In this document: one piece after another, positions 1 to 55,008 of the stretch
How positions within the stretch are numbered: the first letter of the stretch is position 1
Layout: the number at the start of each line of letters is the position of its first letter
Source: a virus
Lineage: Duplodnaviria; Heunggongvirae; Uroviricota; Caudoviricetes
IMG/VR virus record: IMGVR_UViG_2925891887_000003
Reading direction: 5' to 3' (one strand)
DNA length: 55,008 nucleotides
The notes under the pieces: model-generated
Databases searched by the model: none
What the model was told of the DNA's origin: nothing
The model's input: the letters and a program-made list of their open reading frames with translations, nothing else
Program-made: the position numbers and the translations under genes

Positions 1-2334
1 CTATTTTGTGATTTCGAGACTGCACTTCGGTAGCCAGTCAGCATTGCATTCTTCTCTAAGTGCCAGATTGGTCTGCATTCCCTGATTGGTCCGCCGCTTC
101 TCGTACTGCAGCCCATACTCTTTCAGCATTAACGGCAACCCCTTGCCAAACATGGTCAGACTGAGCGTGTTTTTATAGCCGTTGGCTTCCATGTAGACCA
201 GATAAGCATGGTAAAGGTATGTACGAGGCTGACGTGGGACAATATTGGCGTTCCCCATAAACATGCCGTTGGTGTCAGGTAATGCCTCAAGGTAGCCACA
301 AAAATCAAATGCTGGATCAGCATCACGCTTGATGGTGAGAGCCTCATCAGAATTCTGCTGCGACTGAAGCAATGTTCTGGCGCTCATCGGATCGCTGAAA
401 CGCTGCATGAGCTGACGAACAATCACAGCCAGTTCTCGTGCAATTTTATCTTTCAGCTGCGGATCGCGTTCTTCCGGTGCTATCTGCTCAGGAAAATGCA
501 GAATAACTCTCCTGCGGGACACACCACCACTGCGATCAGTGAAGCGCATAGGATTATTATTTACGGCCAGGATAACCGCCGGAATATGTGTTGAATAAGC
601 ATTCTGATATTTGGGGTCCACAGATACTGCATCGCCACCAGTTATAGCCTTAAGCCCGGCGCCGTCGCCGCTCCACTTCTCCTGATCAGGCAGGCGAATA
701 AGAGAAAAACCTATCAGAGCCGCACGTTCTCGCGGGGACTCCAGCGTTTCAATGGTCGCAGAGGTGGCGTTATCCTCTCCAGCAAGCATGGTCGCAATTT
801 CAGCCAGAATACTTTTGCCACTTCCACCAGGGCCAGTCACTTCCAGAAAGAGCTGCCAGTCATAGCGGTTCGCCAGCACCATAAATAACGCTGCAAGAAT
901 AATGTCGCGCTTTGCTGGCTTGTGTCCGGCGGCCCGGTCCAGCCAACGCCAGAATGCCGGGGCATGAGTTTCAAGCGTTTCCCCTTTTACCGGTGGCGTG
1001 AAATCGACTTCACACACGGTACGCAGCCAGTTCTCTTTACAGTGCGGACTAAAAAGCCCTGTTCGCGTATCGAGGACGCCATTACGAAAACCAATCAGAT
1101 GACGTGCCGGATTTTGCTGCTGCGGAACAATTAACTTTAATGTTTCCACCAATGAGGCAATTTTTCCTGAGGAAAACGGTGCACCGAGGCGCTGGAAAAG
1201 GGCTGCGACATCTCGGGCAAAATCTGACTGAGAAATCACTTTCCACGCTCCAGACTCGTAGCGGGATAAAAGCTGTCCGTTCGGATCAACCGCCAGTGCA
1301 TCCCTGTAATGCTCCCGAACCCTCTGAGCTTTTTCGCTGACACTCATCGCTGTGAATTCTGCTTCACTCATTGTGTCGAAAGGACTGGCGTTATGTGGCT
1401 TCAAAGCCTCAAGAATTGCCTTCCGGGTGGATTCCTCTCCGTAATGGGCAAGCGCATCATTCCAGTCACCAAAAACCGGTGGCAGCACAATGTCACACTG
1501 ACACGCTTTTGCAGCAGCTTCAGCCCTGTTCTGGCCTGAACCATTCAGATCTCGGTCCGCTGCAATAATTAGCTGATACCCCGGATACTTGTTATGGGCA
1601 ACGCTGGCCAGAGAAAGAAAGTTGACCGACGAAAATGCCACCATGACGGCTTCTCCTGTCAGATGATGAATGGTAAGCGCCGTTGCGTAACCTTCTGCAA
1701 TCCAAACCCTTCTTACAGAACTCCCGCCCCCTTCTATCAGATGATAGGCCTCCTTAACCTGACCTCCTTTAAGAAAACACTTGCTACCATTGCCACTGAT
1801 AAGCTGAATATTCACCAGCTCCCCGTCAGCGTTATAGAGCGGGACGATCAAATCACCGGGGCGGAACATCACCCCACCGGTTTTATGAGCTGAAGTCAGC
1901 TCATGGCAAACATGCTCCGGGAAACCTTTATGTGTAAGATAAGTGTTTCCGGCAGATTCACGCGAGGCTTGCAGCAGTCGCGCGGCAAGTGCTGCCGCTG
2001 CATCTTTCCCGCTATCGGTATCGGCGGTTAACGTCCTGACTTCGGAATTAGCTATAAACAGACCATGTGTCAGTCCATGTATCCTGTCAGCTGCTTCACT
2101 GATATCCACATTCAGTGCCCTGGTGACAAGCGCTAAACCATCCCCGGCTCCGCACTGATTGCAGAACCATGTTCCGCGTCCTTCCTGATCGTCGAAGCGA
2201 AAACGATCTTTACCGCCACAGACCGGACAAGGCTGATGGCGATTTTTCAATATATTCACGCCCAGCGCTGGCAGAATCTGAGCCCAGTGACCGCGGGCAG
2301 CCTTCACGGCCTGACTGACTTTCATTCCTGACAT
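1..2334 (-). CDS. P4 alpha-like bifunctional primase/helicase (satellite replication protein)
   Basis: ORF 1..2385; likely start at internal ATG 2334 (MSGMKVSQ...), giving 777 aa. N-terminal zinc ribbon CPVCGGKDRF...WFCNQCG typical of phage primases; Walker A GPGGSGKS in the C-terminal helicase part. Stop codon at 1-3. Confidence 0.85.
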   Translation of the reverse strand: MSGMKVSQAVKAARGHWAQILPALGVNILKNRHQPCPVCGGKDRFRFDDQEGRGTWFCNQCGAGDGLALVTRALNVDISEAADRIHGLTHGLFIANSEVRTLTADTDSGKDAAAALAARLLQASRESAGNTYLTHKGFPEHVCHELTSAHKTGGVMFRPGDLIVPLYNADGELVNIQLISGNGSKCFLKGGQVKEAYHLIEGGGSSVRRVWIAEGYATALTIHHLTGEAVMVAFSSVNFLSLASVAHNKYPGYQLIIAADRDLNGSGQNRAEAAAKACQCDIVLPPVFGDWNDALAHYGEESTRKAILEALKPHNASPFDTMSEAEFTAMSVSEKAQRVREHYRDALAVDPNGQLLSRYESGAWKVISQSDFARDVAALFQRLGAPFSSGKIASLVETLKLIVPQQQNPARHLIGFRNGVLDTRTGLFSPHCKENWLRTVCEVDFTPPVKGETLETHAPAFWRWLDRAAGHKPAKRDIILAALFMVLANRYDWQLFLEVTGPGGSGKSILAEIATMLAGEDNATSATIETLESPRERAALIGFSLIRLPDQEKWSGDGAGLKAITGGDAVSVDPKYQNAYSTHIPAVILAVNNNPMRFTDRSGGVSRRRVILHFPEQIAPEERDPQLKDKIARELAVIVRQLMQRFSDPMSARTLLQSQQNSDEALTIKRDADPAFDFCGYLEALPDTNGMFMGNANIVPRQPRTYLYHAYLVYMEANGYKNTLSLTMFGKGLPLMLKEYGLQYEKRRTNQGMQTNLALREECNADWLPKCSLEITK

Positions 2335-2348
2335 GATGCAGTTCTCCC

Positions 2349-2672
2349 TCAGTGTAAAACCGGCTTTTTGATGTGACGGACGCATAACTCATCCATTACG
2401 GCTATCCCGAGCTGGGAGAGTGCGGGACAGGACATTAGAGGGCCGGATTCCATCAGGTCTGAAAGCAGGGCGCAGGCGATTTCCATGCCTTTTGTTTGCC
2501 CGTGCTGTCGCAGATAAAATCCTTCAAGCTCACGGGCAATAGCGGTTTCAATTTCATCCAGAGTGAGCTGCAGGTGGCGGTTTTGCTGATAGCAGGCACT
2601 CAACCAGGCGCAGGCTACCGCGCGGCGATACAACGCTACCCGAAGTGAAAGGGAAAGAGTGCGTGATTTCAT
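2349..2672 (-). CDS. hypothetical protein, immediately upstream of alpha in the leftward operon
   Basis: 107-aa ORF, 14 nt upstream of the alpha start, same strand; ATGA overlap with the next ORF upstream. No recognisable motif. Confidence 0.4.
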
Positions 2673-2893
2673 TGCACCACCTCCATGTTCATCAGGTCAT
2701 CCTGGCAACGCTGTACCACGCCATCAAGCTGCTCTGTCATCAGATAAATCAGGGAAACCAGTTGCTCACATTGAGCACTGGCAGGTTTTTCGTAGCAATC
2801 CTGAAGAACAGCCATTCCGGTGACAAACTCCCCCACGTTACGAAGATGCTTCAGGCGGACAATATCGTCATAAGAGATTGCGGCGTGATTCAT
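2669..2893 (-). CDS. hypothetical small protein (position of P4 epsilon-like genes)
   Basis: ORF 2669..2932; internal ATG at 2893 ([11 protein letters not shown]...) preferred. Translationally coupled to the downstream ORF. Function inferred only from position. Confidence 0.3.
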
Positions 2894-3287
2894 CACATCA
2901 CCTCCCGGACAGGCAGGCGAGCAGCAAGGCAAAGCACATATTCATGGACCAGTGAAAGACGTGCATGAGACTCATCGCTGGCGACAATACGCAGCATACT
3001 GATACGTGGTTTACGTTCTGCACGACGAACGGCGGCAAAAACAAATATAAATTGAGGATGTGATGGGGTGAGGATCGTAGCCATAAGGGCAATCTCCAAT
3101 AAGTAGCGGTTATTGCCACCACCAGAGCTGCAAATCTCATGGGTGATGGCCCGGACGGGGTTTGCAGTACCGGCCTTATTGGAAACCGGCCAGCCCGAAG
3201 GCTGCCCCGCCCGGACCACCATTATCTGACAGGAGCCACGGTGTAAGCACCACAGCCCGAAAAATAGGTGTGCCTGAGCAACGACAT

Positions 3288-3309
3288 AAAAAAACACGCT
3301 CGACGCGTG
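3288..3309 (-). terminator. intrinsic terminator downstream of the AlpA/Vis-like gene
   Basis: On the minus strand: 5-bp GC stem (CACGC/GCGTG, loop GTCGA) followed by U7 (plus-strand A-run 3288-3294). Confidence 0.45.
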
Positions 3310-3437
3310 CTGTGTCGCCAATAAGTTACACGGGCTGCAAATCCCGGCTGCCGATTTTGCGGCAGCGGAAAAACTATAACTGGAAAGGTTGCCAGGACGC
3401 AAGCCACAAAAAAAGAGATGAGACTGCAAAGCCAGAT

Positions 3438-3698
3438 TCACGCATGGACTCCTTGCTCGCGGGCTGCAATTCGCGCCGCCATCCATGCACTGACCTCCGA
3501 CTGTACCCAGGCAACATTTTTTCCACCCAGGGAGATCTGCTGCGGGAAGGCATCACGGCTGATAAGGTCGTAGATGGTTGAACGGGATAGCCCGCAAAGG
3601 TGCATCACTTCAGGTAATCGTATGAAGCGCTCCTGCTGAGTCGGAACCGGGAGCACCGGAGCAGCTGGTGCCTGGGTGGAAACGGAAATAGTATGCAT
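3438..3698 (-). CDS. AlpA/Vis-family (MerR-like) phage transcriptional regulator
   Basis: 86 aa; [49 protein letters not shown] matches the AlpA-family pattern (RLP.V....G.SRST.Y......FP....LG...V.W..SEV..W). First gene of the leftward operon, divergent from the late operon. Confidence 0.75.
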
Positions 3699-4232
3699 CT
3701 CGCTACCTCTCTAATATGTTTTCAGTAGTCCGGAGAATTCCATCCGGATTCAGGTAGTTCCTTATTATGTTTATATAAGCGGCTCGCGCATGCTTTATTT
3801 AATTAGAGTGAAATATTGCTTTCTCAAAAAATAAAACAGCTAAAAACCGGATAAAACGGACAAAAACAAATCATTCCTTCATGGAATATAATAAGGAACT
3901 TAAAGAATAAAAAAGTCTATTACACCAGGCAGGATCGCAGCTCAAGCCTGAACCAGACCATATCATTCCGGGCGTTACATCATAAGGACAAAGACGGCAC
4001 CGGAATAATAAAAGGGCCAAAAAACATCCATAAAAAACAGTTCATCATATGTATTAATTAAATTAACGACTAAAAAATTAAATTACCCGCATCCTTCCGC
4101 ATTTATCCGGATGTGTTTAATGAGCATCAGACAGATTCATTTTTATGGATATTTTCTTGAAATGCAACCGAGTGTAGGGAGGTTAAGTTTTGAATTTTCA
4201 AACAGACATAAGACACATTTTATACTGTATAT

Positions 4233-4450
4233 TGAATAGTGTTGAATACGTGTGAATAGTGGTGATGAGTAAAAATCTAGTAATAAACTGAAATAAAGAT
4301 CGCGACTCATATGAAAAACAAATATAAGTTTAAATTTATCTCTGTGAACAGTCATGAACAGTAGATGACCACTTTGATTTAAACACTACACTCCTTAATT
4401 CCATGTATTTACTATTCTTTTATAAAAGTGAACAGTAGTGAATAGTATGT
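4233..4450. repeat. cluster of at least 7 TGAAYAGT-type short repeats (candidate iterons or operator sites)
   Basis: tgaatagtg, tgaatacgtg, tgaatagtgg (4233-4260); gtgaacagtc, atgaacagtag (4345-4365); gtgaacagtag, gtgaatagtat (4429-4450). Confidence 0.5.
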
Positions 4451-4511
4451 ATTAAAGGAAGGGTGAAGATCAGACATGACACCTTTCTCTGGCTAGCCAG
4501 AACAAGGTCAT

Positions 4512-4529
4512 TGTTCAGTCACTGGCACA
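4512..4529 (+). promoter_or_regulatory. TGT-N12-ACA dyad, candidate Ogr/Delta activator site of the late promoter
   Basis: tgt tcagtcactggc aca, ~75-90 bp upstream of the Sid-like start codon; P2/P4 late promoters carry a TGT-N12-ACA element near -55. Confidence 0.4.
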
Positions 4530-4601
4530 ATCCTCATCGGTAGTGCGCTTGTATGGGCACCGGCACAATTGACTCAACAACAAAACACTACCGGAGCAGC
4601 C

Positions 4602-5354
4602 ATGACAACTGTTAACCAGATCCCTGATGTAAACATTACACCTTCCCTCCCGCCGAAAATTCGCGAAGCGGTAGAAAAAGTTAAAGCAGCAAAAGCTGTC
4701 TGGCAGGAAGAACGGCGAAAACAAACTGAAGCCGCTGCAATGACTGAAACTATCCGTAAACGTCAGGAAGATACAAAAACGGAGACGCAGGCGCTTAATG
4801 ATGAATGGCGAAACCTGTTTCGTGAGAATCAGGGGAATATGACGCCACGAATGAAAAAACTGCGGGCAGAAATCGCCCTCGGACGCGAAACACTGGATGA
4901 GTTCGAAGATTTGCTGGCAGCTCAGGCCGCAGAAAATGAATTCCTGCCATGGAAAACTGCGGATGCTGCAAACCGCTACATCAGCGAACATAATCGCCTG
5001 ATTGAAACTCATGCAGTGTGGCTCTGGAATGAGTTTATGAAGGAACACGGCCAGAAACTTATTCAGATCCTTGGACTGCTGAAAATGACTCTGGGCCGAA
5101 GCGCATCTTCTGTTATCGGTGTAGTTCATACCGTAAACGACCCCGAAAGTGTGCTGAAGCAATTTATCAGCGAGCAACTCACCACTCCGGCACTGTCCTG
5201 TAACGTATCTTCAACGGATGATATTGCCCTGCCGGGGATCAGCATTTATGCGGACGATAAAGCCATACAGGATGCCAGACAATCACCCAGCCCTGCAGCG
5301 CGTTCCCGGATGCTTAAACAGCGTGACATGGTTAAAGGGGGCGAGAAGGAATGA
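4602..5354 (+). CDS. P4 late-operon protein, possibly Sid-like capsid size determination protein
   Basis: ORF 4569..5354 (TTG); ATG at 4602 with GGAG upstream preferred (250 aa). Predicted helical and charged; first gene of the operon ending in Psu-like and Ogr/Delta genes. Sid assignment is positional only. Confidence 0.4.
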   Translation: MTTVNQIPDVNITPSLPPKIREAVEKVKAAKAVWQEERRKQTEAAAMTETIRKRQEDTKTETQALNDEWRNLFRENQGNMTPRMKKLRAEIALGRETLDEFEDLLAAQAAENEFLPWKTADAANRYISEHNRLIETHAVWLWNEFMKEHGQKLIQILGLLKMTLGRSASSVIGVVHTVNDPESVLKQFISEQLTTPALSCNVSSTDDIALPGISIYADDKAIQDARQSPSPAARSRMLKQRDMVKGGEKE

Positions 5355-5905
5355 ATACCGGAACCATTACTAAGGAAGCTCTCAACGATTACCGCGCGGC
5401 GATAAAAAGCTGGCTGACACTACGTAATGTGCAAAGTACCAGCCAGCTTCGTCTGGCGGCTTTGCTGGATACTGAAGAAAAACCCGCAGCATATGCCAGC
5501 CAACTTGAGGATCTTCGTGAGCATCTTGTACTCCTCGAATGGCAGATTAACTGTGCCGCCCGGGATGGTCTTTATGCTCACCAGATTGTGCTGGAAAGCT
5601 GTGTTACAAGCGCAACTGAAAACTTCATGAGCGAGCATGGTGATGCACTCACTGACGCTCTGGCTCCTTTTCTTTGCGCACCATACGGGCTTGAGGCGGC
5701 AATGAAAATATTACGAACCGCTGTAGCCCGACAAACGGAAGTCCGTACTCCGGTAATTTCAGCAGCATATAAGAGCATTATCGACGAAACCGGATTAACG
5801 GTGGATGCATCAATGCGCGCTGATGCTTCAGCCAGTTTCACCCCGGCACAACATAAAGTTTTCCTGGCCCGCCTTAACCGACTTAATGAAAAAGGAGTGT
5901 GCTGA
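5351..5905 (+). CDS. Psu-like (polarity suppression / capsid decoration) protein
   Basis: 184 aa; ATGA overlap with the upstream gene. Segments ALTDALAPFL and SFTPAQHKVF resemble what I recall of P4 Psu. Moderate confidence. Confidence 0.55.
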   Translation: MNTGTITKEALNDYRAAIKSWLTLRNVQSTSQLRLAALLDTEEKPAAYASQLEDLREHLVLLEWQINCAARDGLYAHQIVLESCVTSATENFMSEHGDALTDALAPFLCAPYGLEAAMKILRTAVARQTEVRTPVISAAYKSIIDETGLTVDASMRADASASFTPAQHKVFLARLNRLNEKGVC

Positions 5906-5906
5906 T

Positions 5907-6179
5907 ATGGCCCTGAAGTGTCCTGAATGTGGCGCGGTCGCTCACGCTAGAACCAGCGCCTATGAAGCTCCGTCGGTTAAACGCTCATGGTATCAGTGCC
6001 AGAGTCTGGAATGTTCCTGCACATTTACCGCACTGGAAAGCGTGGATACGATAATTATGAAGCCTCGGCGCAATGAACAGGCATCAGACAAAGCAAAAAT
6101 GCCGGAAAAACAACAGCAAACTCTCAATCGCTATGGCTCCGCGTCAAAGCTGTCAAACCGTCAGCAAATTCCTGTCTGA
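5907..6179 (+). CDS. Ogr/Delta-family zinc-finger late transcription activator
   Basis: MALKCPECGAVAHARTSAYEAPSVKRSWYQCQSLECSCTFTALESV matches the Ogr/Delta C-x2-C...C-x4-C finger pattern; AAAGGAG RBS 9 nt upstream of the ATG. Confidence 0.85.
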   Translation: MALKCPECGAVAHARTSAYEAPSVKRSWYQCQSLECSCTFTALESVDTIIMKPRRNEQASDKAKMPEKQQQTLNRYGSASKLSNRQQIPV

Positions 6180-6270
6180 TTAGCAAAATACGCCCACGAA
6201 GTCTCGGTCCAGTACCGGGATTTTTTACGCTTTTTCCCTGGCTGGCCTGAGAGCGTATGAGTGCATATCT

Positions 6271-6309
6271 ATGGCGCATGAAAACGCATGAGTCTCATGC
6301 GCCATTTTT
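6271..6309 (+). terminator. intrinsic terminator of the late operon
   Basis: Perfect 11-bp inverted repeat atggcgcatga / tcatgcgccat followed by TTTTT. Confidence 0.6.
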
Positions 6310-6383
6310 GACGCGAAAGCCCTTGTGTGGTGGCTTCTGAGACGATTTAAGGGGTGCATGAAAACCAGTCTGTTAAGCGAAGC

Positions 6384-6407
6384 GGGCAGGCGGGCGGGGC
6401 TGCGCAC
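6384..6407. other. candidate cos (cohesive end) site of the P4-like element
   Basis: GC-rich gggcaggcgggcggggctgcgcac resembles my recollection of the P2/P4 cohesive end (GGCGAGGCGGGGAAAGCAC); sits where cos is expected, between the late operon and the cargo/int region. Not verified by alignment. Confidence 0.3.
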
Positions 6408-6451
6408 GCTGAGGGGAAGTATTGAGATCGGTGAGGGGAAATCTGATTCAT

Positions 6452-6473
6452 TAAAAAGGCCGCTTTCGCGGCC
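6452..6473 (-). terminator. intrinsic terminator ending the reverse-transcriptase operon
   Basis: Minus strand: GGCCGC-GAAA-GCGGCC hairpin followed by UUUUU, ~120 nt downstream of the RT-B stop. Confidence 0.6.
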
Positions 6474-6590
6474 TGTTTAGCTAAAAGGCAATAGTGTGTC
6501 TAAATCGGTCCATCCTCAAAACGTATCGCGAATATCTTTCGGATGAACATTCAAAAGCCGATCTTCCGGTATCTGCTTCAGGTCGAAACC

Positions 6591-8630
6591 TTAGGCATCG
6601 CAACCCTTTAACGAAATTAAAATACTACTATTCATATGCTGTTCGCAACTCTTTTTTATAAAGAACGTGCTCAAGATCAGCATCTCCAGACCAGTTAAAA
6701 AGATTACATTATTTTTTAAAGAATCAATTTCAGAATCAATTACTGCATTCGTAAATCTTTTTTGACCTGTATTTGCTTCGACATATGTTCTATAAATTAT
6801 TCTCTTATGCTTAACTGTAAGATATGGGCACGTCATCATATCAAGGAATAGCATAAATGTTTCAGTGTCTTTTTTTATATCGTTCCGACCACTTATCAAA
6901 CTCTGTATAGCAAGGACAATATCTTCTTTCATTTTTAGATAGAGAACATCATCGCCTATATAGTGTAACATGCTGCATATAGAAAAATATTCTAAATCGT
7001 AAAAACACTCATTCTCACTAATACCCAACAAATCCTTAAATTCATCTGGATTGAGTTTATACTGCTCCCCCAAACCTTTCATACATATAAGTAAGTTAGA
7101 TAACTCCACTGGCCTCTCATGAATATTACCCATGCTTTTCATGCACATAAGAAGCTCATCAAAAGTATTCTTTTTTATAACTTCACTAATGTCTGAAGCT
7201 TGCTTATTAGCAAATGAATTTATTTCCAAAATAACTTGGCTAATTATGTATGTCTGTCGGACTCGAAAATCCATAGCATAAATAAAAAAAATCACCTCAT
7301 TGAATATTGAGAAGAATTTATAAGTTATATCTTCTTTTCCTGACAGATCGAACATCCTCAACAGCCTAATTACTTTGAAAAACTTACTCTTAATCGCACT
7401 TATTAAGTATGAGCTAACAAGATCAAATGTGGTATTGTTTTTTCTAACCGCAATTTTGATTCGTTTTATAAATTTGTCCGCGTGTAGCTTTTTATTCCAT
7501 ACACCTTTCAATGGAAAAAGGTTATTCATATTTTCAGGCTGAATTTTGACGTCTGGATTTAAATTAACCATAGCTGTTAACTCATCCAACTTCTCAGTAT
7601 GGATTAACGATCCATATAAATCCTCAATGATTTCTGCAATATCATTTTTAGCCATCGTGGCTCCAGTCACGAATGGCCTCTCGATAAATTCCTTTTTAGA
7701 TTCATTCAAATAAAGCTTATATTTTTCGAGTTCATTTGCCAGTACAAATTCTATTAGCTTAAATGTTTCATCATCATCCGCAAATATAAAATAATCATCA
7801 ACGTAACGTCTTATAGCATAGCTCTTATCTTTAACTATGCCTGGCTCAAGATTCAAATGAGACTCAACATTCAAGTCAACGCGCTGTAATATAATCTCCG
7901 CAAATATCCTTGAAAATTCAGGCCCAATTATTATGCCATTTGTTTCACCATAATTGGCATCTTGAAAAAGCTTATCCAAACAACCTTCAAAGCTGTTATA
8001 AGTTCTATTAACCTTAGAGAATTCTTTAGATTTTACAGCCCATGAAACGCTGTGTGTATATATATGACTAAAACACTTAGCAATATCAAGCTTTAAAAGT
8101 TTCCTAAACTTCCTTTCCAATCTATGAAATTCATATGACTCATAAAACTTATAGATGAAAGGATATTTCTTATATGAAAAATGGGAAGATGAGGAAGTTT
8201 CTTGGGAATCAAAGCCATGATTATGAAATTGTACAAGACCATCTTTTAGATTTATTCTACTTTTTAAGAAGTCCTTTTCGTAATAATAGCTCCCTATTTT
8301 GCTAGGATAACGTAGCGAAAACGGACTTTTTGTACACATATGAACCATCAAATGTTCATACTTATCATAAAAATCACAGATTCTTAACTGCGTTGAAGGA
8401 TGTATAATGCCAAGGCTTCGAGAACTCGCCAGCCCCTTTTTTATTTTATAGGAGTAAGGGATGGTATAAGAATCCAGCTTAAGGCCTTCTGAAAATGTTC
8501 CGGGTAAAACTTTATTTTCAGAAATTAACTTATAGAAACCTTCGTTAGAAAAAAGGATAGGGACTTCATATGGTAAAATATCCGTGAGAAGTACTCTTTT
8601 ATAATCACTCTTCGATATTTTAATTTTCAT
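6591..8630 (-). CDS. reverse transcriptase, large (RT-B; UG/Abi-class defence-type RT with ~390-aa C-terminal extension)
   Basis: 679 aa, ~30% GC. RT motifs: LKLDIAKCFSHIYTHSV (motif A with Asp), NGIIIGPEFSRIFAEIILQRVD (motif B), RRYVDDYFIFADD (motif C, YVDD). GGTGA RBS; start 3 nt after the RT-A stop. Confidence 0.85.
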   Translation of the reverse strand: MKIKISKSDYKRVLLTDILPYEVPILFSNEGFYKLISENKVLPGTFSEGLKLDSYTIPYSYKIKKGLASSRSLGIIHPSTQLRICDFYDKYEHLMVHMCTKSPFSLRYPSKIGSYYYEKDFLKSRINLKDGLVQFHNHGFDSQETSSSSHFSYKKYPFIYKFYESYEFHRLERKFRKLLKLDIAKCFSHIYTHSVSWAVKSKEFSKVNRTYNSFEGCLDKLFQDANYGETNGIIIGPEFSRIFAEIILQRVDLNVESHLNLEPGIVKDKSYAIRRYVDDYFIFADDDETFKLIEFVLANELEKYKLYLNESKKEFIERPFVTGATMAKNDIAEIIEDLYGSLIHTEKLDELTAMVNLNPDVKIQPENMNNLFPLKGVWNKKLHADKFIKRIKIAVRKNNTTFDLVSSYLISAIKSKFFKVIRLLRMFDLSGKEDITYKFFSIFNEVIFFIYAMDFRVRQTYIISQVILEINSFANKQASDISEVIKKNTFDELLMCMKSMGNIHERPVELSNLLICMKGLGEQYKLNPDEFKDLLGISENECFYDLEYFSICSMLHYIGDDVLYLKMKEDIVLAIQSLISGRNDIKKDTETFMLFLDMMTCPYLTVKHKRIIYRTYVEANTGQKRFTNAVIDSEIDSLKNNVIFLTGLEMLILSTFFIKKSCEQHMNSSILISLKGCDA

Positions 8631-8633
8631 GAA

Positions 8634-9830
8634 TCACCAAACCTTATTTATTTTAATAATATCTTCCCGTTTAAAAGAAGACAGTAGCCGTTTTTCAAAA
8701 CCAGCCAAAAATGAGTATTTTTTAGGCGCAGTTAATAAGTTGTGACCTGCTGCTAAAATTTTTCTCCCCACCTCGCCCTTTGAAGAAAATAGCATCCTAT
8801 TCTTAAATATATCAAGTTCCTTGAGCTGTGTTTTATCAGTTATATGTTGATAATTGTAATAAATTCCACTATATAAAGCATCAGTTTTATTACTATTGGA
8901 GTTTACTAATATATTACCAGTTAAATACTTTATTCTTTTCTTCAAGAGTTCTGCATCAGAATTATTTGAGTAATCTTTTACCGCAAGTGCAATCCTTCTT
9001 TTTATTTTCTTTATTTTCTCCTCCGAAATTCTGATCACAACATGACGACGCTGATTTTTTAATCCATGGTGTATAATAAATGAATATCCCAAAAACTCAA
9101 TTTCAGAATGTTTAGTTGAAGTGTCCTCTATGGTATACTCACTGCACTTTCTTTCATTTAAATGTAATCCATTTGGTAAAATCCTTGAAAAATAATTTTT
9201 ATAATCTGGTATTTTATAGAATGAAAAAACTATGATATCATCCACATATCTTGAAGCATAAAAAACTTCAGGCAGCCTCGCCAACTCAGCATCAAATTCC
9301 TCCATAAATATTTCTGATAAAGTCGCACTTAATCCCATACCACGGGGAAGTCCGTTATTTGCAGAGAAAGCGTTATGTTTAAAAAGACCATTGATAAATT
9401 TTTTAGTATTATGAGAAATAATCGGGTTATTATTAATTCTTTGGAAAACGATATTTTTATCTATTGATTCATAAAAACTCTTAATATCCAGCCTGTAAAT
9501 ATAATAATTTACAGGCTCACTTAACACTGTATTTACTTTTTTTATGATGTCATGTCTGTTGTTTTGTTTAACACTATACACACGCTTAATGTTATCATTT
9601 ATTTTCCTGGCGACAAGTACATCCATAAAATCTTTAAATATATACACATTTTTGTTGTTAATTCTTGAATTTGAGATCGAACCAAATGAGTATGTTTCAA
9701 TTGAGCCATTAACTTTATCAGCTATATATTTTTTATATTCAGCTGAATTCCTACCAATTTTGTATCTTTTTGGATCGGTTTTTTTTAAAAGCTTAATTAA
9801 GTTCGAAACGGAAAATGACTGGTTTAACAT
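8634..9830 (-). CDS. reverse transcriptase, small (RT-A; UG/Abi-class defence-type RT)
   Basis: ORF track starts at GTG 9863 (overlapping int); ATG at 9830 with AAGGGG RBS preferred (398 aa). Motifs: YRLDIKSFYESID (A), GLPRGMGLSATLSEIFMEEFD (B), YASRYVDDIIVFS (C, YVDD). AT-rich. Confidence 0.85.
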   Translation of the reverse strand: MLNQSFSVSNLIKLLKKTDPKRYKIGRNSAEYKKYIADKVNGSIETYSFGSISNSRINNKNVYIFKDFMDVLVARKINDNIKRVYSVKQNNRHDIIKKVNTVLSEPVNYYIYRLDIKSFYESIDKNIVFQRINNNPIISHNTKKFINGLFKHNAFSANNGLPRGMGLSATLSEIFMEEFDAELARLPEVFYASRYVDDIIVFSFYKIPDYKNYFSRILPNGLHLNERKCSEYTIEDTSTKHSEIEFLGYSFIIHHGLKNQRRHVVIRISEEKIKKIKRRIALAVKDYSNNSDAELLKKRIKYLTGNILVNSNSNKTDALYSGIYYNYQHITDKTQLKELDIFKNRMLFSSKGEVGRKILAAGHNLLTAPKKYSFLAGFEKRLLSSFKREDIIKINKVW

Positions 9831-9831
9831 A

Positions 9832-11010
9832 TTATAACCCCTTTTTTTTGCGAAGATAATCACTGTACCATTGCATCATCTTCTGCCTTTCCATAAGGTA
9901 TATGGCATGATTATAAGTTCCTCTTATATTATTTCTATCAACATGAGCTAATTGGACTTCAATAAATGCTGATTGAAAACCTTCTTCATGCAAAATTGTT
10001 GATAACATATGTCTGAACCCGTGACCAGTGAGTCGGCCTTCGTAACCGATACGCTTGATAACTTGATTTATGCTAGCTTCGCTCATCGGTTTGTTCGGAT
10101 CGTTCCGTCCTGGAAAAACATAACGATAGTTCCCTGTCATTATCTTGAGTTCATGGAGTAAATCTAACGCTTGGGTCGACAATGGCACAAGATGCGGCCT
10201 GCGCATTTTCATCCTTTCAGCAGGAATTTCCCAAATAGCGTTATCCAGATCAAATTCTTGCCATAATGCCGCGCGTAATTCGATGGTTCTCACGCCCGTA
10301 ATCATCAGTAATTTCGTTGCTATCTGGACAAGCTTACTCCCGGTGTAACTCTCTAAGGCACGCAGAAATTCGGGTATCTCATCAGCTTTTAGGAACGGGA
10401 AATGATTGGATTGGTGCACTTCGAGAGCGCTGGAAAGATCTGCCGCAGGATTGTACTCCGCTCTACCCGTTGCAATTGCGTAGCGAAACACTTCAGAGCA
10501 ACGCTGACGCACTTTCCGCATTTTCTCCAACGCACCACGTTTCTCAATTTTACGCAGTACGTTCAGCAGCTCTAGCGGTTTAATCTCACTCACAGGCCTT
10601 GTTCCAACATAAGGAAAAATGTCGTTCTTAAACGCTTCCATGATGTCTGATGCATATCCTGCCGACCATTTAGCAGATTTAAGTTGATGCCACTCTCTGG
10701 CTATCTTTTCGAAGGCGTTCTCTGACTCTGCTTGCAGAGCCAGCTTTTGCTCTTTTCGAACATCACTAGGGTTCTTTCCTTCTGCCACAAGTTTTCGAGC
10801 TTCATCACGACGGGAACGAGCATCGGCAAGAGTGATCGTTGGGTAAACGCCAAGCGAGATCATCTTGGGTTTACCGGCATAGCGATAGCGGAACCGCCAG
10901 CTCTTGCTTCCATTAGGTTCTATAAGCAATGACAAGCCTTGCCCATCCCCAAGCGTATAGGGTTTATCTTCAGGCTTAGCGCGGCGAATCTGCATATCGT
11001 TTAAAGGCAT
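9832..11010 (-). CDS. int: P4-type tyrosine integrase
   Basis: 392 aa; N-terminus MPLNDMQIRRAKPEDKPYTLGDGQGLSL... typical of P4-family integrases; C-terminal HGFRHM...RGTYNHAIY catalytic region. Adjacent to the duplicated thrW 3' segment. Confidence 0.9.
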   Translation of the reverse strand: MPLNDMQIRRAKPEDKPYTLGDGQGLSLLIEPNGSKSWRFRYRYAGKPKMISLGVYPTITLADARSRRDEARKLVAEGKNPSDVRKEQKLALQAESENAFEKIAREWHQLKSAKWSAGYASDIMEAFKNDIFPYVGTRPVSEIKPLELLNVLRKIEKRGALEKMRKVRQRCSEVFRYAIATGRAEYNPAADLSSALEVHQSNHFPFLKADEIPEFLRALESYTGSKLVQIATKLLMITGVRTIELRAALWQEFDLDNAIWEIPAERMKMRRPHLVPLSTQALDLLHELKIMTGNYRYVFPGRNDPNKPMSEASINQVIKRIGYEGRLTGHGFRHMLSTILHEEGFQSAFIEVQLAHVDRNNIRGTYNHAIYLMERQKMMQWYSDYLRKKKGL

Positions 11011-11011
11011 G

Positions 11012-11061
11012 TGTATAGGAATCCATGACCGAACAGGAACATATACACAATCCTATACACA
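11012..11061. promoter_or_regulatory. 10-bp perfect inverted repeat just upstream of the int start codon (candidate operator or Int binding site)
   Basis: gtgtatagga ... tcctatacac separated by 30 bp. Confidence 0.3.
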
Positions 11062-11172
11062 TTCTTTATCGGATTCTACTGGATGGCTGCGGACGATGAT
11101 GGACTAAAAAACGGTAAAATCGTTATAAATCAGGGTATTTATGGATGAATACGGACATTTGGGGAAGTTGAG

Positions 11173-11219
11173 ATGGTGCCGATAATAGGAGTCGAACCTA
11201 CGACCTTCGCATTACGAAT
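11173..11219. repeat. att site: 47-bp duplicate of the thrW 3' end, junction between the two tandem elements
   Basis: atggtgccgataataggagtcgaacctacgaccttcgcattacgaat is identical to 53564-53610, which overlaps the 3' end of the intact tRNA. Confidence 0.85.
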
Positions 11220-11295
11220 TATAAGAATCCACTTCTAATTCAAAGCATTACCCCATCAACACTGCGCTCACACGTCCCACCACATCAAAACATGT

Positions 11296-11353
11296 AAAGC
11301 CTTGCAAGCCATTGCGAGGCCTTATGTGTCTCAGTTTTGTCCCACCTTGTATT
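11296..11353 (+). repeat. ~58-bp direct repeat, copy A (near the prophage end)
   Basis: aaagccttgcaagccattgcgaggccttatgtgtctcagttttgtcccac...; near-identical copy at 20129-20186; contains an internal hairpin GCCTTGC / GCGAGGC. Confidence 0.7.
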
Positions 11354-11568
11354 ACGACTTGCATAGCCAATGAAGATAAACGTGACGACAAACGGCGCAG
11401 CAGTCTTCTTTTCCTTCATACTTTCCCCACCCAGCATGCATACCTTTATGCCATAACTGAAGTTTATGTCTGTTATGAGCGAATTGCAGACATTAACGTT
11501 TGGTTAAGGGACGGGCTGTAGCCCGTCCCAGTGAGCGAAGCTTAATTTAGTCCGTGTGCAGCGCTTTG

Positions 11569-12999
11569 TTAGCCAAAACTGATGTGATTTTTAGTTAGAT
11601 CTCTATATCTCTTATCGTTGTGTACTTTATGGAGGATCGTTTGGTTGGCGATCAAAAAATCTATAATTTCTTGAATTCTTTCGCTACGAGCATTGGCTCT
11701 TAACAAAGTCAAAACGCTTACCATATGTTGCTGGCAGTATTTGTTGTCTAAATTCACTCGCACTTCATTAGAGTGCATTGCTATAACTGTATTGATAATG
11801 TTTTGATCGCCAAGCATGCCAAAAAACTGATCATACAAAGGTCGTCCCGCCGGAGAAACACCAGTATTATATGGTATTCCTTTACCAACACGACAAATCA
11901 AAACTGTTTTTATAAGCTTATGAACCCTCTCTAAAGGTATGTCATTTTCAGTCTTTAAATACGAAAGAATCTTCCGCATATGAGGGGGTTCATTATAAAA
12001 GTTATCCCAAGCATACCTAGCCTCTAAGAGATCGTCGGCATGGCCGTCCAGTGATATAATTCTAGAGTCTAATGATTGATAACGATTACCATCACAAAAC
12101 GTAAAAAACTCAATACCTAAAGCATGTTTCTCGTTGTGAAGATTGTTCTTGTATCCGTCTAGCGTCACGCCGAGCTTGTATTTTACGTTATCACTGCTTT
12201 TATTCCAGATATGCGGAGCAAAAAGAGCGATATTTTTTCTGACAACATTTCCTGTTGAATCAGCTGTATATATGCCGAAAATACTATTGAGTAGATTGTC
12301 AGTATTCTGAAGCGACAGATCATTCAAAGGTCTTTCCATGCTATGAATTGTGGCTTCATCAAGAACATCAGTGGATCTTTTTAGATTCTCAAGGAATGAT
12401 TTTATTTGTATGGCAGACGCGGACGGTTTGTCGTTCAAAATATCTTGAACGCATGTTTGGAGCCAGCCAAGAAGTTCAAAAGCATTTATGGAGTATGAAT
12501 TTGGGTGCGAAGCACCAATGTCATTCCTCATAGTCAATATATGATTGAGCTTGGTGTAAACAACGTCAGATATTAATTCAAGTTTTCGGCAAGTATTAAT
12601 AAGGGTGTTGTCTTTTAAACCAGAAAGATCTTCTTCGGTAGAATAAAGCTCTCTACGTCCTCCTCCAACTGCAGCATCAAAGAACATATCGAGGCCATAA
12701 ACTACTACTTTTTCCCTTAAATTCAGTACAACTTCATTCCAAACATAATTTAACGATGCATCAAATAGTCCTATAGCCGCACCAGCAACGAACTTTGATA
12801 AATATCGAGCATCTCTTTTTACCTCAGCAGGTAAAGAATCTATGAATGTGGGGAGGTTTTTTTCAATAATTTGGCGCTCAGGGAGAGAGGCAATTATATT
12901 TTCGGTCGGCAAACCAAGATAGGATAAATATCCTTCAAATTTTGTTGTATCTGTGGAAAGTACCCCTGTTCCAGGTTTTGCAATCAATTCTGAACTCAT
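11569..12999 (-). CDS. hypothetical 476-aa protein, AT-rich moron at the prophage end
   Basis: Long AT-rich ORF with ATG start; no motif I recognise. Strong 10-bp GC hairpin (11509-11531) downstream. Confidence 0.7.
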   Translation of the reverse strand: MSSELIAKPGTGVLSTDTTKFEGYLSYLGLPTENIIASLPERQIIEKNLPTFIDSLPAEVKRDARYLSKFVAGAAIGLFDASLNYVWNEVVLNLREKVVVYGLDMFFDAAVGGGRRELYSTEEDLSGLKDNTLINTCRKLELISDVVYTKLNHILTMRNDIGASHPNSYSINAFELLGWLQTCVQDILNDKPSASAIQIKSFLENLKRSTDVLDEATIHSMERPLNDLSLQNTDNLLNSIFGIYTADSTGNVVRKNIALFAPHIWNKSSDNVKYKLGVTLDGYKNNLHNEKHALGIEFFTFCDGNRYQSLDSRIISLDGHADDLLEARYAWDNFYNEPPHMRKILSYLKTENDIPLERVHKLIKTVLICRVGKGIPYNTGVSPAGRPLYDQFFGMLGDQNIINTVIAMHSNEVRVNLDNKYCQQHMVSVLTLLRANARSERIQEIIDFLIANQTILHKVHNDKRYRDLTKNHISFG

Positions 13000-13615
13000 A
13001 CGATTATTTCCTTATCTGGTTGAAGGCTAGAGAACAGCTAACGCTTTTAGCAGGGGCGCGACGTTAGGAGCGTCCCATACCTAAACTTGTTAAGGTATTT
13101 GTGAGCAAACGCCACCAGTATTTGGGTTTAGATCCAATACATACTTCATGCGAGTACAACCTATCCCGAATCAAGCAGGAGTCATTTCTCCCGCACTTAG
13201 GGTTTGGACATTTCATGTTCCCTACCCATGGTGAATTCGATTCGTAATGTACGATCTTCATAAAGCCTTAACAATTTAATAGAAGGCTTTTTTGCCCGCA
13301 AGTGGAACATTTTTCTGCCTTCTTTCCTGATCTTTACTCACATCAAACTAACGCTGATATACCTCTATTTCAACAGGTTTTTCTGAAATCAATAAATTTG
13401 CGTCCGGCAAACTTTATACAGCCAGTACGCGAGTTGTTCTTGATTTACTTAAGCTGGACACATGGGAATTATCCAGCGGCTTGTGCTAGTAAAAGAAGAA
13501 ATTATCAGGCATTTACCACAACGCCCAATGCCCGCTTTTGGCACAAAGCAGACGCCCACTCTCACGCGAATGCTTTGCCCTTGACTTGCCAACAACCGTA
13601 TCGCTTGCTCCGCAA

Positions 13616-14908
13616 CTATGGTTTTTTATTAGAATCTTCGCCACTAAATAAATTATAATAAATTGATTTTATTAGATATCTGTCAGAATCTATATGGTCA
13701 GCACGAGTAGCATGCTCTAATGTTTCAAATGCTAGGGTTTGTGCGGCTTCAGCAAAAATTCCAGGCCAACCCTTACTCAGCATCGACAGTCCTTTAAGGA
13801 CCCTTATCTGAATTTCCCTCATACTGGCACCATCGCGCGCAACAGGTGAGAAAAAGTCTTCAAGTAGATCGTTATTCTGAAGTGGTGCAACATGTACAGA
13901 AGGATATTTCACTTCTATTTCATCAGATTTATTCTGCGCGTAAGCGGAAAGTATACGTACACCTCTGCCAATGACATCAATGGCGGTTCCAGGATCGTTC
14001 ACTGCGGGGGAAAGGGCTCGGCAGGCTATTTCGGCCATGACGCTAAGACAAAATCGGGGGTCCTGAGCAAATGAACGTACATCCGAGACAATAATCGTCT
14101 CAAGTAAATCGGTGCTGATTGATGACTCCTGGCCCTGACTCAGGTACAAAACTGGCGTGGACGGATGTATGAAACTGCCCGGCTGCGCCACGAGGTATAC
14201 ATGACGGGGATCATTGGTCAGCAGCTTACTGAGTTTCACCATATCAACATATTCAACATAGCCAATCTTTTTCGGATAAACTGCAACCGTTCCTTTCGGC
14301 TGTTCATTGTTCTCAAGCCATGGATATCCGCCGAGACAGGGATTTCTTGCTCTCGCAATAAATGTTTCGATGGCCGCCTGTTCTACTTTTGCCGTTGTCT
14401 CACCAACCCTCCCCAGAGAGGTCAAATGCTGTATCCAGCGAAGCAATGTGATGAGGATTAAGGCAATGACAACCAGTGTTACAATGAATAAAATGACTCT
14501 CCCCCTTTCTCCATAAGCTCCCATATTGAGGGCAATAATCCCTACCAGACTGAAGAGAAAAGAACCGATGAAGGTGGCCAGTACATTTTGTGTGGTGACG
14601 TCTTCAACAACTAAACGAGTAGCTCTGGGAGTCACATTAGTAGTGGCTGAACCGTAGGCTGTGACCATGATGCTCAGCGAAAATGTGGTCACTGCCAGCA
14701 TACTCGATGCCAGTATGTTCAGAATGTTATCGACTGCTTCCGCACCAACCTTCACGGAAACCGACTCAGGTATCATTGATTTAAAAAGAATTGATAAAAG
14801 GGCCGTTATTATTGCGACAATTGCGAATAACGTTGCCCTGAACCATAGTTTTTTAAATGTCTGCTTCAGCATCCATTTCCAGCGTGAAATCATTCTGCAT
14901 TCCCTCAT
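13616..14908 (-). CDS. membrane protein with N-terminal TM helices (DUF2254-like)
   Basis: 430 aa; four hydrophobic segments in the first ~160 aa, then a soluble domain. Family name from recollection only. Confidence 0.55.
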   Translation of the reverse strand: MRECRMISRWKWMLKQTFKKLWFRATLFAIVAIITALLSILFKSMIPESVSVKVGAEAVDNILNILASSMLAVTTFSLSIMVTAYGSATTNVTPRATRLVVEDVTTQNVLATFIGSFLFSLVGIIALNMGAYGERGRVILFIVTLVVIALILITLLRWIQHLTSLGRVGETTAKVEQAAIETFIARARNPCLGGYPWLENNEQPKGTVAVYPKKIGYVEYVDMVKLSKLLTNDPRHVYLVAQPGSFIHPSTPVLYLSQGQESSISTDLLETIIVSDVRSFAQDPRFCLSVMAEIACRALSPAVNDPGTAIDVIGRGVRILSAYAQNKSDEIEVKYPSVHVAPLQNNDLLEDFFSPVARDGASMREIQIRVLKGLSMLSKGWPGIFAEAAQTLAFETLEHATRADHIDSDRYLIKSIYYNLFSGEDSNKKP

Positions 14909-14919
14909 ATTGCAGCCGG

Positions 14920-14949
14920 GATAAATAAATGCCGCCTCTGTGGCGGCAT
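14920..14949 (-). terminator. intrinsic terminator downstream of the BCCT transporter gene
   Basis: Minus strand: 8-bp stem atgccgcc/ggcggcat followed by a U-rich tract. Confidence 0.5.
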
Positions 14950-14956
14950 GTTGCTG

Positions 14957-16960
14957 TTAACGAACCAGATGCAGGAAGTGCAGGTGTTTTTCGTACTGGT
15001 CCAGTATGTCATTAATCAGCTGTTCCTGATTCCAGCCCATTACATCATAATTTTGGCCGCCCTCTTTGAGATAGACTTCAGCGCGATAATATCGATGTTG
15101 TTCACTCTGCTGCTCATCATTATCCAGCGCAGCGAGCGCGAAGGTCGGTGAGTTATACCCGCGAAGCCTCACTTCATATATATAATTCAGCTCGTTGCCC
15201 AAATCGACTTCAAGGCGAATACGATCCTCGGCGGCGTCACTGATGTGGCTTATCGTTCCCTGCTTGTTAAGTTCCTCCTGAACCAGCGTCATGGCGGGTT
15301 GGATAATGTCGTCCATAAAACGTTTCACAAGAGAGCGCTTCGGCAAATACGCGATATTGCGTAACCTTCTCTGCCAGGGAATTGGGTTACGTGCAGCCGT
15401 AGGAGCAATAGTCGCCATGCTAAGGCTTTCACGCTTGGTCAAATCCCGACGCAGGGCTTTTAACAGTCCGTATATGGATATTAATAAGATAACTGAGAAG
15501 GGCAATGCACTCGCTATCGTTACGGTTTGCAACGCACTCAGCCCCCCTGCGATCAGCAGGGCAATAGCAACAACGCCCATGAGCAATGCCCAGAAAATTC
15601 GCTGCCAGACGGGCGTGTTTGCCACCCCACCTGATGCCAGAGTATCCACAACCATTGCCCCCGAATCAGCAGACGTTACAAAGAAGACGATGACCATCGC
15701 CATTGCAATGAATGACAGCACGGAAGAGAACGGGAAATGCTCCAGGAAATTAAACAGGGCAAGCGCAACATCCTGCTGAACGGTATTGGCGAGGTCAGTG
15801 GCGCCCTGGTTCATGATGAGATAGATGGCGCTGTTTCCAAACACCGTCATCCACATGAGCGTAAAGCCGGCGGGAACAAACAACACGCCAGTCACGAACT
15901 CACGAATTGTCCTGCCGCGGGAAACGCGTGCAATGAACATACCTACAAACGGCGACCATGAAAGCCACCATCCCCAGTATAATAATGTCCAGCCCCCCAG
16001 CCAGTTGCTCGACTTGGGTTCATACGCGTAAAGGTTGAACGTTTTACTCACCAGTTCCGACAGATAACCACCCGTATTTTCCACAAATGACTTCAGCAGA
16101 AGCACAGTGGGACCCAGGCACAAGACCAGCGCCAGGAGCAACACCGCCAGGCCCAGATTAAGCTCAGACAGGATGCGTATTCCCTTGTCCAGGCCGGACA
16201 CCACCGAAATCGTCGCTAACCCCGTGATGACCACGATCAAAATGACCTGTACCGTTTCATTGATGGGCACGCCGAAAAGATGGTTCAAACCGGCATTCAC
16301 CTGCAATACACCGTAACCCAGCGATGTTGCAACGCCAAAGACAGTGCCTATCACGGCGAAGATATCAACCGCGTGGCCTATAGGCCCGTAAATGCGATCG
16401 CCGATAATGGGATAGAGCGCAGAACGCAGCGTTAAAGGCAGACCGTGACGGTAACTGAAAAAGGCCAGAATCAGCGCCACGATGGCATAAATTGCCCATG
16501 CGTGCAGACCCCAGTGGAAGAACGTCAGGCGCATGGCTTCCTTCGCTGCCGCAACGGTCTCTGGAGTGCCGACAGGTGGCGAAAGATAATGCATCACAGG
16601 TTCGGCAACGCCAAAGAACATCAGGCCGATCCCCATCCCTGCCGAAAAAAGCATCGCGAACCAGGAGTGGTAGCTGAAATCAGGCTGCGCATGGTCTGGG
16701 CCCAGCTTTATATCACCGTAACGTGAGAGTCCAAGGAACGTGACGCTCAGTAAAATCAGGGCCACAGCAAGTATGTAGAACCAGCTGGCATTCGTGAAGA
16801 TTTGTTGCTGAAGTAGTTTAAAATTTTTGTCGGCGACATCCGGGAATACGGCGGCAAAGGCGACAAGAAGGAAAATTAGCAAAGCAGATGTAAAGAATAC
16901 CGCTTTGTTAACCTGGCTTGTAGACTTCTTTGGGGTTGTATCATTTTCACTCATAATCAT
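14957..16960 (-). CDS. BCCT-family transporter (BetT-like choline/betaine transporter)
   Basis: 667 aa, polytopic; long collinear similarity to E. coli BetT (e.g. SRYGDIKLGP, WTLLYWGWWLSWSPFVGMFIARVSRGRTIREF) plus a C-terminal cytoplasmic extension. Divergent from K-12 betT. Confidence 0.8.
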   Translation of the reverse strand: MIMSENDTTPKKSTSQVNKAVFFTSALLIFLLVAFAAVFPDVADKNFKLLQQQIFTNASWFYILAVALILLSVTFLGLSRYGDIKLGPDHAQPDFSYHSWFAMLFSAGMGIGLMFFGVAEPVMHYLSPPVGTPETVAAAKEAMRLTFFHWGLHAWAIYAIVALILAFFSYRHGLPLTLRSALYPIIGDRIYGPIGHAVDIFAVIGTVFGVATSLGYGVLQVNAGLNHLFGVPINETVQVILIVVITGLATISVVSGLDKGIRILSELNLGLAVLLLALVLCLGPTVLLLKSFVENTGGYLSELVSKTFNLYAYEPKSSNWLGGWTLLYWGWWLSWSPFVGMFIARVSRGRTIREFVTGVLFVPAGFTLMWMTVFGNSAIYLIMNQGATDLANTVQQDVALALFNFLEHFPFSSVLSFIAMAMVIVFFVTSADSGAMVVDTLASGGVANTPVWQRIFWALLMGVVAIALLIAGGLSALQTVTIASALPFSVILLISIYGLLKALRRDLTKRESLSMATIAPTAARNPIPWQRRLRNIAYLPKRSLVKRFMDDIIQPAMTLVQEELNKQGTISHISDAAEDRIRLEVDLGNELNYIYEVRLRGYNSPTFALAALDNDEQQSEQHRYYRAEVYLKEGGQNYDVMGWNQEQLINDILDQYEKHLHFLHLVR

Positions 16961-17485
16961 TTATTCCATTAATTAAATCCGCACTGGATAGAAGGTACTA
17001 CCTCTCACAGAGTAGCAAAGTTCAACTGGCTATGCGGGATTAATCGGAATGCATGGTGGAATGAGTGCCGATACAAATCATCCTATATTCTAAGGAGTTT
17101 TAAGTTACTCAGCCTGCCAATTACTGGGGCATTTAATTTGTATGATCTGTATCAAAGCTGGGATATAAGTTAAGTGAAGTATATTAGGCACGAATTACCA
17201 GCGTCTGCTCTTGGCACATAGCAGACCAGAGACACTGGCGTAAAGCCATGGAGGATCGGTGGGAGGAGGTAAAAATCCTCTCATGCAAAAAATACGCAAA
17301 ATCGATAACAGTTGGAAATCATTCAATACTCGCACTATCGGAAGTTCACCAGCCAGTCGTAGCACGTTCTTGCATACGACGTGGCTACGGGTTTCGAGAC
17401 CGACCCGATCATCAAACGAAACATAAAATTAGCTCACATTATGAGGAAAGGTATCTTTTTGCGCTATGTAAATTCAAAGGGTTAG

Positions 17486-18355
<870 letters not shown>

Positions 18356-18905
18356 GTATTCAATTGATAAGATTAAACCGCAGCACGTTATTGCATACAA
18401 CGTGTCTGCGGTTTCAACTCCGCCGGCCCCCCCCAATCATGATTGGACAGCACTTGCAAAAAAAGAAATTAGTATTCTCAGCAGGACACCGGTCAGATAG
18501 TGCGGCAGATCAATGTCTGGTTAATATTGATGACCGCTGCCCGCTGATTCTATTGCCGAAACTGTGCGGGAAAAGATGTGGCAAGATATTGTTGGTAAAA
18601 AATTCTCAGTGACTTTATGCCAGCAAATCAGTTTGCCTGGCATCCAGTATCATGTGCGGTGGATAATGTCAAAAAACATGGGGAGTCGATTAAACAGGTA
18701 TAATCGTTAAAAACCTTCAAACTCCAGGCAAAACCCTATTTCATAGAACATGTACTTTCATCTGGTATACATGAACGAATTATGACTGCGTTAGTAAAAT
18801 TACCTTGGTTAAATTACAGGCAGAGATATATGTTCCAGTCCAGTGCTTTTTCGTTTACAATATTTATCTTTCATTATCACTTGACTTTATTAAAAGAGGT
18901 TCGTT

Positions 18906-29240: not shown

Positions 29241-30736
29241 TATGCAGACTCCTCTGAATACTGAAGACGGAACTGGTTAACCACGGCAAAAACACGCAAC
29301 TGGTTAACATAGTCAGGCGGGAACAGCGTGTTCAGGCGGTTCGGATCGCTGGCATCACGCTCCACAACCAGGTACTGCTTAAACAGTTCGTAGTTTTCCA
29401 CGATCCCCGCACGCTCAAGCTGACGGTAGGTTGCCAGCAGTTCCCCTTTGATTACCGCCGGGGTGACAATCGCCTGACCGGGACCAAAGCGGGTACCGTC
29501 GCTGGCAAGCTTGTGACGCCCGTACTTACTGGTAATGACGGATTTCAGTTTGCGCAGTACATACGCACTGGTATGCAGCGTCTCGCTGTCGAGGTAGCTG
29601 TTATCCGCAACCCCGTAAGCATTTTTCCTGTACGTGGTGACATCACGCTGAATGCGCAGCACCCCGCTTTCGACATACGCCGTTGCCACGCCATGAGACA
29701 GCAGGGTCTGCTGCTCGGTCATCGTGAACCGTTTCCCCTTCGGCGCAGGCAGCATACCCACCAGCTCACCGGTCTGCGTGGGACGTGCCGGATCGTTGCG
29801 GATAAACACCGCTGCGCGGGCGGTACGGCTTGCCGCCAGCTCGTCGGCAGGCGTCTGGGTCTCTTTTTCGTACCCCGCCAGGGTGATGTGCTGCTGGTTA
29901 AACTGGTCACCTGCGTTCACCAGTTCTGACAGTGTGCCGGTCTTTGCCGTATACACATGACCATACAGCTGACGCGCATAGCTCCAGCGACCGCTGGTAT
30001 CGTTCATTTCGGTCACCAGCGTGTTAACGGAGGCCGTGTCGTTGAACGGCAGACCGATATAATCAAACGGCTCATCCGCCATTGCAGCCACCGCGCCGGT
30101 GAGAACCGGAGCGCCCGTTCCGGCGGTCCCCGTCGCCACGGCAATCTGTACGCCCGCTGGCAGCACTTCGCCCCCACCGAAGCCGTAGTAATTGAGGCTG
30201 ACAGGAATTTCATTCCCGCAAAGCCCCTTATGACGCGCGGTCAGCGTGACAACACCAGCCGAAGATGAAGCTGTAAACGGCAGAGTCGGAACGGCATTGA
30301 TGGCATCTTTGATACTGCTGGCAATCGTCGTGACGTTATCGCCGTTGGTCACCGAAGCCTGCACGCGGGTACGTCCCACATAGACATTCACCGTGCCGCT
30401 TTCGGTTGCTTCCCCGGTCACCGTCAGCGTAACCGTTGCCGCCGCGCCTGTGGCTTCCGGAACGGCAATCACATACAGCTCACCAAACGGGTCGGTCTGG
30501 CGATAAGCCTCGACCATACGCGCCAGCTGACTTCCCGCACCACAAATCTGGCGTGCATAGTCTGCCGACGGCATCAGCACCAGACTGTTGGCAACAATCT
30601 CTGCACCGTTATTGGCATGACCAATCAGCAGCGATGCTCCGCTGTCCTGTGCAGTATTCGCAGCCTGGTTATCCATTTCCGCATAAAACAGCGGAACCAG
30701 CGTATTCGACGGAATGGTGTTAAAGCTTATCGTCAT
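29240..30736 (-). CDS. contractile tail sheath protein
   Basis: 498 aa; size and position upstream of tube/chaperone/tape measure. Confidence 0.75.
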   Translation of the reverse strand: MTISFNTIPSNTLVPLFYAEMDNQAANTAQDSGASLLIGHANNGAEIVANSLVLMPSADYARQICGAGSQLARMVEAYRQTDPFGELYVIAVPEATGAAATVTLTVTGEATESGTVNVYVGRTRVQASVTNGDNVTTIASSIKDAINAVPTLPFTASSSAGVVTLTARHKGLCGNEIPVSLNYYGFGGGEVLPAGVQIAVATGTAGTGAPVLTGAVAAMADEPFDYIGLPFNDTASVNTLVTEMNDTSGRWSYARQLYGHVYTAKTGTLSELVNAGDQFNQQHITLAGYEKETQTPADELAASRTARAAVFIRNDPARPTQTGELVGMLPAPKGKRFTMTEQQTLLSHGVATAYVESGVLRIQRDVTTYRKNAYGVADNSYLDSETLHTSAYVLRKLKSVITSKYGRHKLASDGTRFGPGQAIVTPAVIKGELLATYRQLERAGIVENYELFKQYLVVERDASDPNRLNTLFPPDYVNQLRVFAVVNQFRLQYSEESA

Positions 30737-30890
30737 CGGTGTTCACCTTTTTATTCACGCGCCGGATATCACCCGCTGCTTCACGGCGCAGCCAGTAGTT
30801 GTTCTCATCAACATTTCGCCCTTCGGCGGGCAAAAGGTCGCCGCGGGCAGGGTCAGGCACTGACCGCCCTTTAACAGGTTTCACAAACAT
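30720..30890 (-). CDS. small hypothetical protein (56 aa) upstream of the sheath gene
   Basis: Not in the ORF track (<60 aa). ATG at 30890; MFVKPVKGRSVPDPARGDLLPAEGRNVDENNYWLRREAAGDIRRVNKKVNTDDKL; fills the sheath-upstream gap and overlaps the sheath start by 17 nt. Confidence 0.35.
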   Translation of the reverse strand: MFVKPVKGRSVPDPARGDLLPAEGRNVDENNYWLRREAAGDIRRVNKKVNTDDDKL

Positions 30891-30898
30891 GATGATCC

Positions 30899-31459
30899 TC
30901 AGGAAGGAAGGGGTATTTCGGTGTGATGTTCGATATCGCCGTCAGGCCCGTTACCGGGATCGAGATAATCAACATCAATCGCCAGCGTTCGCAGTTCATC
31001 CAGACTGTTCAGGTCATCCTGCTGGCGGGTATCGTCTTCGGTCAGCTCGCTGATGACCGAAAAATCGAACTGATAAATCAGCTCATGACGATTCAGATCC
31101 AGCAGCGTGCCGCCGTCATAGGTAATCGGGTTACCGCACGCTTCCGGGTTCCAGCCCAGCAGGGCCTTAAAGAGCATCTGCCGGACATCGTCCACCACAT
31201 CATACGAAGCAAACTGACCGCGCTCATCACGCCCGTTACTCAGTATGACAACCACGGAGAAGCCCTCTTTCAGCTCCTGCCAGTAGTCGGTCTGGCTTTT
31301 GTTTTCTCCCGGAGAGTCATCACCCGGTACCACATACGCCGCCGGGAGTCTCAGCTTTCCGACCTCCGGCAGATTTTTGAACTGTGCCGCGCCTGCCACC
31401 CGGTTTTCAAAATACGGGCAGCGGGCACGCAGCGCAGCAATAACAGGCGTCAGTTTCAT
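30899..31459 (-). CDS. virion structural/morphogenesis protein (Mu gp37-like)
   Basis: 186 aa in the head-tail joining region; positional. Confidence 0.4.
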   Translation of the reverse strand: MKLTPVIAALRARCPYFENRVAGAAQFKNLPEVGKLRLPAAYVVPGDDSPGENKSQTDYWQELKEGFSVVVILSNGRDERGQFASYDVVDDVRQMLFKALLGWNPEACGNPITYDGGTLLDLNRHELIYQFDFSVISELTEDDTRQQDDLNSLDELRTLAIDVDYLDPGNGPDGDIEHHTEIPLPS

Positions 31460-31962
31460 CTGCGTCGTCGCTCCGGCTTCAGTGATTTACGTAATTCCCG
31501 CGCCAGAAAATAGCGTGTCCAGCTGCGGTTCTTTTCAAGAGTTTCCACCATAAAGTTATTACGTGGAGCCAGCCGCCAGCCGCTGCCACCGGATGCACCA
31601 CGATGATGACTACGACGACGTTTTGCTCCTCCCCGGACACCAAAAAACAGAAACGCCGGATAGAAGTCACCAGAGATCATCCGGTTCCCCTTCCCGTTGC
31701 GCTGGTTAGGGGCAATGCGTGTCATAAAACCGGCTCGCTTTTTACTGGCTCTCGGCACCATGTAACCAATCGAACGAGCCAGGCGTCCGGTCTGATAACC
31801 GGGGTTTTCACCCGGTGCCGACCGCGCACGGCGCATCACCAGCCGACGGGCATCACGCATATGACGCTGCCCAATCGTGACAAACGCCCGCCGGACACGG
31901 GCGCGGTTAAAGCGCATCTCCGCGGGCTGCTGAACATCAACGTGAAAAAAGGGAGTCGCCAT
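31456..31962 (-). CDS. virion morphogenesis protein, Arg-rich
   Basis: 168 aa; positional. Confidence 0.35.
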   Translation of the reverse strand: MATPFFHVDVQQPAEMRFNRARVRRAFVTIGQRHMRDARRLVMRRARSAPGENPGYQTGRLARSIGYMVPRASKKRAGFMTRIAPNQRNGKGNRMISGDFYPAFLFFGVRGGAKRRRSHHRGASGGSGWRLAPRNNFMVETLEKNRSWTRYFLARELRKSLKPERRRR

Positions 31963-32347
31963 TGCTGCCTCCGTGACTCTGCGTAAATTCGCCCAGTTCC
32001 GTACACTCCAGCAGCAGAAAGCGCCGCGCCCCGTTCAGATCGCGCTGACGTTTCACCCGGTACACACTGTCATCACAGACCACCTCATAATCAGCAGTGA
32101 TCCCCCGGCGGTAGCGAATGGTGATGTAATGGGTGATGGCATCTCCGGTCTGCGCGGTTTCCTGCCAGGTGGTGGCACTGGTCTGGATAACCTTCGCCCA
32201 TGCCCGGAACGCAACCGGGTATTGAGGCTCCACGCCAAAGTTATCCGCGGGCATATCCACCCGCTGGCGGATCAGGACGCGTTTATTCAGTTCGCCGGGA
32301 TCCGGCAGAATGTAGGTTGCGCTGGTCTGCGCCTGACGAATTTTCAT
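31937..32347 (-). CDS. head closure / head-tail adaptor protein
   Basis: 136 aa downstream of the capsid and connector genes. Confidence 0.4.
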   Translation of the reverse strand: MKIRQAQTSATYILPDPGELNKRVLIRQRVDMPADNFGVEPQYPVAFRAWAKVIQTSATTWQETAQTGDAITHYITIRYRRGITADYEVVCDDSVYRVKRQRDLNGARRFLLLECTELGEFTQSHGGSNGDSLFSR

Positions 32348-32667
32348 AGTGGTATAAGGCGATAAGGAGCAACCAACCAGTTAAAACTCATTGGCAACTC
32401 CATTTTCTCAACGTCTGTAACCGTTGAGCGGTTTTCGTAGAAATGGCTGACAAGTAGCAGGAGCGCCAGCTTCACATCATCAGATATCACAAGCCCATCA
32501 GGATCATCCGCAGGCCTGTCATCTGCGGTTGCATACAACGTACGGTTAAGGAAGTTTTCCGTCCGACTCTGAGCGGCCTTCCCAAGTAGTTCAAGCAACT
32601 CATCTTCATCAGAGAAATCATCATCCAGACGAAGCTGAAGCTTAATCTCTTCCATTTTTAACAGCAT
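32344..32667 (-). CDS. head-tail connector (gp6-like) protein
   Basis: ORF 32344..32712; internal ATG (MLLKMEEIKL...) preferred; acidic small protein right after the major capsid gene. Confidence 0.4.
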   Translation of the reverse strand: MLLKMEEIKLQLRLDDDFSDEDELLELLGKAAQSRTENFLNRTLYATADDRPADDPDGLVISDDVKLALLLLVSHFYENRSTVTDVEKMELPMSFNWLVAPYRLIPL

Positions 32668-32745
32668 AAAACCTCCTGTGCCCGCCAGAACGCAGGCACA
32701 AAAAAACCGCATTACGCGGCGTGCTGTATTACGTAAAAAGACTAA

Positions 32746-33975
32746 TCAACCACCAACGCTACCTTTCCCCACCAGCGCTTTAATGGCAGAGGTGTCTTCC
32801 AGGATACAGTCAAAACGATGGAAGGCCAGAAAACCGGTCTGATCATATTCCGCGTAACGCTCAACCAGACGTTTAAGAATCATGTATCGCACACGACGGA
32901 TAATGAAGCGATCAAAGTCACCACAGAACATGAATTTTTTACCCGCCCCGATATCATCAATTTCCTGATCAATGACATACGGTACATTCAACACTGAAGC
33001 AGGTGCCACACCAACAATATCCGGCAACCATAAAGGGCGTCCCTGACCGTCTTCCATCTCACTGATCAGTTTCAGCGTATTATCGTTAAACGCCAGGCGG
33101 AATTTCGGTCCGCGACGATATGCAGGATCAATGCTGTGTTTCAGAGCCAGAATTTCCTGCCACTTCACCGCATTTGCCGCGGCAGTCTGTGTTGTGCCGG
33201 TCACTGATGCTGCCAGCCCTTTGGGTTGTTTAGGCGTACCAGCACCAGTCCCCTGAATCAGATAACGGGCTTCACCACGACCAATACGTTCAGCAATGCG
33301 ACGGGCAAGATAAGCTTCCATATCGATCGCGCTGTCCTGCAGCAACTCATTAGACACACGAATGATTTTCGATGTCATTTTGAGCGCCCCAAGGCTTCCC
33401 ATACCGAAATCGGTGTCTTCTTCACCGGCTTCTTCATTTTCGCCCAGCAGAACACCAACTTCGGAAGTACCATCAGCTGTTGCCCACTCCATAGTGCGAC
33501 CGTCAGAAGTGGTCAGAATCTGCGCCACACTGGCGATACCACCGTAGGATTTCATCTTCTCAACAACTTTCGCCAGGAATGTTTCTGGTACGGTATATCC
33601 GCCCTTTTCATCCTGAGCTACCCCCTGGGCACGAAGTTCACGCAACGCCTTTCGTTCTTCTGATGTCAGCTCACTGGCACCGTGACGCATCCACTTATCA
33701 AAAACCTGAGCTCGTTTCTCATCCTGTTGTGGATTGTTTTCCGGATCAAGATTCTGACGCTGCTCTTCCTCATTGCTTTCAATGTACGCCTGATCCTGAC
33801 GACGCAGTTCTTCTTCGCGTGCAATTCGTTCATCAAGCGCTTCCAGTTCGGATTTTGCTTTGTTCCACTCAGTGCGCTGCTCTTCCGTCCATGCGTTATC
33901 ACCAATTTTTTCATTCAGGGCGCGCATGTCAGTTGCGATAGTATTACGTTTCTGTTTCAGTTCATGCAGTTTCAT
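32746..33975 (-). CDS. HK97-family major capsid protein (with N-terminal coiled-coil/delta domain)
   Basis: 409 aa; charged coiled-coil N-terminus then capsid core; preceded by protease and portal genes in the canonical order. Confidence 0.85.
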   Translation of the reverse strand: MKLHELKQKRNTIATDMRALNEKIGDNAWTEEQRTEWNKAKSELEALDERIAREEELRRQDQAYIESNEEEQRQNLDPENNPQQDEKRAQVFDKWMRHGASELTSEERKALRELRAQGVAQDEKGGYTVPETFLAKVVEKMKSYGGIASVAQILTTSDGRTMEWATADGTSEVGVLLGENEEAGEEDTDFGMGSLGALKMTSKIIRVSNELLQDSAIDMEAYLARRIAERIGRGEARYLIQGTGAGTPKQPKGLAASVTGTTQTAAANAVKWQEILALKHSIDPAYRRGPKFRLAFNDNTLKLISEMEDGQGRPLWLPDIVGVAPASVLNVPYVIDQEIDDIGAGKKFMFCGDFDRFIIRRVRYMILKRLVERYAEYDQTGFLAFHRFDCILEDTSAIKALVGKGSVGG

Positions 33976-33985
33976 GATGTTTCCT

Positions 33986-34588
33986 TTACGCGTTAAGAAG
34001 GGTCAGGACGCGTTCACGCGCCATACGTTGATTAATGGCTTTCTGTAGCGCGCCGCTGTTGCGCGCCTCCTGCCATGCTTTCATGGAGCGAACAGCCGAG
34101 TCAGCCTCCTGATAGGCAGGATATGTCACAGGACTGACATCCAGCAGACGGGAAAAGCGGGTTATCTCGCGAATAACAACCCCATCCTCATCCTGATACC
34201 ACTCCTCACCGTCACGGGCGACACGGAAAGCGAAAGATGACTGGTTAATATCTCCACGTTGCATCGGGGCCAGCACCAGATCACGAATGGTCTGTGTCTC
34301 CGGAGCCTGGATGTCATAGCGTAATCCGCGCTCATCAACTGAAAGATTCAGCGTGCCTGCTGCACTACGCCCAAGAATAAAATTAGGATCGTGGTTAAAC
34401 AGTGCGCGTACATCATCACCAAGCACATCGTCAAAAGCGCCGGGCCGGATGATTTCGCGGAATGAACCGAATATCAGCTCAGAACGACAGTCAAACACCG
34501 ATCCATAACCGATAATGTGCGCCGGGTTATCGTCATGCCTCTCAGCACGCACCTCACCGCTGTAACAACGGATTTCACGGTCATTCAT
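33986..34588 (-). CDS. HK97-family prohead protease
   Basis: ~200 aa between the portal and capsid genes. Confidence 0.75.
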   Translation of the reverse strand: MNDREIRCYSGEVRAERHDDNPAHIIGYGSVFDCRSELIFGSFREIIRPGAFDDVLGDDVRALFNHDPNFILGRSAAGTLNLSVDERGLRYDIQAPETQTIRDLVLAPMQRGDINQSSFAFRVARDGEEWYQDEDGVVIREITRFSRLLDVSPVTYPAYQEADSAVRSMKAWQEARNSGALQKAINQRMARERVLTLLNA

Positions 34589-35807
34589 TGGTTTTTCCCT
34601 CATCGTTTTTTGGGGGCTTAAAATCTCCTGCCGGGTTAGCAGCGTTCACGCTTACCAGCATCTCATCCAGCCCTTCAACCGGATTCATATCCTCGAATGC
34701 GCGGGCCTCATTACGGCTCATCCATCCATCGGTAATAGCGAAGTGATAGAATTGCGCGCGCTCCTGCGGAGTTCCGCGTAAAAGCCCCGTCAGATTGAAC
34801 CTGACGTAATACCCGGCGGCTAACTCAGCGCGGGTAAACAAGCGACGGTTAAGCTCCTGCTCCCAGTTCATCACCCACGGCATCATCGTGTAGCGGACAA
34901 ACTGAATCGCCTGCGCAGAAATATTGGAGAAGGTGGCTTTTTCGAGGTCATTAATCATGTGCGCAGGAATATTGAAAATACCGGCAATCATTGAACGGTT
35001 CAGTTTCATCATGTCAATGATCTGAGCGTCAACTGGCGACACAGTCAGTGCCTTGTAATCCAGATCGGCTGGCAGCAGCATGGTTTTGTTTTCCTGGCTG
35101 CGTAACGCCTGCGATGCCTTCTGCCACTGATCTTTAAGCCAGCCCCAGCTGTCCTTATTGAGTCCGCTTTTAACGGATACTATCCCCGCCGGACGGGCAT
35201 TACCGCTGAAGAAGCTTTCTGTGTATTTCTGACCGCTCATCCCCATGCCTATTGTTTCGGCATGTTGCATAATCGGACTCAGCCCCATCTTCTGATTATT
35301 ACCCAGCGCTCGGATGTGGATCATATCGTCGGGGCTGATCGCAAACGCCCCATATTCGTTGTACAAACCGTAGGTGTATCGGCCACCAGTATTCATCAGC
35401 GTCGTTTCCCACGGCATACAGCAATCCAGGGATATGACTTCACCGCGACGATTACGTTTCACCCAGGTATACCCATTCCCCCAGCCAAGGATGTGACGTT
35501 GCTTCAGTTCGCGCCATTTGTAACTGGTTTGCCAGGTATTGGGCTCATCATGAACCAGATAAAACGCCGGATGATCGCGTGCGGGCTCAACCTTCCCATT
35601 GTGCCTGCGCATAACATGCAACGGCATCTGGGCAAGGCTGGAAGACAGGACATAGATACAGGAATACACCGCAGCCAGTTTCATCGCAGTTTCAGGACTG
35701 ACATAAACGTCTGCCCGTAACAGCCCATCAGTATCAACGGCATCCCCGGTTATCGGGGTGGAAGGATTCTCCAGTGATTTACTTCTGAACAGAGCATCAA
35801 GCAGCAC
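34581..35807 (-). CDS. HK97-family portal protein
   Basis: 408 aa; directly downstream of the terminase large subunit gene. Confidence 0.85.
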   Translation of the reverse strand: MLLDALFRSKSLENPSTPITGDAVDTDGLLRADVYVSPETAMKLAAVYSCIYVLSSSLAQMPLHVMRRHNGKVEPARDHPAFYLVHDEPNTWQTSYKWRELKQRHILGWGNGYTWVKRNRRGEVISLDCCMPWETTLMNTGGRYTYGLYNEYGAFAISPDDMIHIRALGNNQKMGLSPIMQHAETIGMGMSGQKYTESFFSGNARPAGIVSVKSGLNKDSWGWLKDQWQKASQALRSQENKTMLLPADLDYKALTVSPVDAQIIDMMKLNRSMIAGIFNIPAHMINDLEKATFSNISAQAIQFVRYTMMPWVMNWEQELNRRLFTRAELAAGYYVRFNLTGLLRGTPQERAQFYHFAITDGWMSRNEARAFEDMNPVEGLDEMLVSVNAANPAGDFKPPKNDEGKTNE

Positions 35808-35958
35808 GCGTCCCCCTTCTGGCCATAGCCAGTGCGCCCACCAGCAGTAAACCGCCGGACAGCATCAGAGCCGGAGCCATACCAAACTGCAGGTAAAACC
35901 CGCACGTAAGCAGGCCAAAACCAGCCAGCCCGATAACATCAGCAATTAGTGATTTCAT
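35797..35958 (-). CDS. small hydrophobic protein (53 aa) between the terminase and portal genes
   Basis: Not in the ORF track. ATG overlaps the terminase stop (ATGA); [53 protein letters not shown], one or two predicted TM helices. Confidence 0.35.
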
Positions 35959-37688
35959 AGAATTAAGAGATCATCGTCCGGATCAAGAGATGAAAGGAAA
36001 TCGTCGGGTTCTTTGAGCATTGCCCGACCGATCGCCATAATCAGTGCAACCGCACCATCGATTTTGTTTTCCGCCTGCTCCTTGACAGGCTTCACCACAT
36101 CATCGTTACCCGGAATGGTTTTGCCGACCACGTTGCCGATACACCAGGTCATGATGGGATTGCCGTCATGATGAAAGCGCCACGATTCAATCGCCGCTTC
36201 CAGCTCTTTCATCGGATCGGACATGTTGGTGTAGTTCTGAATGATGGTGATGGGGTTCAGGTCTTCATCAGCAAGGTCATGCGACAGCCCGGTCGCCCCG
36301 AAGGGGTCGATGGGTGACTCACTGACCGGGCTGATTTTGTTCGCCGCTTTGGCCTCCTCGAGGATGTAGCGATAATCCACCTCCGCACCAGCGGTAACAG
36401 TCAGAACGCCCATTTCCACCCATTTCTGAAAGCGTTCGGCTGTCCGGCGATCTTCATTTTTCTCGACGCTGTACACCGTGTCATACGGTACCCAGAAACG
36501 CGGGGCTACACTGTAGTAATGCGTTTTACCGTCAATCTCGCGGGTATAAAGTCGCGCCATGCTGTTCATATCCAGCTTACGCGCCAGGTCAAAGGCCAGA
36601 ATGCACGGCTGCCCCTCGAACTGCTCAAGGGTCAGTGATTTATCCTCGCAGCTCTGCCAGCTCACCAGGTTGAAATACGCCGAACGCGCCGACACCCAGA
36701 TATTGAGGTGTTTTGTTTTAAAGACGTTTGCCAGACGGGCGTTATTTTTCGCACGCTGCTGCTGACTTAACAAAAATTCGCGATAAACCGACACGCCAAT
36801 ATTTGGATTGGCTTTTTCCAGCACCTGCGGGTCGGTCCAGTCGTCTCCTTCATCAACGGTATAGATGATCCCGAACAGTTCATCGTTAGGCACCGAGCCG
36901 TTGAGCATCTCGATGACTTCCCGCCGCTTGTCGTAGCACGGCCCCTCAATGTTGTACCCGGCGGTGGTGATGGCCCACATCAGTGGCTGACGTCGCGCCC
37001 CCATCCCGGTAAGCATTGTGGTATAAAGCGCATCGGTGGCATGCTCGTGATATTCATCAACCACGGCACAGTGGGGTGATGAACCATCACCGGGGTTGCC
37101 GATCAGCGGTTCAAACCGCGCGCCATCCTCCGGACGGTTCATGTTTGAGGCGTTAACCTCAATCCCGAACGCTTCCGTCAGCATGGGTGTGCGTTTACAC
37201 ATCAGTCGCGCCGGGCGAAAGACTTCCCACGCCTGTTTCTCTGTCGTGGCACCGGAATACACTTCCGCGCCAAACTCGTTATCACAGGCAAAACAATACA
37301 GGGCAACACCGGCAGAGATTGCCGATTTGCCGTTCTTACGGGGGATTTCGGTATACACCTCCCTGAAGCGGCGCAGCCGGGAGCCTTTATTGACCCAGCC
37401 AAACGCACAGCAGATCACAAAGAGCTGCCACGGCTCCAGCGTGATGGGCATCCGTTTGAATGCCCACTCACCCTTGGTGTGCGGCAACAGCTGAATAAAT
37501 TTCGCGGCCCGTTCAGCCAGGTCCTTGTCGAAGCGGTAACGAAACGACTTACTTTTTTCCGCCATCAGGTCATCAAGATGGCGCTGGCAGGCCTGAATCA
37601 CAAACTGGCAGGCCACAATCTTTCCGCGCACGACATCACGGGCATACTGATTGGCTGCATTTACATTGGGGTAAGATTTCCGGCTCAT
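35955..37688 (-). CDS. terminase large subunit
   Basis: 577 aa; ATPase/nuclease architecture; flanked by the terminase small subunit and portal genes. Confidence 0.9.
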
Positions 37689-38188
37689 GATTCGATAATT
37701 TTCAGAAACGGGTTAGTGGCTTTCTTCTGCCCCGCCAGGCCAATCAGACGCTGGCGGCTGCTGGGGTCGAGTCCGAGCATTGCCCCCGTGCTGCTCATCT
37801 CGGACTCCTGTTCTTTCTTGGCGGTCAGCTCCGGATTTTTGACCATACCGCCCATTGCACCGGTGATGGTGTTGCCCTGGCTGGCAATATTTTTCACGGC
37901 ACGTCGCCAGAACTCATAGGCCACACACCACCGCTCAAGCACCGCGAGGTCAGTCACGCACAGCAGGCCCTGACCGCAGAGTTCTTTGGTTGTCAGTTGC
38001 CACATGATCGTGGCGAGAGGGAGATCTTCTTCAGCGAACCACTCCGGTGGCTCAACACCTTTGATGGGCGTAAAAACAGGTTCATCTTTGTTCAGGGCTC
38101 GCTTGCCGGGGTTTCCGGCCAGCGCCTTGCGCGCCGTTGGCTTGGGGCGACGCCCGGAACGCCCCGCCGTTCCAGCCATATGCGGCAC
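37685..38188 (-). CDS. terminase small subunit (P27-family-like)
   Basis: 167 aa, GTG start (alternative ATG at 38179); N-terminal [14 protein letters not shown]... typical of this family. Confidence 0.75.
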
Positions 38189-38304
38189 TCCTGGTTAAAT
38201 TTCATTTTTCGCGGGTATAAAAAAACGATGGGGCGGGCAGTCCGGAAGACGTCAGGTCACAGGGATTGGACCCGCCCCTACCCTCAAACAGTTGAGAATT
38301 ATTA

Positions 38305-38655
38305 TCACTTAAGCCGTTCACGGGCCGTCTTCGCCTTATGACACGGCCAGCACAAACTCTGCAGATTGCAGTCAGCATCAGTGCCGCCATGCGCTTTAGG
38401 GATAATGTGGTCAACGGTTTTCGCCTCACGCACCACACCGGCACGCAGGCACAACTGGCACAGGCCTTTGTCACGCTTCAGGACACGCGCGCGGATACTG
38501 ACCCACTTCGAACCGTAGCCGCGCTGATGACGGGATTGTCCAGGTTTGTATTGCTTCCAGCCTTCGCTTTTGTGGCTTTCGCAATAGCCTGACGGGTCAG
38601 TTGTGGTATGGCGGCAGCCGCGAACACGGCAGGCTCTGGGGATTAAGGCAGGCAT
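38305..38655 (-). CDS. HNH endonuclease (packaging-associated)
   Basis: 116 aa; CxxC...DHIIPKAHGGTDADCNLQSLCWPCHKAK; classic position just upstream of the terminase genes. Confidence 0.8.
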   Translation of the reverse strand: MPALIPRACRVRGCRHTTTDPSGYCESHKSEGWKQYKPGQSRHQRGYGSKWVSIRARVLKRDKGLCQLCLRAGVVREAKTVDHIIPKAHGGTDADCNLQSLCWPCHKAKTARERLK

Positions 38656-38928
38656 GAGAAATCGACTCGTTTAACTCTTCTCTGTCTACAACGCAAATCA
38701 CAAACTCCGCATTCTTCCCTCCATTAAAACTGAATATTGAAGAGGGACTATGAAAAAAGATTATTTAATCAATCTGATAATCAATATCTTACTTAAGATG
38801 ATAATAAAGCTTTGCGCAAATTGGATATTGGAACACTTCCACATATGGTTGAACAATCTGCTGTCTTACATGAGCTGACACTGTTCATCCGCACACGAGC
38901 GGTGTGGTAGGCATATTGATTCGAGCGC

Positions 38929-39426
38929 TTATGAATGCAGCCCGGGTATTGTGAGCTGCAGCTGGGTAGCCAGGTTACTAATTTCAGCCATCAGAACTGG
39001 CTTGGTGTAACGCCAAGCAGCCAGTCCCTGCCCGCAAAAGCTCGCCATATCTTTCTTCTGATCAAACTCGTGACACTTCATATTGAGCTGTGCACTTAAG
39101 CTGCTGCGATGCTGAAGCTCTCCGGTGAAGTAGTCATCGAGGACTTTATAGGCTGCATATTTAAATTCAGGGTTTAGCCATGCTGCGTAATCATAAGCAA
39201 CGAACTTTCCTCCATAAGTTCCACCGTGCACACCGCGTTCCGTAAAAACCACAGATTCGTGGTTTTTCTCCAGCTCAGCCAAGAACTCTTTGGTCTGCTT
39301 GTTTCGCAGGTAGTGGTACGGCGATTCAGATTCACTTTTACCACTAGCTTTCCACATGTCAGTGAGGCAGATCATTCCTGATTCATCAACACGGATCGGT
39401 GTATTAAAAAGCGTGATTGCTTTCAT
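38929..39426 (-). CDS. KilA-N domain protein
   Basis: ORF 38929..39609; internal ATG at 39426 (MKAITLFNTPIRV...) with AAGG RBS preferred; ...GTYGGKFVAYDYAAWLNPEFKYAAYKVL matches the KilA-N core. Confidence 0.55.
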   Translation of the reverse strand: MKAITLFNTPIRVDESGMICLTDMWKASGKSESESPYHYLRNKQTKEFLAELEKNHESVVFTERGVHGGTYGGKFVAYDYAAWLNPEFKYAAYKVLDDYFTGELQHRSSLSAQLNMKCHEFDQKKDMASFCGQGLAAWRYTKPVLMAEISNLATQLQLTIPGLHS

Positions 39427-39617
39427 AGCGCTTTTACCTTTTAGAAAATTGAGCCTGCCCCACAGAAAAGCCGCCCCGAGATGGTCGCCACCATATACGG
39501 CAGTTCTCAGGCTCAACTTTCTGAAAGGCTCGGGTGATAATGTGCGCGTGGGGTGCGCAGTGAAATTCAGATGTGAAAAAGCCCCGCTAAAAGCGAGGCC
39601 ATAAATCACTTGATATC

Positions 39618-39992
39618 TTACTGAGGACGTTGAAGAAATCCGTACTGAGCGAGTATCAGAACAATGTCATAAGACCCTTGCCTGTCTTTATAGCAAGTTT
39701 TATCAACTAACTCAGCTTTGCTGATTCCGGGCAAATCAAGAATCAGATTCGCAACTTCAATTGCCCTTTGGTACAACTTACCGACCTTTCTCTCCCCATG
39801 CTGTGGTTTTACATTCTTCAGATAACCGCTATCCGTCAGAGCGAGAAACGTTGCCCTTGGGCATCCTTTCTTTCTTGCCGATTCGCTTTCTGTAACCTCA
39901 GCGACAGCAGCCTCCCATGCATCACGAGGGGATAATGAATTATCAGCAACCAAATAATAAGCAATTAAAGCAGCACGCGCGTATTGAGACAT
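39618..39992 (-). CDS. hypothetical protein downstream of the lysis cassette
   Basis: ORF 39618..40043; ATG at 39992 (MSQYARAALIAYYLV...) preferred. No motif recognised. Confidence 0.4.
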   Translation of the reverse strand: MSQYARAALIAYYLVADNSLSPRDAWEAAVAEVTESESARKKGCPRATFLALTDSGYLKNVKPQHGERKVGKLYQRAIEVANLILDLPGISKAELVDKTCYKDRQGSYDIVLILAQYGFLQRPQ

Positions 39993-40030
39993 AATGCATC
40001 CATATACAAAAATCTTATGGTAAGACTTTT

Positions 40031-40498
40031 CTAATATGAACACTGTGATCTCACATACTCTTGCAGGCCATTCAATTGGTTAGTTATGGTTTCAATGCGC
40101 TCTCTGAGAACGAAATAATCCCGTTGAGCGGTGTCAGTAAGTCTGGGGCTGGAGCCATCATCCACGCCGGAGGCGGCGGTGATTTTATGCATGTCGGGAC
40201 AGACTGCTTTGACGCGCAGCCACTTACGGCCAGCAGAAACATCAGCACGGAGACTTTCGATAGTCGCGTTAGCATCAGCAAGCTCCTTTGTATATCTGGC
40301 GTCAAGTTCTGCTACGTCACGTTGACGCTTCTGCATATCAGAGAGCGTCGCCATAGCCGAATCTAATGCCATTGCGTTTTCGTCGCGCTGCTTTTTGTAT
40401 TCAATGGCTTTATTGTGGTAATGATTCGCTGAAAAGATAAAAGAACCAATGACAGTAACGAAGAAAGCAGCGATAACCAACTTATAGCTCAACTTCAT
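40031..40498 (-). CDS. Rz-like i-spanin
   Basis: 155 aa; N-terminal TM helix then a coiled-coil periplasmic domain; follows the endolysin gene. Confidence 0.8.
   Translation of the reverse strand: MKLSYKLVIAAFFVTVIGSFIFSANHYHNKAIEYKKQRDENAMALDSAMATLSDMQKRQRDVAELDARYTKELADANATIESLRADVSAGRKWLRVKAVCPDMHKITAASGVDDGSSPRLTDTAQRDYFVLRERIETITNQLNGLQEYVRSQCSY
40084..40275 (-). CDS. Rz1-like o-spanin lipoprotein (embedded in Rz, +1 frame)
   Basis: Embedded ORF with lipobox LLAVSGC and a Pro-rich tail (SPPPPAW). Confidence 0.65.
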   Translation of the reverse strand: MLTRLSKVSVLMFLLAVSGCASKQSVPTCIKSPPPPAWMMAPAPDLLTPLNGIISFSESALKP

Positions 40499-40958
40499 TT
40501 ACCACCCCACCAGCCTCTTTAAATCGGGCAATCAGGTCACCGATTTTATGTTCATACTGACCGTAACCAGCGCCCGGCAGTGAAGCCCAGATATTGCTGC
40601 AACGGTCGATTGCCTGACGGATATCACCGCGATCAATCATCGGTAAAGCGCCACGCTCTTTAATCTGCTGCAATGCCACAGCGTCCTGGCTTTTGGGGGA
40701 GAAGTCTTTCAAACCAAGCTGTTTACGGTAAGCATCCCACCAACGGGAAAGAAGCTGATAACGTCCGGCAGCTGTTGATTTAAGTTTCGGGTTTAGCGTG
40801 ACAAGTTTGTGAGGATGATCGGAGTAATCAGTAAACAGTTCACCACCAACAATAACGTCATAACCGTGGTTACGTGTCGGTTGTCGCCCGTTATCCGTTC
40901 CTTCTGACCATGCCACCATATCCAAGAAAGCTTTACGCTGGGAATTTAGTACCTGCAT
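40482..40958 (-). CDS. endolysin (lytic transglycosylase/lysozyme type)
   Basis: 158 aa; downstream of the holin and upstream of Rz; sequence of the lambda R-type family. Confidence 0.8.
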   Translation of the reverse strand: MQVLNSQRKAFLDMVAWSEGTDNGRQPTRNHGYDVIVGGELFTDYSDHPHKLVTLNPKLKSTAAGRYQLLSRWWDAYRKQLGLKDFSPKSQDAVALQQIKERGALPMIDRGDIRQAIDRCSNIWASLPGAGYGQYEHKIGDLIARFKEAGGVVNEVEL

Positions 40959-40961
40959 AAA

Positions 40962-41288
40962 TTACTCCTTAGAGCCACCAAATTTGTTACCGATTACTCG
41001 CATTGCAGCCCCACGAATAGCATCGACACCGATCAGCCCCACCCCACCACCAATGGCAACAGATAGTGATTTAGGCCATCCGACATACTCAAGAGCGGAT
41101 GCAAAAGTCAGCGTCAGAGCGCCACAGAGTAGAATTTCGAGTGTTTTTCGCTTCCAACCGCCACCACCGCCAAAATAGGCGATACGTAAACCAGCCATAA
41201 CAATCGACATAATCACTGCGCCCAGCGGTGTGTCTCCACGCCACCAGCTCTGGACCAACTCCAGCCAGGTATTTGGGTTATGAGGCAT
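40962..41288 (-). CDS. holin
   Basis: 108 aa, hydrophobic TM segments and a charged C-terminus; first gene of the lysis cassette. Confidence 0.75.
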   Translation of the reverse strand: MPHNPNTWLELVQSWWRGDTPLGAVIMSIVMAGLRIAYFGGGGGWKRKTLEILLCGALTLTFASALEYVGWPKSLSVAIGGGVGLIGVDAIRGAAMRVIGNKFGGSKE

Positions 41289-41425
41289 TTGTAGTTATCT
41301 CTCACCTCGCCGATACAAGAGGTGCAAATTGAGGGAGTACCACGAACCGCAAATCAGAAGCGGAAACGTAAAAGAAGCCGAGCCAATGGATAAGAGCTAG
41401 ATAGACCAAGCCCAACGAATACCAA

Positions 41426-41462
41426 AGCCCAGAAACGACAAAACCCGCTCGACGGCGGGTTT
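41426..41462 (-). terminator. tR'-like intrinsic terminator downstream of the presumed late promoter
   Basis: Minus strand: CCCGC-CGUCGA-GCGGG hairpin followed by UUUUGUCGUUUCU, ~150 nt upstream of the holin start. Confidence 0.4.
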
Positions 41463-41585
41463 AAGCTGTGTGGCGAAGTAACCACTCTTAACAGATTACA
41501 AGAATTTTTGCGGACCGCGTTAATGATTTTTAATCCCAAAGTCGTATTATTCGTTTTTTACTGTAGGAGTTAATAGGTTTATATT

Positions 41586-42917
41586 ATGTTAGATACACTA
41601 TCTTTCACTGAACGTGACGAGTTCCAACGAAGAAACATCGCTGAAAATATCATCAAGTTGCTAAAACCAGAGGCAGACATTTCACCACTGGTAATAGACG
41701 GCGCATGGGGAACAGGGAAAACAGAATTTAGTATCAAACTGAAAAATCTCATTATTGAGCAAGAAACTGAATCTAAAGTTGTTTATATTGATGCCTTTAA
41801 AGGGGATCATGCAGAATCTCCATTACTTCTCATAACCTCTGCAATTGCCAGCATTTTGCCTGAGGAAGAAAAACAACACTTCATTAAGCGATCTCTTCCT
41901 GCAATTCGCTTTGGTTTAAAAACGGTACTAAAAGCTGGTGCAGGTTGGTTTTTACGACAGGAGGCTAGTGAAGTTGCCGAAGAATTCCAAGATGCGATGA
42001 AGAAAGCAAGCAATGCAGCAATAGATGGGACTATTGAAAATTTGCTTGAAGACCATATGGACTCAGAGAAAAACATAAATTCACTTAAATCCTGCATCGA
42101 AAGCATATCAAAAAATCAAAAAATCGTAATTATAATTGATGAATTAGACCGATGTAAGCCGAGTTTTTCAACAAATGTCATTGAAACAATAAAACACATT
42201 TTTGACATCAATAATGTCTTTTTTATTTTAGTTACAAACACAGAACAATTAAAAGCATCTATAAATCATATTTATGGTTATAGCATTAACTCACAAAAGT
42301 ATCTTGACAAGTTTATAAAATATACCATCACGCTTCCAGATACATGTTTGATAAATGGTCACAACGTATGTAAAGCCTCTGTTATATATTGGGATTACCT
42401 TGTAGAAAAAACAAGATTATTGAATAAAATCAATAGATTATCAGGTTGCTTTATCCGTGATTTAATTCAACGAACCAACTTATCATTACGTGAAACACAA
42501 ACATTTTCACGCAATCTTAACATTTTTCAACTGTTAAACGACGATGAGAACAAAAGCAGTGATCCTTTAATAAATATGATCTTTGTCGTAGCTGCCTTCA
42601 TACATTGCTTTGGTAACAAGGAAAAACTAAAACAAGAAATTACCGCTGAATCTATATCTTATTTAGCAGACCTGCTTAACATAAAAGAAATACCTTATTC
42701 TTATGAGAGAAGATCGCAAATCCCTGAAATATCCATTGTATTCTTCGGAATAATTAAAGACAGTATTACTCTTAATGAGCGATTTGCCCCTAAAAGTGAT
42801 GAAGAACTTAAAAAATTCACAAATGTTTATACTGATTATGAACACATAAATTTTTGGAGTACTACACCCAGAGAGTTATTGATAAAATATATTAATCAAA
42901 TGTCATTCATCCAGTAA
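41586..42917 (+). CDS. KAP-family P-loop NTPase (moron)
   Basis: 443 aa, AT-rich, opposite strand to its neighbours; Walker A IDGAWGTGKTEF and Walker B IIIDELDRC, the pattern of KAP NTPases. Confidence 0.75.
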   Translation: MLDTLSFTERDEFQRRNIAENIIKLLKPEADISPLVIDGAWGTGKTEFSIKLKNLIIEQETESKVVYIDAFKGDHAESPLLLITSAIASILPEEEKQHFIKRSLPAIRFGLKTVLKAGAGWFLRQEASEVAEEFQDAMKKASNAAIDGTIENLLEDHMDSEKNINSLKSCIESISKNQKIVIIIDELDRCKPSFSTNVIETIKHIFDINNVFFILVTNTEQLKASINHIYGYSINSQKYLDKFIKYTITLPDTCLINGHNVCKASVIYWDYLVEKTRLLNKINRLSGCFIRDLIQRTNLSLRETQTFSRNLNIFQLLNDDENKSSDPLINMIFVVAAFIHCFGNKEKLKQEITAESISYLADLLNIKEIPYSYERRSQIPEISIVFFGIIKDSITLNERFAPKSDEELKKFTNVYTDYEHINFWSTTPRELLIKYINQMSFIQ

Positions 42918-42947
42918 ATAATACGCCCCATGCAGGGGCGTATTATT
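42917..42947. other. 13-bp perfect inverted repeat between convergent KAP NTPase and Q genes
   Basis: aataatacgcccc atgca ggggcgtattatt; no clear U-tract on either strand. Confidence 0.5.
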
Positions 42948-43311
42948 AAACGTCCAAATCTAATGTTAGATCTAGCATGGAAAGGCAGCCATCAATAAAT
43001 CCTTCGGCTAGCTGTATTTCTATACGTATCAATTTCTCATCTTTTTTACGAGCCTTGGCGAGCTTTCTTTTAGAGATACCGTATAGGTAATGGGCAACAA
43101 GAAGCGAATGTTCGTCCGGCCTTTTTTGCTTTAGACGAGCAAGACAACCTTCAATAATTAAGGCATCACTATCCGAACAAGCCAAGCGTTTCTTGCTTGT
43201 ATAGGGAAGAAGTCCCTTAAACCCAGCGGCTATAGGTGAATAATCAACGCCTGAACTATCACTCGCCGCCCATGCCCCCCAACGCTCCAGAACCATCTGA
43301 ATATCACGCAT
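42946..43311 (-). CDS. Q: late-gene antiterminator Q
   Basis: N-terminus MRDIQMVLERWGAWAA... as in lambdoid Q proteins of the phage 21/933W type; upstream of the late promoter region and lysis genes. Confidence 0.8.
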   Translation of the reverse strand: MRDIQMVLERWGAWAASDSSGVDYSPIAAGFKGLLPYTSKKRLACSDSDALIIEGCLARLKQKRPDEHSLLVAHYLYGISKRKLAKARKKDEKLIRIEIQLAEGFIDGCLSMLDLTLDLDV

Positions 43312-43328
43312 CAACTTTCTCCACCAAA

Positions 43329-44324
43329 TCAGGCTAGCACACCAATTGCCAACACACGGTCGATAAAACGAAATATCAGCTCCAGCTGGGAGCCATACTT
43401 CTCTTCAAATGCCACGGTATCCGCATGCAGCTCGTCGTGATGCTTTCTGCACAAAGGCAACACAAAGAGGTCATGCGCTTTTGTACCCATCCCACCCTGA
43501 CCGTGGCCTATCAAGTGGTGGGGATCATCAGCAGGCTTTCCACAACATGCACACGGCTGTGTCTTAACCCAGCGCGTGTACTTTTCATTAACCCAGCGGC
43601 GACGTTTTGGGCGTAACATAAAAGACTCCGGCGACTCCGGATCCACTTTCAGCGTCAGCACCTTTTTCGCCTTATCCTGGATGATGCTGGTGGCAGGAAC
43701 CGAAGGCACAAGGTCACTTTCCCGGGTGACAGACGGCACAACAGGCTTTGGTAATCTCAGTGCCTTACGGGCTGCACTTTCCGGTAAGGCATCCGCCAGG
43801 TCATTACGAATCAGCCACCAGCACAGTTCCGGCATTGTCACAACGTGACTATCATCAAAACCGAGATCCCGACGCACAACAGACAACACCCAGCGGGCAC
43901 AGTTATCCGTTGCCATTGATTCCAGCCGTTCCGTGAACTGATCGCGCAGCTGGTTATCACAGTGCCAGCACAGACGGATTGCGCCCGGAGCGTGTCGCAT
44001 TGTGGTCATGTTCTCGCTATGCCAGTCGGAATGAGGCCACTGGCAGCCTTTTTCACGAAGTAACCAGCTTTCAAGACATTCCACGCCACCAGCACGACGG
44101 ATCACTGCCTCATTGCGGAACACGGCCCGAACAGCAGGATCATCCGCCAGCGGTTGTGATGCCGCGGGAACGGCACCACTGGCGAAAGATGAATAACGTT
44201 CCGGCTCAGGCTCCAGCAGTACACGCCCCTGCATAAACAGGGGCATCAGCTCTGAACCTGGTCTGAACAATACGATCCCCATACGCGGGGCTATTTCAGG
44301 GGTCAGTAGTGCTCTCACGGTCAC
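43329..44324 (-). CDS. DUF968-like protein with C-terminal Cys/His (HNH-like) cluster
   Basis: 331 aa, GTG start; C-terminal CxxCG...HHLIGH...C..HH pattern; common in the nin region of lambdoid prophages. Confidence 0.55.
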   Translation of the reverse strand: MTVRALLTPEIAPRMGIVLFRPGSELMPLFMQGRVLLEPEPERYSSFASGAVPAASQPLADDPAVRAVFRNEAVIRRAGGVECLESWLLREKGCQWPHSDWHSENMTTMRHAPGAIRLCWHCDNQLRDQFTERLESMATDNCARWVLSVVRRDLGFDDSHVVTMPELCWWLIRNDLADALPESAARKALRLPKPVVPSVTRESDLVPSVPATSIIQDKAKKVLTLKVDPESPESFMLRPKRRRWVNEKYTRWVKTQPCACCGKPADDPHHLIGHGQGGMGTKAHDLFVLPLCRKHHDELHADTVAFEEKYGSQLELIFRFIDRVLAIGVLA

Positions 44325-44325
44325 C

Positions 44326-45135
44326 TCAATGAACGGTATCGAGCAACTTTAACAGCTCAGGGAATCGGGATTCGAAGAAATGCGGCTGCGTCTCACGCGG
44401 ATTTGCGGGACTGGTGATGTTCTTGCCGAACATGCAGCCTTTCGCCGTCAGCGACCAGAATTTTTTGATGTTGTTAATCGCGGTACGGCTGTATCGTTCG
44501 CGCTGCTCGACGATCCCCAGCTTCGCCATCTGGTGATATGCCTGATTAGCCGTAAGGCGGATACCATACTGTTTCAGCAGTGCACTCAGCGACAGTGTCG
44601 GGCGGCTTGAGCCATCAGGCGCGTCAGCAGGAGCATCAATGGCATAGCGCGGTGCCAGATTCGGTAAGCCAACAGCCTCCTGGAGTTTCTGACAGGCCCC
44701 AAGCACTGAAGAGTTAGACAGGTTTAACTCCCTGCGCATAAAGTCCAGCAGAATCACTCCAGCCTGCATCTTGTCAGCAGCCTGCCCGGATAATTTTTCC
44801 GGTACGCTGGTTACCATATCGAAAGTACGGATCACCTTCAGATGGAATGACGGGCTGATCCACATTGCATAGGCATACACCAGTTCCTTGCAGACATAAG
44901 TTCCCCGTTCATTTCCCCCATGAATCACACTCACCGGGTCAACACCCAAATTCTGGGTGTTGGTCAATTCATGAACAAGTTCAACAGTTTGTTGGCTGGA
45001 AAGAAACTTTCCTGGCTCCTTGGTTCTGGCATTTGCACCAGATGCTACTGCTGCGCGATGCAGATCGTTCAGGCTGTAACGCCCATAAGCATCACGACGA
45101 ACTTCAATACCATCAATGACCATCAGATTATTCAT
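44326..45135 (-). CDS. KilA-N domain protein (antirepressor-like)
   Basis: ATG at 45135 with AAGGAG RBS; IDGIEVRRDAYGRYSLNDLHRA...GTYVCKELVYAYAMWISPSFHLKVI matches the KilA-N fold pattern. Confidence 0.6.
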   Translation of the reverse strand: MNNLMVIDGIEVRRDAYGRYSLNDLHRAAVASGANARTKEPGKFLSSQQTVELVHELTNTQNLGVDPVSVIHGGNERGTYVCKELVYAYAMWISPSFHLKVIRTFDMVTSVPEKLSGQAADKMQAGVILLDFMRRELNLSNSSVLGACQKLQEAVGLPNLAPRYAIDAPADAPDGSSRPTLSLSALLKQYGIRLTANQAYHQMAKLGIVEQRERYSRTAINNIKKFWSLTAKGCMFGKNITSPANPRETQPHFFESRFPELLKLLDTVH

Positions 45136-45154
45136 ACTTCGTTTCTCCTTTTGC

Positions 45155-45544
45155 TCAGGCGTCTGCACCCGCCGTTTTCTCGTACTTACTGATAGTGATC
45201 TCGACCTTCCCTTCCGGGATAACCGGTCCCCACTCCACCAGCATTCTTTTCACCTGGCTGTCGTCTTCCCACACACCCGCGTGGGTCAGGGCGTCAAACA
45301 GCGCCTTGTTATAGTTGTCCAGATCGCGGATCCGGTTATCCGGAGGAAACAACACGATCTCCACTGAAGCAGGTGCCGACGTTGGTTTTGGCAGACGACG
45401 TAACTGCTCAACTATTGCTGCACATGCCGCGCTCTGGAATTTGCGCCCCGCCGCGCTTATCAGGCTCTTACCTGCAAACGTCCCTTTGTTGGGGTGTCGC
45501 CAGTACGTGTTCACGCTGGGCGGAAAAGGCAGTATTAGCTTCAT
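45155..45544 (-). CDS. rusA: RusA-family Holliday junction resolvase
   Basis: 129 aa; PPSVNTYW...DLDNYNKALFDALTHAGVWEDDSQV is the RusA signature. Confidence 0.85.
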   Translation of the reverse strand: MKLILPFPPSVNTYWRHPNKGTFAGKSLISAAGRKFQSAACAAIVEQLRRLPKPTSAPASVEIVLFPPDNRIRDLDNYNKALFDALTHAGVWEDDSQVKRMLVEWGPVIPEGKVEITISKYEKTAGADA

Positions 45545-45867
45545 ACTTTCAGCTCCCTCTCATGTAACCAGTGGGCTGCACGCAGCCTGGCGTTTTCCTC
45601 ACCGGCAAGCAGTGCGCGGATAATCCCGACCGCCTCGCTGTCGTCGTCCTTCACCGCGGTATGAAGCGTTATCCCCCGGGCCACGCCACGCTTTATCGTG
45701 ATGACGCCTTTTTTCTCCAGTGCACGAAGATGCTCTACCGCTGCATTCACTGAACGGTATCCCAGCATGGTTGCCACCTCCTGATTGGTTGGCGGAAAGC
45801 CACGCTCTTTCTGGTAAGAAATCAGCATATCCAGCACCTGCTGCTGGCATTGAGTTAACGTCGTCAT
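45541..45867 (-). CDS. LexA-N-terminal-like winged-helix DNA-binding protein
   Basis: 108 aa; LTQCQQQVLDMLISYQKERGFPPTNQEVATMLGYRSVNAAVEHLRALEKKGVI resembles the LexA DNA-binding domain; no peptidase domain. Confidence 0.6.
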   Translation of the reverse strand: MTTLTQCQQQVLDMLISYQKERGFPPTNQEVATMLGYRSVNAAVEHLRALEKKGVITIKRGVARGITLHTAVKDDDSEAVGIIRALLAGEENARLRAAHWLHERELKV

Positions 45868-46517
45868 GCCGCCATCTCCCTGACCAGTTTTTCCGCCTGC
45901 TGGCGAACCTGCACCAGAAAGGCTTCACCACATGCCTCAAGTTCATCGCGCCCGATGTAGCTGATTGCCGGTCCCTTCCAGGTCTTGTCGAAAACAGCAA
46001 TAGCACCAGCGAAGAAAGCGCCTGTCGGCACCTGCTTCTCATCCTTCGGGATAAACCAGGCAGGCAGTTCAAAACCAATACGCCCGCGAATAAAAGCAAT
46101 ATGGTCCGCATCTTCCGGCCACCACACTTCGCTGGTGGCAGCTTTGATCAGGAAAACATAGCGCCCGCCCTTATCACGCATGGCACTGGCATGTTTCATG
46201 ATGTAACGCATGCCGGTGATGTATTGCCCCTCATGCTGACTGGCGCGGCTGTATGGGGGATTACCAAAGGCAGCACCTTTAAGCTCCGCAAGGCGTTCTG
46301 ACCAGTCATGCGCCAGCGCGTTGTCTTCCGCCGTGTAATACGCAGCACATTTGGCGTTATCACCGTCAGTGAACAGATCCAGAACAAACGGGCCAAACAG
46401 GGTGTTAATTCCCCAGAAAATGTTGTCCGGCGTGCGCCACTGATCGCCCACTTCCTTCAGTTCATGGGCTGGTTTGTTCCGCAGTTCCACCAGCGCCTGG
46501 CAATATTTATTACTCAT
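45864..46517 (-). CDS. phage N6-adenine DNA methyltransferase (Dam-like)
   Basis: ATG at 46517 (MSNKYCQ...); motif FGNPPYS (N6-MTase motif IV). Orphan: no adjacent restriction enzyme. Confidence 0.75.
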   Translation of the reverse strand: MSNKYCQALVELRNKPAHELKEVGDQWRTPDNIFWGINTLFGPFVLDLFTDGDNAKCAAYYTAEDNALAHDWSERLAELKGAAFGNPPYSRASQHEGQYITGMRYIMKHASAMRDKGGRYVFLIKAATSEVWWPEDADHIAFIRGRIGFELPAWFIPKDEKQVPTGAFFAGAIAVFDKTWKGPAISYIGRDELEACGEAFLVQVRQQAEKLVREMAA

Positions 46518-47005
46518 TAAGCCCCCACGTAATTCCCTGACAGATACCACTCTTCACCCGATGCAGCGCGCTTGCTGCTTTTCCGTAAGCACCGCTCACG
46601 ACGCGCCAGAAAATTGTTTCGTTCTGGCTGGGAGTGGCTTTCACGGAATGCCGCCATCCACACGGTTGCAGCACGACGGTATAAGCCCCTGGACTCCAGT
46701 TCTTCAGCCTGGCGGGTCAGGCACAAAATCACCCGTGGATCGTTAGTGCCGACATAGAAATTGCGCACAGGTCTGGTTTCTCGAACTGGTTGTGGTTCCG
46801 GTTCCTGCGCTCTCTCAGTCAGGCGCGGGAAATGTCTGCGTGTATCTCCTTCACAACGGTGAGCCACACGCCCACTCTGACGTAACTTGCTTGCTGACTG
46901 CAGAACGCGCTGCCGTGAGTAACCTGCAAAAGCATCCGCAATGTCTCCGGAAGTACATCCCGGATGGGCTTCAATGAATTTCTGAACTTCATTCAAAAGA
47001 CTCAT
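46517..47005 (-). CDS. hypothetical phage protein downstream of the replication initiator
   Basis: ATG at 47005, 2 nt after the O-like stop; basic protein, no motif recognised. Confidence 0.45.
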   Translation of the reverse strand: MSLLNEVQKFIEAHPGCTSGDIADAFAGYSRQRVLQSASKLRQSGRVAHRCEGDTRRHFPRLTERAQEPEPQPVRETRPVRNFYVGTNDPRVILCLTRQAEELESRGLYRRAATVWMAAFRESHSQPERNNFLARRERCLRKSSKRAASGEEWYLSGNYVGA

Positions 47006-47007
47006 GA

Positions 47008-47949
47008 TCACCCCCTGAATCCTGCCGGGATCTGGCTGTAGTCCACGTTGTCGTAACTGGATTTGAAGTACGGGTCTTCGCGTTTTTCGGTGTACGTGCT
47101 GACGGACGGTGATAAGCGCAGGGAAAGCTCATCCCATTTTTCCCGCAACTTCGACGGGCTGAGCACGTTACGGCACCAGAACGGATCGCGGCTGACGCGG
47201 CTGTACATCTCGCAGATTTGTTTGTGAGTACGACCATCCTGCACACACATCAGGCGAATTTCGTTTGCCCAGGCTGTCCAGTTCGGTTCTTTGGGACGAA
47301 CCACCTCGCCGTCACATTCGGCGGCTTGCTCGTACAGGGCGATGATTTTTTTCCAGAGCCACTGTGCGCAGGTCAAATCATCCTGCGTTCCCCACTGGCG
47401 CTTTTTAGGGCTGAATACAACCGCATCAGGATGGCGAGTTAAAAAACCCTGTTCATCCGTCTGCGTGTCCGGTTGCGAAGCGTCCGGACGAGAAGGTTTT
47501 TTATCTGACGGATCATGTTTTGATTTTACTGACGGATCCCCGCCAGATTCTGACGGGTGAAAACCCGCTTTTTTGCCAGATTTCGACGCATCAAATTTTG
47601 ACGGGTCAGATTTTGATGCGTCAGATTTTGACGGGTCAGAATCTGACAGTTGAGAAAATGCCGCTGCCTGAAGCTTCGCAACGTTAAGCTGATAAACATT
47701 CGACGCATTGCGGTTACCCTGGCGACGCGCCTTACGCGTTAACCAGCCTTCTGCTTCCAGCCGTGCGATAGCCGTCCTGACGGTACTCATCCCCGCGCCA
47801 ATCTGACGGGCAATAGTTTCAATTGATGGCCAGCACACACCTTCGTCATTACTGAAATCAGCCAGGCGGGCCATAATTGCCACGCTGGATAATTTCATGC
47901 CTGATGCAGCACAACCATCCCATACATAGCCGGTTAATTTAGTGCTCAT
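47008..47949 (-). CDS. replication initiator (O-like, HTH N-terminal domain) carrying internal origin iterons
   Basis: 313 aa; N-terminal winged-HTH (SIETIARQIGAGMSTVRTAIARLEAEGWL); central low-complexity SKSDASKSDPSKFDASKS region encoded by DNA iterons; AGAGG RBS. Confidence 0.7.
   Translation of the reverse strand: MSTKLTGYVWDGCAASGMKLSSVAIMARLADFSNDEGVCWPSIETIARQIGAGMSTVRTAIARLEAEGWLTRKARRQGNRNASNVYQLNVAKLQAAAFSQLSDSDPSKSDASKSDPSKFDASKSGKKAGFHPSESGGDPSVKSKHDPSDKKPSRPDASQPDTQTDEQGFLTRHPDAVVFSPKKRQWGTQDDLTCAQWLWKKIIALYEQAAECDGEVVRPKEPNWTAWANEIRLMCVQDGRTHKQICEMYSRVSRDPFWCRNVLSPSKLREKWDELSLRLSPSVSTYTEKREDPYFKSSYDNVDYSQIPAGFRG
47522..47655. repeat. origin-like iterons (about 7 copies of a ~15-17 bp GATTTTGACGGGTCAGA-type repeat)
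   Basis: gattttactgacggatc / gattctgacgggtga / gatttcgacgcatcaaa / attttgacgggtcaga / ttttgatgcgtcaga / ttttgacgggtcaga / atctgacagttgaga, all inside the initiator gene. Confidence 0.65.
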
Positions 47950-47958
47950 GACCGACCT

Positions 47959-48297
47959 CTATTTCCCTGAATTTACGACGAAACTGTTCGAGCAGGCTGA
48001 AGCACTCATGCTCATAGCCTTCGCGGAGGTAGATAACTCGTTGTGTTTCCGGCTCCCAACGAATGACTCTGACGGGCACTCCGTAGTGATCTTTGAACCA
48101 GCGGTTAACTTGTCGCAAAGGACTGTCTCCTTCTGCCGGTTGAAATCACCCACAGCCCACTCAGCAAAGCTGTGGGTTACAATTTCCCTGTCACCTGGTA
48201 CATTTACTGCATAGCAATACTCCACCTTCGCTTTTCCACCCGGTACAGGAAGCGCAATCAGTTGCGAGCGACGGTAGTGTGTTGTTAAACTGTTCAT
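47959..48297 (-). CDS. hypothetical protein in the early-right operon
   Basis: 112 aa; ATGA overlap with the upstream gene's stop. No motif recognised. Confidence 0.4.
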
Positions 48298-48902
48298 GCG
48301 TTAGTTTCTCCACAGTCACGACACGCCACGGCGCCCGGAGCTGCACACTCGCGGGCGTCATTACTTTCTGAAATGCAAAAGATTTTGTAGACCAGTGCTG
48401 CATGCTCCTGCAGCTTCGAAATTGAGAGATACAGCTCGTCGTTAATTGCTGTCTTCTCATGCGGTTCCACCACACCGTCTTCGATTGCCGAACGAATCTG
48501 TCTGGAATAACTGCCAATCTGTTCAATGACTTCCAGCAGGCGCTGGTTAATATCGGCGTTGTCCACATCCTCGACGTCAGGAAGAGACACAAAGACGCCA
48601 TTTGCAGACTGCGCCACAGCGTCAGCAATGAAGTGAGTTCCACCAGCACGTTGCAAAATCATTGCCCATCCCAGCGGGAAAATCTGATCGCCATCGGCAC
48701 GAAGGCGGTTAAATAATGCGTTTTCTGTTACATCCAGCCAGTCAGCTGCTTCAGCGTAACCACCCGGCAACGCTGCGATAGTTTTTCTGACAGCTTTCAC
48801 GTACCACTCAGGCTGTTTTTCTACTTTCCAGTGATGCTTACCCACGGTTAGCCTCATCGTTCTGTGGTTTCTGTTAATCGATTTATCCATTAGATTTTTC
48901 AT
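48294..48902 (-). CDS. YdaT-like / CII-like early regulatory protein
   Basis: ORF 48294..48959 (GTG); candidate ATGs at 48902, 48890, 48857. Immediately downstream of the Cro-like gene as in Rac-type ydaS-ydaT modules; assignment is positional. Confidence 0.4.
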
Positions 48903-49083
48903 AAAGCTCAGGTTTAAATGGCAACCGTCCGCAAGTTCTATATGCAGCTTCTGCTGCACGTCCTTTTGGAATTAACTGGCCCGGACGGTTTCGCCACTGA
49001 TAAACGGCTTCAGTTGTTATGCCGAAAAAAGCAGCAACTTTCTCAATACTGCCGAAGTAGCTTTCGATATCGTCAGTTGTCAT
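48883..49083 (-). CDS. Cro-like / YdaS-like HTH regulator
   Basis: 66 aa, divergent from the cI-like repressor; HTH segment AAFFGITTEAVYQWRN. Confidence 0.7.
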   Translation of the reverse strand: MTTDDIESYFGSIEKVAAFFGITTEAVYQWRNRPGQLIPKGRAAEAAYRTCGRLPFKPELYEKSNG

Positions 49084-49180
49084 ACGCCCTCCAAACTAAG
49101 TTTTATTAGATGCTAATTACAAATCTATCTTTGGTCAATAAAAACTAAGATTACTTAGCAATTCAAGAAATGGTGCTCCT
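49084..49180. promoter_or_regulatory. OR-like operator/promoter region between cro-like and cI-like genes
   Basis: Divergent genes; repeated CTAAG-containing dyads (ctaagattacttag; aactaagtttta). Confidence 0.5.

Positions 49181-55008: not shown

Follow-up and report, generated by a model that had tools for sequence, protein, structure and literature searches.

A probable P4-type RNA immunity region with two varying pairing segments in a satellite prophage of Escherichia coli

Introduction

The described systems that come closest to the region considered here are the immunity locus of the satellite P4, the immI locus (c4-icd-ant) of P1 and P7, and the IsrK locus of Gifsy-1 in Salmonella. For P1 and P7 it is old knowledge that the specificity of immunity resides in RNAs of this kind. 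In P4, the immunity RNA causes premature termination at the terminator t1, as Briani et al. reportedly described in 2000. The P4-like retronphage phiR73 is reported by Sabbattini et al. (1996, Virology 216:389) to possess an immunity specificity of its own, which lies in the RNA and its targets.

The immunity factor of P4 was once taken for a 'cI protein', ORF137, and was later shown to be an RNA, whose 5′ end is cut by RNase P in both P4 and P1 (PMC5499578). The seqA and CI RNA of the P4 literature are, in P4-like prophages, the IsrK-like RNA and the C4 RNA (PMC3632133, PMC4825925), and the arrangement in Gifsy-1 has been called a structural homologue of P4 seqA (PMC4825925). In P4, only transcripts from the late promoter upstream give full-length eta (PMC10111431, citing Forti et al. 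1999). The translation of eta, which is coupled to that of the alpA homologue, keeps transcription from terminating (PMC10111431).

In this work we consider a locus in a window of viral DNA, by which we mean the whole stretch of 55,008 nucleotides that was analysed (IMG/VR record IMGVR_UViG_2925891887_000003). An earlier note, made from the letters of the window, had proposed that a structured block at 3100–3440, downstream of an AlpA/Vis-like gene, might be a P4-type RNA immunity region. We think that this proposal is right with a probability of about 0.9, that is, that the block is an RNA-only immunity region homologous to P4 cI/seqA/seqC. The basis computed here consists of RNA family matches, RNA structures, covariation within and between molecules, a terminator, the overlap of a target with a Shine-Dalgarno sequence, and a frame that is open without selection on its amino acids. 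The kind of system is already known, since it is in Rfam and has been noted in P4-like prophages, and this copy of it is widespread in E. coli.

Comparison with described systems

The locus shares with P4 the vis/alpA gene, the promoter, an IsrK-like leader with an intrinsic terminator, a C4-type RNA, a target over the Shine-Dalgarno sequence of kil, the nesting of kil in eta, and the alpha operon. The −10 element, the hairpins, t1, C4 and the start of kil all align between the two. The alignment to P4 that the earlier note had suggested as a check covers 92% of the region at 69% identity, with the elements in the same order. There are also differences from P4. The a′ segment is CUGCAAA here and UUCUCAC in P4, and the b′ segment is CCAAUAAG here and CCUGUGAA in P4. 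The spacer between t1 and C4 is shorter than that of P4, with 62 nt against 107 nt, and the homologous start of eta is a GTG here, whereas it is ATGATGATG in P4. The cross-duplexes, those of P4 CI with the targets of the window and those of the C4 RNA of the window with the targets of P4, are predicted to be weak in both directions. Because both specificity segments differ and the cross-duplexes are weak, the element is predicted to be heteroimmune to P4.

The immI locus of P1 and P7 resembles the present one in having the C4 and c4-a1b1 families, with a′ and b′ pairing to both a1b1 and a2b2, and an icd-like first ORF whose ribosome-binding site is covered by an antisense RNA that is an RNase P substrate (PMC5499578). 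It differs in its cargo, which here is a replication operon (alpha) and not an antirepressor, and in that an eta frame coupled to alpA overlays the block here. The Salmonella locus (Gifsy-1 IsrK, STnc1160, orf45-anrP) has in common with the present one a short terminated IsrK, after which come a stable RNA made by processing and then a small ORF. The difference is that in Gifsy-1 the short RNA activates in trans the translation of an antirepressor-like protein.

The satellite prophage and its genes

The element in the window is a P4-like satellite prophage of the E. coli chromosome, and it is intact. At least ten complete E. coli genomes match the region 3050–3750 with 100% identity, AR_0019 and 22AR0322 being examples of strains with the identical locus, and a related copy of the locus is present in 1,246 of 5,426 genomes. 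The minus strand reads, in order, alpA/vis, the block of about 350 nt, a 63-aa ORF, a 73-aa ORF, a DUF5375 gene with 71% identity to P4 orf106, and the gene of an alpha-type primase-helicase. The other side of alpA, which includes a defence hotspot, holds an iteron cluster resembling the origin repeats of P4, two Psu-family genes (one of them in the sid position), an Ogr/Delta zinc-finger gene, DRT3a/b and an integrase gene. The alpha, int, Psu-family, Delta-like and kil genes and the eta frame are all open. The late (PLL-type) transcript has the alpA/vis-like gene as its first, and the RNA block lies where a P4-type immunity region should be, between vis/alpA and alpha, as the leader of the leftward (replication) operon. 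Over the block, RefSeq annotates a single CDS, an 'Icd-like' one of 182 aa, and no RNA.

The ORF of 73 aa that comes next to kil has no similarity to P4 epsilon and no match in Pfam or NCBIfam; neither an epsilon nor an orf151 homologue follows kil. The induction circuit of the element, in which no epsilon homologue could be detected, may not be that of P4. The positions of the features are collected in Table 1.

Table 1. Features of the immunity region and of the genes that adjoin it, in window positions
Feature	Position	Strand	Evidence or description
alpA/vis-like gene, 86 aa	3438..3698	-	Pfam Phage_AlpA, E 4e-20; RefSeq CDS at identical coordinates; homologous to P4 ORF88
eta-like ORF through the whole RNA block, ending with kil	2893..3486	-	197 aa from ATG 3486; 182 aa from GTG 3441
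PLE-like constitutive promoter	3373..3402	-	-35 TTGCGT 3402-3397; 18-nt spacer; -10 TATAGT 3378-3373
c4-a1b1	3327..3379	-	Rfam, 50.0 bits, E 1e-9
IsrK-like / seqA leader RNA (short PLE-to-t1 transcript, 78 nt)	3289..3366	-	Rfam isrK, 72.9 bits, E 1e-13
a1 target UUUGCAG, loop of leader hairpin 2	3335..3341	-	perfectly complementary to C4 a′; 40/40 loci
b1 target CUUAUUGG	3318..3325	-	complementary to the C4 b′ loop; 40/40 loci
Intrinsic terminator, counterpart of P4 t1	3288..3309	-	CACGCG-UCG-AGCGUG, then U7; terminator scan; 3′ hairpin of isrK model
C4 / CI-type immunity RNA, precursor span, 88 nt	3139..3226	-	Rfam RF01695 C4, 86.1 bits, E 1e-15
b′ segment CCAAUAAG, loop of C4 hairpin 2	3175..3182	-	pairing and covariation
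a′ segment CUGCAAA, single-stranded 3′ bulge of C4	3161..3167	-	pairing and covariation
a2 target UUUGCAG, part of seqC, directly 3′ of C4	3128..3134	-	pairing and covariation
b2 target CUUAUUGGAGA, part of seqC	3093..3103	-	11-bp duplex with b′, -13.6 kcal/mol; 40/40 loci
kil / Icd-like gene, 63 aa, ATG 3084	2893..3084	-	NCBIfam phage_ICD_like, E 4e-19; codon-position diversity

Promoter, leader RNA and terminator

A simple sigma-70 scan left the PLE-like promoter below its threshold, and its −35 element is weak (TTGCGT with an 18-nt spacer). We have assigned the promoter by homology to the annotated −10 of P4 and by conservation. Its −10 element aligns with the TATAGT that the P4 record X02534 annotates as consensus −10, and GGCTTGC and TA(T/C)AGT are kept in all 40 loci compared, with a spacer that varies. 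Transcription is predicted to start at about 3366, which is where the isrK match begins.

Both Rfam families found in the leader score above their gathering thresholds, which are 50 bits for isrK (RF01394) and 46.7 bits for c4-a1b1 (RF03163). The leader RNA is formed by hairpin 1 (3366–3347), hairpin 2 (3346–3331) with a1 in its loop, b1 in a single-stranded stretch, and the terminator. The earlier note had pointed to two GC hairpins, and both are real. The first, given there as 3348–3365, is GCUGCCG-CAAAAU-CGGCAGC at 3366–3347; the second, with its stem at 3309–3295 and U7 at 3294–3288, was recovered by the terminator scan and as the 3′ end of the isrK match. Across 35 sequences the isrK structure is 99.2% paired, compared with 31–48% when the partners are slid.

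The terminator is kept in all relatives, in which the second pair of its stem (alignment columns 58/72) shows a compensatory change between C-G and G-C, and P4 has an equivalent hairpin and U-tract. The predicted minimum free energy (MFE) fold of the 81-nt leader (3366–3286) forms t1 unaided, and no obvious anti-terminator alternative that CI pairing could remove was found in it. A specific structural switch at t1 thus finds no support in the sequence, because the predicted fold already contains the terminator.

The a target occurs a third time (TTTGCAG, 3430–3424), upstream of the promoter, and we considered this copy as an extra site found only in transcripts from the late promoter, but rejected the idea. 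This copy does not covary with the a-type: locus L004 has the same upstream sequence and a different a-type, and the copy is absent from the other loci.

The C4 RNA

The C4 match is full length (model positions 1–87 of 87, threshold 45 bits) and comprises a closing stem of 17 bp and two hairpins, the first capped by UUCG and the second presenting b′. The stretch folds with an MFE of −53.4 kcal/mol (z −5.4 against shuffles), and its MFE structure is the Rfam consensus. In the comparison of loci, all 864 cells are paired over 27 pairs in 32 sequences, with compensatory change at 8 pairs; sliding the partners lowered pairing to 28–52%.

The three families, c4-a1b1, isrK and C4, all match above their gathering scores and in the order of P4, whose own locus gives 60.8 bits for isrK and 74.9 bits for C4 at the corresponding positions. 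These matches and the P4 alignment bear out the central claim of the earlier note. Its interval, 3100–3440, did contain the C4/CI RNA, which it had not singled out, and its left border was too tight, as the functional unit reaches the start of kil (3084) and the stop of kil (2893). With AlpA as an anchor, 45 loci were collected from species-representative genomes, mostly of Enterobacterales genera, and isrK is followed by C4 in each of the 39 relatives that have enough DNA downstream.

Specificity segments and their targets

The specificity segments of the C4 RNA are short (7 nt for a′ and 8–11 nt for b′), and each has two targets, with a1 and b1 located upstream of the terminator and a2 and b2 downstream of C4. 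The b2 target overlaps the Shine-Dalgarno sequence of kil, GGAG (3097–3094). In all 40 loci the four duplexes a′/a1, a′/a2, b′/b1 and b′/b2 are paired at 30 of 30 positions, and 6 of the 7 positions of a, as well as most of those of b, show compensatory changes. Shuffling the C4 RNAs and the targets between loci 5,000 times gave a paired fraction of 0.81 at most. Computed for the segments alone, duplexes have mean energies of −8.5 to −13.3 kcal/mol within a type and of −1.4 to −6.1 kcal/mol between types. These segment duplexes were used in place of whole-molecule RNAduplex calculations of C4 against its targets, which opened the stem of C4 itself and were uninformative.

Among the 40 loci there are 18 combinations, made up of 5 a-types with about 8 b-types, and these are always perfectly self-matched. 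Each key, a or b, is written three times, in the upstream target, in the C4 RNA and in the downstream target, and the transcript order is interleaved (a1 b1 b′ a′ a2 b2). Because the copies of a and b are interleaved, one key alone is not swappable by a single crossover. We give about even odds to the view that immunity in P4-like satellites is set by two independently varying RNA keys, and that diversifying selection would have had to produce their variation, by triple compensatory changes that recurred or by multi-patch conversion. Escape from repression by resident satellites can be suggested as an example of selection on the keys. The interleaved combinatorial a/b code may exceed what the searchable literature contains, going beyond the cases of P4 versus phiR73 and P1 versus P7.

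The eta frame and kil

The two minus-strand ORFs that the earlier note had listed, of 197 aa (3486..2893) and 80 aa (3140..2898), are both present. The 80-aa ORF was discarded as a gene, being an out-of-frame overlap of kil without support. The 197-aa ORF has 48% identity, end to end, with the eta ORF of P4, and the GTG that corresponds to the P4 start is also the start that RefSeq uses for its 182-aa CDS. Forti et al. reportedly gave in 1999 a size of 197–199 aa for eta and three candidate starts, which fits ATGATGATG overlapping the vis stop in P4 and most relatives.

The frame is kept open over the whole interval. From the stop of alpA to the ATG of kil it has no stop codon in 37 of 40 loci, while the other frames have 2–9. 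The start overlaps the alpA stop as ATGA or GTGA across the loci, the window having GTGA; the distance from the alpA stop to the kil ATG is 2 modulo 3 in 39 of 40 loci, and the indels within it are of −3, +3, +6, +36 and +45 nt. Diversity at the three codon positions is flat upstream of kil, with values of 0.19/0.22/0.17, 0.20/0.16/0.15, 0.34/0.37/0.41, 0.14/0.18/0.16 and 0.32/0.31/0.26 in five sub-regions, whereas kil has the 0.09/0.09/0.33 of a protein-coding sequence. The upstream part, of about 120–134 codons, is kept open without conservation of its amino acids, and what is conserved in it is explained by RNA structure and pairing. Since the non-kil part shows no codon-position selection while its frame stays open, what matters there is probably that it is translated and not which protein results.

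The Pfam family Phage_ASH (PF10554) matches residues 37–146 of the 197-aa ORF with 99.9 bits (E 1e-28), exactly over the isrK-to-C4 stretch. Taken as a protein family, this stretch passes the HMM cut-off, and its flat diversity is not that of codons under purifying selection. One large survey of satellites lists Phage_ASH as the profile for epsilon.

The kil gene is a real protein gene under selection and, of the operon under immunity control, the first gene to be translated. The tract at its 5′ end (3101–3022) is rich in C and poor in G, with a C/G ratio of 2.1–2.5, and this composition makes the tract a candidate Rho loading site on untranslated RNA, corresponding to timm of P4.

These results divide what the earlier note had said of the coding capacity. 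The composition that it had called implausible for the 197-aa ORF is so for the first ~134 codons, which have no third-position excess, and not for the last 63, which are a real gene. Similarly, the 'non-coding block' does hold the RNA elements, but the 197-aa ORF that crosses it is the P4 eta homologue with kil nested within. The note had also held that detecting a protein translated from this ORF would refute the RNA model. This does not follow, because the ORF is a homologue of eta, which is translated in P4, and its frame is conserved open in relatives.

Alternative explanations

The block might instead encode the N-terminus of an ordinary protein, the 182-aa 'Icd-like' protein or an Ash-family protein of Pfam, with the RNA features incidental. 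The single RefSeq CDS with no RNA, the Phage_ASH match and the frame that is open in 37 of 40 relatives would all suit this idea. It becomes very improbable in view of the missing third-position excess upstream of kil, so clear in kil itself, and of conservation that tracks the RNA helices and the intermolecular pairings, with Rfam scores far above gathering. The history of P4 also tells against it, as the P4 'cI protein' ORF137, still annotated as a protein in the GenBank record of P4, covers the equivalent stretch and the immunity factor proved to be an RNA (PMC5499578). We find it just as hard to believe that the locus is an immI module of the P1/P7 type, in which C4 controls an antirepressor and not replication genes. 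The C4 and c4-a1b1 families are indeed those of P1/P7, and two-segment a/b pairing with an icd-like first gene is the layout of P1; downstream, however, there is no ant-like ORF, its place being taken by the 73-aa ORF, DUF5375 and the alpha primase-helicase, and upstream alpA, the iteron cluster, the two Psu-family genes and the Delta-like gene make a satellite context.

Two further possibilities deserve somewhat more credit. The satellite could be cryptic and the RNA locus a fossil that no longer functions, considering that many P4-like elements are partly decayed (PMC8628076) and that the present one has no epsilon homologue. We regard this as improbable, as every element of the circuit is intact, the four RNA–RNA pairings are perfect, kil, the eta frame, alpha, int and the Psu-family and Delta-like genes are open, and identical copies stand in at least ten complete E. 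coli genomes. The least remote of the alternatives, though still unlikely, is a mechanism like that of Gifsy-1, in which the short IsrK-like RNA would be a trans regulator that opens a long readthrough mRNA, or a decoy for C4, with C4 itself in a secondary role. The strength of the isrK match agrees with it, and the short RNA, in which both target sites of C4 are copied exactly, could titrate C4. Moreover, the short IsrK of Salmonella acts in trans on the long isoform (PMC4825925), and IsrK-like elements of P4-like prophages were scored as required in TraDIS of S. Typhi (PMC3632133). On the other hand, the covarying partners of a1 and b1 are the segments of C4, what lies downstream is kil with the alpha operon and not orf45-anrP, and P4 genetics assign repression to CI (PMC4825925, PMC10111431). 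A trans role of the short leader RNA could also add to the P4 mechanism and coexist with it.

Proposed mechanism

For the P4-type reading that we prefer, the following course of events can be proposed, in which RNA processing (by RNase P and PNPase), the dependence of t1 on CI, the action of Rho, the immunity phenotype and the readthrough from the late promoter are taken from the P4 and P1 literature. In lysogeny, the constitutive promoter would drive the leftward leader transcript, from which the C4 structure would be cut as a stable CI-like RNA. Its exposed b′ and a′ segments would pair with a1/b1 (seqA) upstream and with a2/b2 (seqC) downstream. The pairing with seqA would favour a stop at t1, giving the 78-nt IsrK-like RNA and limiting the synthesis of CI, and the pairing with seqC would mask the ribosome-binding site of kil. 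Left untranslated, kil would allow Rho to terminate transcription in its C-rich start, and the downstream operon, with the 73-aa ORF, DUF5375 and the alpha primase-helicase, would stay off. The expected outcome is a quiescent prophage, together with repression of any satellite that enters with the same a/b type.

Activation by a helper would use the late promoter upstream of alpA. Translation could then pass continuously from alpA into the eta frame by way of the GTGA overlap, and the ribosomes crossing seqA, C4 and seqC would prevent termination, as suggested by the case of P4.

Conclusions

The result has in the first place the value of an annotation correction. The 182-aa CDS of RefSeq hides a promoter, a leader RNA, a repressor RNA, two target sites and the 63-aa kil gene, and the Phage_ASH family is largely a conceptual translation of RNA genes. 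If the combinatorial code holds, the window element would be one of its alleles, CUGCAAA/CCAAUAAG. The a′/b′ type gives a prediction of which P4-like satellites the prophage of the window would exclude.

Annotation of the RNA block

The promoter, the IsrK-like RNA, the terminator and the C4 RNA all lie inside a single CDS of the RefSeq/PGAP annotation (Table), which has no ncRNA feature in this interval. Only the last 63 codons of this 182-aa CDS behave as a protein gene. The Pfam family Phage_ASH (PF10554) is in effect the isrK-to-C4 stretch in conceptual translation. At the P4 locus (L002), PF10554 matches eta and the old 'cI' ORFs and not epsilon, which belongs to PF25738; in a survey of P4-like satellites, PF10554 was listed as the epsilon profile (PMC8628076). 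No epsilon (PF25738) homologue was found among the scanned ORFs of the satellite element. Where P4 carries epsilon and orf151, the satellite has instead a 73-aa ORF, which does not resemble epsilon and matches no family in Pfam or NCBIfam.

Table. Coordinates in the window of the features discussed in this part
Feature	Position	Strand	Remarks
73-aa ORF	2672-2890	minus	in place of P4 epsilon and orf151
182-aa 'host cell division inhibitor Icd-like protein'	2893-3441	minus	RefSeq/PGAP, one CDS
PF10554 (Phage_ASH) match	3045-3378		residues 37-146 of the 197-aa eta-like ORF
TTTGCAG, third exact a-target heptamer	3424-3430	minus	shortly after alpA ends; upstream of the constitutive promoter
Palindromic hexamer TCCGGA, 2 copies	3729-3748		TCCGGA-GAATTCCA-TCCGGA
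GTGAAYAG repeats, n=4	4252-4445		within 200 bp
DRT3b/DRT3a	6591-9863	minus	anti-phage reverse-transcriptase pair; Psu-to-int hotspot of the satellite
Satellite integrase	9832-11010		next after the DRT3b/DRT3a pair
tRNA-Thr(CGT)	53565-53640

Specificity segments

The C4 specificity segments and their targets are interleaved in the transcript in the order a1 b1 b' a' a2 b2, both in the window (3093-3341) and in P4 (L002) and the related loci (L004-L042). Downstream of AlpA, the a- and b-types nevertheless form 18 combinations in 40 loci, every one of them self-matched. Some b-types differ from one another at just 3-4 bases, with flanks that are otherwise identical; this pattern suggests that triple compensatory change took place step by step, and speaks less for simple recombination. 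The third TTTGCAG copy was considered as an extra a target, but among the relatives it shows no covariation with the a-type and is therefore probably due to chance.

Putative origin and integration site

The GTGAAYAG repeats sit in an AT-rich intergenic stretch with alpA on one side and the Psu-family genes on the other, and are the reverse complement of the type-1 repeat family of the P4 ori (CTGTTCACC). This cluster is likely the replication origin of the satellite. The two TCCGGA copies are 8 nt apart. They precede the start of alpA by about 30 nt and thus fall in the region expected to hold a late promoter or operator of the P4 PLL type.

In strain AR_0019 the satellite integrase directly adjoins tRNA-Thr, whereas in the corresponding part of the window (~11000-55008) ~42 kb lie between the integrase and tRNA-Thr(CGT). 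This interval contains a hypothetical gene, a DUF2254 gene, a BCCT transporter and a complete prophage with an HK97-type head, a contractile tail, lambdoid regulatory genes and a KAP NTPase gene. Two integrase genes other than that of the satellite flank the tRNA, an arrangement that points to tandem elements sharing one tRNA site.

Follow-up and report, generated by a model that had tools for sequence, protein, structure and literature searches.

A cluster of short direct repeats between the vis/alpA-like and sid-like genes of a P4-like satellite, a prophage at the thrW site of Escherichia coli, is very probably the replication origin of that satellite (oriI type), and its repeats would accordingly be type 1 iterons of the kind found in phage P4. 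The cluster is homologous to the P4 origin in sequence, position and layout, the arrangement is conserved across the family of P4-like elements, and the satellite carries an intact cognate alpha gene. The predicted iteron family has the consensus (G/A)GTGAA(C/T/G)AGT. The P4 origin has been known as a cis element since the 1980s, and the cluster is a previously unannotated homologue of it, real but ordinary.

Repeats and genes of the probable origin interval

We analysed a stretch of 55,008 nucleotides (the window), which is a piece of E. coli chromosome identical over its first 6.7 kb to strain 22AR0322. The first 11 kb of the window are a P4-like satellite prophage at the tRNA-Thr gene thrW. 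On the minus strand the satellite encodes alpha, a DUF5375/cnr-like gene, an Icd-like gene and vis/alpA, followed by an intergenic region of 903 nt; sid, psu, delta, a DRT3 defence pair and the integrase gene then follow, in this order, on the plus strand. All satellite genes inspected are intact (alpha, with 777 aa, vis, sid, psu, delta and int). The vis/alpA-like gene belongs to phrog_2790 (excisionase and regulator) and aligns with P4 ORF88. The parts of the interval and its neighbouring genes are listed here, with the evidence in brackets; scores are those of the iteron weight matrix described below.

1–2334, minus strand: alpha primase-helicase, the presumed iteron-binding initiator (identity to P4 alpha, 1KA8, Pfam)
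3438–3698, minus strand: vis/alpA-like helix-turn-helix gene, left boundary (PF05930 Phage_AlpA, E = 4.1e-20)
4231–4270, plus strand: group 1, four head-to-tail 10-bp units ATTGAATAGT, GTTGAATACG, TGTGAATAGT and GGTGATGAGT (Tandem Repeats Finder, matrix scores)
4272–4342, no strand: AT-rich spacer 1, a candidate DNA-unwinding region (composition; poorly conserved in 70 origins)
4343–4352, plus strand: iteron 1, TGTGAACAGT, equivalent to P4 type 1 repeat 9310–9317 (alignments; score 12.6; P4 annotation)
4353–4362, plus strand: iteron 2, CATGAACAGT, equivalent to P4 9320–9327, with A at position 2, a near-invariant G elsewhere (score 6.4)
4364–4373, plus strand: iteron 3, decayed, GATGACCACT, equivalent to P4 9331–9338, GGTGAACAGT (score 1.8)
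4374–4426, no strand: AT-rich spacer 2, with conserved CTGTATTA...TTTTTT and a near-match inverted motif at 4411–4418 (alignment, composition)
4385–4392, minus strand: position of the inverted iteron (P4 9353–9360), lost, reading ACTACACT where the family consensus is TGTTCACC (alignments)
4427–4436, plus strand: iteron 4, AGTGAACAGT, equivalent to P4 9396–9403 (score 17.1; alignments)
4437–4446, plus strand: iteron 5, AGTGAATAGT, equivalent to P4 9406–9413, a T variant that is the family majority here (score 15.1)
4481–4508, no strand: imperfect palindrome CCTTTCTCTGGCT/AGCCAGAACAAGG, past the iterons and ahead of the sid promoter (70–88% column conservation in 70 origins)
4512–4567, plus strand: two TGT-N12-ACA boxes, 4512–4529 and 4550–4567, with starts 38 nt apart
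4602–5354, plus strand: sid-like capsid-size gene, right boundary (phrog_6165, E = 1.6e-91; annotation)

Six exact copies of TGAAYAGT lie between 4233 and 4446, all on the plus strand (starts 4233, 4253, 4345, 4355, 4429 and 4439). They form three groups with start-to-start distances of 92 and 84 nt and a 10-bp phasing within groups; Tandem Repeats Finder reported period-10 arrays at 4232–4265 (3.4 copies) and 4427–4447 (2.1 copies). Copies with two mismatches were found at 4243 (TGAATACG), 4263 (TGATGAGT) and 4366 (TGACCACT), and an inverted copy with one mismatch at 4411–4418 (ACTATTCT). The spacers at 4272–4342 and 4374–4426 have a GC content of 22.5% and 22.6%, respectively, against 48.4% for the window. 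Nine related E. coli genomes were inspected, and none has a PGAP gene in the repeat interval; the three small open reading frames there have no Pfam or PHROG family match. The initial annotation had described at least seven copies in three groups within AT-rich, non-coding DNA; seven is too many for exact copies and is reached once degenerate ones are included, and the remainder of the description holds. Across the whole window, on both strands, TGAAYAGT occurs 12 times, compared with 2.85 ± 1.79 expected by shuffling, and none of 100 shuffles reached 12. The six matches outside the origin (6627, 25413, 31004, 38880, 48289 and 54372) are all on the minus strand, a bias that is probably due to chance.

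Within the intergenic region the cluster takes up the third nearest to sid, and it ends 65 nt before the TGT-N12-ACA boxes. The 38-nt spacing of these boxes is the same as that of the two boxes before P4 sid (9493 and 9531), and by analogy with P2 and P4 late promoters we take them to be the sites at which Delta/Ogr acts on the sid promoter, and they are outside the repeat family. Within the cluster itself, a Delta/Ogr site was considered and rejected: the sole TGT-N12-ACA dyad, at 4343, is a chance product of adjacent iterons and is absent from P4 and from one related locus (L005). No leftward late-promoter box of this form was found in window 3699–4342, whereas P4 carries such a box at 9133. 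The vis-proximal part of the region contains two long-range inverted repeats (3756–3771/3885–3900 and 4021–4036/4140–4155), each with 16-nt arms that are 94% complementary and 103–113 nt apart, and a period-9 array of ATAAAACGG with 3.7 copies at 3831–3865. Rfam searches of the intergenic region returned no RNA family at E <= 1, and a promoter and terminator scan of 3650–4650 gave results at chance level.

Comparison with the phage P4 origin and its relatives

The P4 genome record (NC_001609) has a rep_origin annotated at 9086–9809, between ORF88 (vis) and sid, and six 'ori type 1 repeats', of which five (9310, 9320, 9331, 9396 and 9406) are on the minus strand and one (9353) is on the plus strand. 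When read along the sid strand, these repeats are GGTGAACAGT, GGTGAACAGA and others, and TGAAYAGT is the P4 iteron seen from the other strand with an offset of 2 nt. Window and P4 aligned collinearly from the triple iteron to the sid start codon with 55% identity, and the local alignment score was 45, compared with 17.6 ± 2.4 (maximum 29) in 500 shuffles. In this alignment 4343–4352, 4353–4362 and 4364–4373 correspond to the P4 triple, 4385–4392 to the inverted repeat, and 4427–4436 and 4437–4446 to the pair. The motif had been likened in the initial annotation to the complement of the TGTTCACC octamer iterons of P4 ori and crr, and the cluster had been proposed as a possible replication origin. 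Comparison with the P4 iterons bears out the likeness, since the P4 sid strand reads GGTGAACAGT and the copies align one for one, matching the P4 repeats in position and order. It also favours the proposal of an origin, as the annotated P4 origin and its type 1 repeats occupy the same vis–sid interval.

The two regions share further properties. Both lie in the vis/ORF88–sid interval upstream of two Delta boxes, both have the repeat GGTGAACAGT on the sid strand (that is, TGTTCACC), and both show the order of three direct, one inverted and two direct copies, with 10–11 bp phasing and AT-rich spacers; each is accompanied by a cognate alpha (73% identical) with the same C-terminal DNA-binding domain. 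The features of a P4-type origin are thus found here as a non-coding interval between vis/alpA and sid (from gene order and family assignments), phased copies of TGTTCACC/GGTGAACA in which four of six iterons are recognisable (scores 12.6, 6.4, 17.1 and 15.1), AT-rich DNA between the groups, and an alpha encoded in cis that has the C-terminal domain. The differences are that iteron 3 and the inverted copy are decayed in the window, that several window copies start with TG, CA or AT where P4 has GG, and that the intergenic region is 903 nt long instead of 552 nt. In addition, the P4 'type 2' repeats (three copies of CCACTTAAAG) are absent from the window, whereas the iteron-like array of group 1 is extra in the window and has no P4 counterpart. 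A blastn search ('distant') of window 3600–4700 against 50,697 phage records found no match, so that homology to P4 rests on alignment, profile and synteny. The origin sequence has diverged a great deal from that of P4, with the repeats and the layout kept.

To place the cluster among its relatives, we retrieved 80 loci from other genera with the alpha protein as query, including loci of Enterobacter, Klebsiella, Citrobacter, Kluyvera, Pantoea, Erwinia, Pectobacterium, Serratia, Yersinia and Rahnella. The origin layout is shared by nine other loci from E. coli and P4. In about half of the 80 loci the commonest 7-mer per 260-nt stretch was a variant of the iteron (TGTTCAC, CTGTTCA or ACTGTTC), located either 1.9–2.8 kb upstream of alpha or some 70–100 nt (up to about 350 nt) past the alpha stop codon. 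A 275-nt origin profile matched 61 of the 80 upstream of alpha at E < 1e-20. Past alpha it gave weaker matches on the opposite strand, often two of them about 170 nt apart, which are crr; in the window's own intergenic region it also matched the palindrome at 4481–4508 on the opposite strand.

When 70 distinct origins from many Enterobacterales genera were aligned, iteron columns were about 90–99% conserved and flanks 30–60%, with the GTGAA core at about 99%. Every locus in this alignment has five direct iterons, and all except the window and two close relatives (L003 and L004) have the inverted iteron at a fixed position, at which the window reads ACACTACACTCC and the family ACTGTTCACCC. Absence of the repeats from related elements had been named beforehand as an outcome that would count against an origin; they are present in all 70 related origins. 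A weight matrix built from 300 iterons of 62 loci outside the window's lineage reads (G/A)GTGAA(C/G/T)A(G)T, and 7 of its matches of at least 6 bits fall in 4225–4455, compared with 55 in the whole window on both strands.

Recognition of the P4 origin layout across the family by a simple profile has its main use in annotation: P4-like satellites are present in a large share of Enterobacterales genomes and their origins are unannotated. A census of P4-like satellites (PMC8628076) makes no mention of ori, crr, origin of replication, iteron or intergenic. The profile could serve for marking origins, for judging how likely a prophage is to replicate and for designing satellite-based vectors.

Some loci depart from the common iteron. 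In Pantoea, Erwinia and Rosenbergiella loci (L048, L050–L055, L061, L063, L065, L067 and L079) the iteron has GAT or AAT in place of AGT in its 3' half (GGTGAAGGAT), and the alpha C-terminus is also distinct and common to the group, as with PLSMKMFGLSLESI in Pantoea. The iteron 3' half and the alpha C-terminus may co-vary here, a relation confounded by phylogeny. A GCGGTGA cluster within the alpha gene of Pectobacterium and Serratia loci was considered as an internal origin and rejected, as it consists of codons for conserved AV(I/M), GGD and SGD; it is absent from the window.

Origins with helically phased direct repeats read by the element's own initiator are also known from iteron-type theta plasmids and from SaPI/PICI elements. 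R6K, pSC101, P1 oriR and RK2, together with SaPI/PICI origins, share with the satellite the phased direct repeats, the AT-rich DNA and the element-encoded initiator. They differ in the initiator, which here is one protein fusing a primase, an SF3 helicase and a winged helix, and in the plasmids is a Rep- or pi-type protein that recruits DnaB and DnaG. Another difference is the presence in P4-like elements of two separated cis sites, ori and crr. On reading the interval by eye we found no DnaA box; repeats of LexA boxes or DnaA boxes were rejected as an identity for the cluster, in which inspection showed no CTGT-N8-ACAG and no TTATCCACA.

Alpha, the crr-like unit and a proposed mechanism

Over 769 aa, the alpha of the window shares 73% identity with P4 alpha; its Pfam domains are Zn_Ribbon_Prim, Toprim_3, D5_N and Pox_D5. 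Residues 671–770 match PDB 1KA8, the solved C-terminal winged-helix domain of P4 alpha, with E = 2.4e-46. By homology with P4, the satellite's alpha, encoded 2 kb leftward of the cluster, would bind the iterons through this domain. Because the iterons are one helical turn apart, successive copies lie on the same face of the DNA. Alpha would bind the same motif at a second cis site, crr, beyond the alpha gene; as a hexameric SF3 helicase it would then open the spacers of about 22% GC between the iteron groups, and its primase domain would prime DNA synthesis, leaving host polymerase to copy the excised circle. We infer alpha binding, spacer unwinding and a need for crr in the satellite by analogy with P4. 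Ziegelin and colleagues reportedly addressed recognition of the origin by P4 alpha in 1993.

For P4 itself, alpha binding and the requirement for crr are taken from the GenBank annotation, from citations in PMC2777425 and PMC8965321 and partly from general knowledge. The P4 crr annotation in NC_001609, just beyond alpha, has the same type 1 repeat ten times. Left of alpha and beyond the window, AR_0019 (100% identical to window 3600–4700) and 22AR0322 (identical over the first 6.7 kb, as above) have a crr-like unit consisting of TACTATTCACC, 55 nt and AGTGAAGAGTGAACAGC. The unit is located at NZ_CP195467 3822820–3822960. Related elements have this same unit immediately past the alpha terminator, and one of the P4 crr repeats is similar to it. 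The origin profile did not detect this unit at E <= 10.

The crr-like unit is probably a reduced crr, to judge from comparison with P4 crr (NC_001609 4291–4590). In both, the same iteron is found past the end of alpha and near the attachment-site end of the element, and the lineage's unit has ...cacTGTTCAC... and ...GTGAAGAGTGAACA... in common with one P4 crr repeat. P4 has two 120-bp repeats with five iterons each, whereas this lineage has a single unit with about three iterons, outside the window. A further difference is in spacing: here a 365-aa open reading frame separates alpha from the crr-like unit, whereas in related elements crr directly follows alpha. This frame, a hypothetical gene with its own terminator between the alpha stop codon and the unit (L001 7211–8308, equal to L091 2784–3881), is just left of window position 1 beside a remnant of the old alpha terminator.

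Lineage-specific features and alternative readings

As replication biology the origin contains nothing unexpected, and the points of note are an extra array specific to this lineage and hypervariable arrays at neighbouring positions elsewhere. Together with L003–L008 and the Scandinavium locus L058, the window forms a sub-family whose intergenic region is long (903–933 nt, compared with about 550 nt in P4). Identity of the alpha C-terminus to that of the window is 89–100% within the sub-family and at most 83% in other loci. The extra 350 nt or so of the long region are poorly conserved between sub-lineages except for islands such as GAAATGCAAC at about 4160. Group 1 is present only in the window, L003–L008 and L058, and consists of three or four 10-bp units TGAATA(G/C)TGG located 72 nt from the triple. 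With a matrix that excludes this lineage, its units in the window score 8.1, below 6, 10.6 and 10.4. Because group 1 resembles the type 1 iteron, alpha may read it as well, a suggestion drawn from sequence resemblance only.

Arrays with a period of 10 are common at this place in other elements. About 40 of 71 P4-like loci (among L011–L090 and L002, for example L002 9176–9205) have one in the 230 nt that flank the triple iteron towards vis, typically ending some 70–100 nt from it. Their units are unrelated between elements (CCACTTAAAG, TGGCAAACGT, TATTGGCCAT, ATTTGCCTTT, TGCCTACAGT and others). We considered whether Vis or the alpha C-terminus tracks the class of array and rejected this, because elements paired across array classes can be 97.7% identical in Vis and 100% identical in the alpha C-terminus. 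Extra copies of the P4 type 2 unit near attP, which might link it to Vis, were searched for across P4, and counts did not exceed chance.

Group 1 alone (4231–4270) could, with a modest though appreciable probability, be one of these variable 'type 2'-like arrays, read by a factor other than alpha. Its distance of 72 nt from the triple falls within the usual range of such arrays, which more than half of the loci possess. Against this, three of its four units score 8–10.6 bits as type 1 iterons and the arrays elsewhere are dissimilar to it. Group 1 also lies on the opposite side of a box shared with P4, GAAATGCAA, from the P4 type 2 repeats, and so probably occupies a different slot; an identity with the P4 type 2 repeats themselves was rejected on the same position and on the resemblance to type 1.

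The sub-family's iterons deviate from those of other loci. Iteron 2 (CATGAACAGT) has A where 96% of other iterons have G, and two units of group 1 likewise have no G at position 2. Summed over the five direct iterons, scores in the sub-family are 50–57; the window's score of 52.7 compares with 74.0 ± 11.3 in 52 other loci and is the fourth lowest of 70. The decay of iteron 3 (GATGACCACT) together with loss of the inverted copy is confined to the window, L003 and L004. These observations can be put together as a remodelled origin, with a weakened triple, an inverted iteron lost in the window's sub-lineage, a new array of T variants (TGAATAGT) and a distinct alpha C-terminus, and we offer this only as a tentative and rather doubtful proposal. 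If true, it would represent either compensating change or a shift in alpha–iteron specificity that bars co-resident P4-like satellites from sharing an initiator.

The same decay could instead mean that the cluster, although homologous to the P4 origin, has ceased to function and is a relic in a cryptic prophage. Loss of iteron 3 and of the inverted copy, a core score among the lowest of 70, and a crr that is both reduced and displaced are all consistent with this, and the prophage may indeed be cryptic. We nevertheless consider a relic improbable, given that the satellite genes inspected, from alpha to int, are intact and that the lineage is common: 248 of 5,426 complete E. coli genomes cover at least 80% of 4150–4620. 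Moreover, the deviant copies (CATGAACAGT and group 1) have been kept across sub-lineages whose spacers have strongly diverged, which points to selection.

Less probable still is the other suggestion of the initial annotation, that the cluster is not an origin and serves as an array of operators, for Vis/AlpA or an immunity factor, at divergent sid and vis promoters. The cluster does lie in the control region, at 65–280 nt from the downstream Delta boxes of sid, group 1 overlaps a weak promoter-like site that faces left (4245–4217), and P4 Vis has been reported to act on both late promoters. However, the motif is the annotated P4 origin repeat and recurs in crr past alpha, where there is no promoter to regulate. 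Its core is near-invariant in the 70 loci, whereas Vis proteins from these loci are anywhere from 38 to 100% identical to that of the window, and the promoter-like sites in the interval number 3, compared with 3.2 expected by chance. The operator suggestion is accordingly not supported. A double role, in which binding by alpha also affects transcription, may exist.

A chance pile-up of an AT-rich word, or a small coding gene, can be dismissed: the region is AT-rich and an ATG-initiated open reading frame of 70 aa (4143–4355, minus strand) overlaps group 1, but none of 100 shuffles reached the observed count, repeat positions are kept in 70 loci, and the frame has no family match or annotation in the genomes inspected and is broken by a 10-bp copy-number difference, one unit of group 1 differing between L003 and L004 so that any reading frame there is shifted.

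Beyond the probable origin, several other features of the prophage were observed. The only Rfam matches, on the minus strand and left of the intergenic region, were the C4 antisense RNA at 3139–3226 (86 bits), isrK at 3289–3366 (73 bits) and the c4-a1b1 target at 3327–3379 (50 bits), all within the span of the Icd-like coding sequence; this cluster is the P4 cI-type RNA immunity module. Allowing up to 3 mismatches, the P4 cos sequence GGCGAGGCGGGGAAAGCAC is absent from the window; the only look-alike, within 6170–6600, was the GC-rich GGCAGGCGGGCGGGGCTGCGCAC at about 6387. A DRT3a/DRT3b reverse-transcriptase defence pair (6591–9863) occupies the cargo hotspot of the satellite, and a single-base difference between the window and 22AR0322 is present at about 6701, in a run of A close to the drt3b 3' end. 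At the far end of the satellite, only the 3' part of tRNA-Thr is present, at 11175–11220, and ARAGORN found no tRNA in window 1–14000. Other DNA follows the fragment, with phage baseplate and tail genes further right, and a second island or prophage therefore lies in tandem at thrW.

Follow-up and report, generated by a model that had tools for sequence, protein, structure and literature searches.

The locus examined here raises the question of whether a GC-rich, non-coding block beside a reverse transcriptase operon is a packaging site through which a P2-type helper phage could mobilize that operon. The block lies within a 55,008-nucleotide stretch of DNA (hereafter, the window; IMG/VR record IMGVR_UViG_2925891887_000003), and an initial annotation had placed it at 6330-6450, between convergent terminators, and likened it to the cohesive-end sequence of P2 and P4. 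Our analysis indicates, with a probability of about 0.85, that positions 6261-6412 serve a P4-like satellite prophage, inserted at thrW, as its cos (cohesive-end packaging) signal.

Escherichia coli chromosomes such as NZ_CP195467.1 match the first 12 kb of the window at 100% identity, and positions 1-11.2 kb make up the greater part of a P4-like satellite prophage of ~12.8 kb, which occupies the E. coli thrW locus. In the RefSeq annotation, the left part of this satellite reads primase-helicase, DUF5375 protein, Icd-like protein, HTH regulator, hypothetical protein, 'phage polarity suppression protein', and Ogr/Delta zinc-finger protein, followed, on the opposite strand, by drt3b, drt3a, and a tyrosine integrase. 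The alpha primase-helicase (1-2334, minus strand, 777 aa) contains the Pfam domains Zn_Ribbon_Prim, Toprim_3, D5_N, and Pox_D5, and a P4-type immunity RNA (CI/C4 antisense RNA) was detected at 3139-3226 on the minus strand (Rfam RF01695, 86 bits, E=2e-16), along with its a1b1 targets and isrK at 3139-3379 (Rfam). The late operon, on the plus strand, begins with a sid-like capsid-size gene (4602-5354), recognized by a weak Pfam Psu-family match and its RefSeq annotation, and continues with psu (polarity suppression/capsid decoration; 5351-5905, Pfam Psu E=9.5e-34) and delta, a single-domain, 90-aa Ogr/Delta zinc-finger late-gene activator (5907-6179, Pfam Ogr_Delta E=2.6e-15). Sid and Psu are homologues. 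A P4-type tyrosine integrase with Arm-DNA-bind_3, Phage_int_M, and Phage_integrase domains is encoded at 9832-11010 on the minus strand. AlpA, Ash, and DUF5375 were also detected by Pfam, and all of int, alpha, alpA, sid, psu, and delta, the core set of P4-like satellites according to de Sousa and Rocha (PMC8628076), were found by Pfam in a P4-like order. The epsilon/kil region is taken up by the Ash/Icd-like gene, and no clear epsilon homologue was recognized in the satellite. In contrast with P4, where the gene order is sid-delta-psu, the order in the window is sid-psu-delta, and the two Psu proteins are only 28% identical; a tblastn search with Psu from the window found P4 alone at this level of identity, and no sequenced relative such as phiR73.

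The ends of the satellite are marked by repeats of the thrW 3' end that match at 16 of 17 nt. The attR site, a partial copy of the 3' end of tRNA-Thr (thrW), is located at 11174-11198 on the plus strand, where AR_0019 has an intact tRNA-Thr directly beside int, while the attL copy, TGGTGC-GATAATAGGA, is an imperfect 17-nt repeat ~1.6 kb to the left of the window start. A 14-nt direct repeat, AATCCTATACACAT, had also been considered as att and was dropped in favor of the tRNA-Thr 3'-end repeat. The satellite is thus bounded at ~12.8 kb, ~10% longer than the 11.6 kb of P4 (PMC7552001), and it is complete, with its genes, immunity RNA, and both att copies intact. To the left of the window start (L001:1810-2907), a 365-aa hypothetical gene is present between alpha and attL, an interval that in P4 contains only att and crr, and this gene may represent a second cargo position in this satellite clade. 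The surroundings form a tandem array at thrW, in which the partial tRNA-Thr at 11174-11198 ends the satellite and an intact tRNA-Thr (CGT) follows 42 kb further on, at 53565-53640, with another integrase after it. The two tRNA-Thr copies are separated by a small island (hypothetical, DUF2254, BCCT transporter) and by a ~35-kb prophage of HK97/lambdoid type with a contractile-tail module. No helper prophage was found in the window, the neighboring prophage being HK97/lambdoid-like.

The cargo of the satellite is the model EcoDRT3 system together with its ncRNA and terminator. It comprises drt3b, encoding the UG8 reverse transcriptase (6591-8630, minus strand), named as such in RefSeq and near-identical to chain A of PDB 26cz, with 1434 bits across 643 residues, and drt3a, encoding the UG3 reverse transcriptase (8634-9830, minus strand; RefSeq name and Pfam). 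The RefSeq drt3a and drt3b proteins, at 398 and 667 aa, have the lengths of EcoDRT3a and EcoDRT3b in PMC13174585, and in the same work the DRT3 ncRNA follows drt3b on its downstream side and contains a template loop with conserved 5'-ACACAC-3'. A likely DRT3 ncRNA occupies approximately 6475-6612 on the minus strand, between drt3b and the terminator, with ACACAC at 6498-6493 (GTGTGT on the plus strand at 6493-6498), and in the predicted fold a long closing helix brackets ACACAC and the terminator forms the last hairpin; Rfam 15 contained no family matching this region. The intrinsic terminator itself, identified by terminator scan, lies at 6457-6474 on the minus strand and is followed by the T-run TTTTTAATGAA. 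Since ACACAC lies just before this terminator hairpin, and given the published position of the ncRNA, what had initially been called the RT-operon terminator most likely forms the 3' end of the transcript of this ncRNA. We also observed that drt3b has five A residues at 6697-6701 (minus strand), compared to six in NZ_CP195467.1, the sole difference in 12 kb. The resulting frameshift replaces the last ~24 residues with 36 others and moves the stop from ~6628 to 6591, into the ncRNA region, and it may reflect either true inactivation by mutation or a sequencing error in the homopolymer.

The composition of the block agrees with its initial description. GC content is 0.58-0.65 over 6340-6429, falling to ~0.45-0.5 on the left side and to ~0.3 on the right, in the cargo, and the same interval has a strongly positive GC skew, that is, an excess of G on the plus strand. 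The string originally singled out, ggcaggcgggcggggctgcgcac, is present at 6385-6407, and there are indeed terminators on both sides, with hairpins followed by T-runs at 6285-6301 on the plus strand and 6474-6457 on the minus strand. No Rfam family matched the block. The interval of 6330-6450, in contrast, needs redrawing: the block is real, but its conserved part, the cos core, is confined to 6355-~6412, and 6416-6451 belongs to the cargo side.

Comparison with the P4 cos junction, the P2 ends with their annotated cosL and cosR, and the cos region of Felsduovirus RE-2010 identified 6355-6412 (plus strand) as a cos core, in which 6355-6409 is the homologue of the 55-bp core common to P2-family phages and P4 (Ziermann and Calendar 1990, as cited in PMC5694545) and GCTGA follows. 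The core consists of a TGCATGAAAACC box, a G-rich cohesive-end segment, and a CGCACGC box, which corresponds to a layout shared by P2, P4, RE-2010, and the window, namely a TGCAT(T/G)AAAACC box, a G-rich segment, and a YGCRCGC box. In P2 and P4, as in the window, ~17 nt separate the first box from a G-rich segment containing GGCGGG, and the overall spacing is identical; TGCAT through GCTGA covers 58 nt in each of P2, RE-2010, and the window. Divided at known or predicted nicks, the core reads TGCATTAAAACCGCCCCGTGAAGCGGGCG / GGCGAGGCGGGGAAAGCAC / TGCGCGCTGA in P2, TGCATTAAAACCGCCCCGCAAAGCGGGCG / GGCGAGGCGGGGAAAGCAC / CGCGCGCAAA in P4, and TGCATGAAAACCATTACATAAAGCGGGCA / GGCGTGGCGGGGATACGAG / CGCGCGCTGA in RE-2010, and at predicted nicks TGCATGAAAACCAGTCTGTTAAGCGAAGC / GGGCAGGCGGGCGGGGCTG / CGCACGCTGA in the window. 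The position of the core is also syntenic with that in P4 (NC_001609, cos junction 11596-11624/1-26), where cos likewise comes just downstream of the sid/psu/delta late operon and before the non-essential, variable hotspot region and int. In P2 (NC_001895), cos lies between a hotspot and gpQ, so that a location next to a hotspot is shared with the window as well.

Without gaps, the 58-mer at 6355-6412 is identical to P2 at 38/58 positions, to P4 at 36/58, and to RE-2010 at 38/58. Of the ~110,000 positions on the two strands of the window, no other matches as well (z of about 7; next best, 29-31), and when 35 distinct cos sites of P2-like phages, satellites left out, were made into an nhmmer profile, it matched 6355-6405 at E=1.7e-4 as the sole significant match in the window. 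The alignment to P2/P4 cos that the initial annotation had put forward as a check is therefore significant. MAFFT aligned the core without gaps to the cos sites of 46 P2-like prophages, while the best gapped (profile) alignment needs three indels. A Smith-Waterman comparison with the P4 cos junction was borderline, its score of 31 equaling the best of 1000 shuffles. A blastn search of a phage collection with 6180-6500 returned weak matches only (E 0.09-0.3), which were to the cos regions of P2-like phages (RE-2010, and Burkholderia phages near the ends of their records), and did not reach P2 or P4; blastn with the sid-psu-delta-cos stretch gave no match among phages. The best database match to the block, though weak, was the cos of RE-2010 (NC_019488, ~9803-9860), a full P2-like phage whose core is collinear with that of P2. 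RE-2010 and the window both have TGCATGAAAACC and AAGCGGGCAGGCG, and the RE-2010 upstream block, GCGCATGTCTATGCTGCATGAGATCGCATGA, is very close to GTGCATATCTATGGCGCATGAAAACGCATGA of the window, whereas its right half, GGGGATACGAGCGCGCGC, is unlike the window. A second TGCATTAAAACC, in L011/L021, was rejected as a chance match inside a coding region.

On the left, the signal extends further than position 6330. A block of GCAT repeats at 6261-6296 (plus strand), with GCAT starting at 6263, 6276, and 6286, is probably the terminase-recognition part of cos, and the core box at 6356-6365 recurs without any change in its middle repeat, GCATGAAAAC (6276-6285). Counted from the T of the core TGCAT, these repeats start at -92, -79, and -69 in the window and in 15/15 satellites of the clade, compared to -93, -81, and -71 in P2, -94, -81, and -71 in P4, and -104, -94, -81, and -71 in RE-2010; P2, P4, and the window thus share three such repeats, placed ~70-94 bp left of the core. 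When 35 P2-like prophages were aligned to the left of cos, the GCAT repeats were kept and little else, with the consensus TGCATnTAnnTGCATnAnTTTGCATGCGT and ~10-nt phasing, the flanks being otherwise unalignable because of the different cargo to the left of cos. Searched with a phage-only profile of this upstream block, the window gave its top match at 6261-6296 (E=0.0066), where both distance and orientation are as expected.

This repeat block overlaps the late-operon terminator that had been taken as the left boundary. The terminator, found by terminator scan at 6273-6311 on the plus strand, has a stem at 6285-6301 followed by CCATTTTTGA and is built in part from the GCAT repeats, and the late-operon terminator hairpin of P4 is likewise made of GCAT repeats (GCCATGCA...TGCATGGCTTT). 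Because the repeats lie at conserved distances and the stem is made of them, the packaging signal probably spans ~6261-6412 and extends into the terminator. A second, weaker hairpin and T-run (ctcggtccagtaccggg atttttt) follows the delta stop codon directly, at 6203-6226, and termination of the late operon ahead of cos may thus involve two terminators in tandem. In the IMG/VR satellites L116-L127, whose Psu is ~93% identical, an extra gene is inserted after delta, placing cos further downstream.

Within the satellite clade, the whole intergenic stretch is ~95% conserved, and the clade alignment is therefore uninformative about selection at cos specifically. A more distant satellite, L131, with a Psu that is 42% identical, has an almost unchanged upstream block, GTGCATGTCTATGCTGCATGAAAACGCATGA, next to a cos core of RE-2010/Fels-2 type (L131:3900-4060; IMG/VR 3300013723_000009), a combination that would fit selection on a packaging signal. 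Core types differ among satellites, in that P4 has the P2 type and the clade of the window its own, and satellite cos types may track different helper lineages. From these patterns we infer that the GCAT repeats are probably the terminase-binding part of the signal; a text search of the literature did not find TGCAT described together with cos and terminase, the 1990 cos paper lying outside the reach of that search. We put forward only tentatively the broader idea that the P2-family signal is bipartite, with three GCAT repeats in helical phase, at ~70-94 bp from the core, that are kept in P2-like phages as well as in P4-like satellites despite replaced surroundings, and that are better conserved between distant satellites than is the cohesive end. 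If this is true, the repeats and the TGCATKAAAACC box would be what gives the terminase its specificity, and a large clade of E. coli satellites could have drifted to a cohesive end unlike that of any helper and still be packageable. As the repeats also form the late-operon terminator in these satellites, the point where late transcription stops would be physically linked to the packaging site.

The proposed likeness to the P2/P4 cohesive end holds for the cos core as a homologue, but the cohesive end itself is only a diverged relative. A 19-nt cohesive end is predicted from the alignments within 6384-6407 (plus strand), in one of two candidate registers. In the register that preserves spacing, the overhang is 6384-6402 (GGGCAGGCGGGCGGGGCTG), identical at 11/19 positions to the P2/P4 overhang GGCGAGGCGGGGAAAGCAC, and is followed by CGCACGC where P4 has CGCGCGC. 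In the register with the best local sequence match, which is the one chosen by nhmmer, the overhang is 6389-6407 (GGCGGGCGGGGCTGCGCAC) and ends in GCAC as in P2. This local register is anchored by AAGCGGGCA / GGCG at the nick and matches 11 of the first 12 P2 positions across one 1-nt gap before a different tail, and it implies, relative to the motif AAGCGGGCR|GGCG, a 5-nt AAGCG duplication with compensating deletions. The segment thus appears related to its P2/P4 counterpart but clearly diverged, and the predicted nick positions are ambiguous. Cohesive ends of the 186 and RE-2010 types also differ from GGCGAGGCGGGGAAAGCAC at a few positions.

The right edge of the signal coincides with a boundary, at 6400-6416, between conserved backbone and variable cargo that is apparent both in E. 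coli matches and in satellite alignments. A search with 6310-6452 matched 855 of 5426 complete E. coli genomes, and these matches end at query positions 94-107 (6403-6416), except for 15 that run on to 6452. Past the boundary, other genomes have cargos that include an ABC-three-component system, retron St85, and IS66, and further relatives have genes annotated as ATP-dependent nuclease and UvrD-family helicase; IMG/VR satellites with other cargos diverge at the same 6400-6416 break. Since backbone matches stop here in all but 15 genomes, 6417-6450 travels with the DRT3 cassette, and the spacer at 6417-6456, which contains the T-run of the minus-strand terminator, is common only to DRT3-carrying satellites. 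A 9-nt direct repeat, TGAGGGGAA, occurs in the last conserved backbone (6410-6418) and again in the DRT3-linked spacer (6432-6440), and may have been left by the recombination event through which this cargo became joined to the backbone. Elsewhere, homology breaks inside or a few bases from the cohesive-end segment in a satellite (L007:6090-6110) and in two P2-like prophages (L072 and L097); L007, from E. coli O26 RM8426, reads GGCGGGCGGGGC / ATTGCGCGC and has a 186-like right half. Breaks at the cohesive end fit the idea, put forward in PMC9122126, that cos ends seed cargo exchange. The locus is the cos-adjacent hotspot of Rousset et al. 2022, in which, according to that paper (PMC9122126) and to PMC8628076 and PMC13586616, the interval from psu to int next to cos is an interchangeable site for defense systems, and its layout is well known. 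Nothing essential distinguishes the window from that description, the same backbone carrying unrelated cargos in other genomes; the cargo here is DRT3, a system not named in the available passages of the paper.

Given how far the cohesive end has diverged, it could be argued that the block is a relic, descended from a P2/P4 cos but cut by no terminase, and that the satellite and DRT3 are inherited only vertically at thrW. The overhang identity of 11/19 and the indels implied by the profile alignment speak for this, as does the helper side of the comparison: all 20 IMG/VR contigs with the exact core 21-mer are satellites and none is a helper phage, and 46 P2-like prophages with a P2-type gpQ all have the canonical P2 core, none of them the core variant of the window. 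Little diversity of helper cos types was sampled, however, since all 80 gpQ loci were at least 99% P2-like. The frameshift in drt3b and the finding that thrW is the locus of every full-length DRT3 carrier examined can be counted on the same side, but a common locus is expected from site-specific integration, and the satellite itself retains every one of its genes, its immunity RNA, and both att copies. Decay is also hard to reconcile with a box spacing preserved at exactly 58 nt and with upstream repeats preserved at the right distances. Moreover, the same core occurs in hundreds of genomes beside many different cargos, which points to ongoing exchange at this site. We therefore regard a relic as unlikely.

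Two further readings would assign the block to something other than packaging. It lies only ~40 nt beyond the DRT3 terminator, and the ncRNA has been placed downstream of drt3b (PMC13174585), so the block might be an ncRNA, 3' UTR, or regulatory element of the DRT3 cassette rather than part of the satellite backbone. This is very improbable, given that 6310-~6410 is present in 855 genomes and the DRT3 junction in only 15, that the minus-strand terminator (6474-6457 and its T-run) ends the transcript before the block, and that the ACACAC template at 6493-6498 is on the far side of this terminator. Finally, the six-frame list contains two open reading frames here, 6325-6480 (plus strand, 51 aa) and 6225-6407 (minus strand, 60 aa), but the former crosses the homology break at ~6416 and its second half is consequently missing from nearly all relatives, the latter runs through the terminator hairpin and the repeat block, and neither is annotated in RefSeq; that the block encodes a small protein is scarcely credible.

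If 6261-6412 is a working cos signal, growth of a P2-type helper would lead the satellite to excise (Int and AlpA) and replicate (alpha), and Delta would turn on the late genes of the helper. The helper terminase (gpM/gpP) would then bind the GCAT repeats and the TGCATGAAAACC box and nick the G-rich segment in a staggered fashion, leaving a 19-nt 5' overhang at 6384-6402 or 6389-6407, and helper capsids reduced in size by Sid would take up the ~12.8-kb genome along with its DRT3 cassette. Transcription of the late operon and of DRT3 would be kept from crossing cos by the convergent terminators. Packaging by a P2-type helper, and hence a mobile reverse transcriptase cargo, as the initial annotation had suggested, is a reasonable inference, and that helper packaging makes such cargo mobile is the view of these hotspots given in PMC9122126. 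An earlier study, as cited in PMC8628076, concerned a retron-carrying P4-like element that needed P2 for transfer. There, too, a reverse transcriptase cargo in a P4-like satellite was moved by a P2 helper, the cargo being a retron rather than DRT3. We take that element to be the retronphage phiR73 (retron Ec73, ~12.7 kb), reportedly the subject of work by Inouye and colleagues in 1991. At ~12.7 kb, phiR73 is similar in size to the satellite of the window, and its integration site is probably selC, as opposed to thrW here.

These results mark the EcoDRT3 cassette as satellite cargo that a P2-type helper could move between strains. A swap point adjacent to cos explains the position of the cassette, and hundreds of E. 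coli satellites carry different defense systems at this point. The finding helps with annotation and with understanding the spread of DRT3, and in this it repeats an established picture. Only two points are mildly new, a cohesive-end sequence specific to the clade and the conservation of the GCAT repeats upstream, and both would help predict which helpers can mobilize which satellites.

Follow-up and report, generated by a model that had tools for sequence, protein, structure and literature searches.

A sequence match to the EcoDRT3 non-coding RNA downstream of drt3b in a P4-like satellite prophage of Escherichia coli

Identity of the RNA downstream of drt3b

Positions 6612–6452 on the minus strand of the analysed DNA, a stretch of 55,008 nucleotides referred to here as the window, almost certainly encode the non-coding RNA (ncRNA) of a DRT3 system that occupies the cargo slot next to the integrase in a P4-like satellite prophage of Escherichia coli, as judged from the sequence. 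All 161 bases of this segment (6452–6612, minus strand) match the sequence printed for the EcoDRT3 ncRNA of E. coli ECOR12 (161/161; Table S3, PMC13174585). The RNA has no differences from the EcoDRT3 ncRNA, and its partner proteins are about 99% identical to the ones that were studied. The cis-encoded ncRNA shares the strand of drt3b (UG8) and is located directly 3' of this gene, which in turn follows drt3a (UG3). The 5' end of the RNA is located 15 nucleotides past the canonical drt3b stop codon.

The ncRNA is an already known feature, published base for base, and because it has been characterised as the DRT3 ncRNA, there is nothing new in the feature itself. Publications from 2020 to 2026 cover the RNA, its template, its partner proteins, and the cryo-EM structures, and the locus is of little value for discovery. 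It can serve as a positive control, since an ncRNA of a defence reverse transcriptase (RT) was correctly inferred without tools, from the operon layout and the terminator. An earlier note on this DNA had proposed that the 3' region of a defence RT operon holds a candidate ncRNA associated with the RT, and this proposal is borne out by the complete match to the EcoDRT3 ncRNA and by the PADLOC assignment of the two RTs to Drt3a and Drt3b. The description of the region in that note did not contain the ACACAC template.

The comparison with EcoDRT3 was performed using the sequences printed in Table S3 of PMC13174585, and not the coordinates listed there. In that table, the coordinates of EcoDRT3a, EcoDRT3b, and the ncRNA appear to be interchanged or at odds with the order of the genes, and those of the ncRNA point to the junction of drt3a and drt3b; the printed sequences agree with the window.

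A covariance model, R1, was built from the window and two relatives with 84–90% identity, and the template was left unpaired in its structure. The single match of R1 in the window is the 161-nucleotide RNA, with a score of 204 bits. A match of R1 on the opposite strand of locus L083 (21.7 bits) was rejected, as it represents just the palindromic terminator hairpin. A scan of positions 5500–12000 against Rfam 15 with E-values of up to 10 identified no family matching the RNA. The library apparently does not contain a DRT3 family, and the absent match thus says nothing about the RNA and offers no confirmation by a curated model. The Rfam matches to a nematode snoRNA and nos_TCE are at chance level, are positioned inside coding sequences, and were discarded. 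The RNA is still annotated by neither PGAP nor Rfam, which constitutes an annotation gap.

Reverse transcriptase genes and genomic setting

The drt3b gene, as read in the window, spans positions 6591–8630 of the minus strand and contains 679 codons, the last 36 of which are out of frame (PADLOC Drt3b, E-value 5e-218). The drt3a gene (8634–9830, minus strand) encodes the 398-residue RNA-templated RT that uses the ncRNA (PADLOC Drt3a, E-value 1.7e-154). In the ranking of PADLOC profiles, RT_UG17 is the next best for Drt3a, and matches to retron RTs are weak. The gene of the P4-type tyrosine integrase of the satellite (9832–11010, minus strand) was recognised by the Pfam domains Arm-DNA-bind_3, Phage_int_M, and Phage_integrase, and a gap of one nucleotide separates its stop codon (9834–9832) from the drt3a ATG at 9830 (minus strand). 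The earlier note had argued that the region 3' of drt3b is the only place where a cis-encoded ncRNA could be located. The RNA does sit there, but the argument is loose because the RNA overlaps the open reading frame as read in the window.

Drt3a is identical to EcoDRT3a in 397 of 398 residues, and Drt3b is identical to EcoDRT3b in 398 of 399 residues over the part that was printed. Both proteins contain an RT active site. That of Drt3a was recognised by the Pfam domain RVT_1, with the YVDD motif visible in the alignment to EcoDRT3a, and Drt3b contains YVDD together with the gating residues E22 and R241, as established by the alignment to PDB 26CZ. Structures of the proteins are available in the PDB as 9Z6Y and 9Z6Z (Drt3a, Drt3b) and 26CZ (EcoDRT3b). 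In E. coli loci that share the region, PGAP gives the two genes these same names.

The window maps exactly to the genome of E. coli CFSAN064035 (NZ_CP031134.1), from position 618830. In the P4-like satellite, the DRT3 genes have the integrase on one side and delta/psu/sid-like genes on the other. This integrase-adjacent slot of P4-like satellites is reportedly a known defence hotspot (Rousset et al. 2022). The gene of tRNA-Thr(CGU) is located at positions 53565–53640, and an exact 47-nucleotide copy of the 3' part of tRNA-Thr is present at 11173–11219 and 53564–53610 (minus strand), the first copy being just upstream of the satellite integrase. The 47-nucleotide duplicate points to tandem integrations at tRNA-Thr, with a block of about 42 kb followed by the P4-like satellite (1–11 kb) that carries DRT3. 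The 42-kb block contains a tailed prophage (about 17–50 kb) and three cargo genes (11.5–17 kb). In E. coli F404 (locus L082), the same satellite is integrated directly at the tRNA. According to the annotation of the identical record, a KAP-family NTPase is encoded between the prophage lysis and Q genes (41586–42917, plus strand), and a GIY-YIG (LEM-3-like) protein is encoded just past the tail-fibre end of the prophage (17582–18355, plus strand). These two proteins may represent further accessory or defence cargo.

Structure of the 161-nucleotide RNA

Nucleotide n of the ncRNA corresponds to position 6613-n of the window, and all the elements described below are on the minus strand. The predicted structure can be divided into a multi-branch core, a single-stranded template, and a terminator hairpin. 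The core would be closed by the long-range helix P1, in which the 5' strand of nucleotides 1–10 (GUUAAAGGGU; 6603–6612) pairs with the 3' strand of nucleotides 124–133 (GCCUUUUAGC; 6480–6489) in the minimum-free-energy (MFE) fold; the pairing also agrees with the duplex energies and covariation described below. Within P1, the core is predicted to contain three stem-loops, two of them small and one long. The first of them is formed by nucleotides 16–39 (6574–6597) and includes the inner hairpin AGGU-UUCG-ACCU; helices 2 and 3 are paired in 96–100%, and a compensatory change from U25-A30 to C25-G30 in the inner hairpin occurs in L083. The other small stem-loop, CCG-GAAGAU-CGG (nucleotides 44–55; 6558–6569), was identified from the fold and from pairing in the subgroup of sequences to which the window belongs, and the conserved single-stranded segment GGCUUUUGAA (nucleotides 54–63; 6550–6559) is located on its 3' side.

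The long stem-loop (nucleotides 65–105; 6508–6548) is positioned directly 5' of the template and carries the loop UUCGCGA (6526–6532), which is invariant in the subgroup. It is probably the element named SL4 in PMC13174585, and we presume that it corresponds to the boundary element discussed there under that name. The template 5'-ACACAC-3' (nucleotides 114–119; 6494–6499), reported in the literature to template poly(dTdG), is part of the conserved segment AGACACACUAU. It would be exposed as a single strand between the long stem-loop on its 5' side and the returning strand of P1, which begins four nucleotides 3' of it. Neither the centroid fold nor the structure of R1 pairs any base of ACACAC, and A114 alone is paired in the MFE fold. 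The conserved single-stranded motifs in the subgroup of the window are GGCUU..A, the UUCGCGA loop, and AGACACACUAU.

The intrinsic terminator AGGCCGC-GAAA-GCGGCCU with a tract of five uridines (6452–6474) is included in the published RNA, and this GC-rich hairpin and U-tract form the 3' end of the ncRNA. The hairpin (6474–6457) and the U-tract (6456–6452) correspond to about nucleotides 139–160, and the terminator is the top terminator-like site in the 5.8 kb that were scanned. A structured, non-coding stretch ending in a strong intrinsic terminator, as described in the earlier note, is therefore present: the GGCCGC hairpin and U5 are found at 6474–6452, and the region folds more stably than dinucleotide shuffles, with z = -2.2 for positions 6450–6600 and z = -3.0 for the 161-nucleotide RNA (6452–6612), for which two of 200 shuffles fold equally well. 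The interval proposed for the RNA, 6474–6590, is within the molecule but does not cover it. The true unit extends from 6612 to 6452, so that the first 22 nucleotides of the RNA were missing, as were the hairpin and U-tract of the terminator at its 3' end.

Template conservation and helix covariation across drt3b loci

Genomes, metagenomes, and viral contigs yielded 167 drt3b loci, of which 141 are non-identical and have a complete gene end. ACACAC is present on the coding strand within 250 nucleotides downstream of drt3b in 138 of the 141 loci, which belong to many phyla. The motif occurs in 2/141 loci on the opposite strand and in 1/141 of the size-matched coding-sequence controls, and it is the commonest hexamer downstream of drt3b in the 141 loci. 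The 22 nucleotides following the AC run form a P1-type duplex with the region 5' of the run, with a mean energy of -17.2 kcal/mol across the family, compared with -12.3 kcal/mol for permuted partners (standard deviation of means 0.22) and -10.4 kcal/mol for the far flank. The P1 duplex is superior in energy in 121 of 138 loci. R1 recovers full-length homologues adjoining Drt3b proteins that are just 48–55% identical (approximate values).

A plain MAFFT alignment of the subgroup of the window misaligned the 5' strand of P1, and the covariance-model alignment was used for pair counts. In this subgroup alignment (A4), 91% of the cells are paired, compared with 32–50% in slid controls, and this pairing is inflated because the alignment was fitted to the model structure. 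Compensatory double changes are present in 34 of 40 pairs of A4, including 9/10 pairs of P1, 11/13 pairs of the long stem-loop, and 6/7 pairs of the terminator.

The second alignment, of 74 short-form loci, was calculated with MAFFT and was not fitted to a structure. Its sole invariant columns are those of ACACAC. P1, the template-adjacent hairpin, and the terminator, a structure that was named by hand for this test, are paired in 77%, compared with 28–46% when slid, and the covariation score is 0.475, compared with 0.09–0.18 when slid. RNAalifold returned an empty structure for the same alignment because the 74 sequences are aligned with too many gaps.

In six loci from Actinomycetota (L066, L070, L071, L076, L077, and L080), ACACAC is located 27–35 nucleotides past the drt3b stop codon and has P1-like flanks. 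For the UG8 groups from Terrabacteria, Mestre et al. 2022 found no downstream conservation and placed the ncRNA upstream. The actinobacterial loci with ACACAC may be a different subset from these Terrabacteria groups.

Function of the RNA and alternative readings of the region

The sequence identities, template conservation, and helix covariation reported here are from this analysis, and the expression, RT binding, templating, and defence role of the RNA are from the literature on an RNA of identical sequence. In RIP-seq experiments, the EcoDRT3 ncRNA, located in cis downstream of drt3b, co-purified with the RTs (Wang et al. 2026, PMC13174585). It contains a conserved 5'-ACACAC-3' loop, mutants of which lose poly(dTdG) synthesis and phage defence, and the synthesis of poly(dTdG) by purified DRT3a requires the RNA in vitro (PMC13174585). 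A passage in Mestre et al. 2022 (PMC9226505), citing Gao 2020, describes the 3' ncRNA of UG3+UG8 systems as essential. The same study reported a globally conserved, exposed "CACACA-like" motif at a variable distance from the RT gene (PMC9226505). The part of review PMC13314766 that deals with Deng et al. 2026 (Science) describes a particle with a 6:6:6 ratio of Drt3a, Drt3b, and ncRNA, in which the RNA serves as the scaffold as well as the template.

In the published mechanism, Drt3a (UG3) together with the RNA copies ACACAC repeatedly, with telomerase-like realignment, into poly(dTdG), and Drt3b (UG8) synthesises the complementary poly(dCdA) without a nucleic-acid template, primed from its C-terminal Tyr666 (PMC13174585). 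The two strands anneal into dsDNA, which is normally limited by RecBCD, and phage inhibitors of RecBCD such as Gam enable the dsDNA to build up, resulting in abortive infection (PMC13174585). The anatomy of the RNA found here fits this templating mechanism. In the locus of the window, the DRT3 RNA would template the synthesis of poly(dTdG) by Drt3a from the ACACAC at 6499–6494.

The canonical terminator, the absence of a promoter at the scan threshold just upstream, and the absence of an Rfam match would all agree with a plain, functionless 3' untranslated tail that ends the int-drt3a-drt3b transcript. Such a tail is nevertheless extremely improbable, because it explains neither the retention of ACACAC in 138 of the 141 loci nor the covariation of several helices, and the sequence is identical to that of an RNA that was experimentally found to be bound, to serve as a template, and to be needed for defence. 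The published mutagenesis of the ACACAC loop, carried out in the identical sequence, has already refuted it. Equally hard to credit is an RNA associated with another class of RT, whether a retron msr-msd, a rolling-circle template of the DRT2 type, or a poly(U)-templating RNA of the DRT9 type, a reading that draws on the general analogy in the earlier note. Retron and Drt2 profiles fit the RTs of the window far less well than those of Drt3a and Drt3b, the RNA is found downstream of the RT genes instead of upstream, a match to any Rfam family is lacking even at E-values of up to 10, and the conserved exposed motif is ACACAC. A retron msr-msd was rejected for these reasons, including the weak retron RT matches. 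None of the evidence speaks against the identification of the region as the DRT3 ncRNA.

Frameshift in the neighbouring drt3b allele

The earlier note placed the stop codon of the second RT gene at 6591. The TAA at 6593–6591 does close the 679-codon open reading frame, but the canonical drt3b stop codon is the TAG at 6630–6628 (minus strand), which terminates the conserved frame ...KKELRTAYE*, as determined by frame translation. The open reading frame extends to 6593–6591 because of a one-nucleotide deletion, found by comparison with relatives, in a run of thymidines at 6697–6701 (minus strand), which has five bases (T5) in the window and six (T6) in relatives. Owing to this 3' frameshift, the open reading frame as read overlaps nucleotides 1–22 of the RNA. 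With T6 restored, the conserved frame reads ...FNWSGDADLEHVLYKKELRTAYE* and the protein has 667 residues, as does Drt3b in F404, 13P460A, MS 145-7, and ECOR12. The alignment of Drt3b from the window to PDB 26CZ stops at residue 646, and the conserved 23-residue C-terminal tail, which includes the priming Tyr666, is exchanged for 36 out-of-frame residues. Tyr666 is absent from the reading frame as read, and present in the shifted frame.

The DRT3 system of this strain is either crippled next to an intact ncRNA, or the assembly contains a homopolymer error. We consider it somewhat less than an even chance that the system is disabled, with the deletion replacing the Drt3b tail and Tyr666 so that poly(dCdA) synthesis and defence are lost; the RNA would then be a relic or would support only the synthesis of poly(dTdG) by Drt3a. 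This agrees with the distribution of the thymidine run, as T5 occurs in the window and NZ_CP031134.1, whereas T6 is found in all relatives; F404, eleven further E. coli genomes, the relatives from IMG/VR and metagenomes, and the PDB construct combine it with a 667-residue protein. It also agrees with the importance of the lost tail, in which a tyrosine is present at the last or second-to-last position in 132 of 141 Drt3b homologues, and the mutation Y666F abolishes poly(dCdA) synthesis and defence against lambda (PMC13174585). However, T5 is found in one of 13 matching complete E. coli genomes, the assembly of the window itself, and a homopolymer that differs by one base in just one assembly is a textbook sign of an error in long-read assembly. 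Furthermore, the rest of the locus is intact and almost identical to functional alleles (161/161 for the ncRNA and 397/398 for Drt3a), and PGAP did not flag drt3b as a pseudogene. Because drt3b is frameshifted and lacks the priming tyrosine, the RNA may serve a crippled DRT3 system. Automated calls of "DRT3 present" may overstate function in this strain, since the drt3b allele in the assembly is without the priming tyrosine.

Origin of the RNA 5' end

The 5' end of the RNA would be generated either by an internal promoter or by the processing of the operon transcript. A candidate promoter for the ncRNA, read from the sequence (6619–6648, minus strand), consists of TTGCGA (6648–6643), an 18-nucleotide spacer, and TATTTT (6624–6619), followed by six nucleotides before G6612. 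In a promoter scan, no site on the minus strand reached the threshold just upstream of 6612, and the candidate matches 8 of 12 positions. The candidate is nevertheless retained across the subgroup of the window. TTGCGA encodes conserved Leu and Arg residues of Drt3b and is kept in relatives that are about 50% identical in protein. The Leu at the candidate -35 element is encoded by TTG in 17/18 relatives, compared with a background of 18%, and the Arg by CGA in 11/17, compared with a background of 14%. As these sequences are related to each other, the codon skew is just a lead, and the weak sigma-70-like element 5' of G6612 is likewise put forward as a lead only.

It is possible, although we consider it doubtful, that the ncRNA is a transcription unit of its own, with a sigma-70-type promoter that lies within the final drt3b codons, those for the priming tail ...ELRTAYE. 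If so, the end of drt3b would be under a dual constraint, as protein and as promoter, which would account for the TTG/CGA codon skew, and lesions such as the IS1 insertion in MS 145-7 would uncouple the supply of RNA from the RTs.

In E. coli MS 145-7 (locus L170, NZ_CP146655.1), an IS1 element (824–1521) is inserted between the drt3b stop codon and the 5' end of the ncRNA, at about 6625–6633 of the window. The flanks equivalent to the window overlap by nine nucleotides, consistent with the target duplication of IS1. The insertion detaches the ncRNA from the operon, and it falls between the -35 and -10 elements of the candidate promoter. Like the drt3b frameshift and the possible promoter within that gene, this IS1 insertion in another strain is a side observation of minor weight.

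Comparison with known systems

The RNA of the window is the same as that of EcoDRT3 from ECOR12 (Gao et al. 2020; Mestre et al. 2022; PMC13174585; Deng et al. 2026), with the same position, template, and partners. The neighbouring drt3b allele differs by its 3' frameshift, whereas the RNA itself shows no difference. The short-form DRT3 ncRNAs from other phyla, which belong to the "CACACA-like" groups of Mestre 2022, similarly have a P1 helix around a hairpin, ACACAC, and a terminator. However, they contain one hairpin within P1 and have the template 24–58 nucleotides past the stop codon, whereas the form in the window has three stem-loops within P1 and the template 129 nucleotides past the canonical stop codon.

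The ncRNA of DRT10 (UG17) and telomerase RNA likewise carry a short template in a structured RNA, which is recopied with realignment to produce tandem-repeat DNA, and Drt3a is related to the UG17 RT of DRT10. DRT10 is protein-primed and has a SLATT effector, whereas DRT3 combines an RNA-templated RT with a second, protein-templated RT, and the product is dsDNA. The ncRNA of DRT9 (UG28) is also a scaffold and template for a repetitive product in a hexameric ribonucleoprotein, but it is encoded upstream of a single RT and the product is poly(dA). The DRT2 (UG2) ncRNA and retron msr-msd are, like the RNA described here, cis-encoded structured RNAs that template a defence RT. In contrast to it, both are encoded upstream of the RT and neither has a six-nucleotide repeat template: the whole DRT2 RNA is copied by a rolling-circle mechanism, and synthesis in retrons is primed from a branching G.

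Follow-up and report, generated by a model that had tools for sequence, protein, structure and literature searches.

A DRT3 locus with a frameshifted drt3b gene in the cargo region of a P4-like satellite of Escherichia coli

Genes and signals of the two-gene locus

The window, i.e., the whole stretch of 55,008 nucleotides that was analysed, is 100% identical to the sequence of E. coli CFSAN064035. [quoted passage not shown] The preliminary description of this DNA had reported a tandem, AT-rich RT pair with a YVDD motif in both products, and these features were confirmed. The stop codon of drt3a (TGA) is separated from the ATG of drt3b by the three nucleotides TTC, and the GC content of the pair is 0.312 vs. 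0.49 across the rest of the satellite. The YVDD motif occupies residues 195–198 of Drt3a (window positions 9248–9237) and residues 276–279 of Drt3b (7805–7794). The reading frame of drt3a reaches 9863 with a GTG start; the ATG at 9830 is backed by the profile and by RefSeq.

Table 1. Features of the DRT3 locus and of the adjoining satellite regions (window coordinates)
Feature	Position	Strand	Basis or remark
psu	5351..5905	plus	Pfam Psu PF07455, 9.5e-34; RefSeq name
ogr/delta	5907..6179	plus	Pfam Ogr_Delta PF04606, 2.6e-15; RefSeq name
Conserved satellite backbone	6200..6418		~97% identity in the matches listed; shared with most other matching genomes (851 records)
DRT3 ncRNA, 161 nt	6452..6612	minus	161/161 nt match to the RIP-seq-defined EcoDRT3 ncRNA (PMC13174585 Table S3)
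Intrinsic-terminator-like hairpin (7 pairs, 6 GC) and T-run, 3' end of ncRNA and operon	6457..6474	minus	
Template motif 5'-ACACAC-3', ncRNA nt 114-119	6494..6499	minus	Unpaired in the consensus fold
drt3b (UG8, class 1 RT), frameshifted 679-aa ORF	6591..8630	minus	NF041748, PDB 26CZ
Displaced Drt3b tail remnant (NWSGDADLEHVLYKKELRTAYE, then stop), other frame, without start codon	6628..6696	minus	Three-frame translation
T5 run (T6 in all other copies), frameshift site, codons 644-645	6697..6701	minus	Sequence comparison
drt3a (UG3, class 2 RT), 398 aa	8634..9830	minus	NCBIfam, PADLOC, RefSeq
P4-type tyrosine integrase (int)	9832..11010	minus	Pfam Arm-DNA-bind_3, Phage_int_M, Phage_integrase
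Candidate promoter TAGAAA-16-TATAAT, 10/12	9910..9937	minus	~80 nt 5' of the drt3a ATG, in the 3' end of int
47-nt copy of the tRNA-Thr 3' part, att repeat, right satellite end	11173..11219	minus	Identical to 53564-53610

The ncRNA starts 15 nt past the canonical drt3b stop, and the frameshifted drt3b frame overlaps its first 22 nt. No Rfam family covers this RNA at gathering thresholds in the whole window. The single-sequence fold of the region is marginally better than that of shuffled sequences (z = −2.0); therefore, the assignment is based on comparative base pairs and on the perfect match to the published RNA. In the consensus fold, 11 of the 44 pairs are compensatory with both sides changed, these changes coming from two lineages only. 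Genome contigs were scanned with a Drt3b alignment, which gave at least eight loci as the basis for checking the ACACAC motif and the terminal tyrosine; the IMG/VR locus L008, full of stop codons, was excluded from the comparison. Among the matches listed, ACACAC was found at most 260 nt downstream of drt3b in all 11 loci, which belong to several phyla. Promoter-like sites are as numerous in the region as expected from shuffled sequences, and the one given in Table 1 is a weak candidate only.

The P4-like satellite and its cargo

The DRT3 genes form the cargo cassette (~6419–9857) of a P4-like satellite whose integration site is tRNA-Thr (thrW). Their placement between the late genes and the integrase gene, as given earlier, is correct, with psu and delta lying on one side and int on the other; 1 nt separates the int stop TAA from the drt3a ATG. 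The variable cassette begins at ~6419, and int homology resumes at ~9858–9905. The satellite core genes found were psu, delta, a sid-like gene, the alpha primase-helicase, the integrase and the CI RNA immunity element. The P4-alpha-type protein was recognised by its Pfam primase-helicase domains, and the Rfam search detected the C4 antisense RNA (86 bits) together with its a1b1 target. Over the whole window, the Rfam matches were limited to tRNA-Thr and, in the P4 immunity region, the C4/isrK RNAs. A P2/P4 cos 19-mer had no match with three or fewer mismatches, and the sid-psu-delta-cos region had no blastn match in the phage collection. At the position of the att repeat that forms the right end of the satellite, other genomes carry the full tRNA-Thr; the left end is outside the window.

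The P4 defence hotspot abuts cos (Rousset et al. 2022, PMC9122126), cos being expected from the literature in the conserved backbone stretch (6200–6418), and UG3+UG8 (DRT type 3) is listed among the systems of the P4 variable region (Mestre et al. 2022, PMC9226505). The cassette described here likewise lies between psu/delta and int and shows no difference in kind from this hotspot. It does differ in that the satellite no longer adjoins the intact tRNA-Thr, from which it is separated by an island and a prophage.

Identity of the system and mechanism of its intact form

Both proteins contain an RT catalytic core (Pfam RVT_1, 54.7 and 34.2 bits; gathering score 29.6), and no other Pfam domain was found in either, which bears out the reported absence of a maturase or endonuclease domain. 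The searches of NCBIfam and PADLOC profiles placed the two proteins in the Drt3a and Drt3b families. Drt3a matches the NCBIfam equivalog NF041747 with 390.4 bits (cutoff 200) over profile positions 1–412 of 412, and the PADLOC Drt3a profile with 1.7e-154 over essentially its full length. Its RefSeq entry is WP_000934358.1, 'antiviral reverse transcriptase Drt3a'. Drt3b scores 657.9 bits against the equivalog NF041748 (cutoff 350), the match stopping at residue 646, and 5.2e-218 against essentially the full length of the PADLOC Drt3b profile. RefSeq gives the names drt3a and drt3b to the genes of CFSAN064035, and it annotates drt3a/drt3b at the matching place in 13 complete E. coli genomes. Together with the ncRNA, the NCBIfam and PADLOC assignments fully support the earlier proposal of a two-RT anti-phage system of the DRT3 type in a P4 hotspot.

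The closest characterised system is EcoDRT3 from the E. coli strain ECOR12 (PDB 26CZ; PMC13174585; Gao et al. 2020), which has the same gene order and shares with the recorded locus 397 of the 398 residues of Drt3a (tested EcoDRT3a WP_087902017.1; sole difference I330L) and the whole 161-nt ncRNA. The recorded Drt3b is identical to PDB 26cz_A at 642 of the 644 positions over residues 1–644 (N370D, I410L) and divergent afterwards. These 644 residues are canonical, comprising the RT-like and alpha-repeat domains and the first part of the C-terminal tail. All of the named catalytic and gate residues of EcoDRT3 (E22, R71, D182, F187, R241 and Y276-V-D-D279) are kept; the nucleotide-gating E22, R71 and R241 stand at the published positions and are invariant in a four-sequence alignment (A1). 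The DRT3 complex of Drt3a and Drt3b in PDB 9Z6Y/9Z6Z probably corresponds to the 6:6:6 complex that Deng et al. described in 2026 (summarised in the review PMC13314766). Its proteins belong to the same two families and match from end to end (Drt3b E = 1.8e-87, Drt3a E = 2.1e-43), although in sequence the complex is a distant homologue. The next-best matches of Drt3b were Drt6 (3e-46), Drt4 (1e-39) and AbiK (3e-24), along with PDB 7R08 and 7Z0Z, all far below the Drt3b scores. AbiK, DRT4/UG15 and Drt6 resemble Drt3b in being hexameric, protein-primed RTs with an alpha-repeat domain. Unlike DRT3, they are single-gene systems producing untemplated DNA and have neither a class 2 RT partner nor an ncRNA.

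The preliminary description left a choice between canonical DRT3 and a new variant, pointing to a C-terminal domain of ~390 aa with unknown function in the large RT. The first of these readings stands and the second is not supported. The region in question is the known alpha-repeat domain (323–621) and the C-terminal tail, resolved by cryo-EM in a protein ~99.7% identical to the recorded one (PDB 26CZ; PMC13174585), and it is covered by the Drt3b profiles. A variant with a novel C-terminal domain could draw on the last 35 residues of the recorded frame, which have no profile match. These residues, however, are fully accounted for by a one-nucleotide deletion, the normal tail being readable in the adjacent frame, and residues 323–644 correspond to the known domain and the start of the tail by both the profiles and PDB 26CZ, making such a variant extremely improbable. 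The chance is equally small that the genes are those of a non-defence retroelement such as a retron or a group II intron. Weak matches do exist, with 73.9 and 30.2 bits for the group II RT/maturase and 43.1 bits for the best retron RT (St85), but the cutoffs of 300 (group II, TIGR04416) and 235 (retron) are far above them, in contrast to the 390 and 658 bits obtained with the Drt3a and Drt3b profiles. Rfam found no group II intron RNA and no retron msr/msd RNA in the window. Retron and group II intron identities were thus rejected by the sub-cutoff RT scores, the lack of a matching RNA and the lack of a maturase or endonuclease domain. Judged by sequence comparison, the locus is a canonical DRT3 (UG3 + UG8 + ncRNA), the same by descent as the characterised EcoDRT3. 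The locus is not new: the system, its ncRNA, structure, DNA product and trigger as well as its residence in the P4 hotspot have all been published.

EcoDRT3 is the model system of two mechanistic studies of 2026 (Wang et al., PMC13174585; Deng et al., summarised in PMC13314766). Drt3a, bound to the downstream ncRNA, produces poly-(dTdG) by repeated copying of the ACACAC loop, the template role of which was shown experimentally, and Drt3b, a hexamer, primes from its own Tyr666 (PMC13174585). Synthesis of poly-(dTdG)/(dCdA) and phage protection were both shown for the ECOR12 system (PMC13174585). Under normal conditions, RecBCD degrades the dsDNA product; phage-encoded RecBCD inhibitors such as lambda Gam cause the dsDNA to accumulate, leading to abortive infection, and intact DRT3 is lethal without RecBCD (PMC13174585). 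The Y666F substitution in Drt3b abolishes both poly-(dCdA) and defence against lambda, and C-terminal tags on Drt3b abolish defence (PMC13174585). For the complex of Deng et al. 2026, the reported mechanism is the same as that of EcoDRT3: ACACAC is the template of the GT strand, and the AC strand is directed by protein (summarised in PMC13314766).

The frameshift in drt3b and its origin

The recorded copy differs from EcoDRT3 by a one-nucleotide deletion in the T6 run, which puts drt3b out of frame at codon 645 and yields a protein of 679 aa, 12 aa longer than the normal 667 aa. The last 23 residues (645–667), i.e., the invariant tail ...FNWSGDADLEHVLYKKELRTAYE with the priming Tyr666, are absent and are replaced by 35 unrelated out-of-frame residues (645–679) without any Tyr. 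Within the displaced remnant of the tail, the Tyr666 codon lies at 6636–6634 and the canonical stop at 6630–6628. The deletion is the sole difference from AR_0019 over window positions 6200–9900 (3.7 kb) and from the metagenomic IMG/VR contig L005 over 2631–11230 (8.6 kb). The T6 run is kept in homologues as distant as 49% aa identity. The tail end ...LRTAYE is identical in the F404 homologue (82% nt identity) and reads ...LRTPYE in homologues at ~49% aa identity. In nine of the ten comparison loci among the matches listed, Tyr occupies the final or penultimate position; the end of L014 was not recovered. The T-run as a site of phase variation or programmed frameshifting was considered and rejected as unsupported, since it measures just 5–6 nt and, of several hundred contigs, a single one has the shifted form.

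The missing tail is a lesion in a bona fide DRT3 member, 99.97% identical to intact copies at the nucleotide level, and not a sign of a different family; it may also be an assembly error. In its recorded form, the copy is predicted to be non-functional and to provide no defence, since Tyr666 is lost and the published Y666F and C-terminal-tag mutants lose defence. Without Tyr666, no self-primed poly-(dCdA) would be formed, and without poly-(dCdA) neither a dsDNA product nor defence would be expected. Drt3a and the ncRNA of this copy may still make some poly-(dTdG). As a whole, the locus is very probably explained as DRT3/EcoDRT3 carried as cargo of a P4-like satellite at tRNA-Thr, with drt3b frameshifted and defence predicted to be lost in the recorded form. 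No observation speaks against the DRT3 identity.

The deletion may be a real, recent mutation or an assembly error in the homopolymer. There is an even chance that the assembly or consensus is wrong within the homopolymer and that the strain carries an intact, active EcoDRT3. The allele is a singleton, found on one contig vs. 748 with the intact form; it lies in a T6 run and is accompanied by no other change relative to L005 or AR_0019. Moreover, the sister assembly CRE10 differs within the satellite (to the end of int) by 1-nt deletions only and by zero substitutions, which is the signature of long-read errors. However, across 46 kb of the assembly the 'frameshifted' flag is carried by just one other CDS, so that the sequence is not generally error-ridden, and genuine loss-of-function alleles exist, namely a 597-aa frameshift form of Drt3b on 19 contigs from several sources and an IS1 insertion at the drt3b/ncRNA junction in MS 145-7. 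The intact system is also costly, since it is lethal without RecBCD.

A real and recent inactivation, as one case of the recurrent decay of a costly system, comes close to an even chance as well. Its evidence consists of independent lesions in near-identical loci: besides the frameshift at codon 645, a 1-nt deletion in CRE10 results in a 584-aa Drt3b, IS1 in MS 145-7 has inserted precisely at the drt3b stop and is accompanied by a 9-bp target duplication, and the 597-aa allele makes the fourth case. The system makes its DNA constitutively, and this is toxic to recBCD mutants (PMC13174585; PMC13314766). Nevertheless, two of the four lesions are singletons and could be sequencing errors, and intact copies far outnumber the damaged ones (the two most frequent intact forms occur on 748 and 263 contigs). 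A broader proposal, in which the deletion is genuine and EcoDRT3 has been knocked out in nature several times independently, is rather unlikely. If true, it would point to recurrent selection against a constitutive maker of repetitive, possibly Z-DNA-prone dsDNA. On this reading, the tail-less Drt3b could still stimulate Drt3a, in which case the strain would contain poly-(dTdG) single strands only.

Cloning from CFSAN064035, or copying WP_250113765.1 (679 aa) as 'Drt3b', would give the version without the priming tyrosine; WP_000694210.1 or WP_062891751.1 (667 aa) is the reference for intact Drt3b. Automatic annotation labels the frameshifted frame as a normal Drt3b, and counts of 'DRT3-positive' genomes therefore include probably inactive copies.

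Identity of the gene pair

The two adjacent reverse transcriptase genes are separated by 3 nt, with the junction reading ...TGG TGA TTC ATG..., and both encode YVDD (residue 195 of Drt3a, residue 276 of Drt3b), as the preliminary description had it. The AT-richness noted there is also borne out (GC 31% vs 49% in the remaining satellite). Drt3a profiles begin matching at residue 12 of the listed ORF, and the RefSeq start, an ATG at 9830, corresponds to this profile start and gives a protein of 398 aa. RVT_1 was the only Pfam domain found in either protein. The NCBIfam equivalog models gave 390 bits for Drt3a (cutoff 200, profile positions 1-412 of 412) and 658 bits for Drt3b (cutoff 350), and PADLOC recovered both (1.7e-154 and 5.2e-218, respectively). 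The runner-up families UG17, Drt6, Drt4 and AbiK scored far behind. A group II intron or retron identity was rejected, the profile search scoring those models far under their cutoffs. The proposed check against RT-family and defense profiles thus returned the DRT3 families, and this assignment is in no doubt.

Over at least 18.9 kb, the E. coli CFSAN064035 chromosome (NZ_CP031134.1), where PGAP already names drt3a and drt3b, matches the window with 100% identity. The locus is found in 12 complete E. coli genomes at no less than 99.8% identity and in one more at 82%. The tested system, that of E. coli ECOR12, is given by Wang, Yoneyama et al. 2026 (PMC13174585, Table S3). Its Drt3a differs from that of the window by one residue, I330L; its RIP-seq-defined 161-nt ncRNA matches window 6452-6612 (minus strand) at 161 of 161 positions. 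Residues 1-644 of Drt3b are the same as in the cryo-EM structure of SUMO-EcoDRT3b (PDB 26CZ) except for N370D and I410L. Given these identities, the locus is the model EcoDRT3 itself rather than a relative. The system is already known: the option of a new variant was wrong, and the C-terminal domain of about 390 aa, first taken to be of unknown function, is the described alpha-repeat domain (residues 323-621) plus C-terminal tail (622-667) of EcoDRT3b (PMC13174585). All that the record adds is a deposited copy lacking the priming tyrosine.

Loss of the Drt3b tail in the recorded copy and its predicted effect

Direct alignment over 6200-9900 with strain AR_0019 gave a single difference, T5 for T6. 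The reading frame is lost from codon 645 onward, and the tail FNWSGDADLEHVLYKKELRTAYE, with its stop codon, gives way to 35 unrelated residues. Profile matches to Drt3b end at residue 646-648 of 679, and the 26CZ alignment diverges at NNVIFLT vs NNVIFFN. The tail is still legible in another frame, which has no start codon, and the lengthened ORF enters the ncRNA by 22 nt. The intact tail is the same in the homologue F404 (82% nucleotide identity) and nearly the same in homologues of about 49% amino acid identity. Tyr666 is lost from the recorded protein, all other named mechanism residues being present. Tyrosine is the last or second-last residue in 9 of 10 comparison loci (the end of L014 was not recovered).

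The intact system is described in PMC13174585 and by Deng et al. 2026, the latter as far as reviewed in PMC13314766. In these accounts, Drt3a and the ncRNA make poly-(dTdG) by copying ACACAC, while Drt3b, a hexamer, primes from Tyr666 and adds dC and dA alternately, untemplated, via E22, R241 and R71. The two products anneal into dsDNA, which RecBCD holds at a low level; lambda Gam or RecBCD loss allows it to accumulate, causing growth arrest, and GreA is required. The Y666F mutation abolishes poly-(dCdA) synthesis and lambda defense, and C-terminal tags on Drt3b abolish defense (PMC13174585). On this basis the recorded copy, which lacks Tyr666, should be inactive: without priming, the (dCdA) strand, dsDNA and defense would all be absent. 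Some poly-(dTdG) might persist if the altered Drt3b folds, since stimulation of Drt3a in vitro survives the catalytic inactivation of Drt3b (PMC13174585).

Origin of the T5 allele and other damaged copies

Several observations on the T5 allele fit an assembly error. Exactly one contig on record, the CFSAN064035 chromosome, encodes the 679-aa protein, vs 748 contigs for the intact 667-aa form, and the metagenomic IMG/VR contig L005 is the same as window 2631-11230 except for the T-run base. In the sister assembly, E. coli CRE10, the satellite up to the int end differs by 1-nt deletions only, with zero substitutions; one truncates drt3b to 584 aa and a second lies at window-equivalent 4418, a pattern that suggests long-read errors. 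An Avs2 gene follows the satellite int in CRE10.

A real mutation fits as well, CFSAN064035 having just one other CDS labeled as frameshifted in 46 kb. Genuine lesions of DRT3 also exist. A 597-aa Drt3b allele (P0005), which NCBI and Logan assemblies record on 19 contigs, matches the ECOR12 type to ...NDIKK and is out of frame beyond; it likewise has no Tyr666 and looks like a loss-of-function allele in circulation. In E. coli MS 145-7, the drt3b stop codon is the exact insertion point of an IS1 (768 bp plus a 9-bp target duplication, CTACTATTC), which leaves the protein intact and separates the gene from the ncRNA. This natural lesion cannot be a sequencing error.

The ncRNA, the satellite and the tRNA-Thr region

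A downstream CACACA-like RNA motif was described for UG3+UG8 by Mestre et al. 2022. The ACACAC template was checked independently in drt3b loci from IMG/VR and reference genomes (30-85% amino acid identity, among the matches listed), including Kosakonia, Pantoea, Bacteroidales, Sedimenticola and Magnetobacteria. ACACAC lies within 260 nt downstream of drt3b in 11 of 11 loci, with a chance expectation of roughly 6% per locus. It is unpaired in the consensus fold of five enterobacterial RNAs, in which 11 of 44 pairs are kept despite changes on both sides. These changes back the structure in a supportive, not rigorous way, since they stem from only two lineages.

Features of the window and of related damaged loci
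Feature	Position	Strand	Remark
Alpha-type primase-helicase	1-2334	minus	
CI/C4 RNA immunity region	3139-3379		
Psu-like gene	4602-5354	plus	upstream of psu, sid position; Pfam Psu 32.3 bits, residues 113-239, weak but above threshold
Terminator-like hairpin	6474-6457	minus	downstream of ACACAC
ACACAC template	6499-6494	minus	ncRNA nt 114-119
drt3b ORF	6591-8630	minus	679 aa
IS1 in MS 145-7 (L018)	L018 1935-2711		equivalent to window 6625-6633
T5 run	6697-6701	minus	T6 in AR_0019; direct alignment
1-nt deletion in CRE10 (L017)	equivalent to 6889		GACCAC to GACAC
drt3a ORF	8634-9863	minus	409 aa from GTG
tRNA-Thr 3' part, 47 nt	11173-11219		satellite right end; also 53564-53610
476-aa ORF	11569-12999	minus	GC about 0.38; directly outside satellite att repeat; RefSeq hypothetical protein
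KAP-family NTPase gene	41586-42917	plus	on the strand opposite to holin and Q antiterminator
Other frameshifted CDS (RefSeq)	50565-50884	plus	hypothetical prophage gene; only other in 46 kb inspected
Prophage integrase	52432-53550	plus	adjoins true tRNA-Thr and proA
tRNA-Thr (real)	53565-53640		

The remaining satellite parts are the Psu-like gene, which may be a diverged psu paralogue, psu, ogr/delta, the cassette and int. Between the HTH regulator and the Psu-like gene, about 900 bp (3699-4601) have no annotated gene and include a strongly AT-rich stretch (GC 0.31 at 4001-4500). The backbone common to most other matching E. coli genomes stops at 6418, and alignment to other P4-type int genes starts at about 9858-9905; from these limits the cassette is about 3.4 kb, wholly occupied by the ncRNA, drt3b and drt3a. 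The psu-int hotspot was defined by Rousset et al. 2022, and UG3+UG8 was listed there by Mestre et al. 2022; placing DRT3 in the P4 hotspot was right. The stop codon of int and the drt3a ATG are 1 nt apart. The top promoter-like site (9937-9910) is inside int, in a scan no better than shuffles. The 90%-identity cluster containing Drt3a has a P4-type integrase as representative and mostly integrase members. With int and drt3a spaced by 1 nt, fused or mis-called ORFs may have led to this as a clustering artefact.

Three elements stand in tandem at tRNA-Thr (thrW): the P4-like satellite, ending at the 47-nt partial tRNA copy, and then, within 11.2-53.6 kb, a small island and a prophage, complete and about 35 kb long; in other genomes tRNA-Thr is directly beside the satellite int. 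The island contains a DUF2254 protein, a BCCT transporter and the 476-aa ORF, for which no Pfam match was found. In the prophage, the KAP-family NTPase gene occupies the interval between holin and Q antiterminator, a typical site of a moron or defense gene.

Follow-up and report, generated by a model that had tools for sequence, protein, structure and literature searches.

A single base separates the stop codon of a P4-type integrase gene (int) from the start codon of the reverse-transcriptase gene drt3a in the analysed stretch of 55,008 nucleotides (IMG/VR record IMGVR_UViG_2925891887_000003, hereafter the window), and the boundary of the defence cassette lies inside the int reading frame. 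Judged from the sequence, transcription of drt3a must start inside int or upstream of it, since intergenic space is missing and only ~27 nt of cassette-specific DNA precede the ATG. Read-through from an autoregulated int promoter (Pint), giving a single int-drt3a-drt3b-ncRNA unit, is favoured as the source of these transcripts; it is unproven, and we give it an even chance of being right.

The DRT3 genes and their junction with int

The following features of the window are needed below:

6300-6418, no strand given: conserved P4-like backbone, cos-proximal, the distal limit of the cassette; 95-98% identity in >800 E. coli genomes without DRT3
6452-6612, minus strand: DRT3 ncRNA, 161 nt; identical at 161/161 positions to the EcoDRT3 ncRNA defined by RIP-seq
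6591-8630, minus strand: drt3b (UG8, class 1 RT), 679 aa as read; PADLOC Drt3b 5e-218, residues 2-648 only
6619-6648, minus strand: candidate ncRNA promoter TTGCGA-18-TATTTT in the 3' end of drt3b, from a composition-corrected PWM scan
6697-6701, minus strand: T5 run, a 1-nt deletion; T6 in six near-identical loci
8634-9830, minus strand: drt3a (UG3, class 2 RT), 398 aa; PADLOC Drt3a 1.5e-154, full length
9828-9858, minus strand: junction, with an A8 run (9849-9842), an SD-like AAGGGG (9843-9838), the int TAA and the drt3a ATG
9832-11010, minus strand: P4-type tyrosine integrase, 392 aa; Pfam Arm-DNA-bind_3, Phage_int_M and Phage_integrase
9910-9937, minus strand: best sigma-70-like match in the int tail, candidate TAGAAA-16-TATAAT; 10/12 match
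11004-11067, minus strand: int upstream control region, presumed site of Pint and Int autoregulation; arm-type repeats and an inverted copy over the int ATG
11174-11219, minus strand: att repeat, a copy of the tRNA-Thr(CGT) (thrW) 3' end with the CCA end at 11174; megablast to annotated tRNA-Thr (query 4874-4920)

The two reverse-transcriptase genes are the already known and characterised E. coli anti-phage system DRT3, composed of Drt3a and Drt3b. The window Drt3a is identical to EcoDRT3a (WP_087902017.1) at 397 of 398 residues, and the order int-drt3a-drt3b-ncRNA is that of EcoDRT3 from E. coli ECOR12 (Wang, Yoneyama et al. 2026, PMC13174585). Synthesis of poly-(dTdG)/poly-(dCdA) and anti-phage activity have been demonstrated for this near-identical system, and EcoDRT3a was purified as an active 398-aa protein (PMC13174585). 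A scan of IMG/VR for Drt3a returned two identical loci only, and a tblastn search of Drt3a against phages gave no match.

In contrast to EcoDRT3, drt3b of the window has T5 instead of T6 at 6701-6697. This deletion swaps the C-terminal tail of Drt3b, with loss of ...LYKKELRTAYE and thus of the invariant priming tyrosine Tyr666, a hallmark of DRT3, which is missing in the window drt3b as assembled. The canonical stop would be TAG at 6630-6628, giving 667 aa, and drt3b measures 2004 nt in the RefSeq annotation of near-identical genomes. In EcoDRT3, both poly-(dCdA) synthesis and defence against lambda are lost in the Y666F mutant (PMC13174585). Either a genuine mutation or an assembly error in the homopolymer could account for the T5 run. 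In other strains, a truncated drt3b or an IS1 within the block is found.

The ncRNA carries its ACACAC template at 6499-6494 and folds at -50.6 kcal/mol (z = -3.6). It is 95% identical to the ncRNA of the diverged F404 DRT3 locus, against ~82% for the flanks. An Rfam scan of 4000-13000 gave no match, DRT3 ncRNA having no Rfam model. An intrinsic terminator hairpin followed by a T-tract lies at 6474-6457. The start predicted from the candidate ncRNA promoter (~6612) coincides with the ncRNA 5' end in Table S3 of PMC13174585; the -35 region of this promoter is kept in F404 and Kosakonia, yet it also encodes the conserved Drt3b C-terminal tail.

At the upstream end of the block, the int stop TAA (9834-9832) and the drt3a ATG (9830-9828) enclose only base 9831, while the drt3a stop TGA (8636-8634) is followed by 3 bases and then by the drt3b ATG at 8630, all on the minus strand. 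The same 1-nt and 3-nt gaps are annotated by RefSeq in the near-identical DNA of strain PC-NDM34. The spacing and the compact minus-strand block described in the sequence-only reading are thus borne out. The abutment of int and drt3a is an ordinary operon junction with operon-like spacing, recurrent but not universal.

A GTG at 9863, mechanically listed as the drt3a start, was rejected. The ATG at 9830 is taken as the real start because the alignment to the PADLOC Drt3a profile starts at residue 1, because EcoDRT3a begins with MLNQSF, and because the diverged F404 and Kosakonia homologues begin at the same residue. The AAGGGG motif is located 7 nt before this ATG. RNA folding of the junction revealed no stable structure (z = 0.11 versus shuffles) and no sign of a coupling hairpin that would mask the SD.

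A cassette boundary inside int and its recurrence

The locus is a known defence hotspot of a P4-like satellite at the thrW att repeat. Such hotspots lie between int and psu/delta/cos (Rousset et al. 2022, PMC9122126; PMC13586616), and UG3+UG8 were already listed in them by Mestre et al. 2022 (PMC9226505). With these hotspots the locus shares the alpha primase, Icd-like, Sid, Psu and Ogr/Delta genes, the cos region, int, and the position of the cargo. The conserved order of the P4 core genes is seen in the RefSeq annotation of the near-identical PC-NDM34 DNA, together with an Ogr_Delta Pfam match in the window. The integrase has the features of the P4 type, namely arm-binding, core-binding and catalytic domains and an adjoining tRNA-gene att site. 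It is 41% identical to P4 Int, in an alignment that stops at MMQWYSDYL. The full tRNA-Thr gene at 53565-53640 is the sole tRNA called by ARAGORN.

Homology to other E. coli int genes stops at window position 9858 (query 3559; megablast). The final ~9 int codons (9858-9832) are cassette-specific, and alignments of relatives diverge after QWY. The ~27 nt of cassette DNA before the drt3a ATG, all within these codons, leave room for a ribosome-binding site and none for a promoter. The cassette extends from ~9858 to 6419 as variable cargo flanked by conserved backbone on both sides. Since int is mosaic toward its 3' end, the exchange of cargo looks like homologous recombination; taken with the boundary within the reading frame, this suggests that it is anchored in the conserved catalytic-domain codons.

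In P4, cII is likewise co-directional and downstream of int, but a 66-nt spacer separates the two genes, compared with 1 nt here. The cloned hotspot systems of the pFR97 and pFR84 inserts have, from a reading of the inserts, an int-cargo spacer of roughly 50 to 130 nt, and none is present in the window. A cargo ATG that abuts the int stop with the boundary inside the int frame is undescribed in the P4-hotspot literature examined. In integrons, the Pc promoter inside intI drives promoterless cassettes, with intI divergent from them. The likeness to this arrangement is one of logic only, as swappable promoterless cargo relies on signals in or near a tyrosine-recombinase gene. In contrast, int and cargo are co-directional here and the boundary falls inside the recombinase frame; the locus is not in the integron family.

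Abutment was scored when a first-ATG ORF of 150 aa or more started no more than 12 nt from a given position. A looser count accepting any in-frame start was too permissive (20% in the control) and was replaced by this criterion. Such an ORF occurs near the int stop in 9 of 34 enterobacterial int relatives, compared with 1.3% of random positions, indicating abutment above chance; near other gene stops of the same loci the value is 14.5%. Unlike in P4, the cargo ATG is within +/-10 nt of the int stop in the window and in about a quarter of the enterobacterial relatives. Junctions of this kind (-8 to +9 nt) also join int to DUF4297, Drt8, Septu PtuA and unknown cargo, and in O157 an ABC-3C cargo abuts int likewise. 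In the F404 locus (~82% identical), the 1-nt gap is kept and the junction is free of indels. DRT3 copies at other locations are preceded by 320-735 nt of non-coding DNA, a region that the window copy is without.

Transcription of drt3a and drt3b

The DRT3 cassette joins the 3' end of int immediately past the conserved ...MMQWY motif and brings no promoter of its own, so that the final ~9 Int codons double as the ribosome-binding site of drt3a. Most drt3ab transcripts would then be read-through of an int message that starts at a weak promoter next to att, repressed by Int via the arm-type repeats, as in P4. In this arrangement, int, drt3a, drt3b and the ncRNA would form one satellite transcription unit ended by the hairpin at 6474-6457. 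Drt3a would be translated from its own SD, possibly aided by ribosomes that finish int 1 nt upstream. Additional transcripts may come from weak promoters in the AT-rich int tail, and a separate promoter may serve the ncRNA.

No terminator-like site was found on the minus strand in 9800-10150. Apart from weak intragenic hits (10947-10931 and 8392-8375), the first terminator downstream of int is the hairpin past the ncRNA. Upstream of int, the arm-type repeats TGTGTATAGGA and TGTGTATATG are present and an inverted copy, TCCTATACACA, spans the int ATG, an arrangement also seen in P4, where attP arm repeats are annotated around the start of int. Within the block, conservation between window and F404 peaks (0.96) in the 100-nt stretch that covers the int start and these repeats (11083-10984). 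The overlap with the int ATG makes the repeats a putative autoregulation site, as in P4; no promoter is predicted there. According to PMC2951348, which cites Piazzolla 2006 for it, P4 Int represses its own promoter. The missing terminator, the conserved int start with its repeats and the P4-like layout together count for Pint read-through, as do the recurrence of the fusion with other cargo, the gap kept over ~18% divergence, and the lack in this copy of the upstream non-coding DNA. Clear terminators right after int were seen in about 4 of 24 non-abutting relatives (L007, L008, L020 and L035), with none convincing in 10 abutting loci, a contrast too weak to serve as evidence.

Some observations count against Pint read-through. 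Between att and the int ATG, no match to the sigma-70 consensus was found (0 matches), and none ranks high in the composition-corrected PWM. An autorepressed Pint may also be too weak for two reverse transcriptases. Intragenic promoters are common in AT-rich DNA that E. coli has acquired horizontally.

The DRT3 promoter is unmapped in the literature examined, and the supplements of PMC13174585 mention none. The insert of the defence-proficient published EcoDRT3 plasmid starts at window position 11173 and runs from att through the terminator, which counts for read-through. Over its first 399 nt it differs from the window by one natural SNP and two engineered stops only. These stops, Y42* and Y44* (window 10885 and 10879), lie in an int that is carried whole, so that the plasmid does not settle the promoter question. 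On a transcript from Pint they would be expected to promote Rho polarity, a hint that transcription begins further downstream. The mRNA, however, is rich in G and poor in C and thus a poor Rho substrate, and read-through from the vector is also conceivable.

Alternatively, the main driver of drt3ab could be a sigma-70 promoter within the final ~170 nt of int, which are AT-rich, for instance at 9937-9910 (TAGAAA-16-TATAAT; start near 9903). In that case, expression of the defence genes would not depend on how int is regulated, and int transcripts would be minor; we give this clearly less than an even chance. The sequence-only reading had argued that any promoter specific to these genes must lie in int, and pointed to its AT-rich last ~150 nt. 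The confinement stands, in that the mRNA must begin in or upstream of int, and so does the composition, with a GC of 0.33 against 0.47 in the remaining int. The candidate site is the best consensus match in 5500-11600, ~75 nt upstream of the ATG, and the published plasmid defends despite its premature int stops. Clones of co-oriented P4 hotspot systems starting from the RGTYNHA motif also defend via 'native promoters' (Rousset et al., PMC9122126), but those systems have an intergenic spacer too. The step from AT-richness to a promoter is nevertheless unsupported. Promoter-like matches are at chance level, both in 9800-10150 (2 versus 1.0 +/- 1.0 expected) and over 5500-11600 (18 versus 19.1), and the composition-corrected PWM ranks 9937-9910 only 19th on the minus strand. 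Its TATAAT encodes Tyr-Asn within the conserved RGTYNHA motif of the catalytic domain, so that the protein explains its conservation. The -35 is lost in F404 (CAAAAA), and the -10 reads TATAAC in the abutting O157 locus and TACAAT in others. The int tail shows no excess nucleotide conservation: between window and F404 it reaches 0.77-0.85, not above neighbouring coding DNA. A perfect TATAAT over the int stop (9836-9831) was rejected as a drt3a promoter, as its transcript would begin past the ATG.

The abutment might also serve an Int-Drt3a fusion made by slippage at the A8 run/A_AAA_AAG motif (9849-9841). No stop interrupts the drt3a frame as far back as 9863, and removal of one A brings int into this frame, reading ...RKKRGYN-MLNQ.... 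This reading is rejected as extremely improbable: neither the F404 nor the Kosakonia DRT3 junction has the A-run, a ribosome shifted by -1 at A_AAA_AAG meets a stop after 5 codons, and purified EcoDRT3a is active as a protein of 398 aa (PMC13174585). It is also very unlikely that the abutment is an accident of recent insertion or a miscalled start, without effect on expression, with DRT3 silent or driven from within its own genes. The frameshifted drt3b of the window and the damaged copies in other strains do indicate that copies decay. However, the junction has outlasted the F404 divergence and recurs with unrelated cargo, the start codon is backed by profile, RefSeq and homologues, and near-identical EcoDRT3 defends when cloned with the same flank (PMC13174585).

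Exchange of defence cargo in P4-like satellites

Beyond this locus, it is possible, though doubtful, that one P4-type integrase lineage carries defence systems as promoterless cassettes recombined into the int 3' end after QWY. Each swap would rewrite the Int tail and supply the ribosome-binding site of the cargo, and the cargo, EcoDRT3 included, would be slaved to the Int-autorepressed Pint. If this is true, DRT3 expression would be deregulated in published plasmids whose int carries nonsense mutations. Protein-templated DNA synthesis currently has DRT3 as one of its models, and the standard DRT3 construct has exactly this flank. Whether Pint or an int-internal promoter is used decides the amount of DRT3 in the native lysogen and whether int-knockout plasmids misreport its level. 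The comparison shows how satellites swap their defence cargo, and refines known biology rather than revealing a new kind of system.

The DRT3 locus and its satellite

The two reverse transcriptase genes downstream of the integrase gene constitute a DRT3 defense system. PADLOC profiles match Drt3a (UG3, 1.5e-154) and Drt3b (UG8, 5e-218), and Drt3a is identical to EcoDRT3a of E. coli ECOR12 at 397 of 398 positions. A 161-nt stretch is an exact copy of the RIP-seq-defined EcoDRT3 ncRNA; its fold is far more stable than that of shuffled sequences (z = -3.6). DRT3a synthesizes poly-(dTdG) on the ACACAC template and DRT3b template-free poly-(dCdA), with Tyr666 as a primer; their dsDNA product underlies abortive infection (PMC13174585). 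The int+DRT3 block is present in 12 of the 5426 complete E. coli genomes. The features read from the sequence are as follows:

11010-9832, minus strand: int, with its TAA stop at 9834-9832
9843-9838, minus strand: AAGGGG, ribosome-binding site (SD) of drt3a
9830, minus strand: ATG of drt3a, a 398-aa ORF with its TGA stop at 8636-8634
8630, minus strand: ATG of drt3b
6612-6452, minus strand: ncRNA, with the ACACAC template at 6499-6494 and a 3'-terminal hairpin and T-tract at 6474-6457

The gaps of 1 nt between the int stop and drt3a and of 3 nt between drt3a and drt3b, already noted in the sequence-only reading, are confirmed and are identical in the RefSeq annotation of the near-identical PC-NDM34 DNA. 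The AT-rich end of int is equally real, with a GC content of 0.33 over the last 150 nt against 0.47 in most of the gene; the RT genes are at about 0.30. The longer form of drt3a from a GTG at 9863, called mechanically, was rejected as an artefact, since residue 1 of the ATG form is where the Drt3a profile match begins and where homologues start too.

The surroundings are those of a P4-like satellite (alpha primase, Icd-like, Sid, Psu, Ogr/Delta and the cos-proximal backbone, then cargo and int). The 3' end of the thrW tRNA-Thr gene is repeated next to it, as an att repeat at 11174-11219. The int-to-psu interval is a published defense hotspot of such satellites (PMC9122126, PMC13586616) in which UG3+UG8 systems were previously reported (PMC9226505); the DRT3 system itself and how it works have been published as well.

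About 42 kb (11220-53640) separate this att repeat from the intact tRNA-Thr(CGT) at 53565-53640. The region contains many long, mostly co-directional ORFs, with an integrase-sized ORF (52387-53550) next to the tRNA, and is probably a second element in tandem at thrW, a prophage. In F404, an E. coli strain with a diverged int-DRT3 locus, the satellite directly abuts the tRNA. Just past the att repeat, a 476-aa ORF co-directional with int (11569-12999, minus strand; hypothetical in RefSeq) gave no Pfam or PADLOC match.

The 3' end of drt3b and the ncRNA

The drt3b gene carries T5 at 6701-6697 (minus strand), versus T6 in six near-identical loci (L082, L083 and L089-L092; two IMG/VR loci and four RefSeq genomes). 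The frameshifted 679-aa ORF reaches 6591, within the ncRNA, and its conserved C-terminal tail with the priming Tyr666 is replaced; the Drt3b profile match ends at residue 648. A Y666F substitution abolishes poly-(dCdA) synthesis and defense (PMC13174585). Either a genuine mutation has inactivated the gene here or the homopolymer was misassembled. In E. coli CRE10 (L092), drt3b is differently truncated (584 aa), and E. coli MS 145-7 (hit H48) has an annotated IS1 inside the int-drt3 match. These damaged copies suggest a recurrent inactivation of this DRT3 copy.

Inside the 3' end of drt3b, a PWM scan found TTGCGA-18-TATTTT (6648-6619, minus strand), whose predicted start at ~6612 is also the ncRNA 5' end defined by RIP-seq. 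From this candidate promoter, an independent transcript of the ncRNA may arise. F404 and Kosakonia retain its -35; the same bases encode the conserved Drt3b tail.

Int-cargo junctions

Alignment with other E. coli int genes reaches 9858 and then stops. Twelve relatives of other genera and the O157, F404 and Kosakonia loci share the protein up to ...MMQWY, followed by complete divergence, and P4 Int (41% identical) aligns only to MMQWW-ADYL, with an unrelated 34-aa tail thereafter. As all int alignments end at this point, the last ~9 Int codons, in which the drt3a SD sits, are part of the variable cassette. Backbone homology picks up again at 6418, on the distal side. The cassette (~9858 to 6419) thus contains the SD, two genes, the ncRNA and a terminator, and only 27 nt ahead of the first ATG, leaving no room for a promoter of its own. 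In contrast, DRT3 systems on Vibrio, Enterobacter and Novosphingobium plasmids have 320-735 nt of non-coding DNA upstream. RNA folding of the junction gave an unstructured RNA with no masking structure. Within an A8 run at 9841-9849 (minus strand), the int frame reads A_AAA_AAG, a slippery heptamer of the dnaX type, and a one-A deletion there would join Int and the complete Drt3a in one protein.

The int gene is a mosaic. Compared with L001, an int relative, the first 360 nt are 97-99% identical and the last 180 nt 63-69%. In a wider comparison (L001, L005, L016 and others), the closest relatives are likewise down to 60-70% identity over these last 180 nt, for which the nearest relative is L016, distant over the rest of the gene. 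Such a mosaic is consistent with homologous recombination as the route of cargo exchange, its breakpoints lying in conserved catalytic-domain codons, and it can explain the AT-rich tail without a promoter.

By a strict first-ATG criterion, nine of the 34 enterobacterial relatives have cargo abutting int, a spacing found at 1.3% of random positions and at 14.5% of the ends of other genes. In the loci listed next, the cargo ATG is -8 to +9 nt from the int stop.

Cargo fused to int in the comparison loci
L001: DUF4297
L003, L004: unknown
L006: another Drt3a
L009: pentapeptide-repeat protein
L010: PtuA/Septu
L012, L016: cargo ATG within this range
L025: Drt8
E. coli O157 AR-0429: ABC-3C system, 3-nt gap

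The int-DRT3 block of F404, ~82% identical over most of its length, keeps the 1-nt gap without a junction indel, which indicates that the fusion is old and stable. Clear intrinsic terminators just past or overlapping the int stop occur in the non-fused Yersinia loci L007 and L008 (locus ~7170-7200) and in only about 4 of the 24 non-fused loci overall; the fused loci are without them. The tight fusion, with the boundary inside the int ORF, is an ordinary operon junction, of which no published description was found.

Supply of drt3ab transcripts

Gene geometry forces the drt3a mRNA to begin either inside int or upstream of it, as the sequence-only reading had argued. We favor, at about even odds, a single int-drt3a-drt3b(-ncRNA) operon, in which Pint, the presumed int promoter next to att, would supply most drt3ab transcripts via the int message and drt3a would be translated from the SD embedded in the Int tail. 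No convincing intrinsic terminator was found from the int stop until past the ncRNA, and no promoter-like match between att and the int ATG. The main rival, a promoter in the AT-rich int tail, is conceivable but rather doubtful, and both promoters may contribute. Promoter prediction over this tail, the check proposed earlier, did not discriminate between the two: 9800-10150 has two matches versus 1.0 expected, and the whole region 18 versus 19.1, both at chance level. The best site, TAGAAA-16-TATAAT (9937-9910), ranked 19th on the minus strand by an approximate, composition-corrected PWM. Its TATAAT encodes the Tyr-Asn pair of the catalytic RGTYNHA motif, so that the protein accounts for its conservation. 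The -35 is gone in F404, and the -10 reads TATAAC at the abutting O157 locus and TACAAT at others. The site is weak evidence for an internal promoter.

Between the window and F404, conservation of the int tail (0.77-0.85) is no higher than that of coding DNA in general, while the 100 nt around the int start, including the arm-type repeats, reach 0.96 and the ncRNA 0.95. This pattern points to the int start, although the repeats are required for recombination anyway and their conservation is thus no proof of a promoter. They are laid out as in P4, with two direct copies upstream and one inverted copy over the int ATG. Autorepression of the int promoter by Int is described for P4 (Piazzolla 2006, as cited in PMC2951348). 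An Int-Drt3a fusion protein produced via the A8 run is very unlikely, the run not being conserved at the F404 or Kosakonia junctions.

The insert of the published EcoDRT3 plasmid pSL5677 starts at 11173, immediately after the att CCA, and spans int in full. Over the first 399 nt of this insert, the differences from the window are one SNP and two TAT-to-TAA changes (10885 and 10879), the engineered stop codons Y42* and Y44* (PMC13174585). The "native upstream flank" used in the field is therefore int itself, inactivated, and pSL5677 is unable to separate Pint from an internal promoter. Although int is interrupted early, this plasmid still confers defense, which mildly favors transcription from further downstream, or weak polarity; the mRNA of the int-drt3 block is G-rich relative to C and thus a poor Rho substrate. 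The co-oriented P4 clones of Rousset et al. begin at the RGTYNHA motif (PMC9122126), but the systems they cloned have a spacer after int, unlike the 1-nt gap found here. If Pint drives DRT3, Int autorepression would be absent from the published constructs.

Follow-up and report, generated by a model that had tools for sequence, protein, structure and literature searches.

A P4-like satellite and an SfV-family prophage in tandem at the tRNA gene thrW of Escherichia coli

At the Escherichia coli tRNA gene thrW, the stretch of DNA analysed in this work (55,008 nt in full, hereafter the window) carries a P4-like satellite followed by an SfV-family prophage, and these very probably constitute a tandem array of two independent elements, built by unrelated tyrosine integrases with different cutting places. 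A satellite and a prophage in tandem at thrW is a common and already described arrangement, and the present case carries little weight beyond correct annotation; for this, exact boundaries were set for two mobile elements, both of them bearing anti-phage defence cargo. As thrW is common to integrases with different crossover sites, the att fragments found there differ in length, and in the delimitation of genomic islands by tRNA fragments a 47-bp search alone would miss the outer end of the satellite.

The thrW repeat

The window begins at the alpha stop codon and ends at the proA start codon. Over its left 20 kb, three complete E. coli genomes match it with 100% identity, and PC-NDM34 (NZ_CP082120.1, 3735575-3790582) matches the window exactly at both ends. 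The main parts are as follows:

1-11172: P4-like satellite, the part within the window (P4 gene order; Pfam and Rfam matches)
11173-11219: internal 47-bp copy, a displaced thrW 3' fragment (repeat; flank alignments)
11220-53563: SfV-family prophage, 42,344 bp (Int identity; SfV alignment; PGAP annotation of identical DNA)
53564-53610: proximal 47-bp copy, consisting of the 46-bp SfV/P22-type att core and 1 nt (exact repeat)
53565-53640, minus strand: intact thrW, tRNA-Thr(CGT) (ARAGORN; Rfam tRNA, 71.8 bits)
53755-55008, minus strand: proA, the chromosomal flank upstream of thrW (PGAP annotation of identical PC-NDM34 DNA)

The two 47-bp copies form an exact direct repeat (11173-11219 and 53564-53610), the longest one within the window, with identity ending at both repeat edges and with 0 matches expected by chance according to 100 dinucleotide-preserving shuffles; the original prediction, which had described them as identical copies of the thrW 3' end, was thus correct on this point. 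The tRNA-Thr(CGT) gene is the sole tRNA gene of the window (ARAGORN, Rfam) and adjoins proA, and it is therefore thrW. From the coordinates of the repeat and of the tRNA gene, the repeat comprises one flanking base and the 46 nt of tRNA positions 31-76, which begin at the 5' edge of the anticodon loop and end with the CCA.

For the SfV-like prophage, the internal copy serves as the distal att and the intact thrW as the proximal one; the first 18 nt of this copy (11173-11190) double as the att core of the P4-like satellite on its int side. To its right, the sequence from 11220 to ~11345 aligns with the SfIV attP arm, and to its left lies P4-like DNA identical to that found beside intact thrW in strain AR_0019. 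The neighbouring integrase genes were located as had been anticipated: the ATG of the P4-type int lies at 11010, 162 bp away from the internal copy (~160 bp in the prediction), and the lambdoid int is indeed close to the intact tRNA gene, with its stop codon ending at 53550, which leaves 13 bp to the repeat and 14 bp to the end of the tRNA gene. No further full or partial 47-bp copies, with up to 3 mismatches per half, were found elsewhere in the window. The stretch 11220-20000 was considered as a separate island and ruled out as such, given that no additional partial att copy in the window splits it, and it was treated as prophage cargo.

The satellite and its outer end

The left element is P4-like, as had been proposed, with an alpha product 73% identical to that of P4, Psu, Delta and AlpA proteins, C4/cI RNAs, and an integrase with a P4-type arm-binding domain. 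With its boundaries taken from PC-NDM34, AR_0019 and 22AR0322, the whole satellite measures 12,750 bp and extends 1,578 bp to the left of position 1, up to a 17-nt att copy. Its features within the window are:

1-2385, minus strand: alpha primase-helicase, the window beginning at its stop codon (Pfam Zn_Ribbon_Prim, Toprim_3, D5_N, Pox_D5)
3139-3379, minus strand: P4 cI-type immunity region (Rfam gathering-score matches)
3139-3226, minus strand: C4-type immunity RNA (Rfam, 86.1 bits)
3289-3366, minus strand: isrK (Rfam, 72.9 bits)
3327-3379, minus strand: c4-a1b1 targets (Rfam, 50 bits)
3438-3698, minus strand: AlpA/Vis-type excision regulator (Pfam Phage_AlpA, E 4e-20)
4569-6179, plus strand: sid-like, psu and delta late-control genes (Pfam Psu in two genes, Ogr_Delta)
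6591-9863, minus strand: DRT3 defence system (PADLOC; PGAP names)
6591-8630, minus strand: drt3b (PADLOC Drt3b, E 5e-218)
8634-9863, minus strand: drt3a (PADLOC Drt3a, E 2e-154)
9832-11010, minus strand: P4-type tyrosine integrase, 392 aa (Pfam Arm-DNA-bind_3, Phage_int_M, Phage_integrase)
11010-11061: candidate arm-type Int binding repeats with the motif CTATACACA (motif search; P4 attP layout)
11010-11018, minus strand: candidate arm repeat, overlapping the int ATG
11041-11049, plus strand: candidate arm repeat, 1 mismatch
11053-11061, plus strand: candidate arm repeat

The gene order is that of P4 (int, cargo slot, delta/psu/sid, immunity region, alpha), although the order of delta and psu is swapped relative to P4, and Ash and DUF5375 domains are also found in the satellite (Pfam). 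Aligned along its entire length, the integrase of the satellite is 41% identical to that of P4, and the positions of the R, HxxR and Y motifs coincide. Also shared with P4 are the C4-type immunity RNA, the int-psu cargo slot, the layout of arm repeats, and an att core located ~150-160 bp upstream of the int ATG. In contrast, P4 targets leuX with a core of 20 and carries gop/beta/cII as cargo, whereas the present satellite targets thrW with a core of 17-18 nt and carries DRT3, that is, two reverse transcriptases placed in the int-psu slot, in a region of ~30% GC versus ~50% for the remaining satellite. In related thrW satellites, this slot is occupied by a nuclease and UvrD-helicase pair, or by an ABC-three-component system.

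Regarding the att arms, exact copies of the candidate motif number 5 in locus L001 versus 0.57 expected, and 4 of these lie within ~170 bp of two att cores; with one mismatch allowed, the motif shows no enrichment over the whole window, and only exact copies that cluster at these arms are informative. The satellite att layout consists of an inverted arm repeat on the int ATG, two repeats ~110 bp from the core, and two more ~58 bp past the far side of the core. The P2/P4 cos 19-mer, which P4 possesses, was not found in the satellite within 3 mismatches; the segment 6330-6480 aligns with the right end of P4 and contains a related G-rich motif. As there is no exact copy of the cos 19-mer, the satellite is at present only putatively mobile.

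The distal att copy of the satellite had been predicted to lie just beyond position 1, as a third copy of the 47-bp segment in the flanking genome. No third 47-bp copy was found there within 3 mismatches. A distal copy does exist beyond position 1 and beyond alpha, but it is located 1,578 bp out, past one more cargo gene, and it consists of 17 nt lacking one base instead of 47 bp. In PC-NDM34 this copy reads ATGGTGC-GATAATAGGA and sits between satellite DNA and the native flank that adjoins the yagP remnant and paoD; it emerged only by sequence reading and a gapped pattern. The distal copy is ATGGTGCGATAATAGGA in PC-NDM34, 22AR0322 and AR_0019, and compared with thrW it comprises the last 17 nt and one base, with one G/C missing. 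All thrW fragments, the 17-nt copy included, are co-oriented with thrW. The O157:H7 satellite carries the identical 17-nt core with the same deletion, although its adjacent arm sequence has diverged, which suggests that the shortened core is an attP feature of this satellite family; if so, the satellite crossover would fall within the last ~7 nt of the tRNA gene. Alternatively, the missing base could have been lost by mutation at a later time and then passed on by descent, without being a feature of attP.

The interval between alpha and the distal att may constitute a second cargo slot of the satellite. It harbors a 365-aa ORF (L007 1885-2982, minus strand; 94-1,191 bp to the left of position 1) with weak PADLOC matches to SIR2 (E 4e-9) and none to Pfam, and in strain A30 the slot is filled by an HNH endonuclease.

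The prophage and its att pair

The right element had been called lambdoid, and it corresponds to an SfV-family prophage with lambdoid organisation, the Int of SfIV and the structural genes of SfV; the authors of PMC3636060 likewise call the Sf phages lambdoid. It combines lambdoid early and regulatory genes with an HK97-type head and a Mu-like contractile tail, and its predicted gene set appears complete (PGAP annotation). The features related to its integration are:

11220-11345: SfV-type attP arm, on the side opposite int (alignment with SfIV attP)
52076-52510, plus strand: excisionase Xis (Pfam HTH_17; same position as the annotated SfIV excisionase gp29)
52387-53550, plus strand: SfV/P22-type tyrosine integrase, 387 aa, reading toward thrW (Pfam Phage_integrase, E 3e-48)

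The amino acid identity of Int is 100% to SfIV, 99.5% to SfII, 98.5% to SfV and ~90% to P22-like phages, and the structural module (21275-38246) displays 97.9% nucleotide identity with SfV. The SfV-type attP arm likewise adjoins the 47-bp copy in LR-06 and O157:H7; in the window, the 13 bp that separate int from thrW align with the other side of the SfIV attP. A 46-bp attP core has been published for SfI and stated to be common to SfII, SfV, SfX and P22 (PMC3636060); when compared, this core (ATTCGTAATGCGAAGGTCGTAGGTTCGACTCCTATTATCGGCACCA) was found to be the exact reverse complement of 11174-11219 and 53565-53610. The identity of Int and of the structural genes, the attP arm and the match to the published core thus make the 47-bp repeat a classical SfV-family att pair. 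In all, the prophage shares with the Shigella phages SfV, SfII, SfIV and SfI and with P22 the Int (98.5-100% for the Sf phages), the 46-bp core, the attP arm and the position of xis-int beside att, and its head/tail module is ~97-98% identical to that of SfV.

The 17 bp of phage DNA past the tRNA end (53547-53563, gtaacttattgatttaa) resemble the native sequence downstream of thrW (gtaactctttgatttta, L004 3984-4000), a likeness by which the phage attP mimics the host site beyond the 46-bp core.

Shigella flexneri serotype-converting phages carry gtrABC beside attP, whereas other cargo is found here: no gtr genes were annotated or detected within 11220-20000. Since gtrABC is absent beside attP, this is an SfV-family phage, though not a gtr serotype converter. 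The gtr slot contains a 476-aa ORF, DUF2254 and BCCT transporter genes, a capsid gene fragment, a GIY-YIG gene and an Acyl_transf_3 gene. The first three of these, the second encoding a membrane protein, occupy 11466-17235 at the prophage att end, a module that recurs on E. coli plasmids at 99.8-99.9% identity; the 476-aa ORF has no Pfam or PADLOC match. The GIY-YIG protein (17531-18355, plus strand) matches the PADLOC model of the PD-T4-3 defence system (E 4e-140), and its gene is kept at the same place in the SfV-type elements of several strains, O157:H7 included. The Acyl_transf_3 acyltransferase gene (18906-19973, plus strand; 31% GC) was found in 3 genomes only, where the remainder of this prophage end is present as well; as it lies in the slot of the O-antigen-modifying genes of Shigella phages, its product may, by analogy, be an O-antigen acetylase.

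Elsewhere in the prophage, a KAP-family NTPase (41586-42917, plus strand) matching the PADLOC candidate defence model PDC-S20 (E 1e-176) is encoded in an insert of 31% GC that separates the Q antiterminator gene from the holin gene, a difference from the Shigella Sf phages; SfI bears tRNA genes at this interval (PMC3636060). Four tandem 15-bp iteron-like repeats (47577-47651), located within the replication gene annotated as a helix-turn-helix protein, are probably the phage origin.

Two integrases with one target gene

The original prediction attributed the array to two integrases with the same att specificity, a claim that finds no support in the data. [quoted passage not shown] Judging from these sequences, with the crossover positions read from the edges of the identity blocks, the two integrases share their target gene and not their recombination site. 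Blocks of 46 and of 17-18 nt fit the sublocation classes known for tRNA-targeting integrases, i.e., anticodon-centred (A) and T-stem/acceptor (J) or 3' end (PMC4383910; bioRxiv 10.1101/2020.11.02.365908). That both enzymes share one att specificity and acted successively on a common 47-bp site would agree with the thrW 3'-end copies that bound both elements and with the int gene adjoining one copy in each case, but we regard it as highly improbable, as the integrases are unrelated outside the catalytic fold, the third 47-bp copy is absent, in each of two diverged P4-like elements the distal copy has just 17 nt in common with thrW, and the core and arm-repeat layout matches that of the P4 attP with its 20-bp core.

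Junctions in complete genomes

Junction-specific queries were compared with 5,426 complete E. coli genomes, and matches were counted at a query coverage of at least 80%; the following counts are per genome and not per event, and are inflated by clonal groups such as the heavily sampled O157:H7:

948 of 5,426 genomes: predicted empty site (native flank, intact thrW and proA side), 100% identical among the matches listed
120 genomes: P4-like int beside intact thrW
465 genomes: SfV-type arm and 47-bp copy beside the native flank
329 genomes: tandem junction as in the window, O157:H7 included
2 genomes: opposite-order junction (SfV-type int, 17-nt core, satellite far arm)

As the synthetic empty-site query matches 948 genomes, with 100% identity among the matches listed, the regenerated thrW equals the native gene. 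Singly occupied thrW genes are exemplified by AR_0019, with the P4-like element alone, and by LR-06, with the SfV-type element alone. The tandem insertion of two elements at thrW, as originally predicted, is therefore well founded: each of them is found alone elsewhere, and the exact empty site exists.

Longer arrays were also observed. Strain 22AR0322 was rejected as the window's own genome since it differs at the right end, where a third element lies between the SfV-like int and thrW (L002 27838-29278), resulting in a triple array. This third element leaves a 20-nt thrW fragment (ATGGTGCCGATAATAGGAGT) and encodes a 425-aa integrase unrelated to the other two; its assignment to the K-12 IntF family was rejected, with 24% identity in the catalytic region only. 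The opposite-order junction is exemplified by A30, whose array (L010 19598-33900) comprises a truncated SfV-type int, a 17-nt core, a P4-like satellite, a 47-bp copy and an island with an SfV-type arm. The old, truncated SfV-type int is thus outside the satellite, and the satellite is outside a newer element with an SfV-type arm, a sandwich that shows repeated accretion at the tRNA-proximal position.

Integration model and alternatives

Starting from the observed repeats, the identities of the elements, three junctions, and the empty and singly occupied sites, we propose the following model. The SfV-family attP would carry a 46-nt stretch of thrW, and its Int would recombine attP with the resident thrW; this insertion would rebuild thrW at 53565-53640, with the 3' 46 nt coming from attP, and would move the old 3' fragment to 11173-11219. 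The satellite would carry a shorter core, the last 17-18 nt of thrW, ~160 bp upstream of int as in P4, and its ends would be the first 18 nt of the internal copy and the 17-nt copy 1,578 bp to the left of the window. According to this model, the satellite would have arrived first, and the phage would later have inserted between the satellite and the tRNA gene. The predicted att sites and circle junction are:

Predicted phage attP: 53551-53563, the 46-nt core, and 11220 onward
Predicted satellite attP: ...gttgag, the 17/18-nt core, and acaaacaaatc...
Predicted junction of the 12.75-kb satellite circle: ...ggggaagttgag, the core, and acaaacaaatcaac...

From its gene content, each element might still be able to excise alone, the phage by means of Int and Xis, and the satellite by means of Int and AlpA/Vis.

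The tandem structure is symmetric as to the order of arrival, and a satellite entering the displaced 47-bp fragment gives an equal map. Nevertheless, the satellite probably preceded the phage at thrW, because the phage can use only a copy containing the anticodon region, because the identical satellite is found alone at thrW in at least 5 genomes, and because the flanks of PC-NDM34 are nearer to those of AR_0019, with the P4-like element alone (1 mismatch in 1405 bp and 0 in 3046 bp), than to those of LR-06, with the SfV-like element alone (13 mismatches and 1 gap in 1480 bp), in a comparison spanning ~4.5 kb only. The opposite order, with the SfV-like phage first and the satellite then entering the displaced 47-bp fragment, which retains its 18-nt core, seems rather unlikely to us. 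It would lead to the identical end map, there is a precedent for secondary integration in Sp10, for which the attR of Rac served as attB (PMC2669165), thrW is commonly occupied by an SfV-type element alone (465 genomes), and in A30 a P4-like element entered a thrW already rebuilt by an SfV-type element; however, that late satellite of A30 took the intact thrW rather than the displaced fragment, the junction of the opposite order is seen in only 2 genomes, and among the at least 5 genomes with the identical satellite alone, AR_0019, the one checked, has matching chromosomal flanks.

The satellite and the phage could also move jointly as one composite element of ~55 kb, in keeping with the presence of the same tandem pair in three strains from three countries, with 100% identity over 1-20500, the part compared. 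This is very improbable, given that each part occurs alone with precise junctions, that the internal att copy is intact, and that the partners at the tandem junction differ elsewhere, e.g., in O157 (Sp1/Sp2) and A30. As for the repeat being a chance match or an assembly artefact, the probability is practically nil, with 0 matches in 100 shuffles and the same structure present in several independently assembled complete genomes.

Returning to the independent insertion of two elements, a more speculative extension, which we consider doubtful, is that such arrays have a built-in polarity. Because the 17-18-nt core of the satellite is nested inside the 46-nt core of the phage, the phage would enter solely at the intact tRNA gene, and the satellite Int would see three usable cores. 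Resident satellites would then be pushed outward and thrW arrays would represent an ordered record of arrival, and the satellite Int might at times recombine across the phage, deleting or co-mobilising it. The bias in junction order (329 versus 2 genomes) is compatible with polarity and is confounded by clonal sampling.

Comparison with known arrays

Tandem arrays at tRNA genes constitute a catalogued category in Islander (PMC4383910), in which every member brings an integrase and a tDNA fragment of its own, the latter oriented as the tRNA gene; the window has the same traits and represents one further example, with no difference in kind. The CP4-6 element of K-12 shares with the window the thrW target, the distal flank (yagP/paoD) and a displaced thrW fragment; it is not a P4 and SfV tandem, its intF lies at the distal end, and its thrW fragment, of ~48 nt, is of the anticodon type.

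In O157:H7, Sp1 and Sp2 (CP-933H/CP-933I) have been placed at thrW, and Sp2 has been classed as P4-like (PMC8190617; PMC2669165). The arrangement is the same as in the window: proA and thrW are followed by a lambdoid element whose int is of the SfV/P22 type, then by the 47-bp fragment and a P4-like element, and last by the 17-nt core. The proximal element of O157:H7 is a degraded remnant with a truncated int, whereas an apparently complete SfV-family prophage is found here. The P4-like elements are ~93% identical around int and differ in their cargo, which in O157:H7 is an ABC-three-component system plus IS, and here is DRT3.

Follow-up and report, generated by a model that had tools for sequence, protein, structure and literature searches.

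The window analyzed is a stretch of 55,008 nucleotides, and the gene under study encodes a 476-aa protein at one end of a lambdoid prophage contained in it. The features of the locus, in window coordinates, are as follows.

11174–11219, minus strand: attR core, 46 bp identical to the 3' end of thrW, forming the boundary between the lambdoid prophage and a P4-like satellite
11220–11480, no strand assigned: att arm of the thrW-integrating prophage, common to most E. coli genomes without the gene
11489–11575, minus strand: attC of the 476-aa cassette, with the R'' box GGCTAAC at 11568–11574, the hairpin GGGACGGGCT/AGCCCGTCCC and a degenerate R' box, GTTAATG, at 11491–11497
11569–12999, minus strand: complete ORF of the 476-aa protein WP_001460374.1, a predicted HEPN plus alpha-solenoid protein
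11572–12420, minus strand: C-terminal all-alpha repeat of about 280 aa (aa 194–476; ARM/HEAT/PUF-like solenoid), a predicted sensor or regulatory domain
11989–12003, minus strand: N333-F-Y-N-E337 patch of the C-terminal domain
12430–12945, minus strand: predicted N-terminal HEPN domain, about aa 19–190
12505–12528, minus strand: predicted catalytic motif R158-N159-D-I-G-A-S-H165 (Rx6H)
13036–13095, minus strand: upstream attC-like site, CCTTAAC ... GTTAGCT, the 5' cassette boundary, ending about 35 nt before the ATG
13064–13261, minus strand: 65-aa ORF, a deletion remnant of the 159-aa ORF of the preceding cassette (two tblastn fragments of L021:9457-9936)

The 476-aa ORF is a single reading frame with an ATG start and an AAGGA ribosome-binding site (RBS) about 8 nt 5' of the ATG, and its RefSeq entry is the hypothetical protein WP_001460374.1 of E. 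coli PC-NDM34. The protein has more than 1,197 homologues, nearly all of 475–478 aa, and dN/dS was about 0.03 for the sole gene pair for which it was computable, dS being saturated in the remaining pairs while amino-acid identity was 89%. The family is under strong purifying selection, and the RBS, the homologues and the dN/dS of the one computable pair together confirm that the ORF is a real coding gene, as had been proposed from the sequence. The GC content of the gene is 37.5% (GC3, 32%), whereas that of the structural genes is 50–59%, in agreement with the lower GC originally noted; low GC is found throughout the family, with values of 34–40% in hosts of 47–59% GC. The very slow protein evolution of the family is, as a separate observation, atypical for phage-sensing proteins and counts against a role in defence.

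A second copy of the 46-bp att core was found at 53565–53610, inside the intact thrW gene for tRNA-Thr(CGU) (53565–53640), and the integrase of the lambdoid prophage adjoins thrW. Given the two att copies and the location of the integrase, the 476-aa ORF is the last gene of an element spanning 11220–53564 and lies 350 bp from the att core, so that its assignment to the prophage end is upheld. Past the attR copy, a separate P4-like satellite with DRT3 begins. The gene was present in 47 of the 5,426 complete E. coli genomes, and 4,290 genomes matched just the first ~260 bp of the query, which correspond to the att arm and not to the 476-aa gene. In related thrW prophages, the equivalent slot, bounded by the att arm and the tail-fibre genes, is occupied by a type II restriction-modification (R-M) system in strain F2_81 and by a DUF262 protein in strain D3. 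The location between tail-fibre genes and the att site, the atypical GC and the variable content of the slot among relatives are the properties of a moron, and the moron position predicted for the gene can thus be specified as that of an att-proximal cargo gene.

The 476-aa gene is an integron gene cassette, preserved as a fossil in E. coli. The R'' box of its attC overlaps the TAA stop codon of the ORF, and the site, a hybrid of two attC types, aligns with 19 attC sites of a Pseudomonas integron. In the attC alignment, 88% of the cells were paired, compared with 21–54% when the partners were slid, and compensatory changes were present in the L''/L' helix. The site also had a DNA fold z of −3.7 and a covariance model score of 60.2 bits, although it was itself part of the training set. 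Furthermore, in Pseudomonas sp. TMP25, at least 19 attC sites form an array that starts beside an IntI (483.7 bits versus TIGR02249, for which the cut-off is 265), and the homologue lies between the first and second attC; in Aeromonas, an independent attC match (41.9 bits, E = 8e-8) was obtained over the stop codon of the gene. On the 5' side, a GTTAGCC/T box is located 30–40 nt 5' of the ATG in 9 genera. The upstream attC-like site of the E. coli copy was undetected by the covariance model R1, and its fold alone was not significant (z of −0.7 and −1.7). The 159-aa ORF of the preceding cassette, of which the 65-aa ORF is a remnant, is intact in Yersinia rohdei (L021), and no Pfam or PADLOC family was matched. 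Repeats at a cyanobacterial locus (L045) were also considered as attC sites and were rejected, since they comprise a 66-bp tandem repeat in coding sequence along with other repeats.

In the window, no intI was found with the E. coli copy, which can therefore be described as CALIN-like (attC without integrase), and its hybrid attC with the degenerate R' box is probably inactive. A copy with at least 99% identity occurs in 50 enterobacterial plasmid records (E. coli, Klebsiella, Shigella and Enterobacter), adjoining CTX-M-15 and qnrS1 in the single plasmid examined, and the ORF is intact and identical over chromosomes and plasmids of four genera. The first reading has thus to be extended, in that the gene is not an invention of the phage and is also carried by multidrug-resistance (MDR) plasmids and chromosomal integrons.

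Integron cassettes are usually promoterless, and the region 5' of the ATG contained no convincing sigma-70-like promoter. The ORF is on the same strand as the DUF2254 and BCCT genes upstream of it, so that read-through transcription of the gene from their side is possible, and the attC hairpin 3' of the gene could act as a terminator. A functional tie to DUF2254 and BCCT was rejected, because both are absent beside homologues outside E. coli, Shigella and Klebsiella. It might be argued that the gene is a silent passenger in this E. coli, that is, a fossil cassette carried with the BCCT–DUF2254 segment, unexpressed and of no benefit, in line with the hybrid and degenerate attC with no integrase nearby, the degraded ORF of the upstream cassette, the lack of a detected promoter and the presence of the gene in only 47 complete E. 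coli genomes. We regard this as quite improbable, in view of the intact and identical ORF in four genera, the good RBS and the same-strand genes from which read-through may occur.

The search against Pfam and NCBIfam gave nothing at the curated cut-offs, and no PADLOC model matched the protein; weak matches to CoV_NSP7 (E 0.09) and a beta-helix repeat (E 0.058) were dismissed as noise. When the protein, 6 remote relatives and 72 divergent members were compared with PADLOC v2.0.0 at an E of up to 10, the matches were no more than scattered noise, and Pfam gave one weak match to DUF4145 (E 0.007) among the 72 members, which is suggestive but is not taken as evidence. PHROG 27609, of unknown function, matched with an E of 3e-122. 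Profile searches against PDB sequences yielded nothing or troponin-level noise, and Foldseek gave no significant match in the PDB, the weak ones being to PUF/Pumilio-type RNA-binding solenoids. These structure and library searches revealed no homology to a housekeeping or metabolic enzyme family, which was the finding named in the original prediction as the one to overturn it, so that this objection does not arise. The homologue on a Lactococcus plasmid matched no known Abi family in PADLOC, and the gene was absent from the 50,697 GenBank phage genomes searched. WP_001460374 was mentioned in no paper found, and none of the homologues could be linked to an experimentally determined phenotype, although there may be a tested one among those of 478 aa in Vibrio, such as WP_138971958.1. 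The family comprises 730 related clusters in a library of 50%-identity representatives and is distributed patchily over Proteobacteria, Firmicutes, Cyanobacteria, Planctomycetota and one archaeal MAG, with about 50% identity among the E. coli, Bacillus-group, Planctomycetota and cyanobacterial copies.

An AlphaFold model built from a deep alignment (pLDDT 93.5, pTM 0.85) showed two domains, and the fold originally described as unknown is predicted to be HEPN plus alpha-solenoid. The N-terminal domain is modelled as a four-helix up-and-down bundle, the HEPN fold, which often has an insert between helices 2 and 3, and its motif is of the Rx4-6H type, in which R is followed by a polar residue (N, D or H), here N159 after R158. 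R158 and N159 are placed at the end of helix 145–161 and H165 in the loop 162–172, followed by helix 173–188, so that R158-N159-x5-H165 occupies, in the model, the canonical position of the HEPN motif as defined by Anantharaman et al. (PMC3710099). R158, N159 and H165 were each conserved in 71 of the 72 divergent homologues (21–51% identity) with the spacing of 6 residues constant in all 71, and in the lone exception the R, N and H were gone together. The earlier statement that the protein carries no recognizable motif consequently holds for the library searches but not for the sequence itself. In helix 79–101, D80 (71/72), E89 (59/72) and R95 (66/72) are conserved with a spacing that differs from the Ex3[KR] pattern of HEPN helix 2, which supplies a second conserved acidic residue. 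In the C-terminal domain, N333 and E337 were found in 72/72 homologues, F334 in 64/72 and Y335 in 54/72, and we propose that this patch might form a ligand pocket.

HEPN domains can also work in a non-nucleolytic mode, as those of Roquin, MtlR and nucleotidyltransferases do. The protein might likewise be an RNA- or nucleotide-binding regulator or scaffold, such as a factor by which mobile elements counter defence or modulate the host, with which the weak Foldseek matches to RNA-binding solenoids would agree. This is very unlikely, since non-catalytic HEPN families are typically without the Rx4-6H motif and tend to lose it (PMC3710099), whereas the three residues are kept here in all but one of the 72 homologues.

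The genomic neighbourhood revealed no conserved partner gene, as no neighbour family was common to more than 6 of the 78 species loci. A small downstream partner or antitoxin was considered, but the ORFs that follow the gene in Aeromonas, Methylovulum and Bdellovibrio are mutually unrelated, and the idea was rejected. The homologue of Yersinia rohdei lies directly upstream of a type II CBASS, and that of Methylovulum is accompanied by a NACHT-like gene (faint Pfam match) and a DNA methyltransferase. R-M, Shedu, MADS, HEPN_Swt1 and Fic genes are among the other immediate neighbours, but many neighbours are housekeeping genes, and the defence neighbours, although frequent, may not exceed the background. 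In addition, a 53%-identical E. coli paralogue is located between ogr and gpD of P2-like prophages in about 1,000 contigs.

Toxin–antitoxin genes are also present beside plasmid copies, namely relBE and yacAB in E. coli and HicB and Phd in Clostridium perfringens. The protein could instead be a toxin of stress or dormancy, or else an addiction element, in the service of the integron, plasmid or island itself. Its HEPN RNase would then arrest translation when the cell is stressed or the element is lost, and would thereby stabilise the array or plasmid, with no dedicated phage sensor. Such a role has been proposed for the HEPN domains of integron cassettes by Anantharaman et al. (PMC3710099), and the 50 plasmid records and the strong conservation, which is compatible with a host-directed target, would fit it as well. 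However, no cognate antitoxin or other conserved neighbour was found, classical toxins do not resemble a protein of 476 aa that has a further domain, large and conserved, and CBASS, R-M and Shedu neighbours and prophage cargo slots are frequent, so that we consider this explanation unlikely.

Our preferred interpretation, which we hold to be reasonably probable, is that the 476-aa protein is a self-contained, trigger-activated HEPN RNase of an undescribed family that acts in abortive infection. Dimerisation of the N-terminal HEPN domain would create a composite, metal-independent RNase site with R158, N159 and H165 as putative catalytic residues, as is characteristic of catalytic HEPN RNases, whose cuts leave a 2',3'-cyclic phosphate, and the C-terminal alpha-solenoid may hold the enzyme off and serve as the sensor. 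An infection-associated cue would then switch the enzyme on, and cleavage of cellular RNA, most plausibly of tRNA anticodon loops, could halt translation and abort the infection. The gene spreads as a one-gene integron cassette, and the present copy is a fossil that occupies the cargo slot next to the att site in a thrW prophage. The original suggestion of an abortive-infection or exclusion factor is strengthened, short of proof, by the conserved HEPN motif, the lack of a partner, the defence neighbours and the integron carriage.

Conservation of the solenoid is extreme and points to a generic cue (a nucleic acid or nucleotide) in preference to a phage protein that evolves fast. It is possible, although doubtful, that the family represents a new class of single-protein immune sensor, in which the near-invariant solenoid reads a universal non-protein signal of infection (a nucleic-acid structure or a nucleotide-derived ligand) by a domain unrelated to the sensors of DARNA and ApeA, and which integrons have spread as a module for any host, including clinical MDR plasmids. 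If true, such a signal would explain the housekeeping-like slow evolution of a mobile defence gene.

This analysis gives at least 730 clusters (50% identity) a testable assignment as HEPN effectors, which would join the few self-contained HEPN immune proteins, namely ApeA, DARNA and HepS. That a mobile conflict gene should be under such strong purifying selection points to a ligand or target that is itself conserved. Copies at 99–100% identity are present on 50 plasmid records, and the paralogue is present in P2-like prophages; an influence on phage susceptibility, if there is one, would be relevant to phage therapy and plasmid ecology. The transfer route, which leads from a chromosomal integron through an integrase-less attC cluster to a prophage cargo slot and an IS26-bounded plasmid segment, is a concrete case of integron cassettes supplying the moron slots of prophages.

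With respect to known systems, the closest architecture, in the model and as architecture only, is that of DARNA/PD-T7-3 of E. coli, a 456-aa protein with an N-terminal HEPN domain and a C-terminal HEAT-like domain; this protein has ssDNA as its activator and tRNA anticodon loops as its substrate, and it forms a dodecameric assembly (bioRxiv 10.64898/2026.02.22.705581; PDB 9tra). Both are single-gene systems of similar size (456 and 476 aa) in E. coli accessory DNA, with an N-terminal HEPN domain of about 160–190 aa followed by an all-alpha HEAT-like (HEAT/Pds5-like) domain of about 280–300 aa. They differ in the motif, which is Rx4H (R117/H122) in DARNA and Rx6H (R158/H165) in the present protein, and in the spread of the present family by integrons, and no sequence relation was found with the PADLOC models at E up to 10, among which one for PD-T7-3 (RCP48690.1) is assumed to be present. 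In ApeA, the HEPN domain is C-terminal, unlike in the 476-aa protein, which also has no PADLOC or Pfam match, the ApeA and Apea-like HEPN models being assumed to be present there. ApeA (Gao et al. 2020), like the 476-aa protein, is a lone HEPN protein some hundreds of residues long. It serves in defence as a tRNA anticodon nuclease, which is activated when a small nucleic-acid-derived ligand occupies a conserved pocket remote from the active site (bioRxiv 10.64898/2026.01.26.701840); a pocket of this kind could explain the highly conserved non-catalytic domain of the 476-aa protein. HepS, a solo HEPN protein of less than 250 aa from the Salmonella Gifsy-1 prophage, senses the siphovirus tail protein J directly (PMC13043305). 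It is a HEPN RNase that acts by abortive tRNA cleavage, as is proposed for the 476-aa protein, and both are encoded without a partner gene among the accessory genes of a lambdoid prophage, but HepS consists of HEPN only, whereas the 476-aa protein has the additional domain of about 280 aa and no sequence relation to it. The 'Integron cassette HEPN' family (PDB 3jrt), a separate family in the classification of Anantharaman et al. 2013 (PMC3710099), also carries the conserved Rx4-6H motif in its HEPN domain and occurs in gammaproteobacterial integron cassettes. In the work of Kieffer et al. on bacteriophage-resistance integron cassettes (BRiCs), about one-third of the tested unknown cassettes of mobile integrons provided phage defence (bioRxiv 10.1101/2024.07.02.601719); the 476-aa cassette is not among the BRiCs named in the accessible text, and it resembles them as a compact, attC-bounded, single-ORF cassette moved between species by integrons. 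Taken together, these comparisons suggest that the 476-aa protein belongs to a previously undescribed HEPN family, whose combination of HEPN with sensor-like logic would be one already known from DARNA, ApeA and HepS.

The target, a single 476-aa ORF predicted to encode a HEPN and alpha-solenoid protein, is certainly a real gene. An AAGGA ribosome-binding site, rated good, lies approximately 8 nt 5' of its ATG, and the chromosome of E. coli PC-NDM34, which is identical to the window, carries it as the hypothetical protein WP_001460374.1. The original prediction of a large AT-rich coding ORF was confirmed: homologues number more than 1,197, almost all of 475-478 aa, and the GC content is 37.5% (GC3, 32%) compared with 50-59% in the adjoining phage structural genes. 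The family is AT-rich in all hosts examined and forms 730 related clusters in a library of 50%-identity representatives. Comparison with the Aeromonas and Pseudomonas copies indicated 77% nucleotide and 89% amino-acid identity with saturated synonymous sites, and dN/dS was about 0.03 in the sole pair for which the ratio was computable. The features that define its position are as follows.

11569-12999, minus strand: target ORF, 476 aa, ATG start
53565-53640: tRNA-Thr(CGU), thrW, the sole tRNA found in the window by ARAGORN
11174-11219, minus strand: exact 46-bp copy of the thrW 3' end (att core), by sequence match

Because a lambdoid prophage with a Mu-like tail has its integrase beside thrW, and the 3' end of thrW is repeated at the att core, the prophage is delimited to 11220-53564; the target is its final gene and is separated from the att core by 350 bp. 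The first 260 bp from the att core toward the target represent an att arm common to most E. coli genomes, and the target gene was found in only 47 of 5,426 complete ones. Between this arm and the tail-fibre genes, the sister prophage of strain F2_81 carries a type II restriction-modification (R-M) system and that of strain D3 a DUF262 protein. The moron position at the prophage end was, hence, correctly predicted, the target being the final gene by the att core in a slot whose content varies in sister prophages.

Several other genes were observed within the prophage. Between the tail-fibre genes and the target cassette are a capsid gene fragment (17291-17371), a gene for a LEM-3-like GIY-YIG protein (17582-18355) and an acyltransferase gene of 31% GC (18906-19973), which may be involved in O-antigen modification; sister prophages keep the first two, and their content past these differs. 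Upstream of the target on the same strand (13616-16960, minus) are the genes for a BetT-like BCCT osmoprotectant transporter (667 aa) and for a membrane protein with DUF2254, which accompany it onto IncF-type plasmids; their linkage to the target was dropped from consideration because it is absent in other genera. A KAP-family P-loop NTPase gene (41585-42916, plus) of about 31% GC, inserted in reverse orientation between the genes for the Q antiterminator and the holin, is another low-GC candidate moron, in a slot of the classic late-promoter-proximal type.

Below 11174 begins a second, tandemly integrated element, a P4-like satellite (1-11173) at the thrW att site with genes for an integrase, Drt3a, Drt3b, delta/ogr, two copies of psu, an icd-like product and the alpha primase-helicase.

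3139-3379, minus strand: C4 antisense RNA, isrK and c4-a1b1 (Rfam), in the satellite immunity region
6591-8630: Drt3b
8634-9863: Drt3a
9832-11010: satellite integrase

The Drt3b and Drt3a genes constitute a DRT3 system, complete in its protein-coding genes, with a GC content of about 30%; it occupies the interval from delta to int, the known P4 defence hotspot.

Library searches with the target gave no Pfam, NCBIfam or PADLOC family match, and profile searches no PDB sequence match; PHROG 27609, which has no assigned function, was matched, and Roquin and MtlR were also listed in the fold identification. No family of housekeeping or metabolic enzymes showed clear homology to the target. In an alignment of 72 divergent homologues (21-51% identity), R158, N159 and H165 were each kept in 71, the lone exception lacking all three, and the Rx6H spacing was invariant. 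In the predicted model, helix 145-161 ends in R158-N159, and H165 lies in the loop ahead of helix 173-188, the helix-end/loop position at which the HEPN catalytic motif is placed by Anantharaman et al. (PMC3710099), who also describe six-residue spacers and a common N after R. The sequence motif thus agrees with the predicted HEPN fold, and in fold, motif and motif position, the features tested, the modelled protein agrees with the definition of the HEPN superfamily. A non-catalytic RNA- or nucleotide-binding protein is very unlikely, as the conserved motif speaks against it. Residues 194-476 are predicted to form an ARM/HEAT/PUF-like solenoid, which bears an absolutely invariant N333...E337 patch. 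Beside this patch (consensus A-H-x3-N-N-F-Y-N-E-P), 64 of the 72 homologues have His at position 328, where the target and closely related gammaproteobacterial copies have Arg, a subfamily-specific change.

At most 6 of 78 species-level loci shared any one neighbouring gene family. A flank comparison revealed that the Pseudomonas sp. TMP25 locus contains about 20 occurrences of the 48-bp sequence directly 3' of the stop codon in E. coli. An IntI integrase (TIGR02249, 484 bits; cut-off, 265) and at least 19 attC sites, the cassette recombination sites of integrons, are present there, with the target between the first and second attC site. This locus is a chromosomal integron. The E. coli sequence 3' of the target aligns with these attC sites, its R'' box GGCTAAC overlapping the TAA stop of the target. 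The proposed attC structure was supported by the alignment, with 88% of cells paired compared with 21-54% for slid partners, and the L''/L' helix contained compensatory changes. In Aeromonas, a covariance model trained on the aligned sites detected an independent attC over the stop codon (E = 8e-8), and it also gave weaker matches in Shewanella and Paraglaciecola and one further attC in Yersinia; by inspection, the stop-codon R'' box with a G|TTAGCC/T box 30-40 nt 5' of the ATG was found in nine genera. A 66-bp tandem repeat of more than 40 copies in Baaleninema simplex PCC 7105 (L045 16200-19700), about 5 kb from the homologue and probably coding, was rejected as unrelated to attC.

The E. 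coli attC (11489-11575) is chimeric: roughly the first 30 nt match the attC that this cassette has in Yersinia and Winslowiella, roughly the last 49 nt are Pseudomonas-type, and the R' box is degenerate. In Yersinia rohdei (L021 11425-11670), a second, Pseudomonas-type attC lies a further 165 nt or so downstream, and the site in E. coli looks like a deletion between two such adjacent sites. The ORF of the preceding cassette is also cut from 159 to 65 aa in E. coli. From the hybrid attC, the degenerate R' box and the shrunken ORF, the E. coli copy is a fossil cassette pair without an integrase. A silent-passenger role for the target in this genome is quite unlikely.

The target recurs, at 99% identity or more, in 50 plasmid records (E. 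coli, Klebsiella, Shigella and Enterobacter), and in the one plasmid examined, the segment was captured in an IS26-containing resistance region. In this E. coli AR_0162 plasmid (NZ_CP021681.1, 64713-92246), the target-DUF2254-BCCT segment is flanked on one side by a truncated integrase and the gene for the IS26 transposase, and on the other by relB, truncated relE and then a resistance region with qnrS1 and blaCTX-M-15; a BREX system (brxC, WYL) is on the same plasmid. Remoter relatives occur on plasmids of Clostridium, Bacillus, Streptomyces and Lactococcus, and in Planctomycetota, Cyanobacteria and a Nitrosotalea MAG, identity across phyla often being about 50%. The target is unlikely to be a toxin that acts in stress, dormancy or addiction on behalf of the mobile element.

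The genomic contexts of the family indicate conflict systems. In Yersinia rohdei, the copy (96% identical) immediately precedes a type II CBASS operon, the Methylovulum locus has a NACHT-like gene (faint Pfam match) and a DNA methyltransferase gene, and other immediate neighbours include type I, II and IIG R-M, Shedu, MADS, HEPN_Swt1 and Fic genes. On about 1,000 contigs, a paralogue from E. coli occupies the interval from ogr to gpD of P2-like prophages. The Yersinia operon (L021 11798-17092, strain ATCC 43380) encodes an HNH-SAVED effector, a SMODS CD-NTase, a ThiF-like E1 and JAB, followed by a 3'-5' exonuclease, in an island downstream of dnaG-rpoD that also includes RadC and DUF4942 genes. 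Integron cassettes without known function have lately proved rich in phage-defence genes (bioRxiv 10.1101/2024.07.02.601719). On the basis of the conflict-system contexts and three single-protein HEPN templates (DARNA, ApeA and HepS), we propose that the target may be a self-inhibited HEPN RNase, whose solenoid domain would sense an infection cue and release cleavage of RNA, probably tRNA, so that infection would abort. Very slow change across the entire protein suggests a conserved cue or target (a nucleic acid or nucleotide) rather than a variable phage protein. The abortive-infection or exclusion role in the original prediction was supported in part and can be given a more exact form; we infer the anti-phage role, RNase activity, substrate and trigger. 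Although conceptually unsurprising, this assignment yields a well-defined, very widespread candidate that is carried on clinical plasmids, shows an unusual pattern of conservation and has a path that can be traced from the integron through the prophage cargo slot to the plasmid.

Among known systems, DARNA/PD-T7-3 is a 456-aa, dodecameric, ssDNA-activated tRNA anticodon nuclease with an N-terminal HEPN and a C-terminal HEAT-like domain (bioRxiv 10.64898/2026.02.22.705581), ApeA is activated by deoxydinucleotides (bioRxiv 10.64898/2026.01.26.701840), and HepS is a prophage-encoded single-protein HEPN defence (PMC13043305). By its description, DARNA shares the domain order of the target, whereas the motif spacing differs. 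No PADLOC model, presumably including those for PD-T7-3 and ApeA, showed a sequence relationship to the target or its 72 divergent relatives at E values up to 10; as PD-T7-3 was compared through PADLOC models and its description, a very remote relationship to DARNA may exist. A homologue with an already tested phenotype may be among the Vibrio integron-defence work. The small "integron cassette HEPN" family (PDB 3jrt) is distinct. The target is classified as a new, integron-spread HEPN-effector family with its own sensor-like domain, set apart from DARNA by PADLOC models and description.
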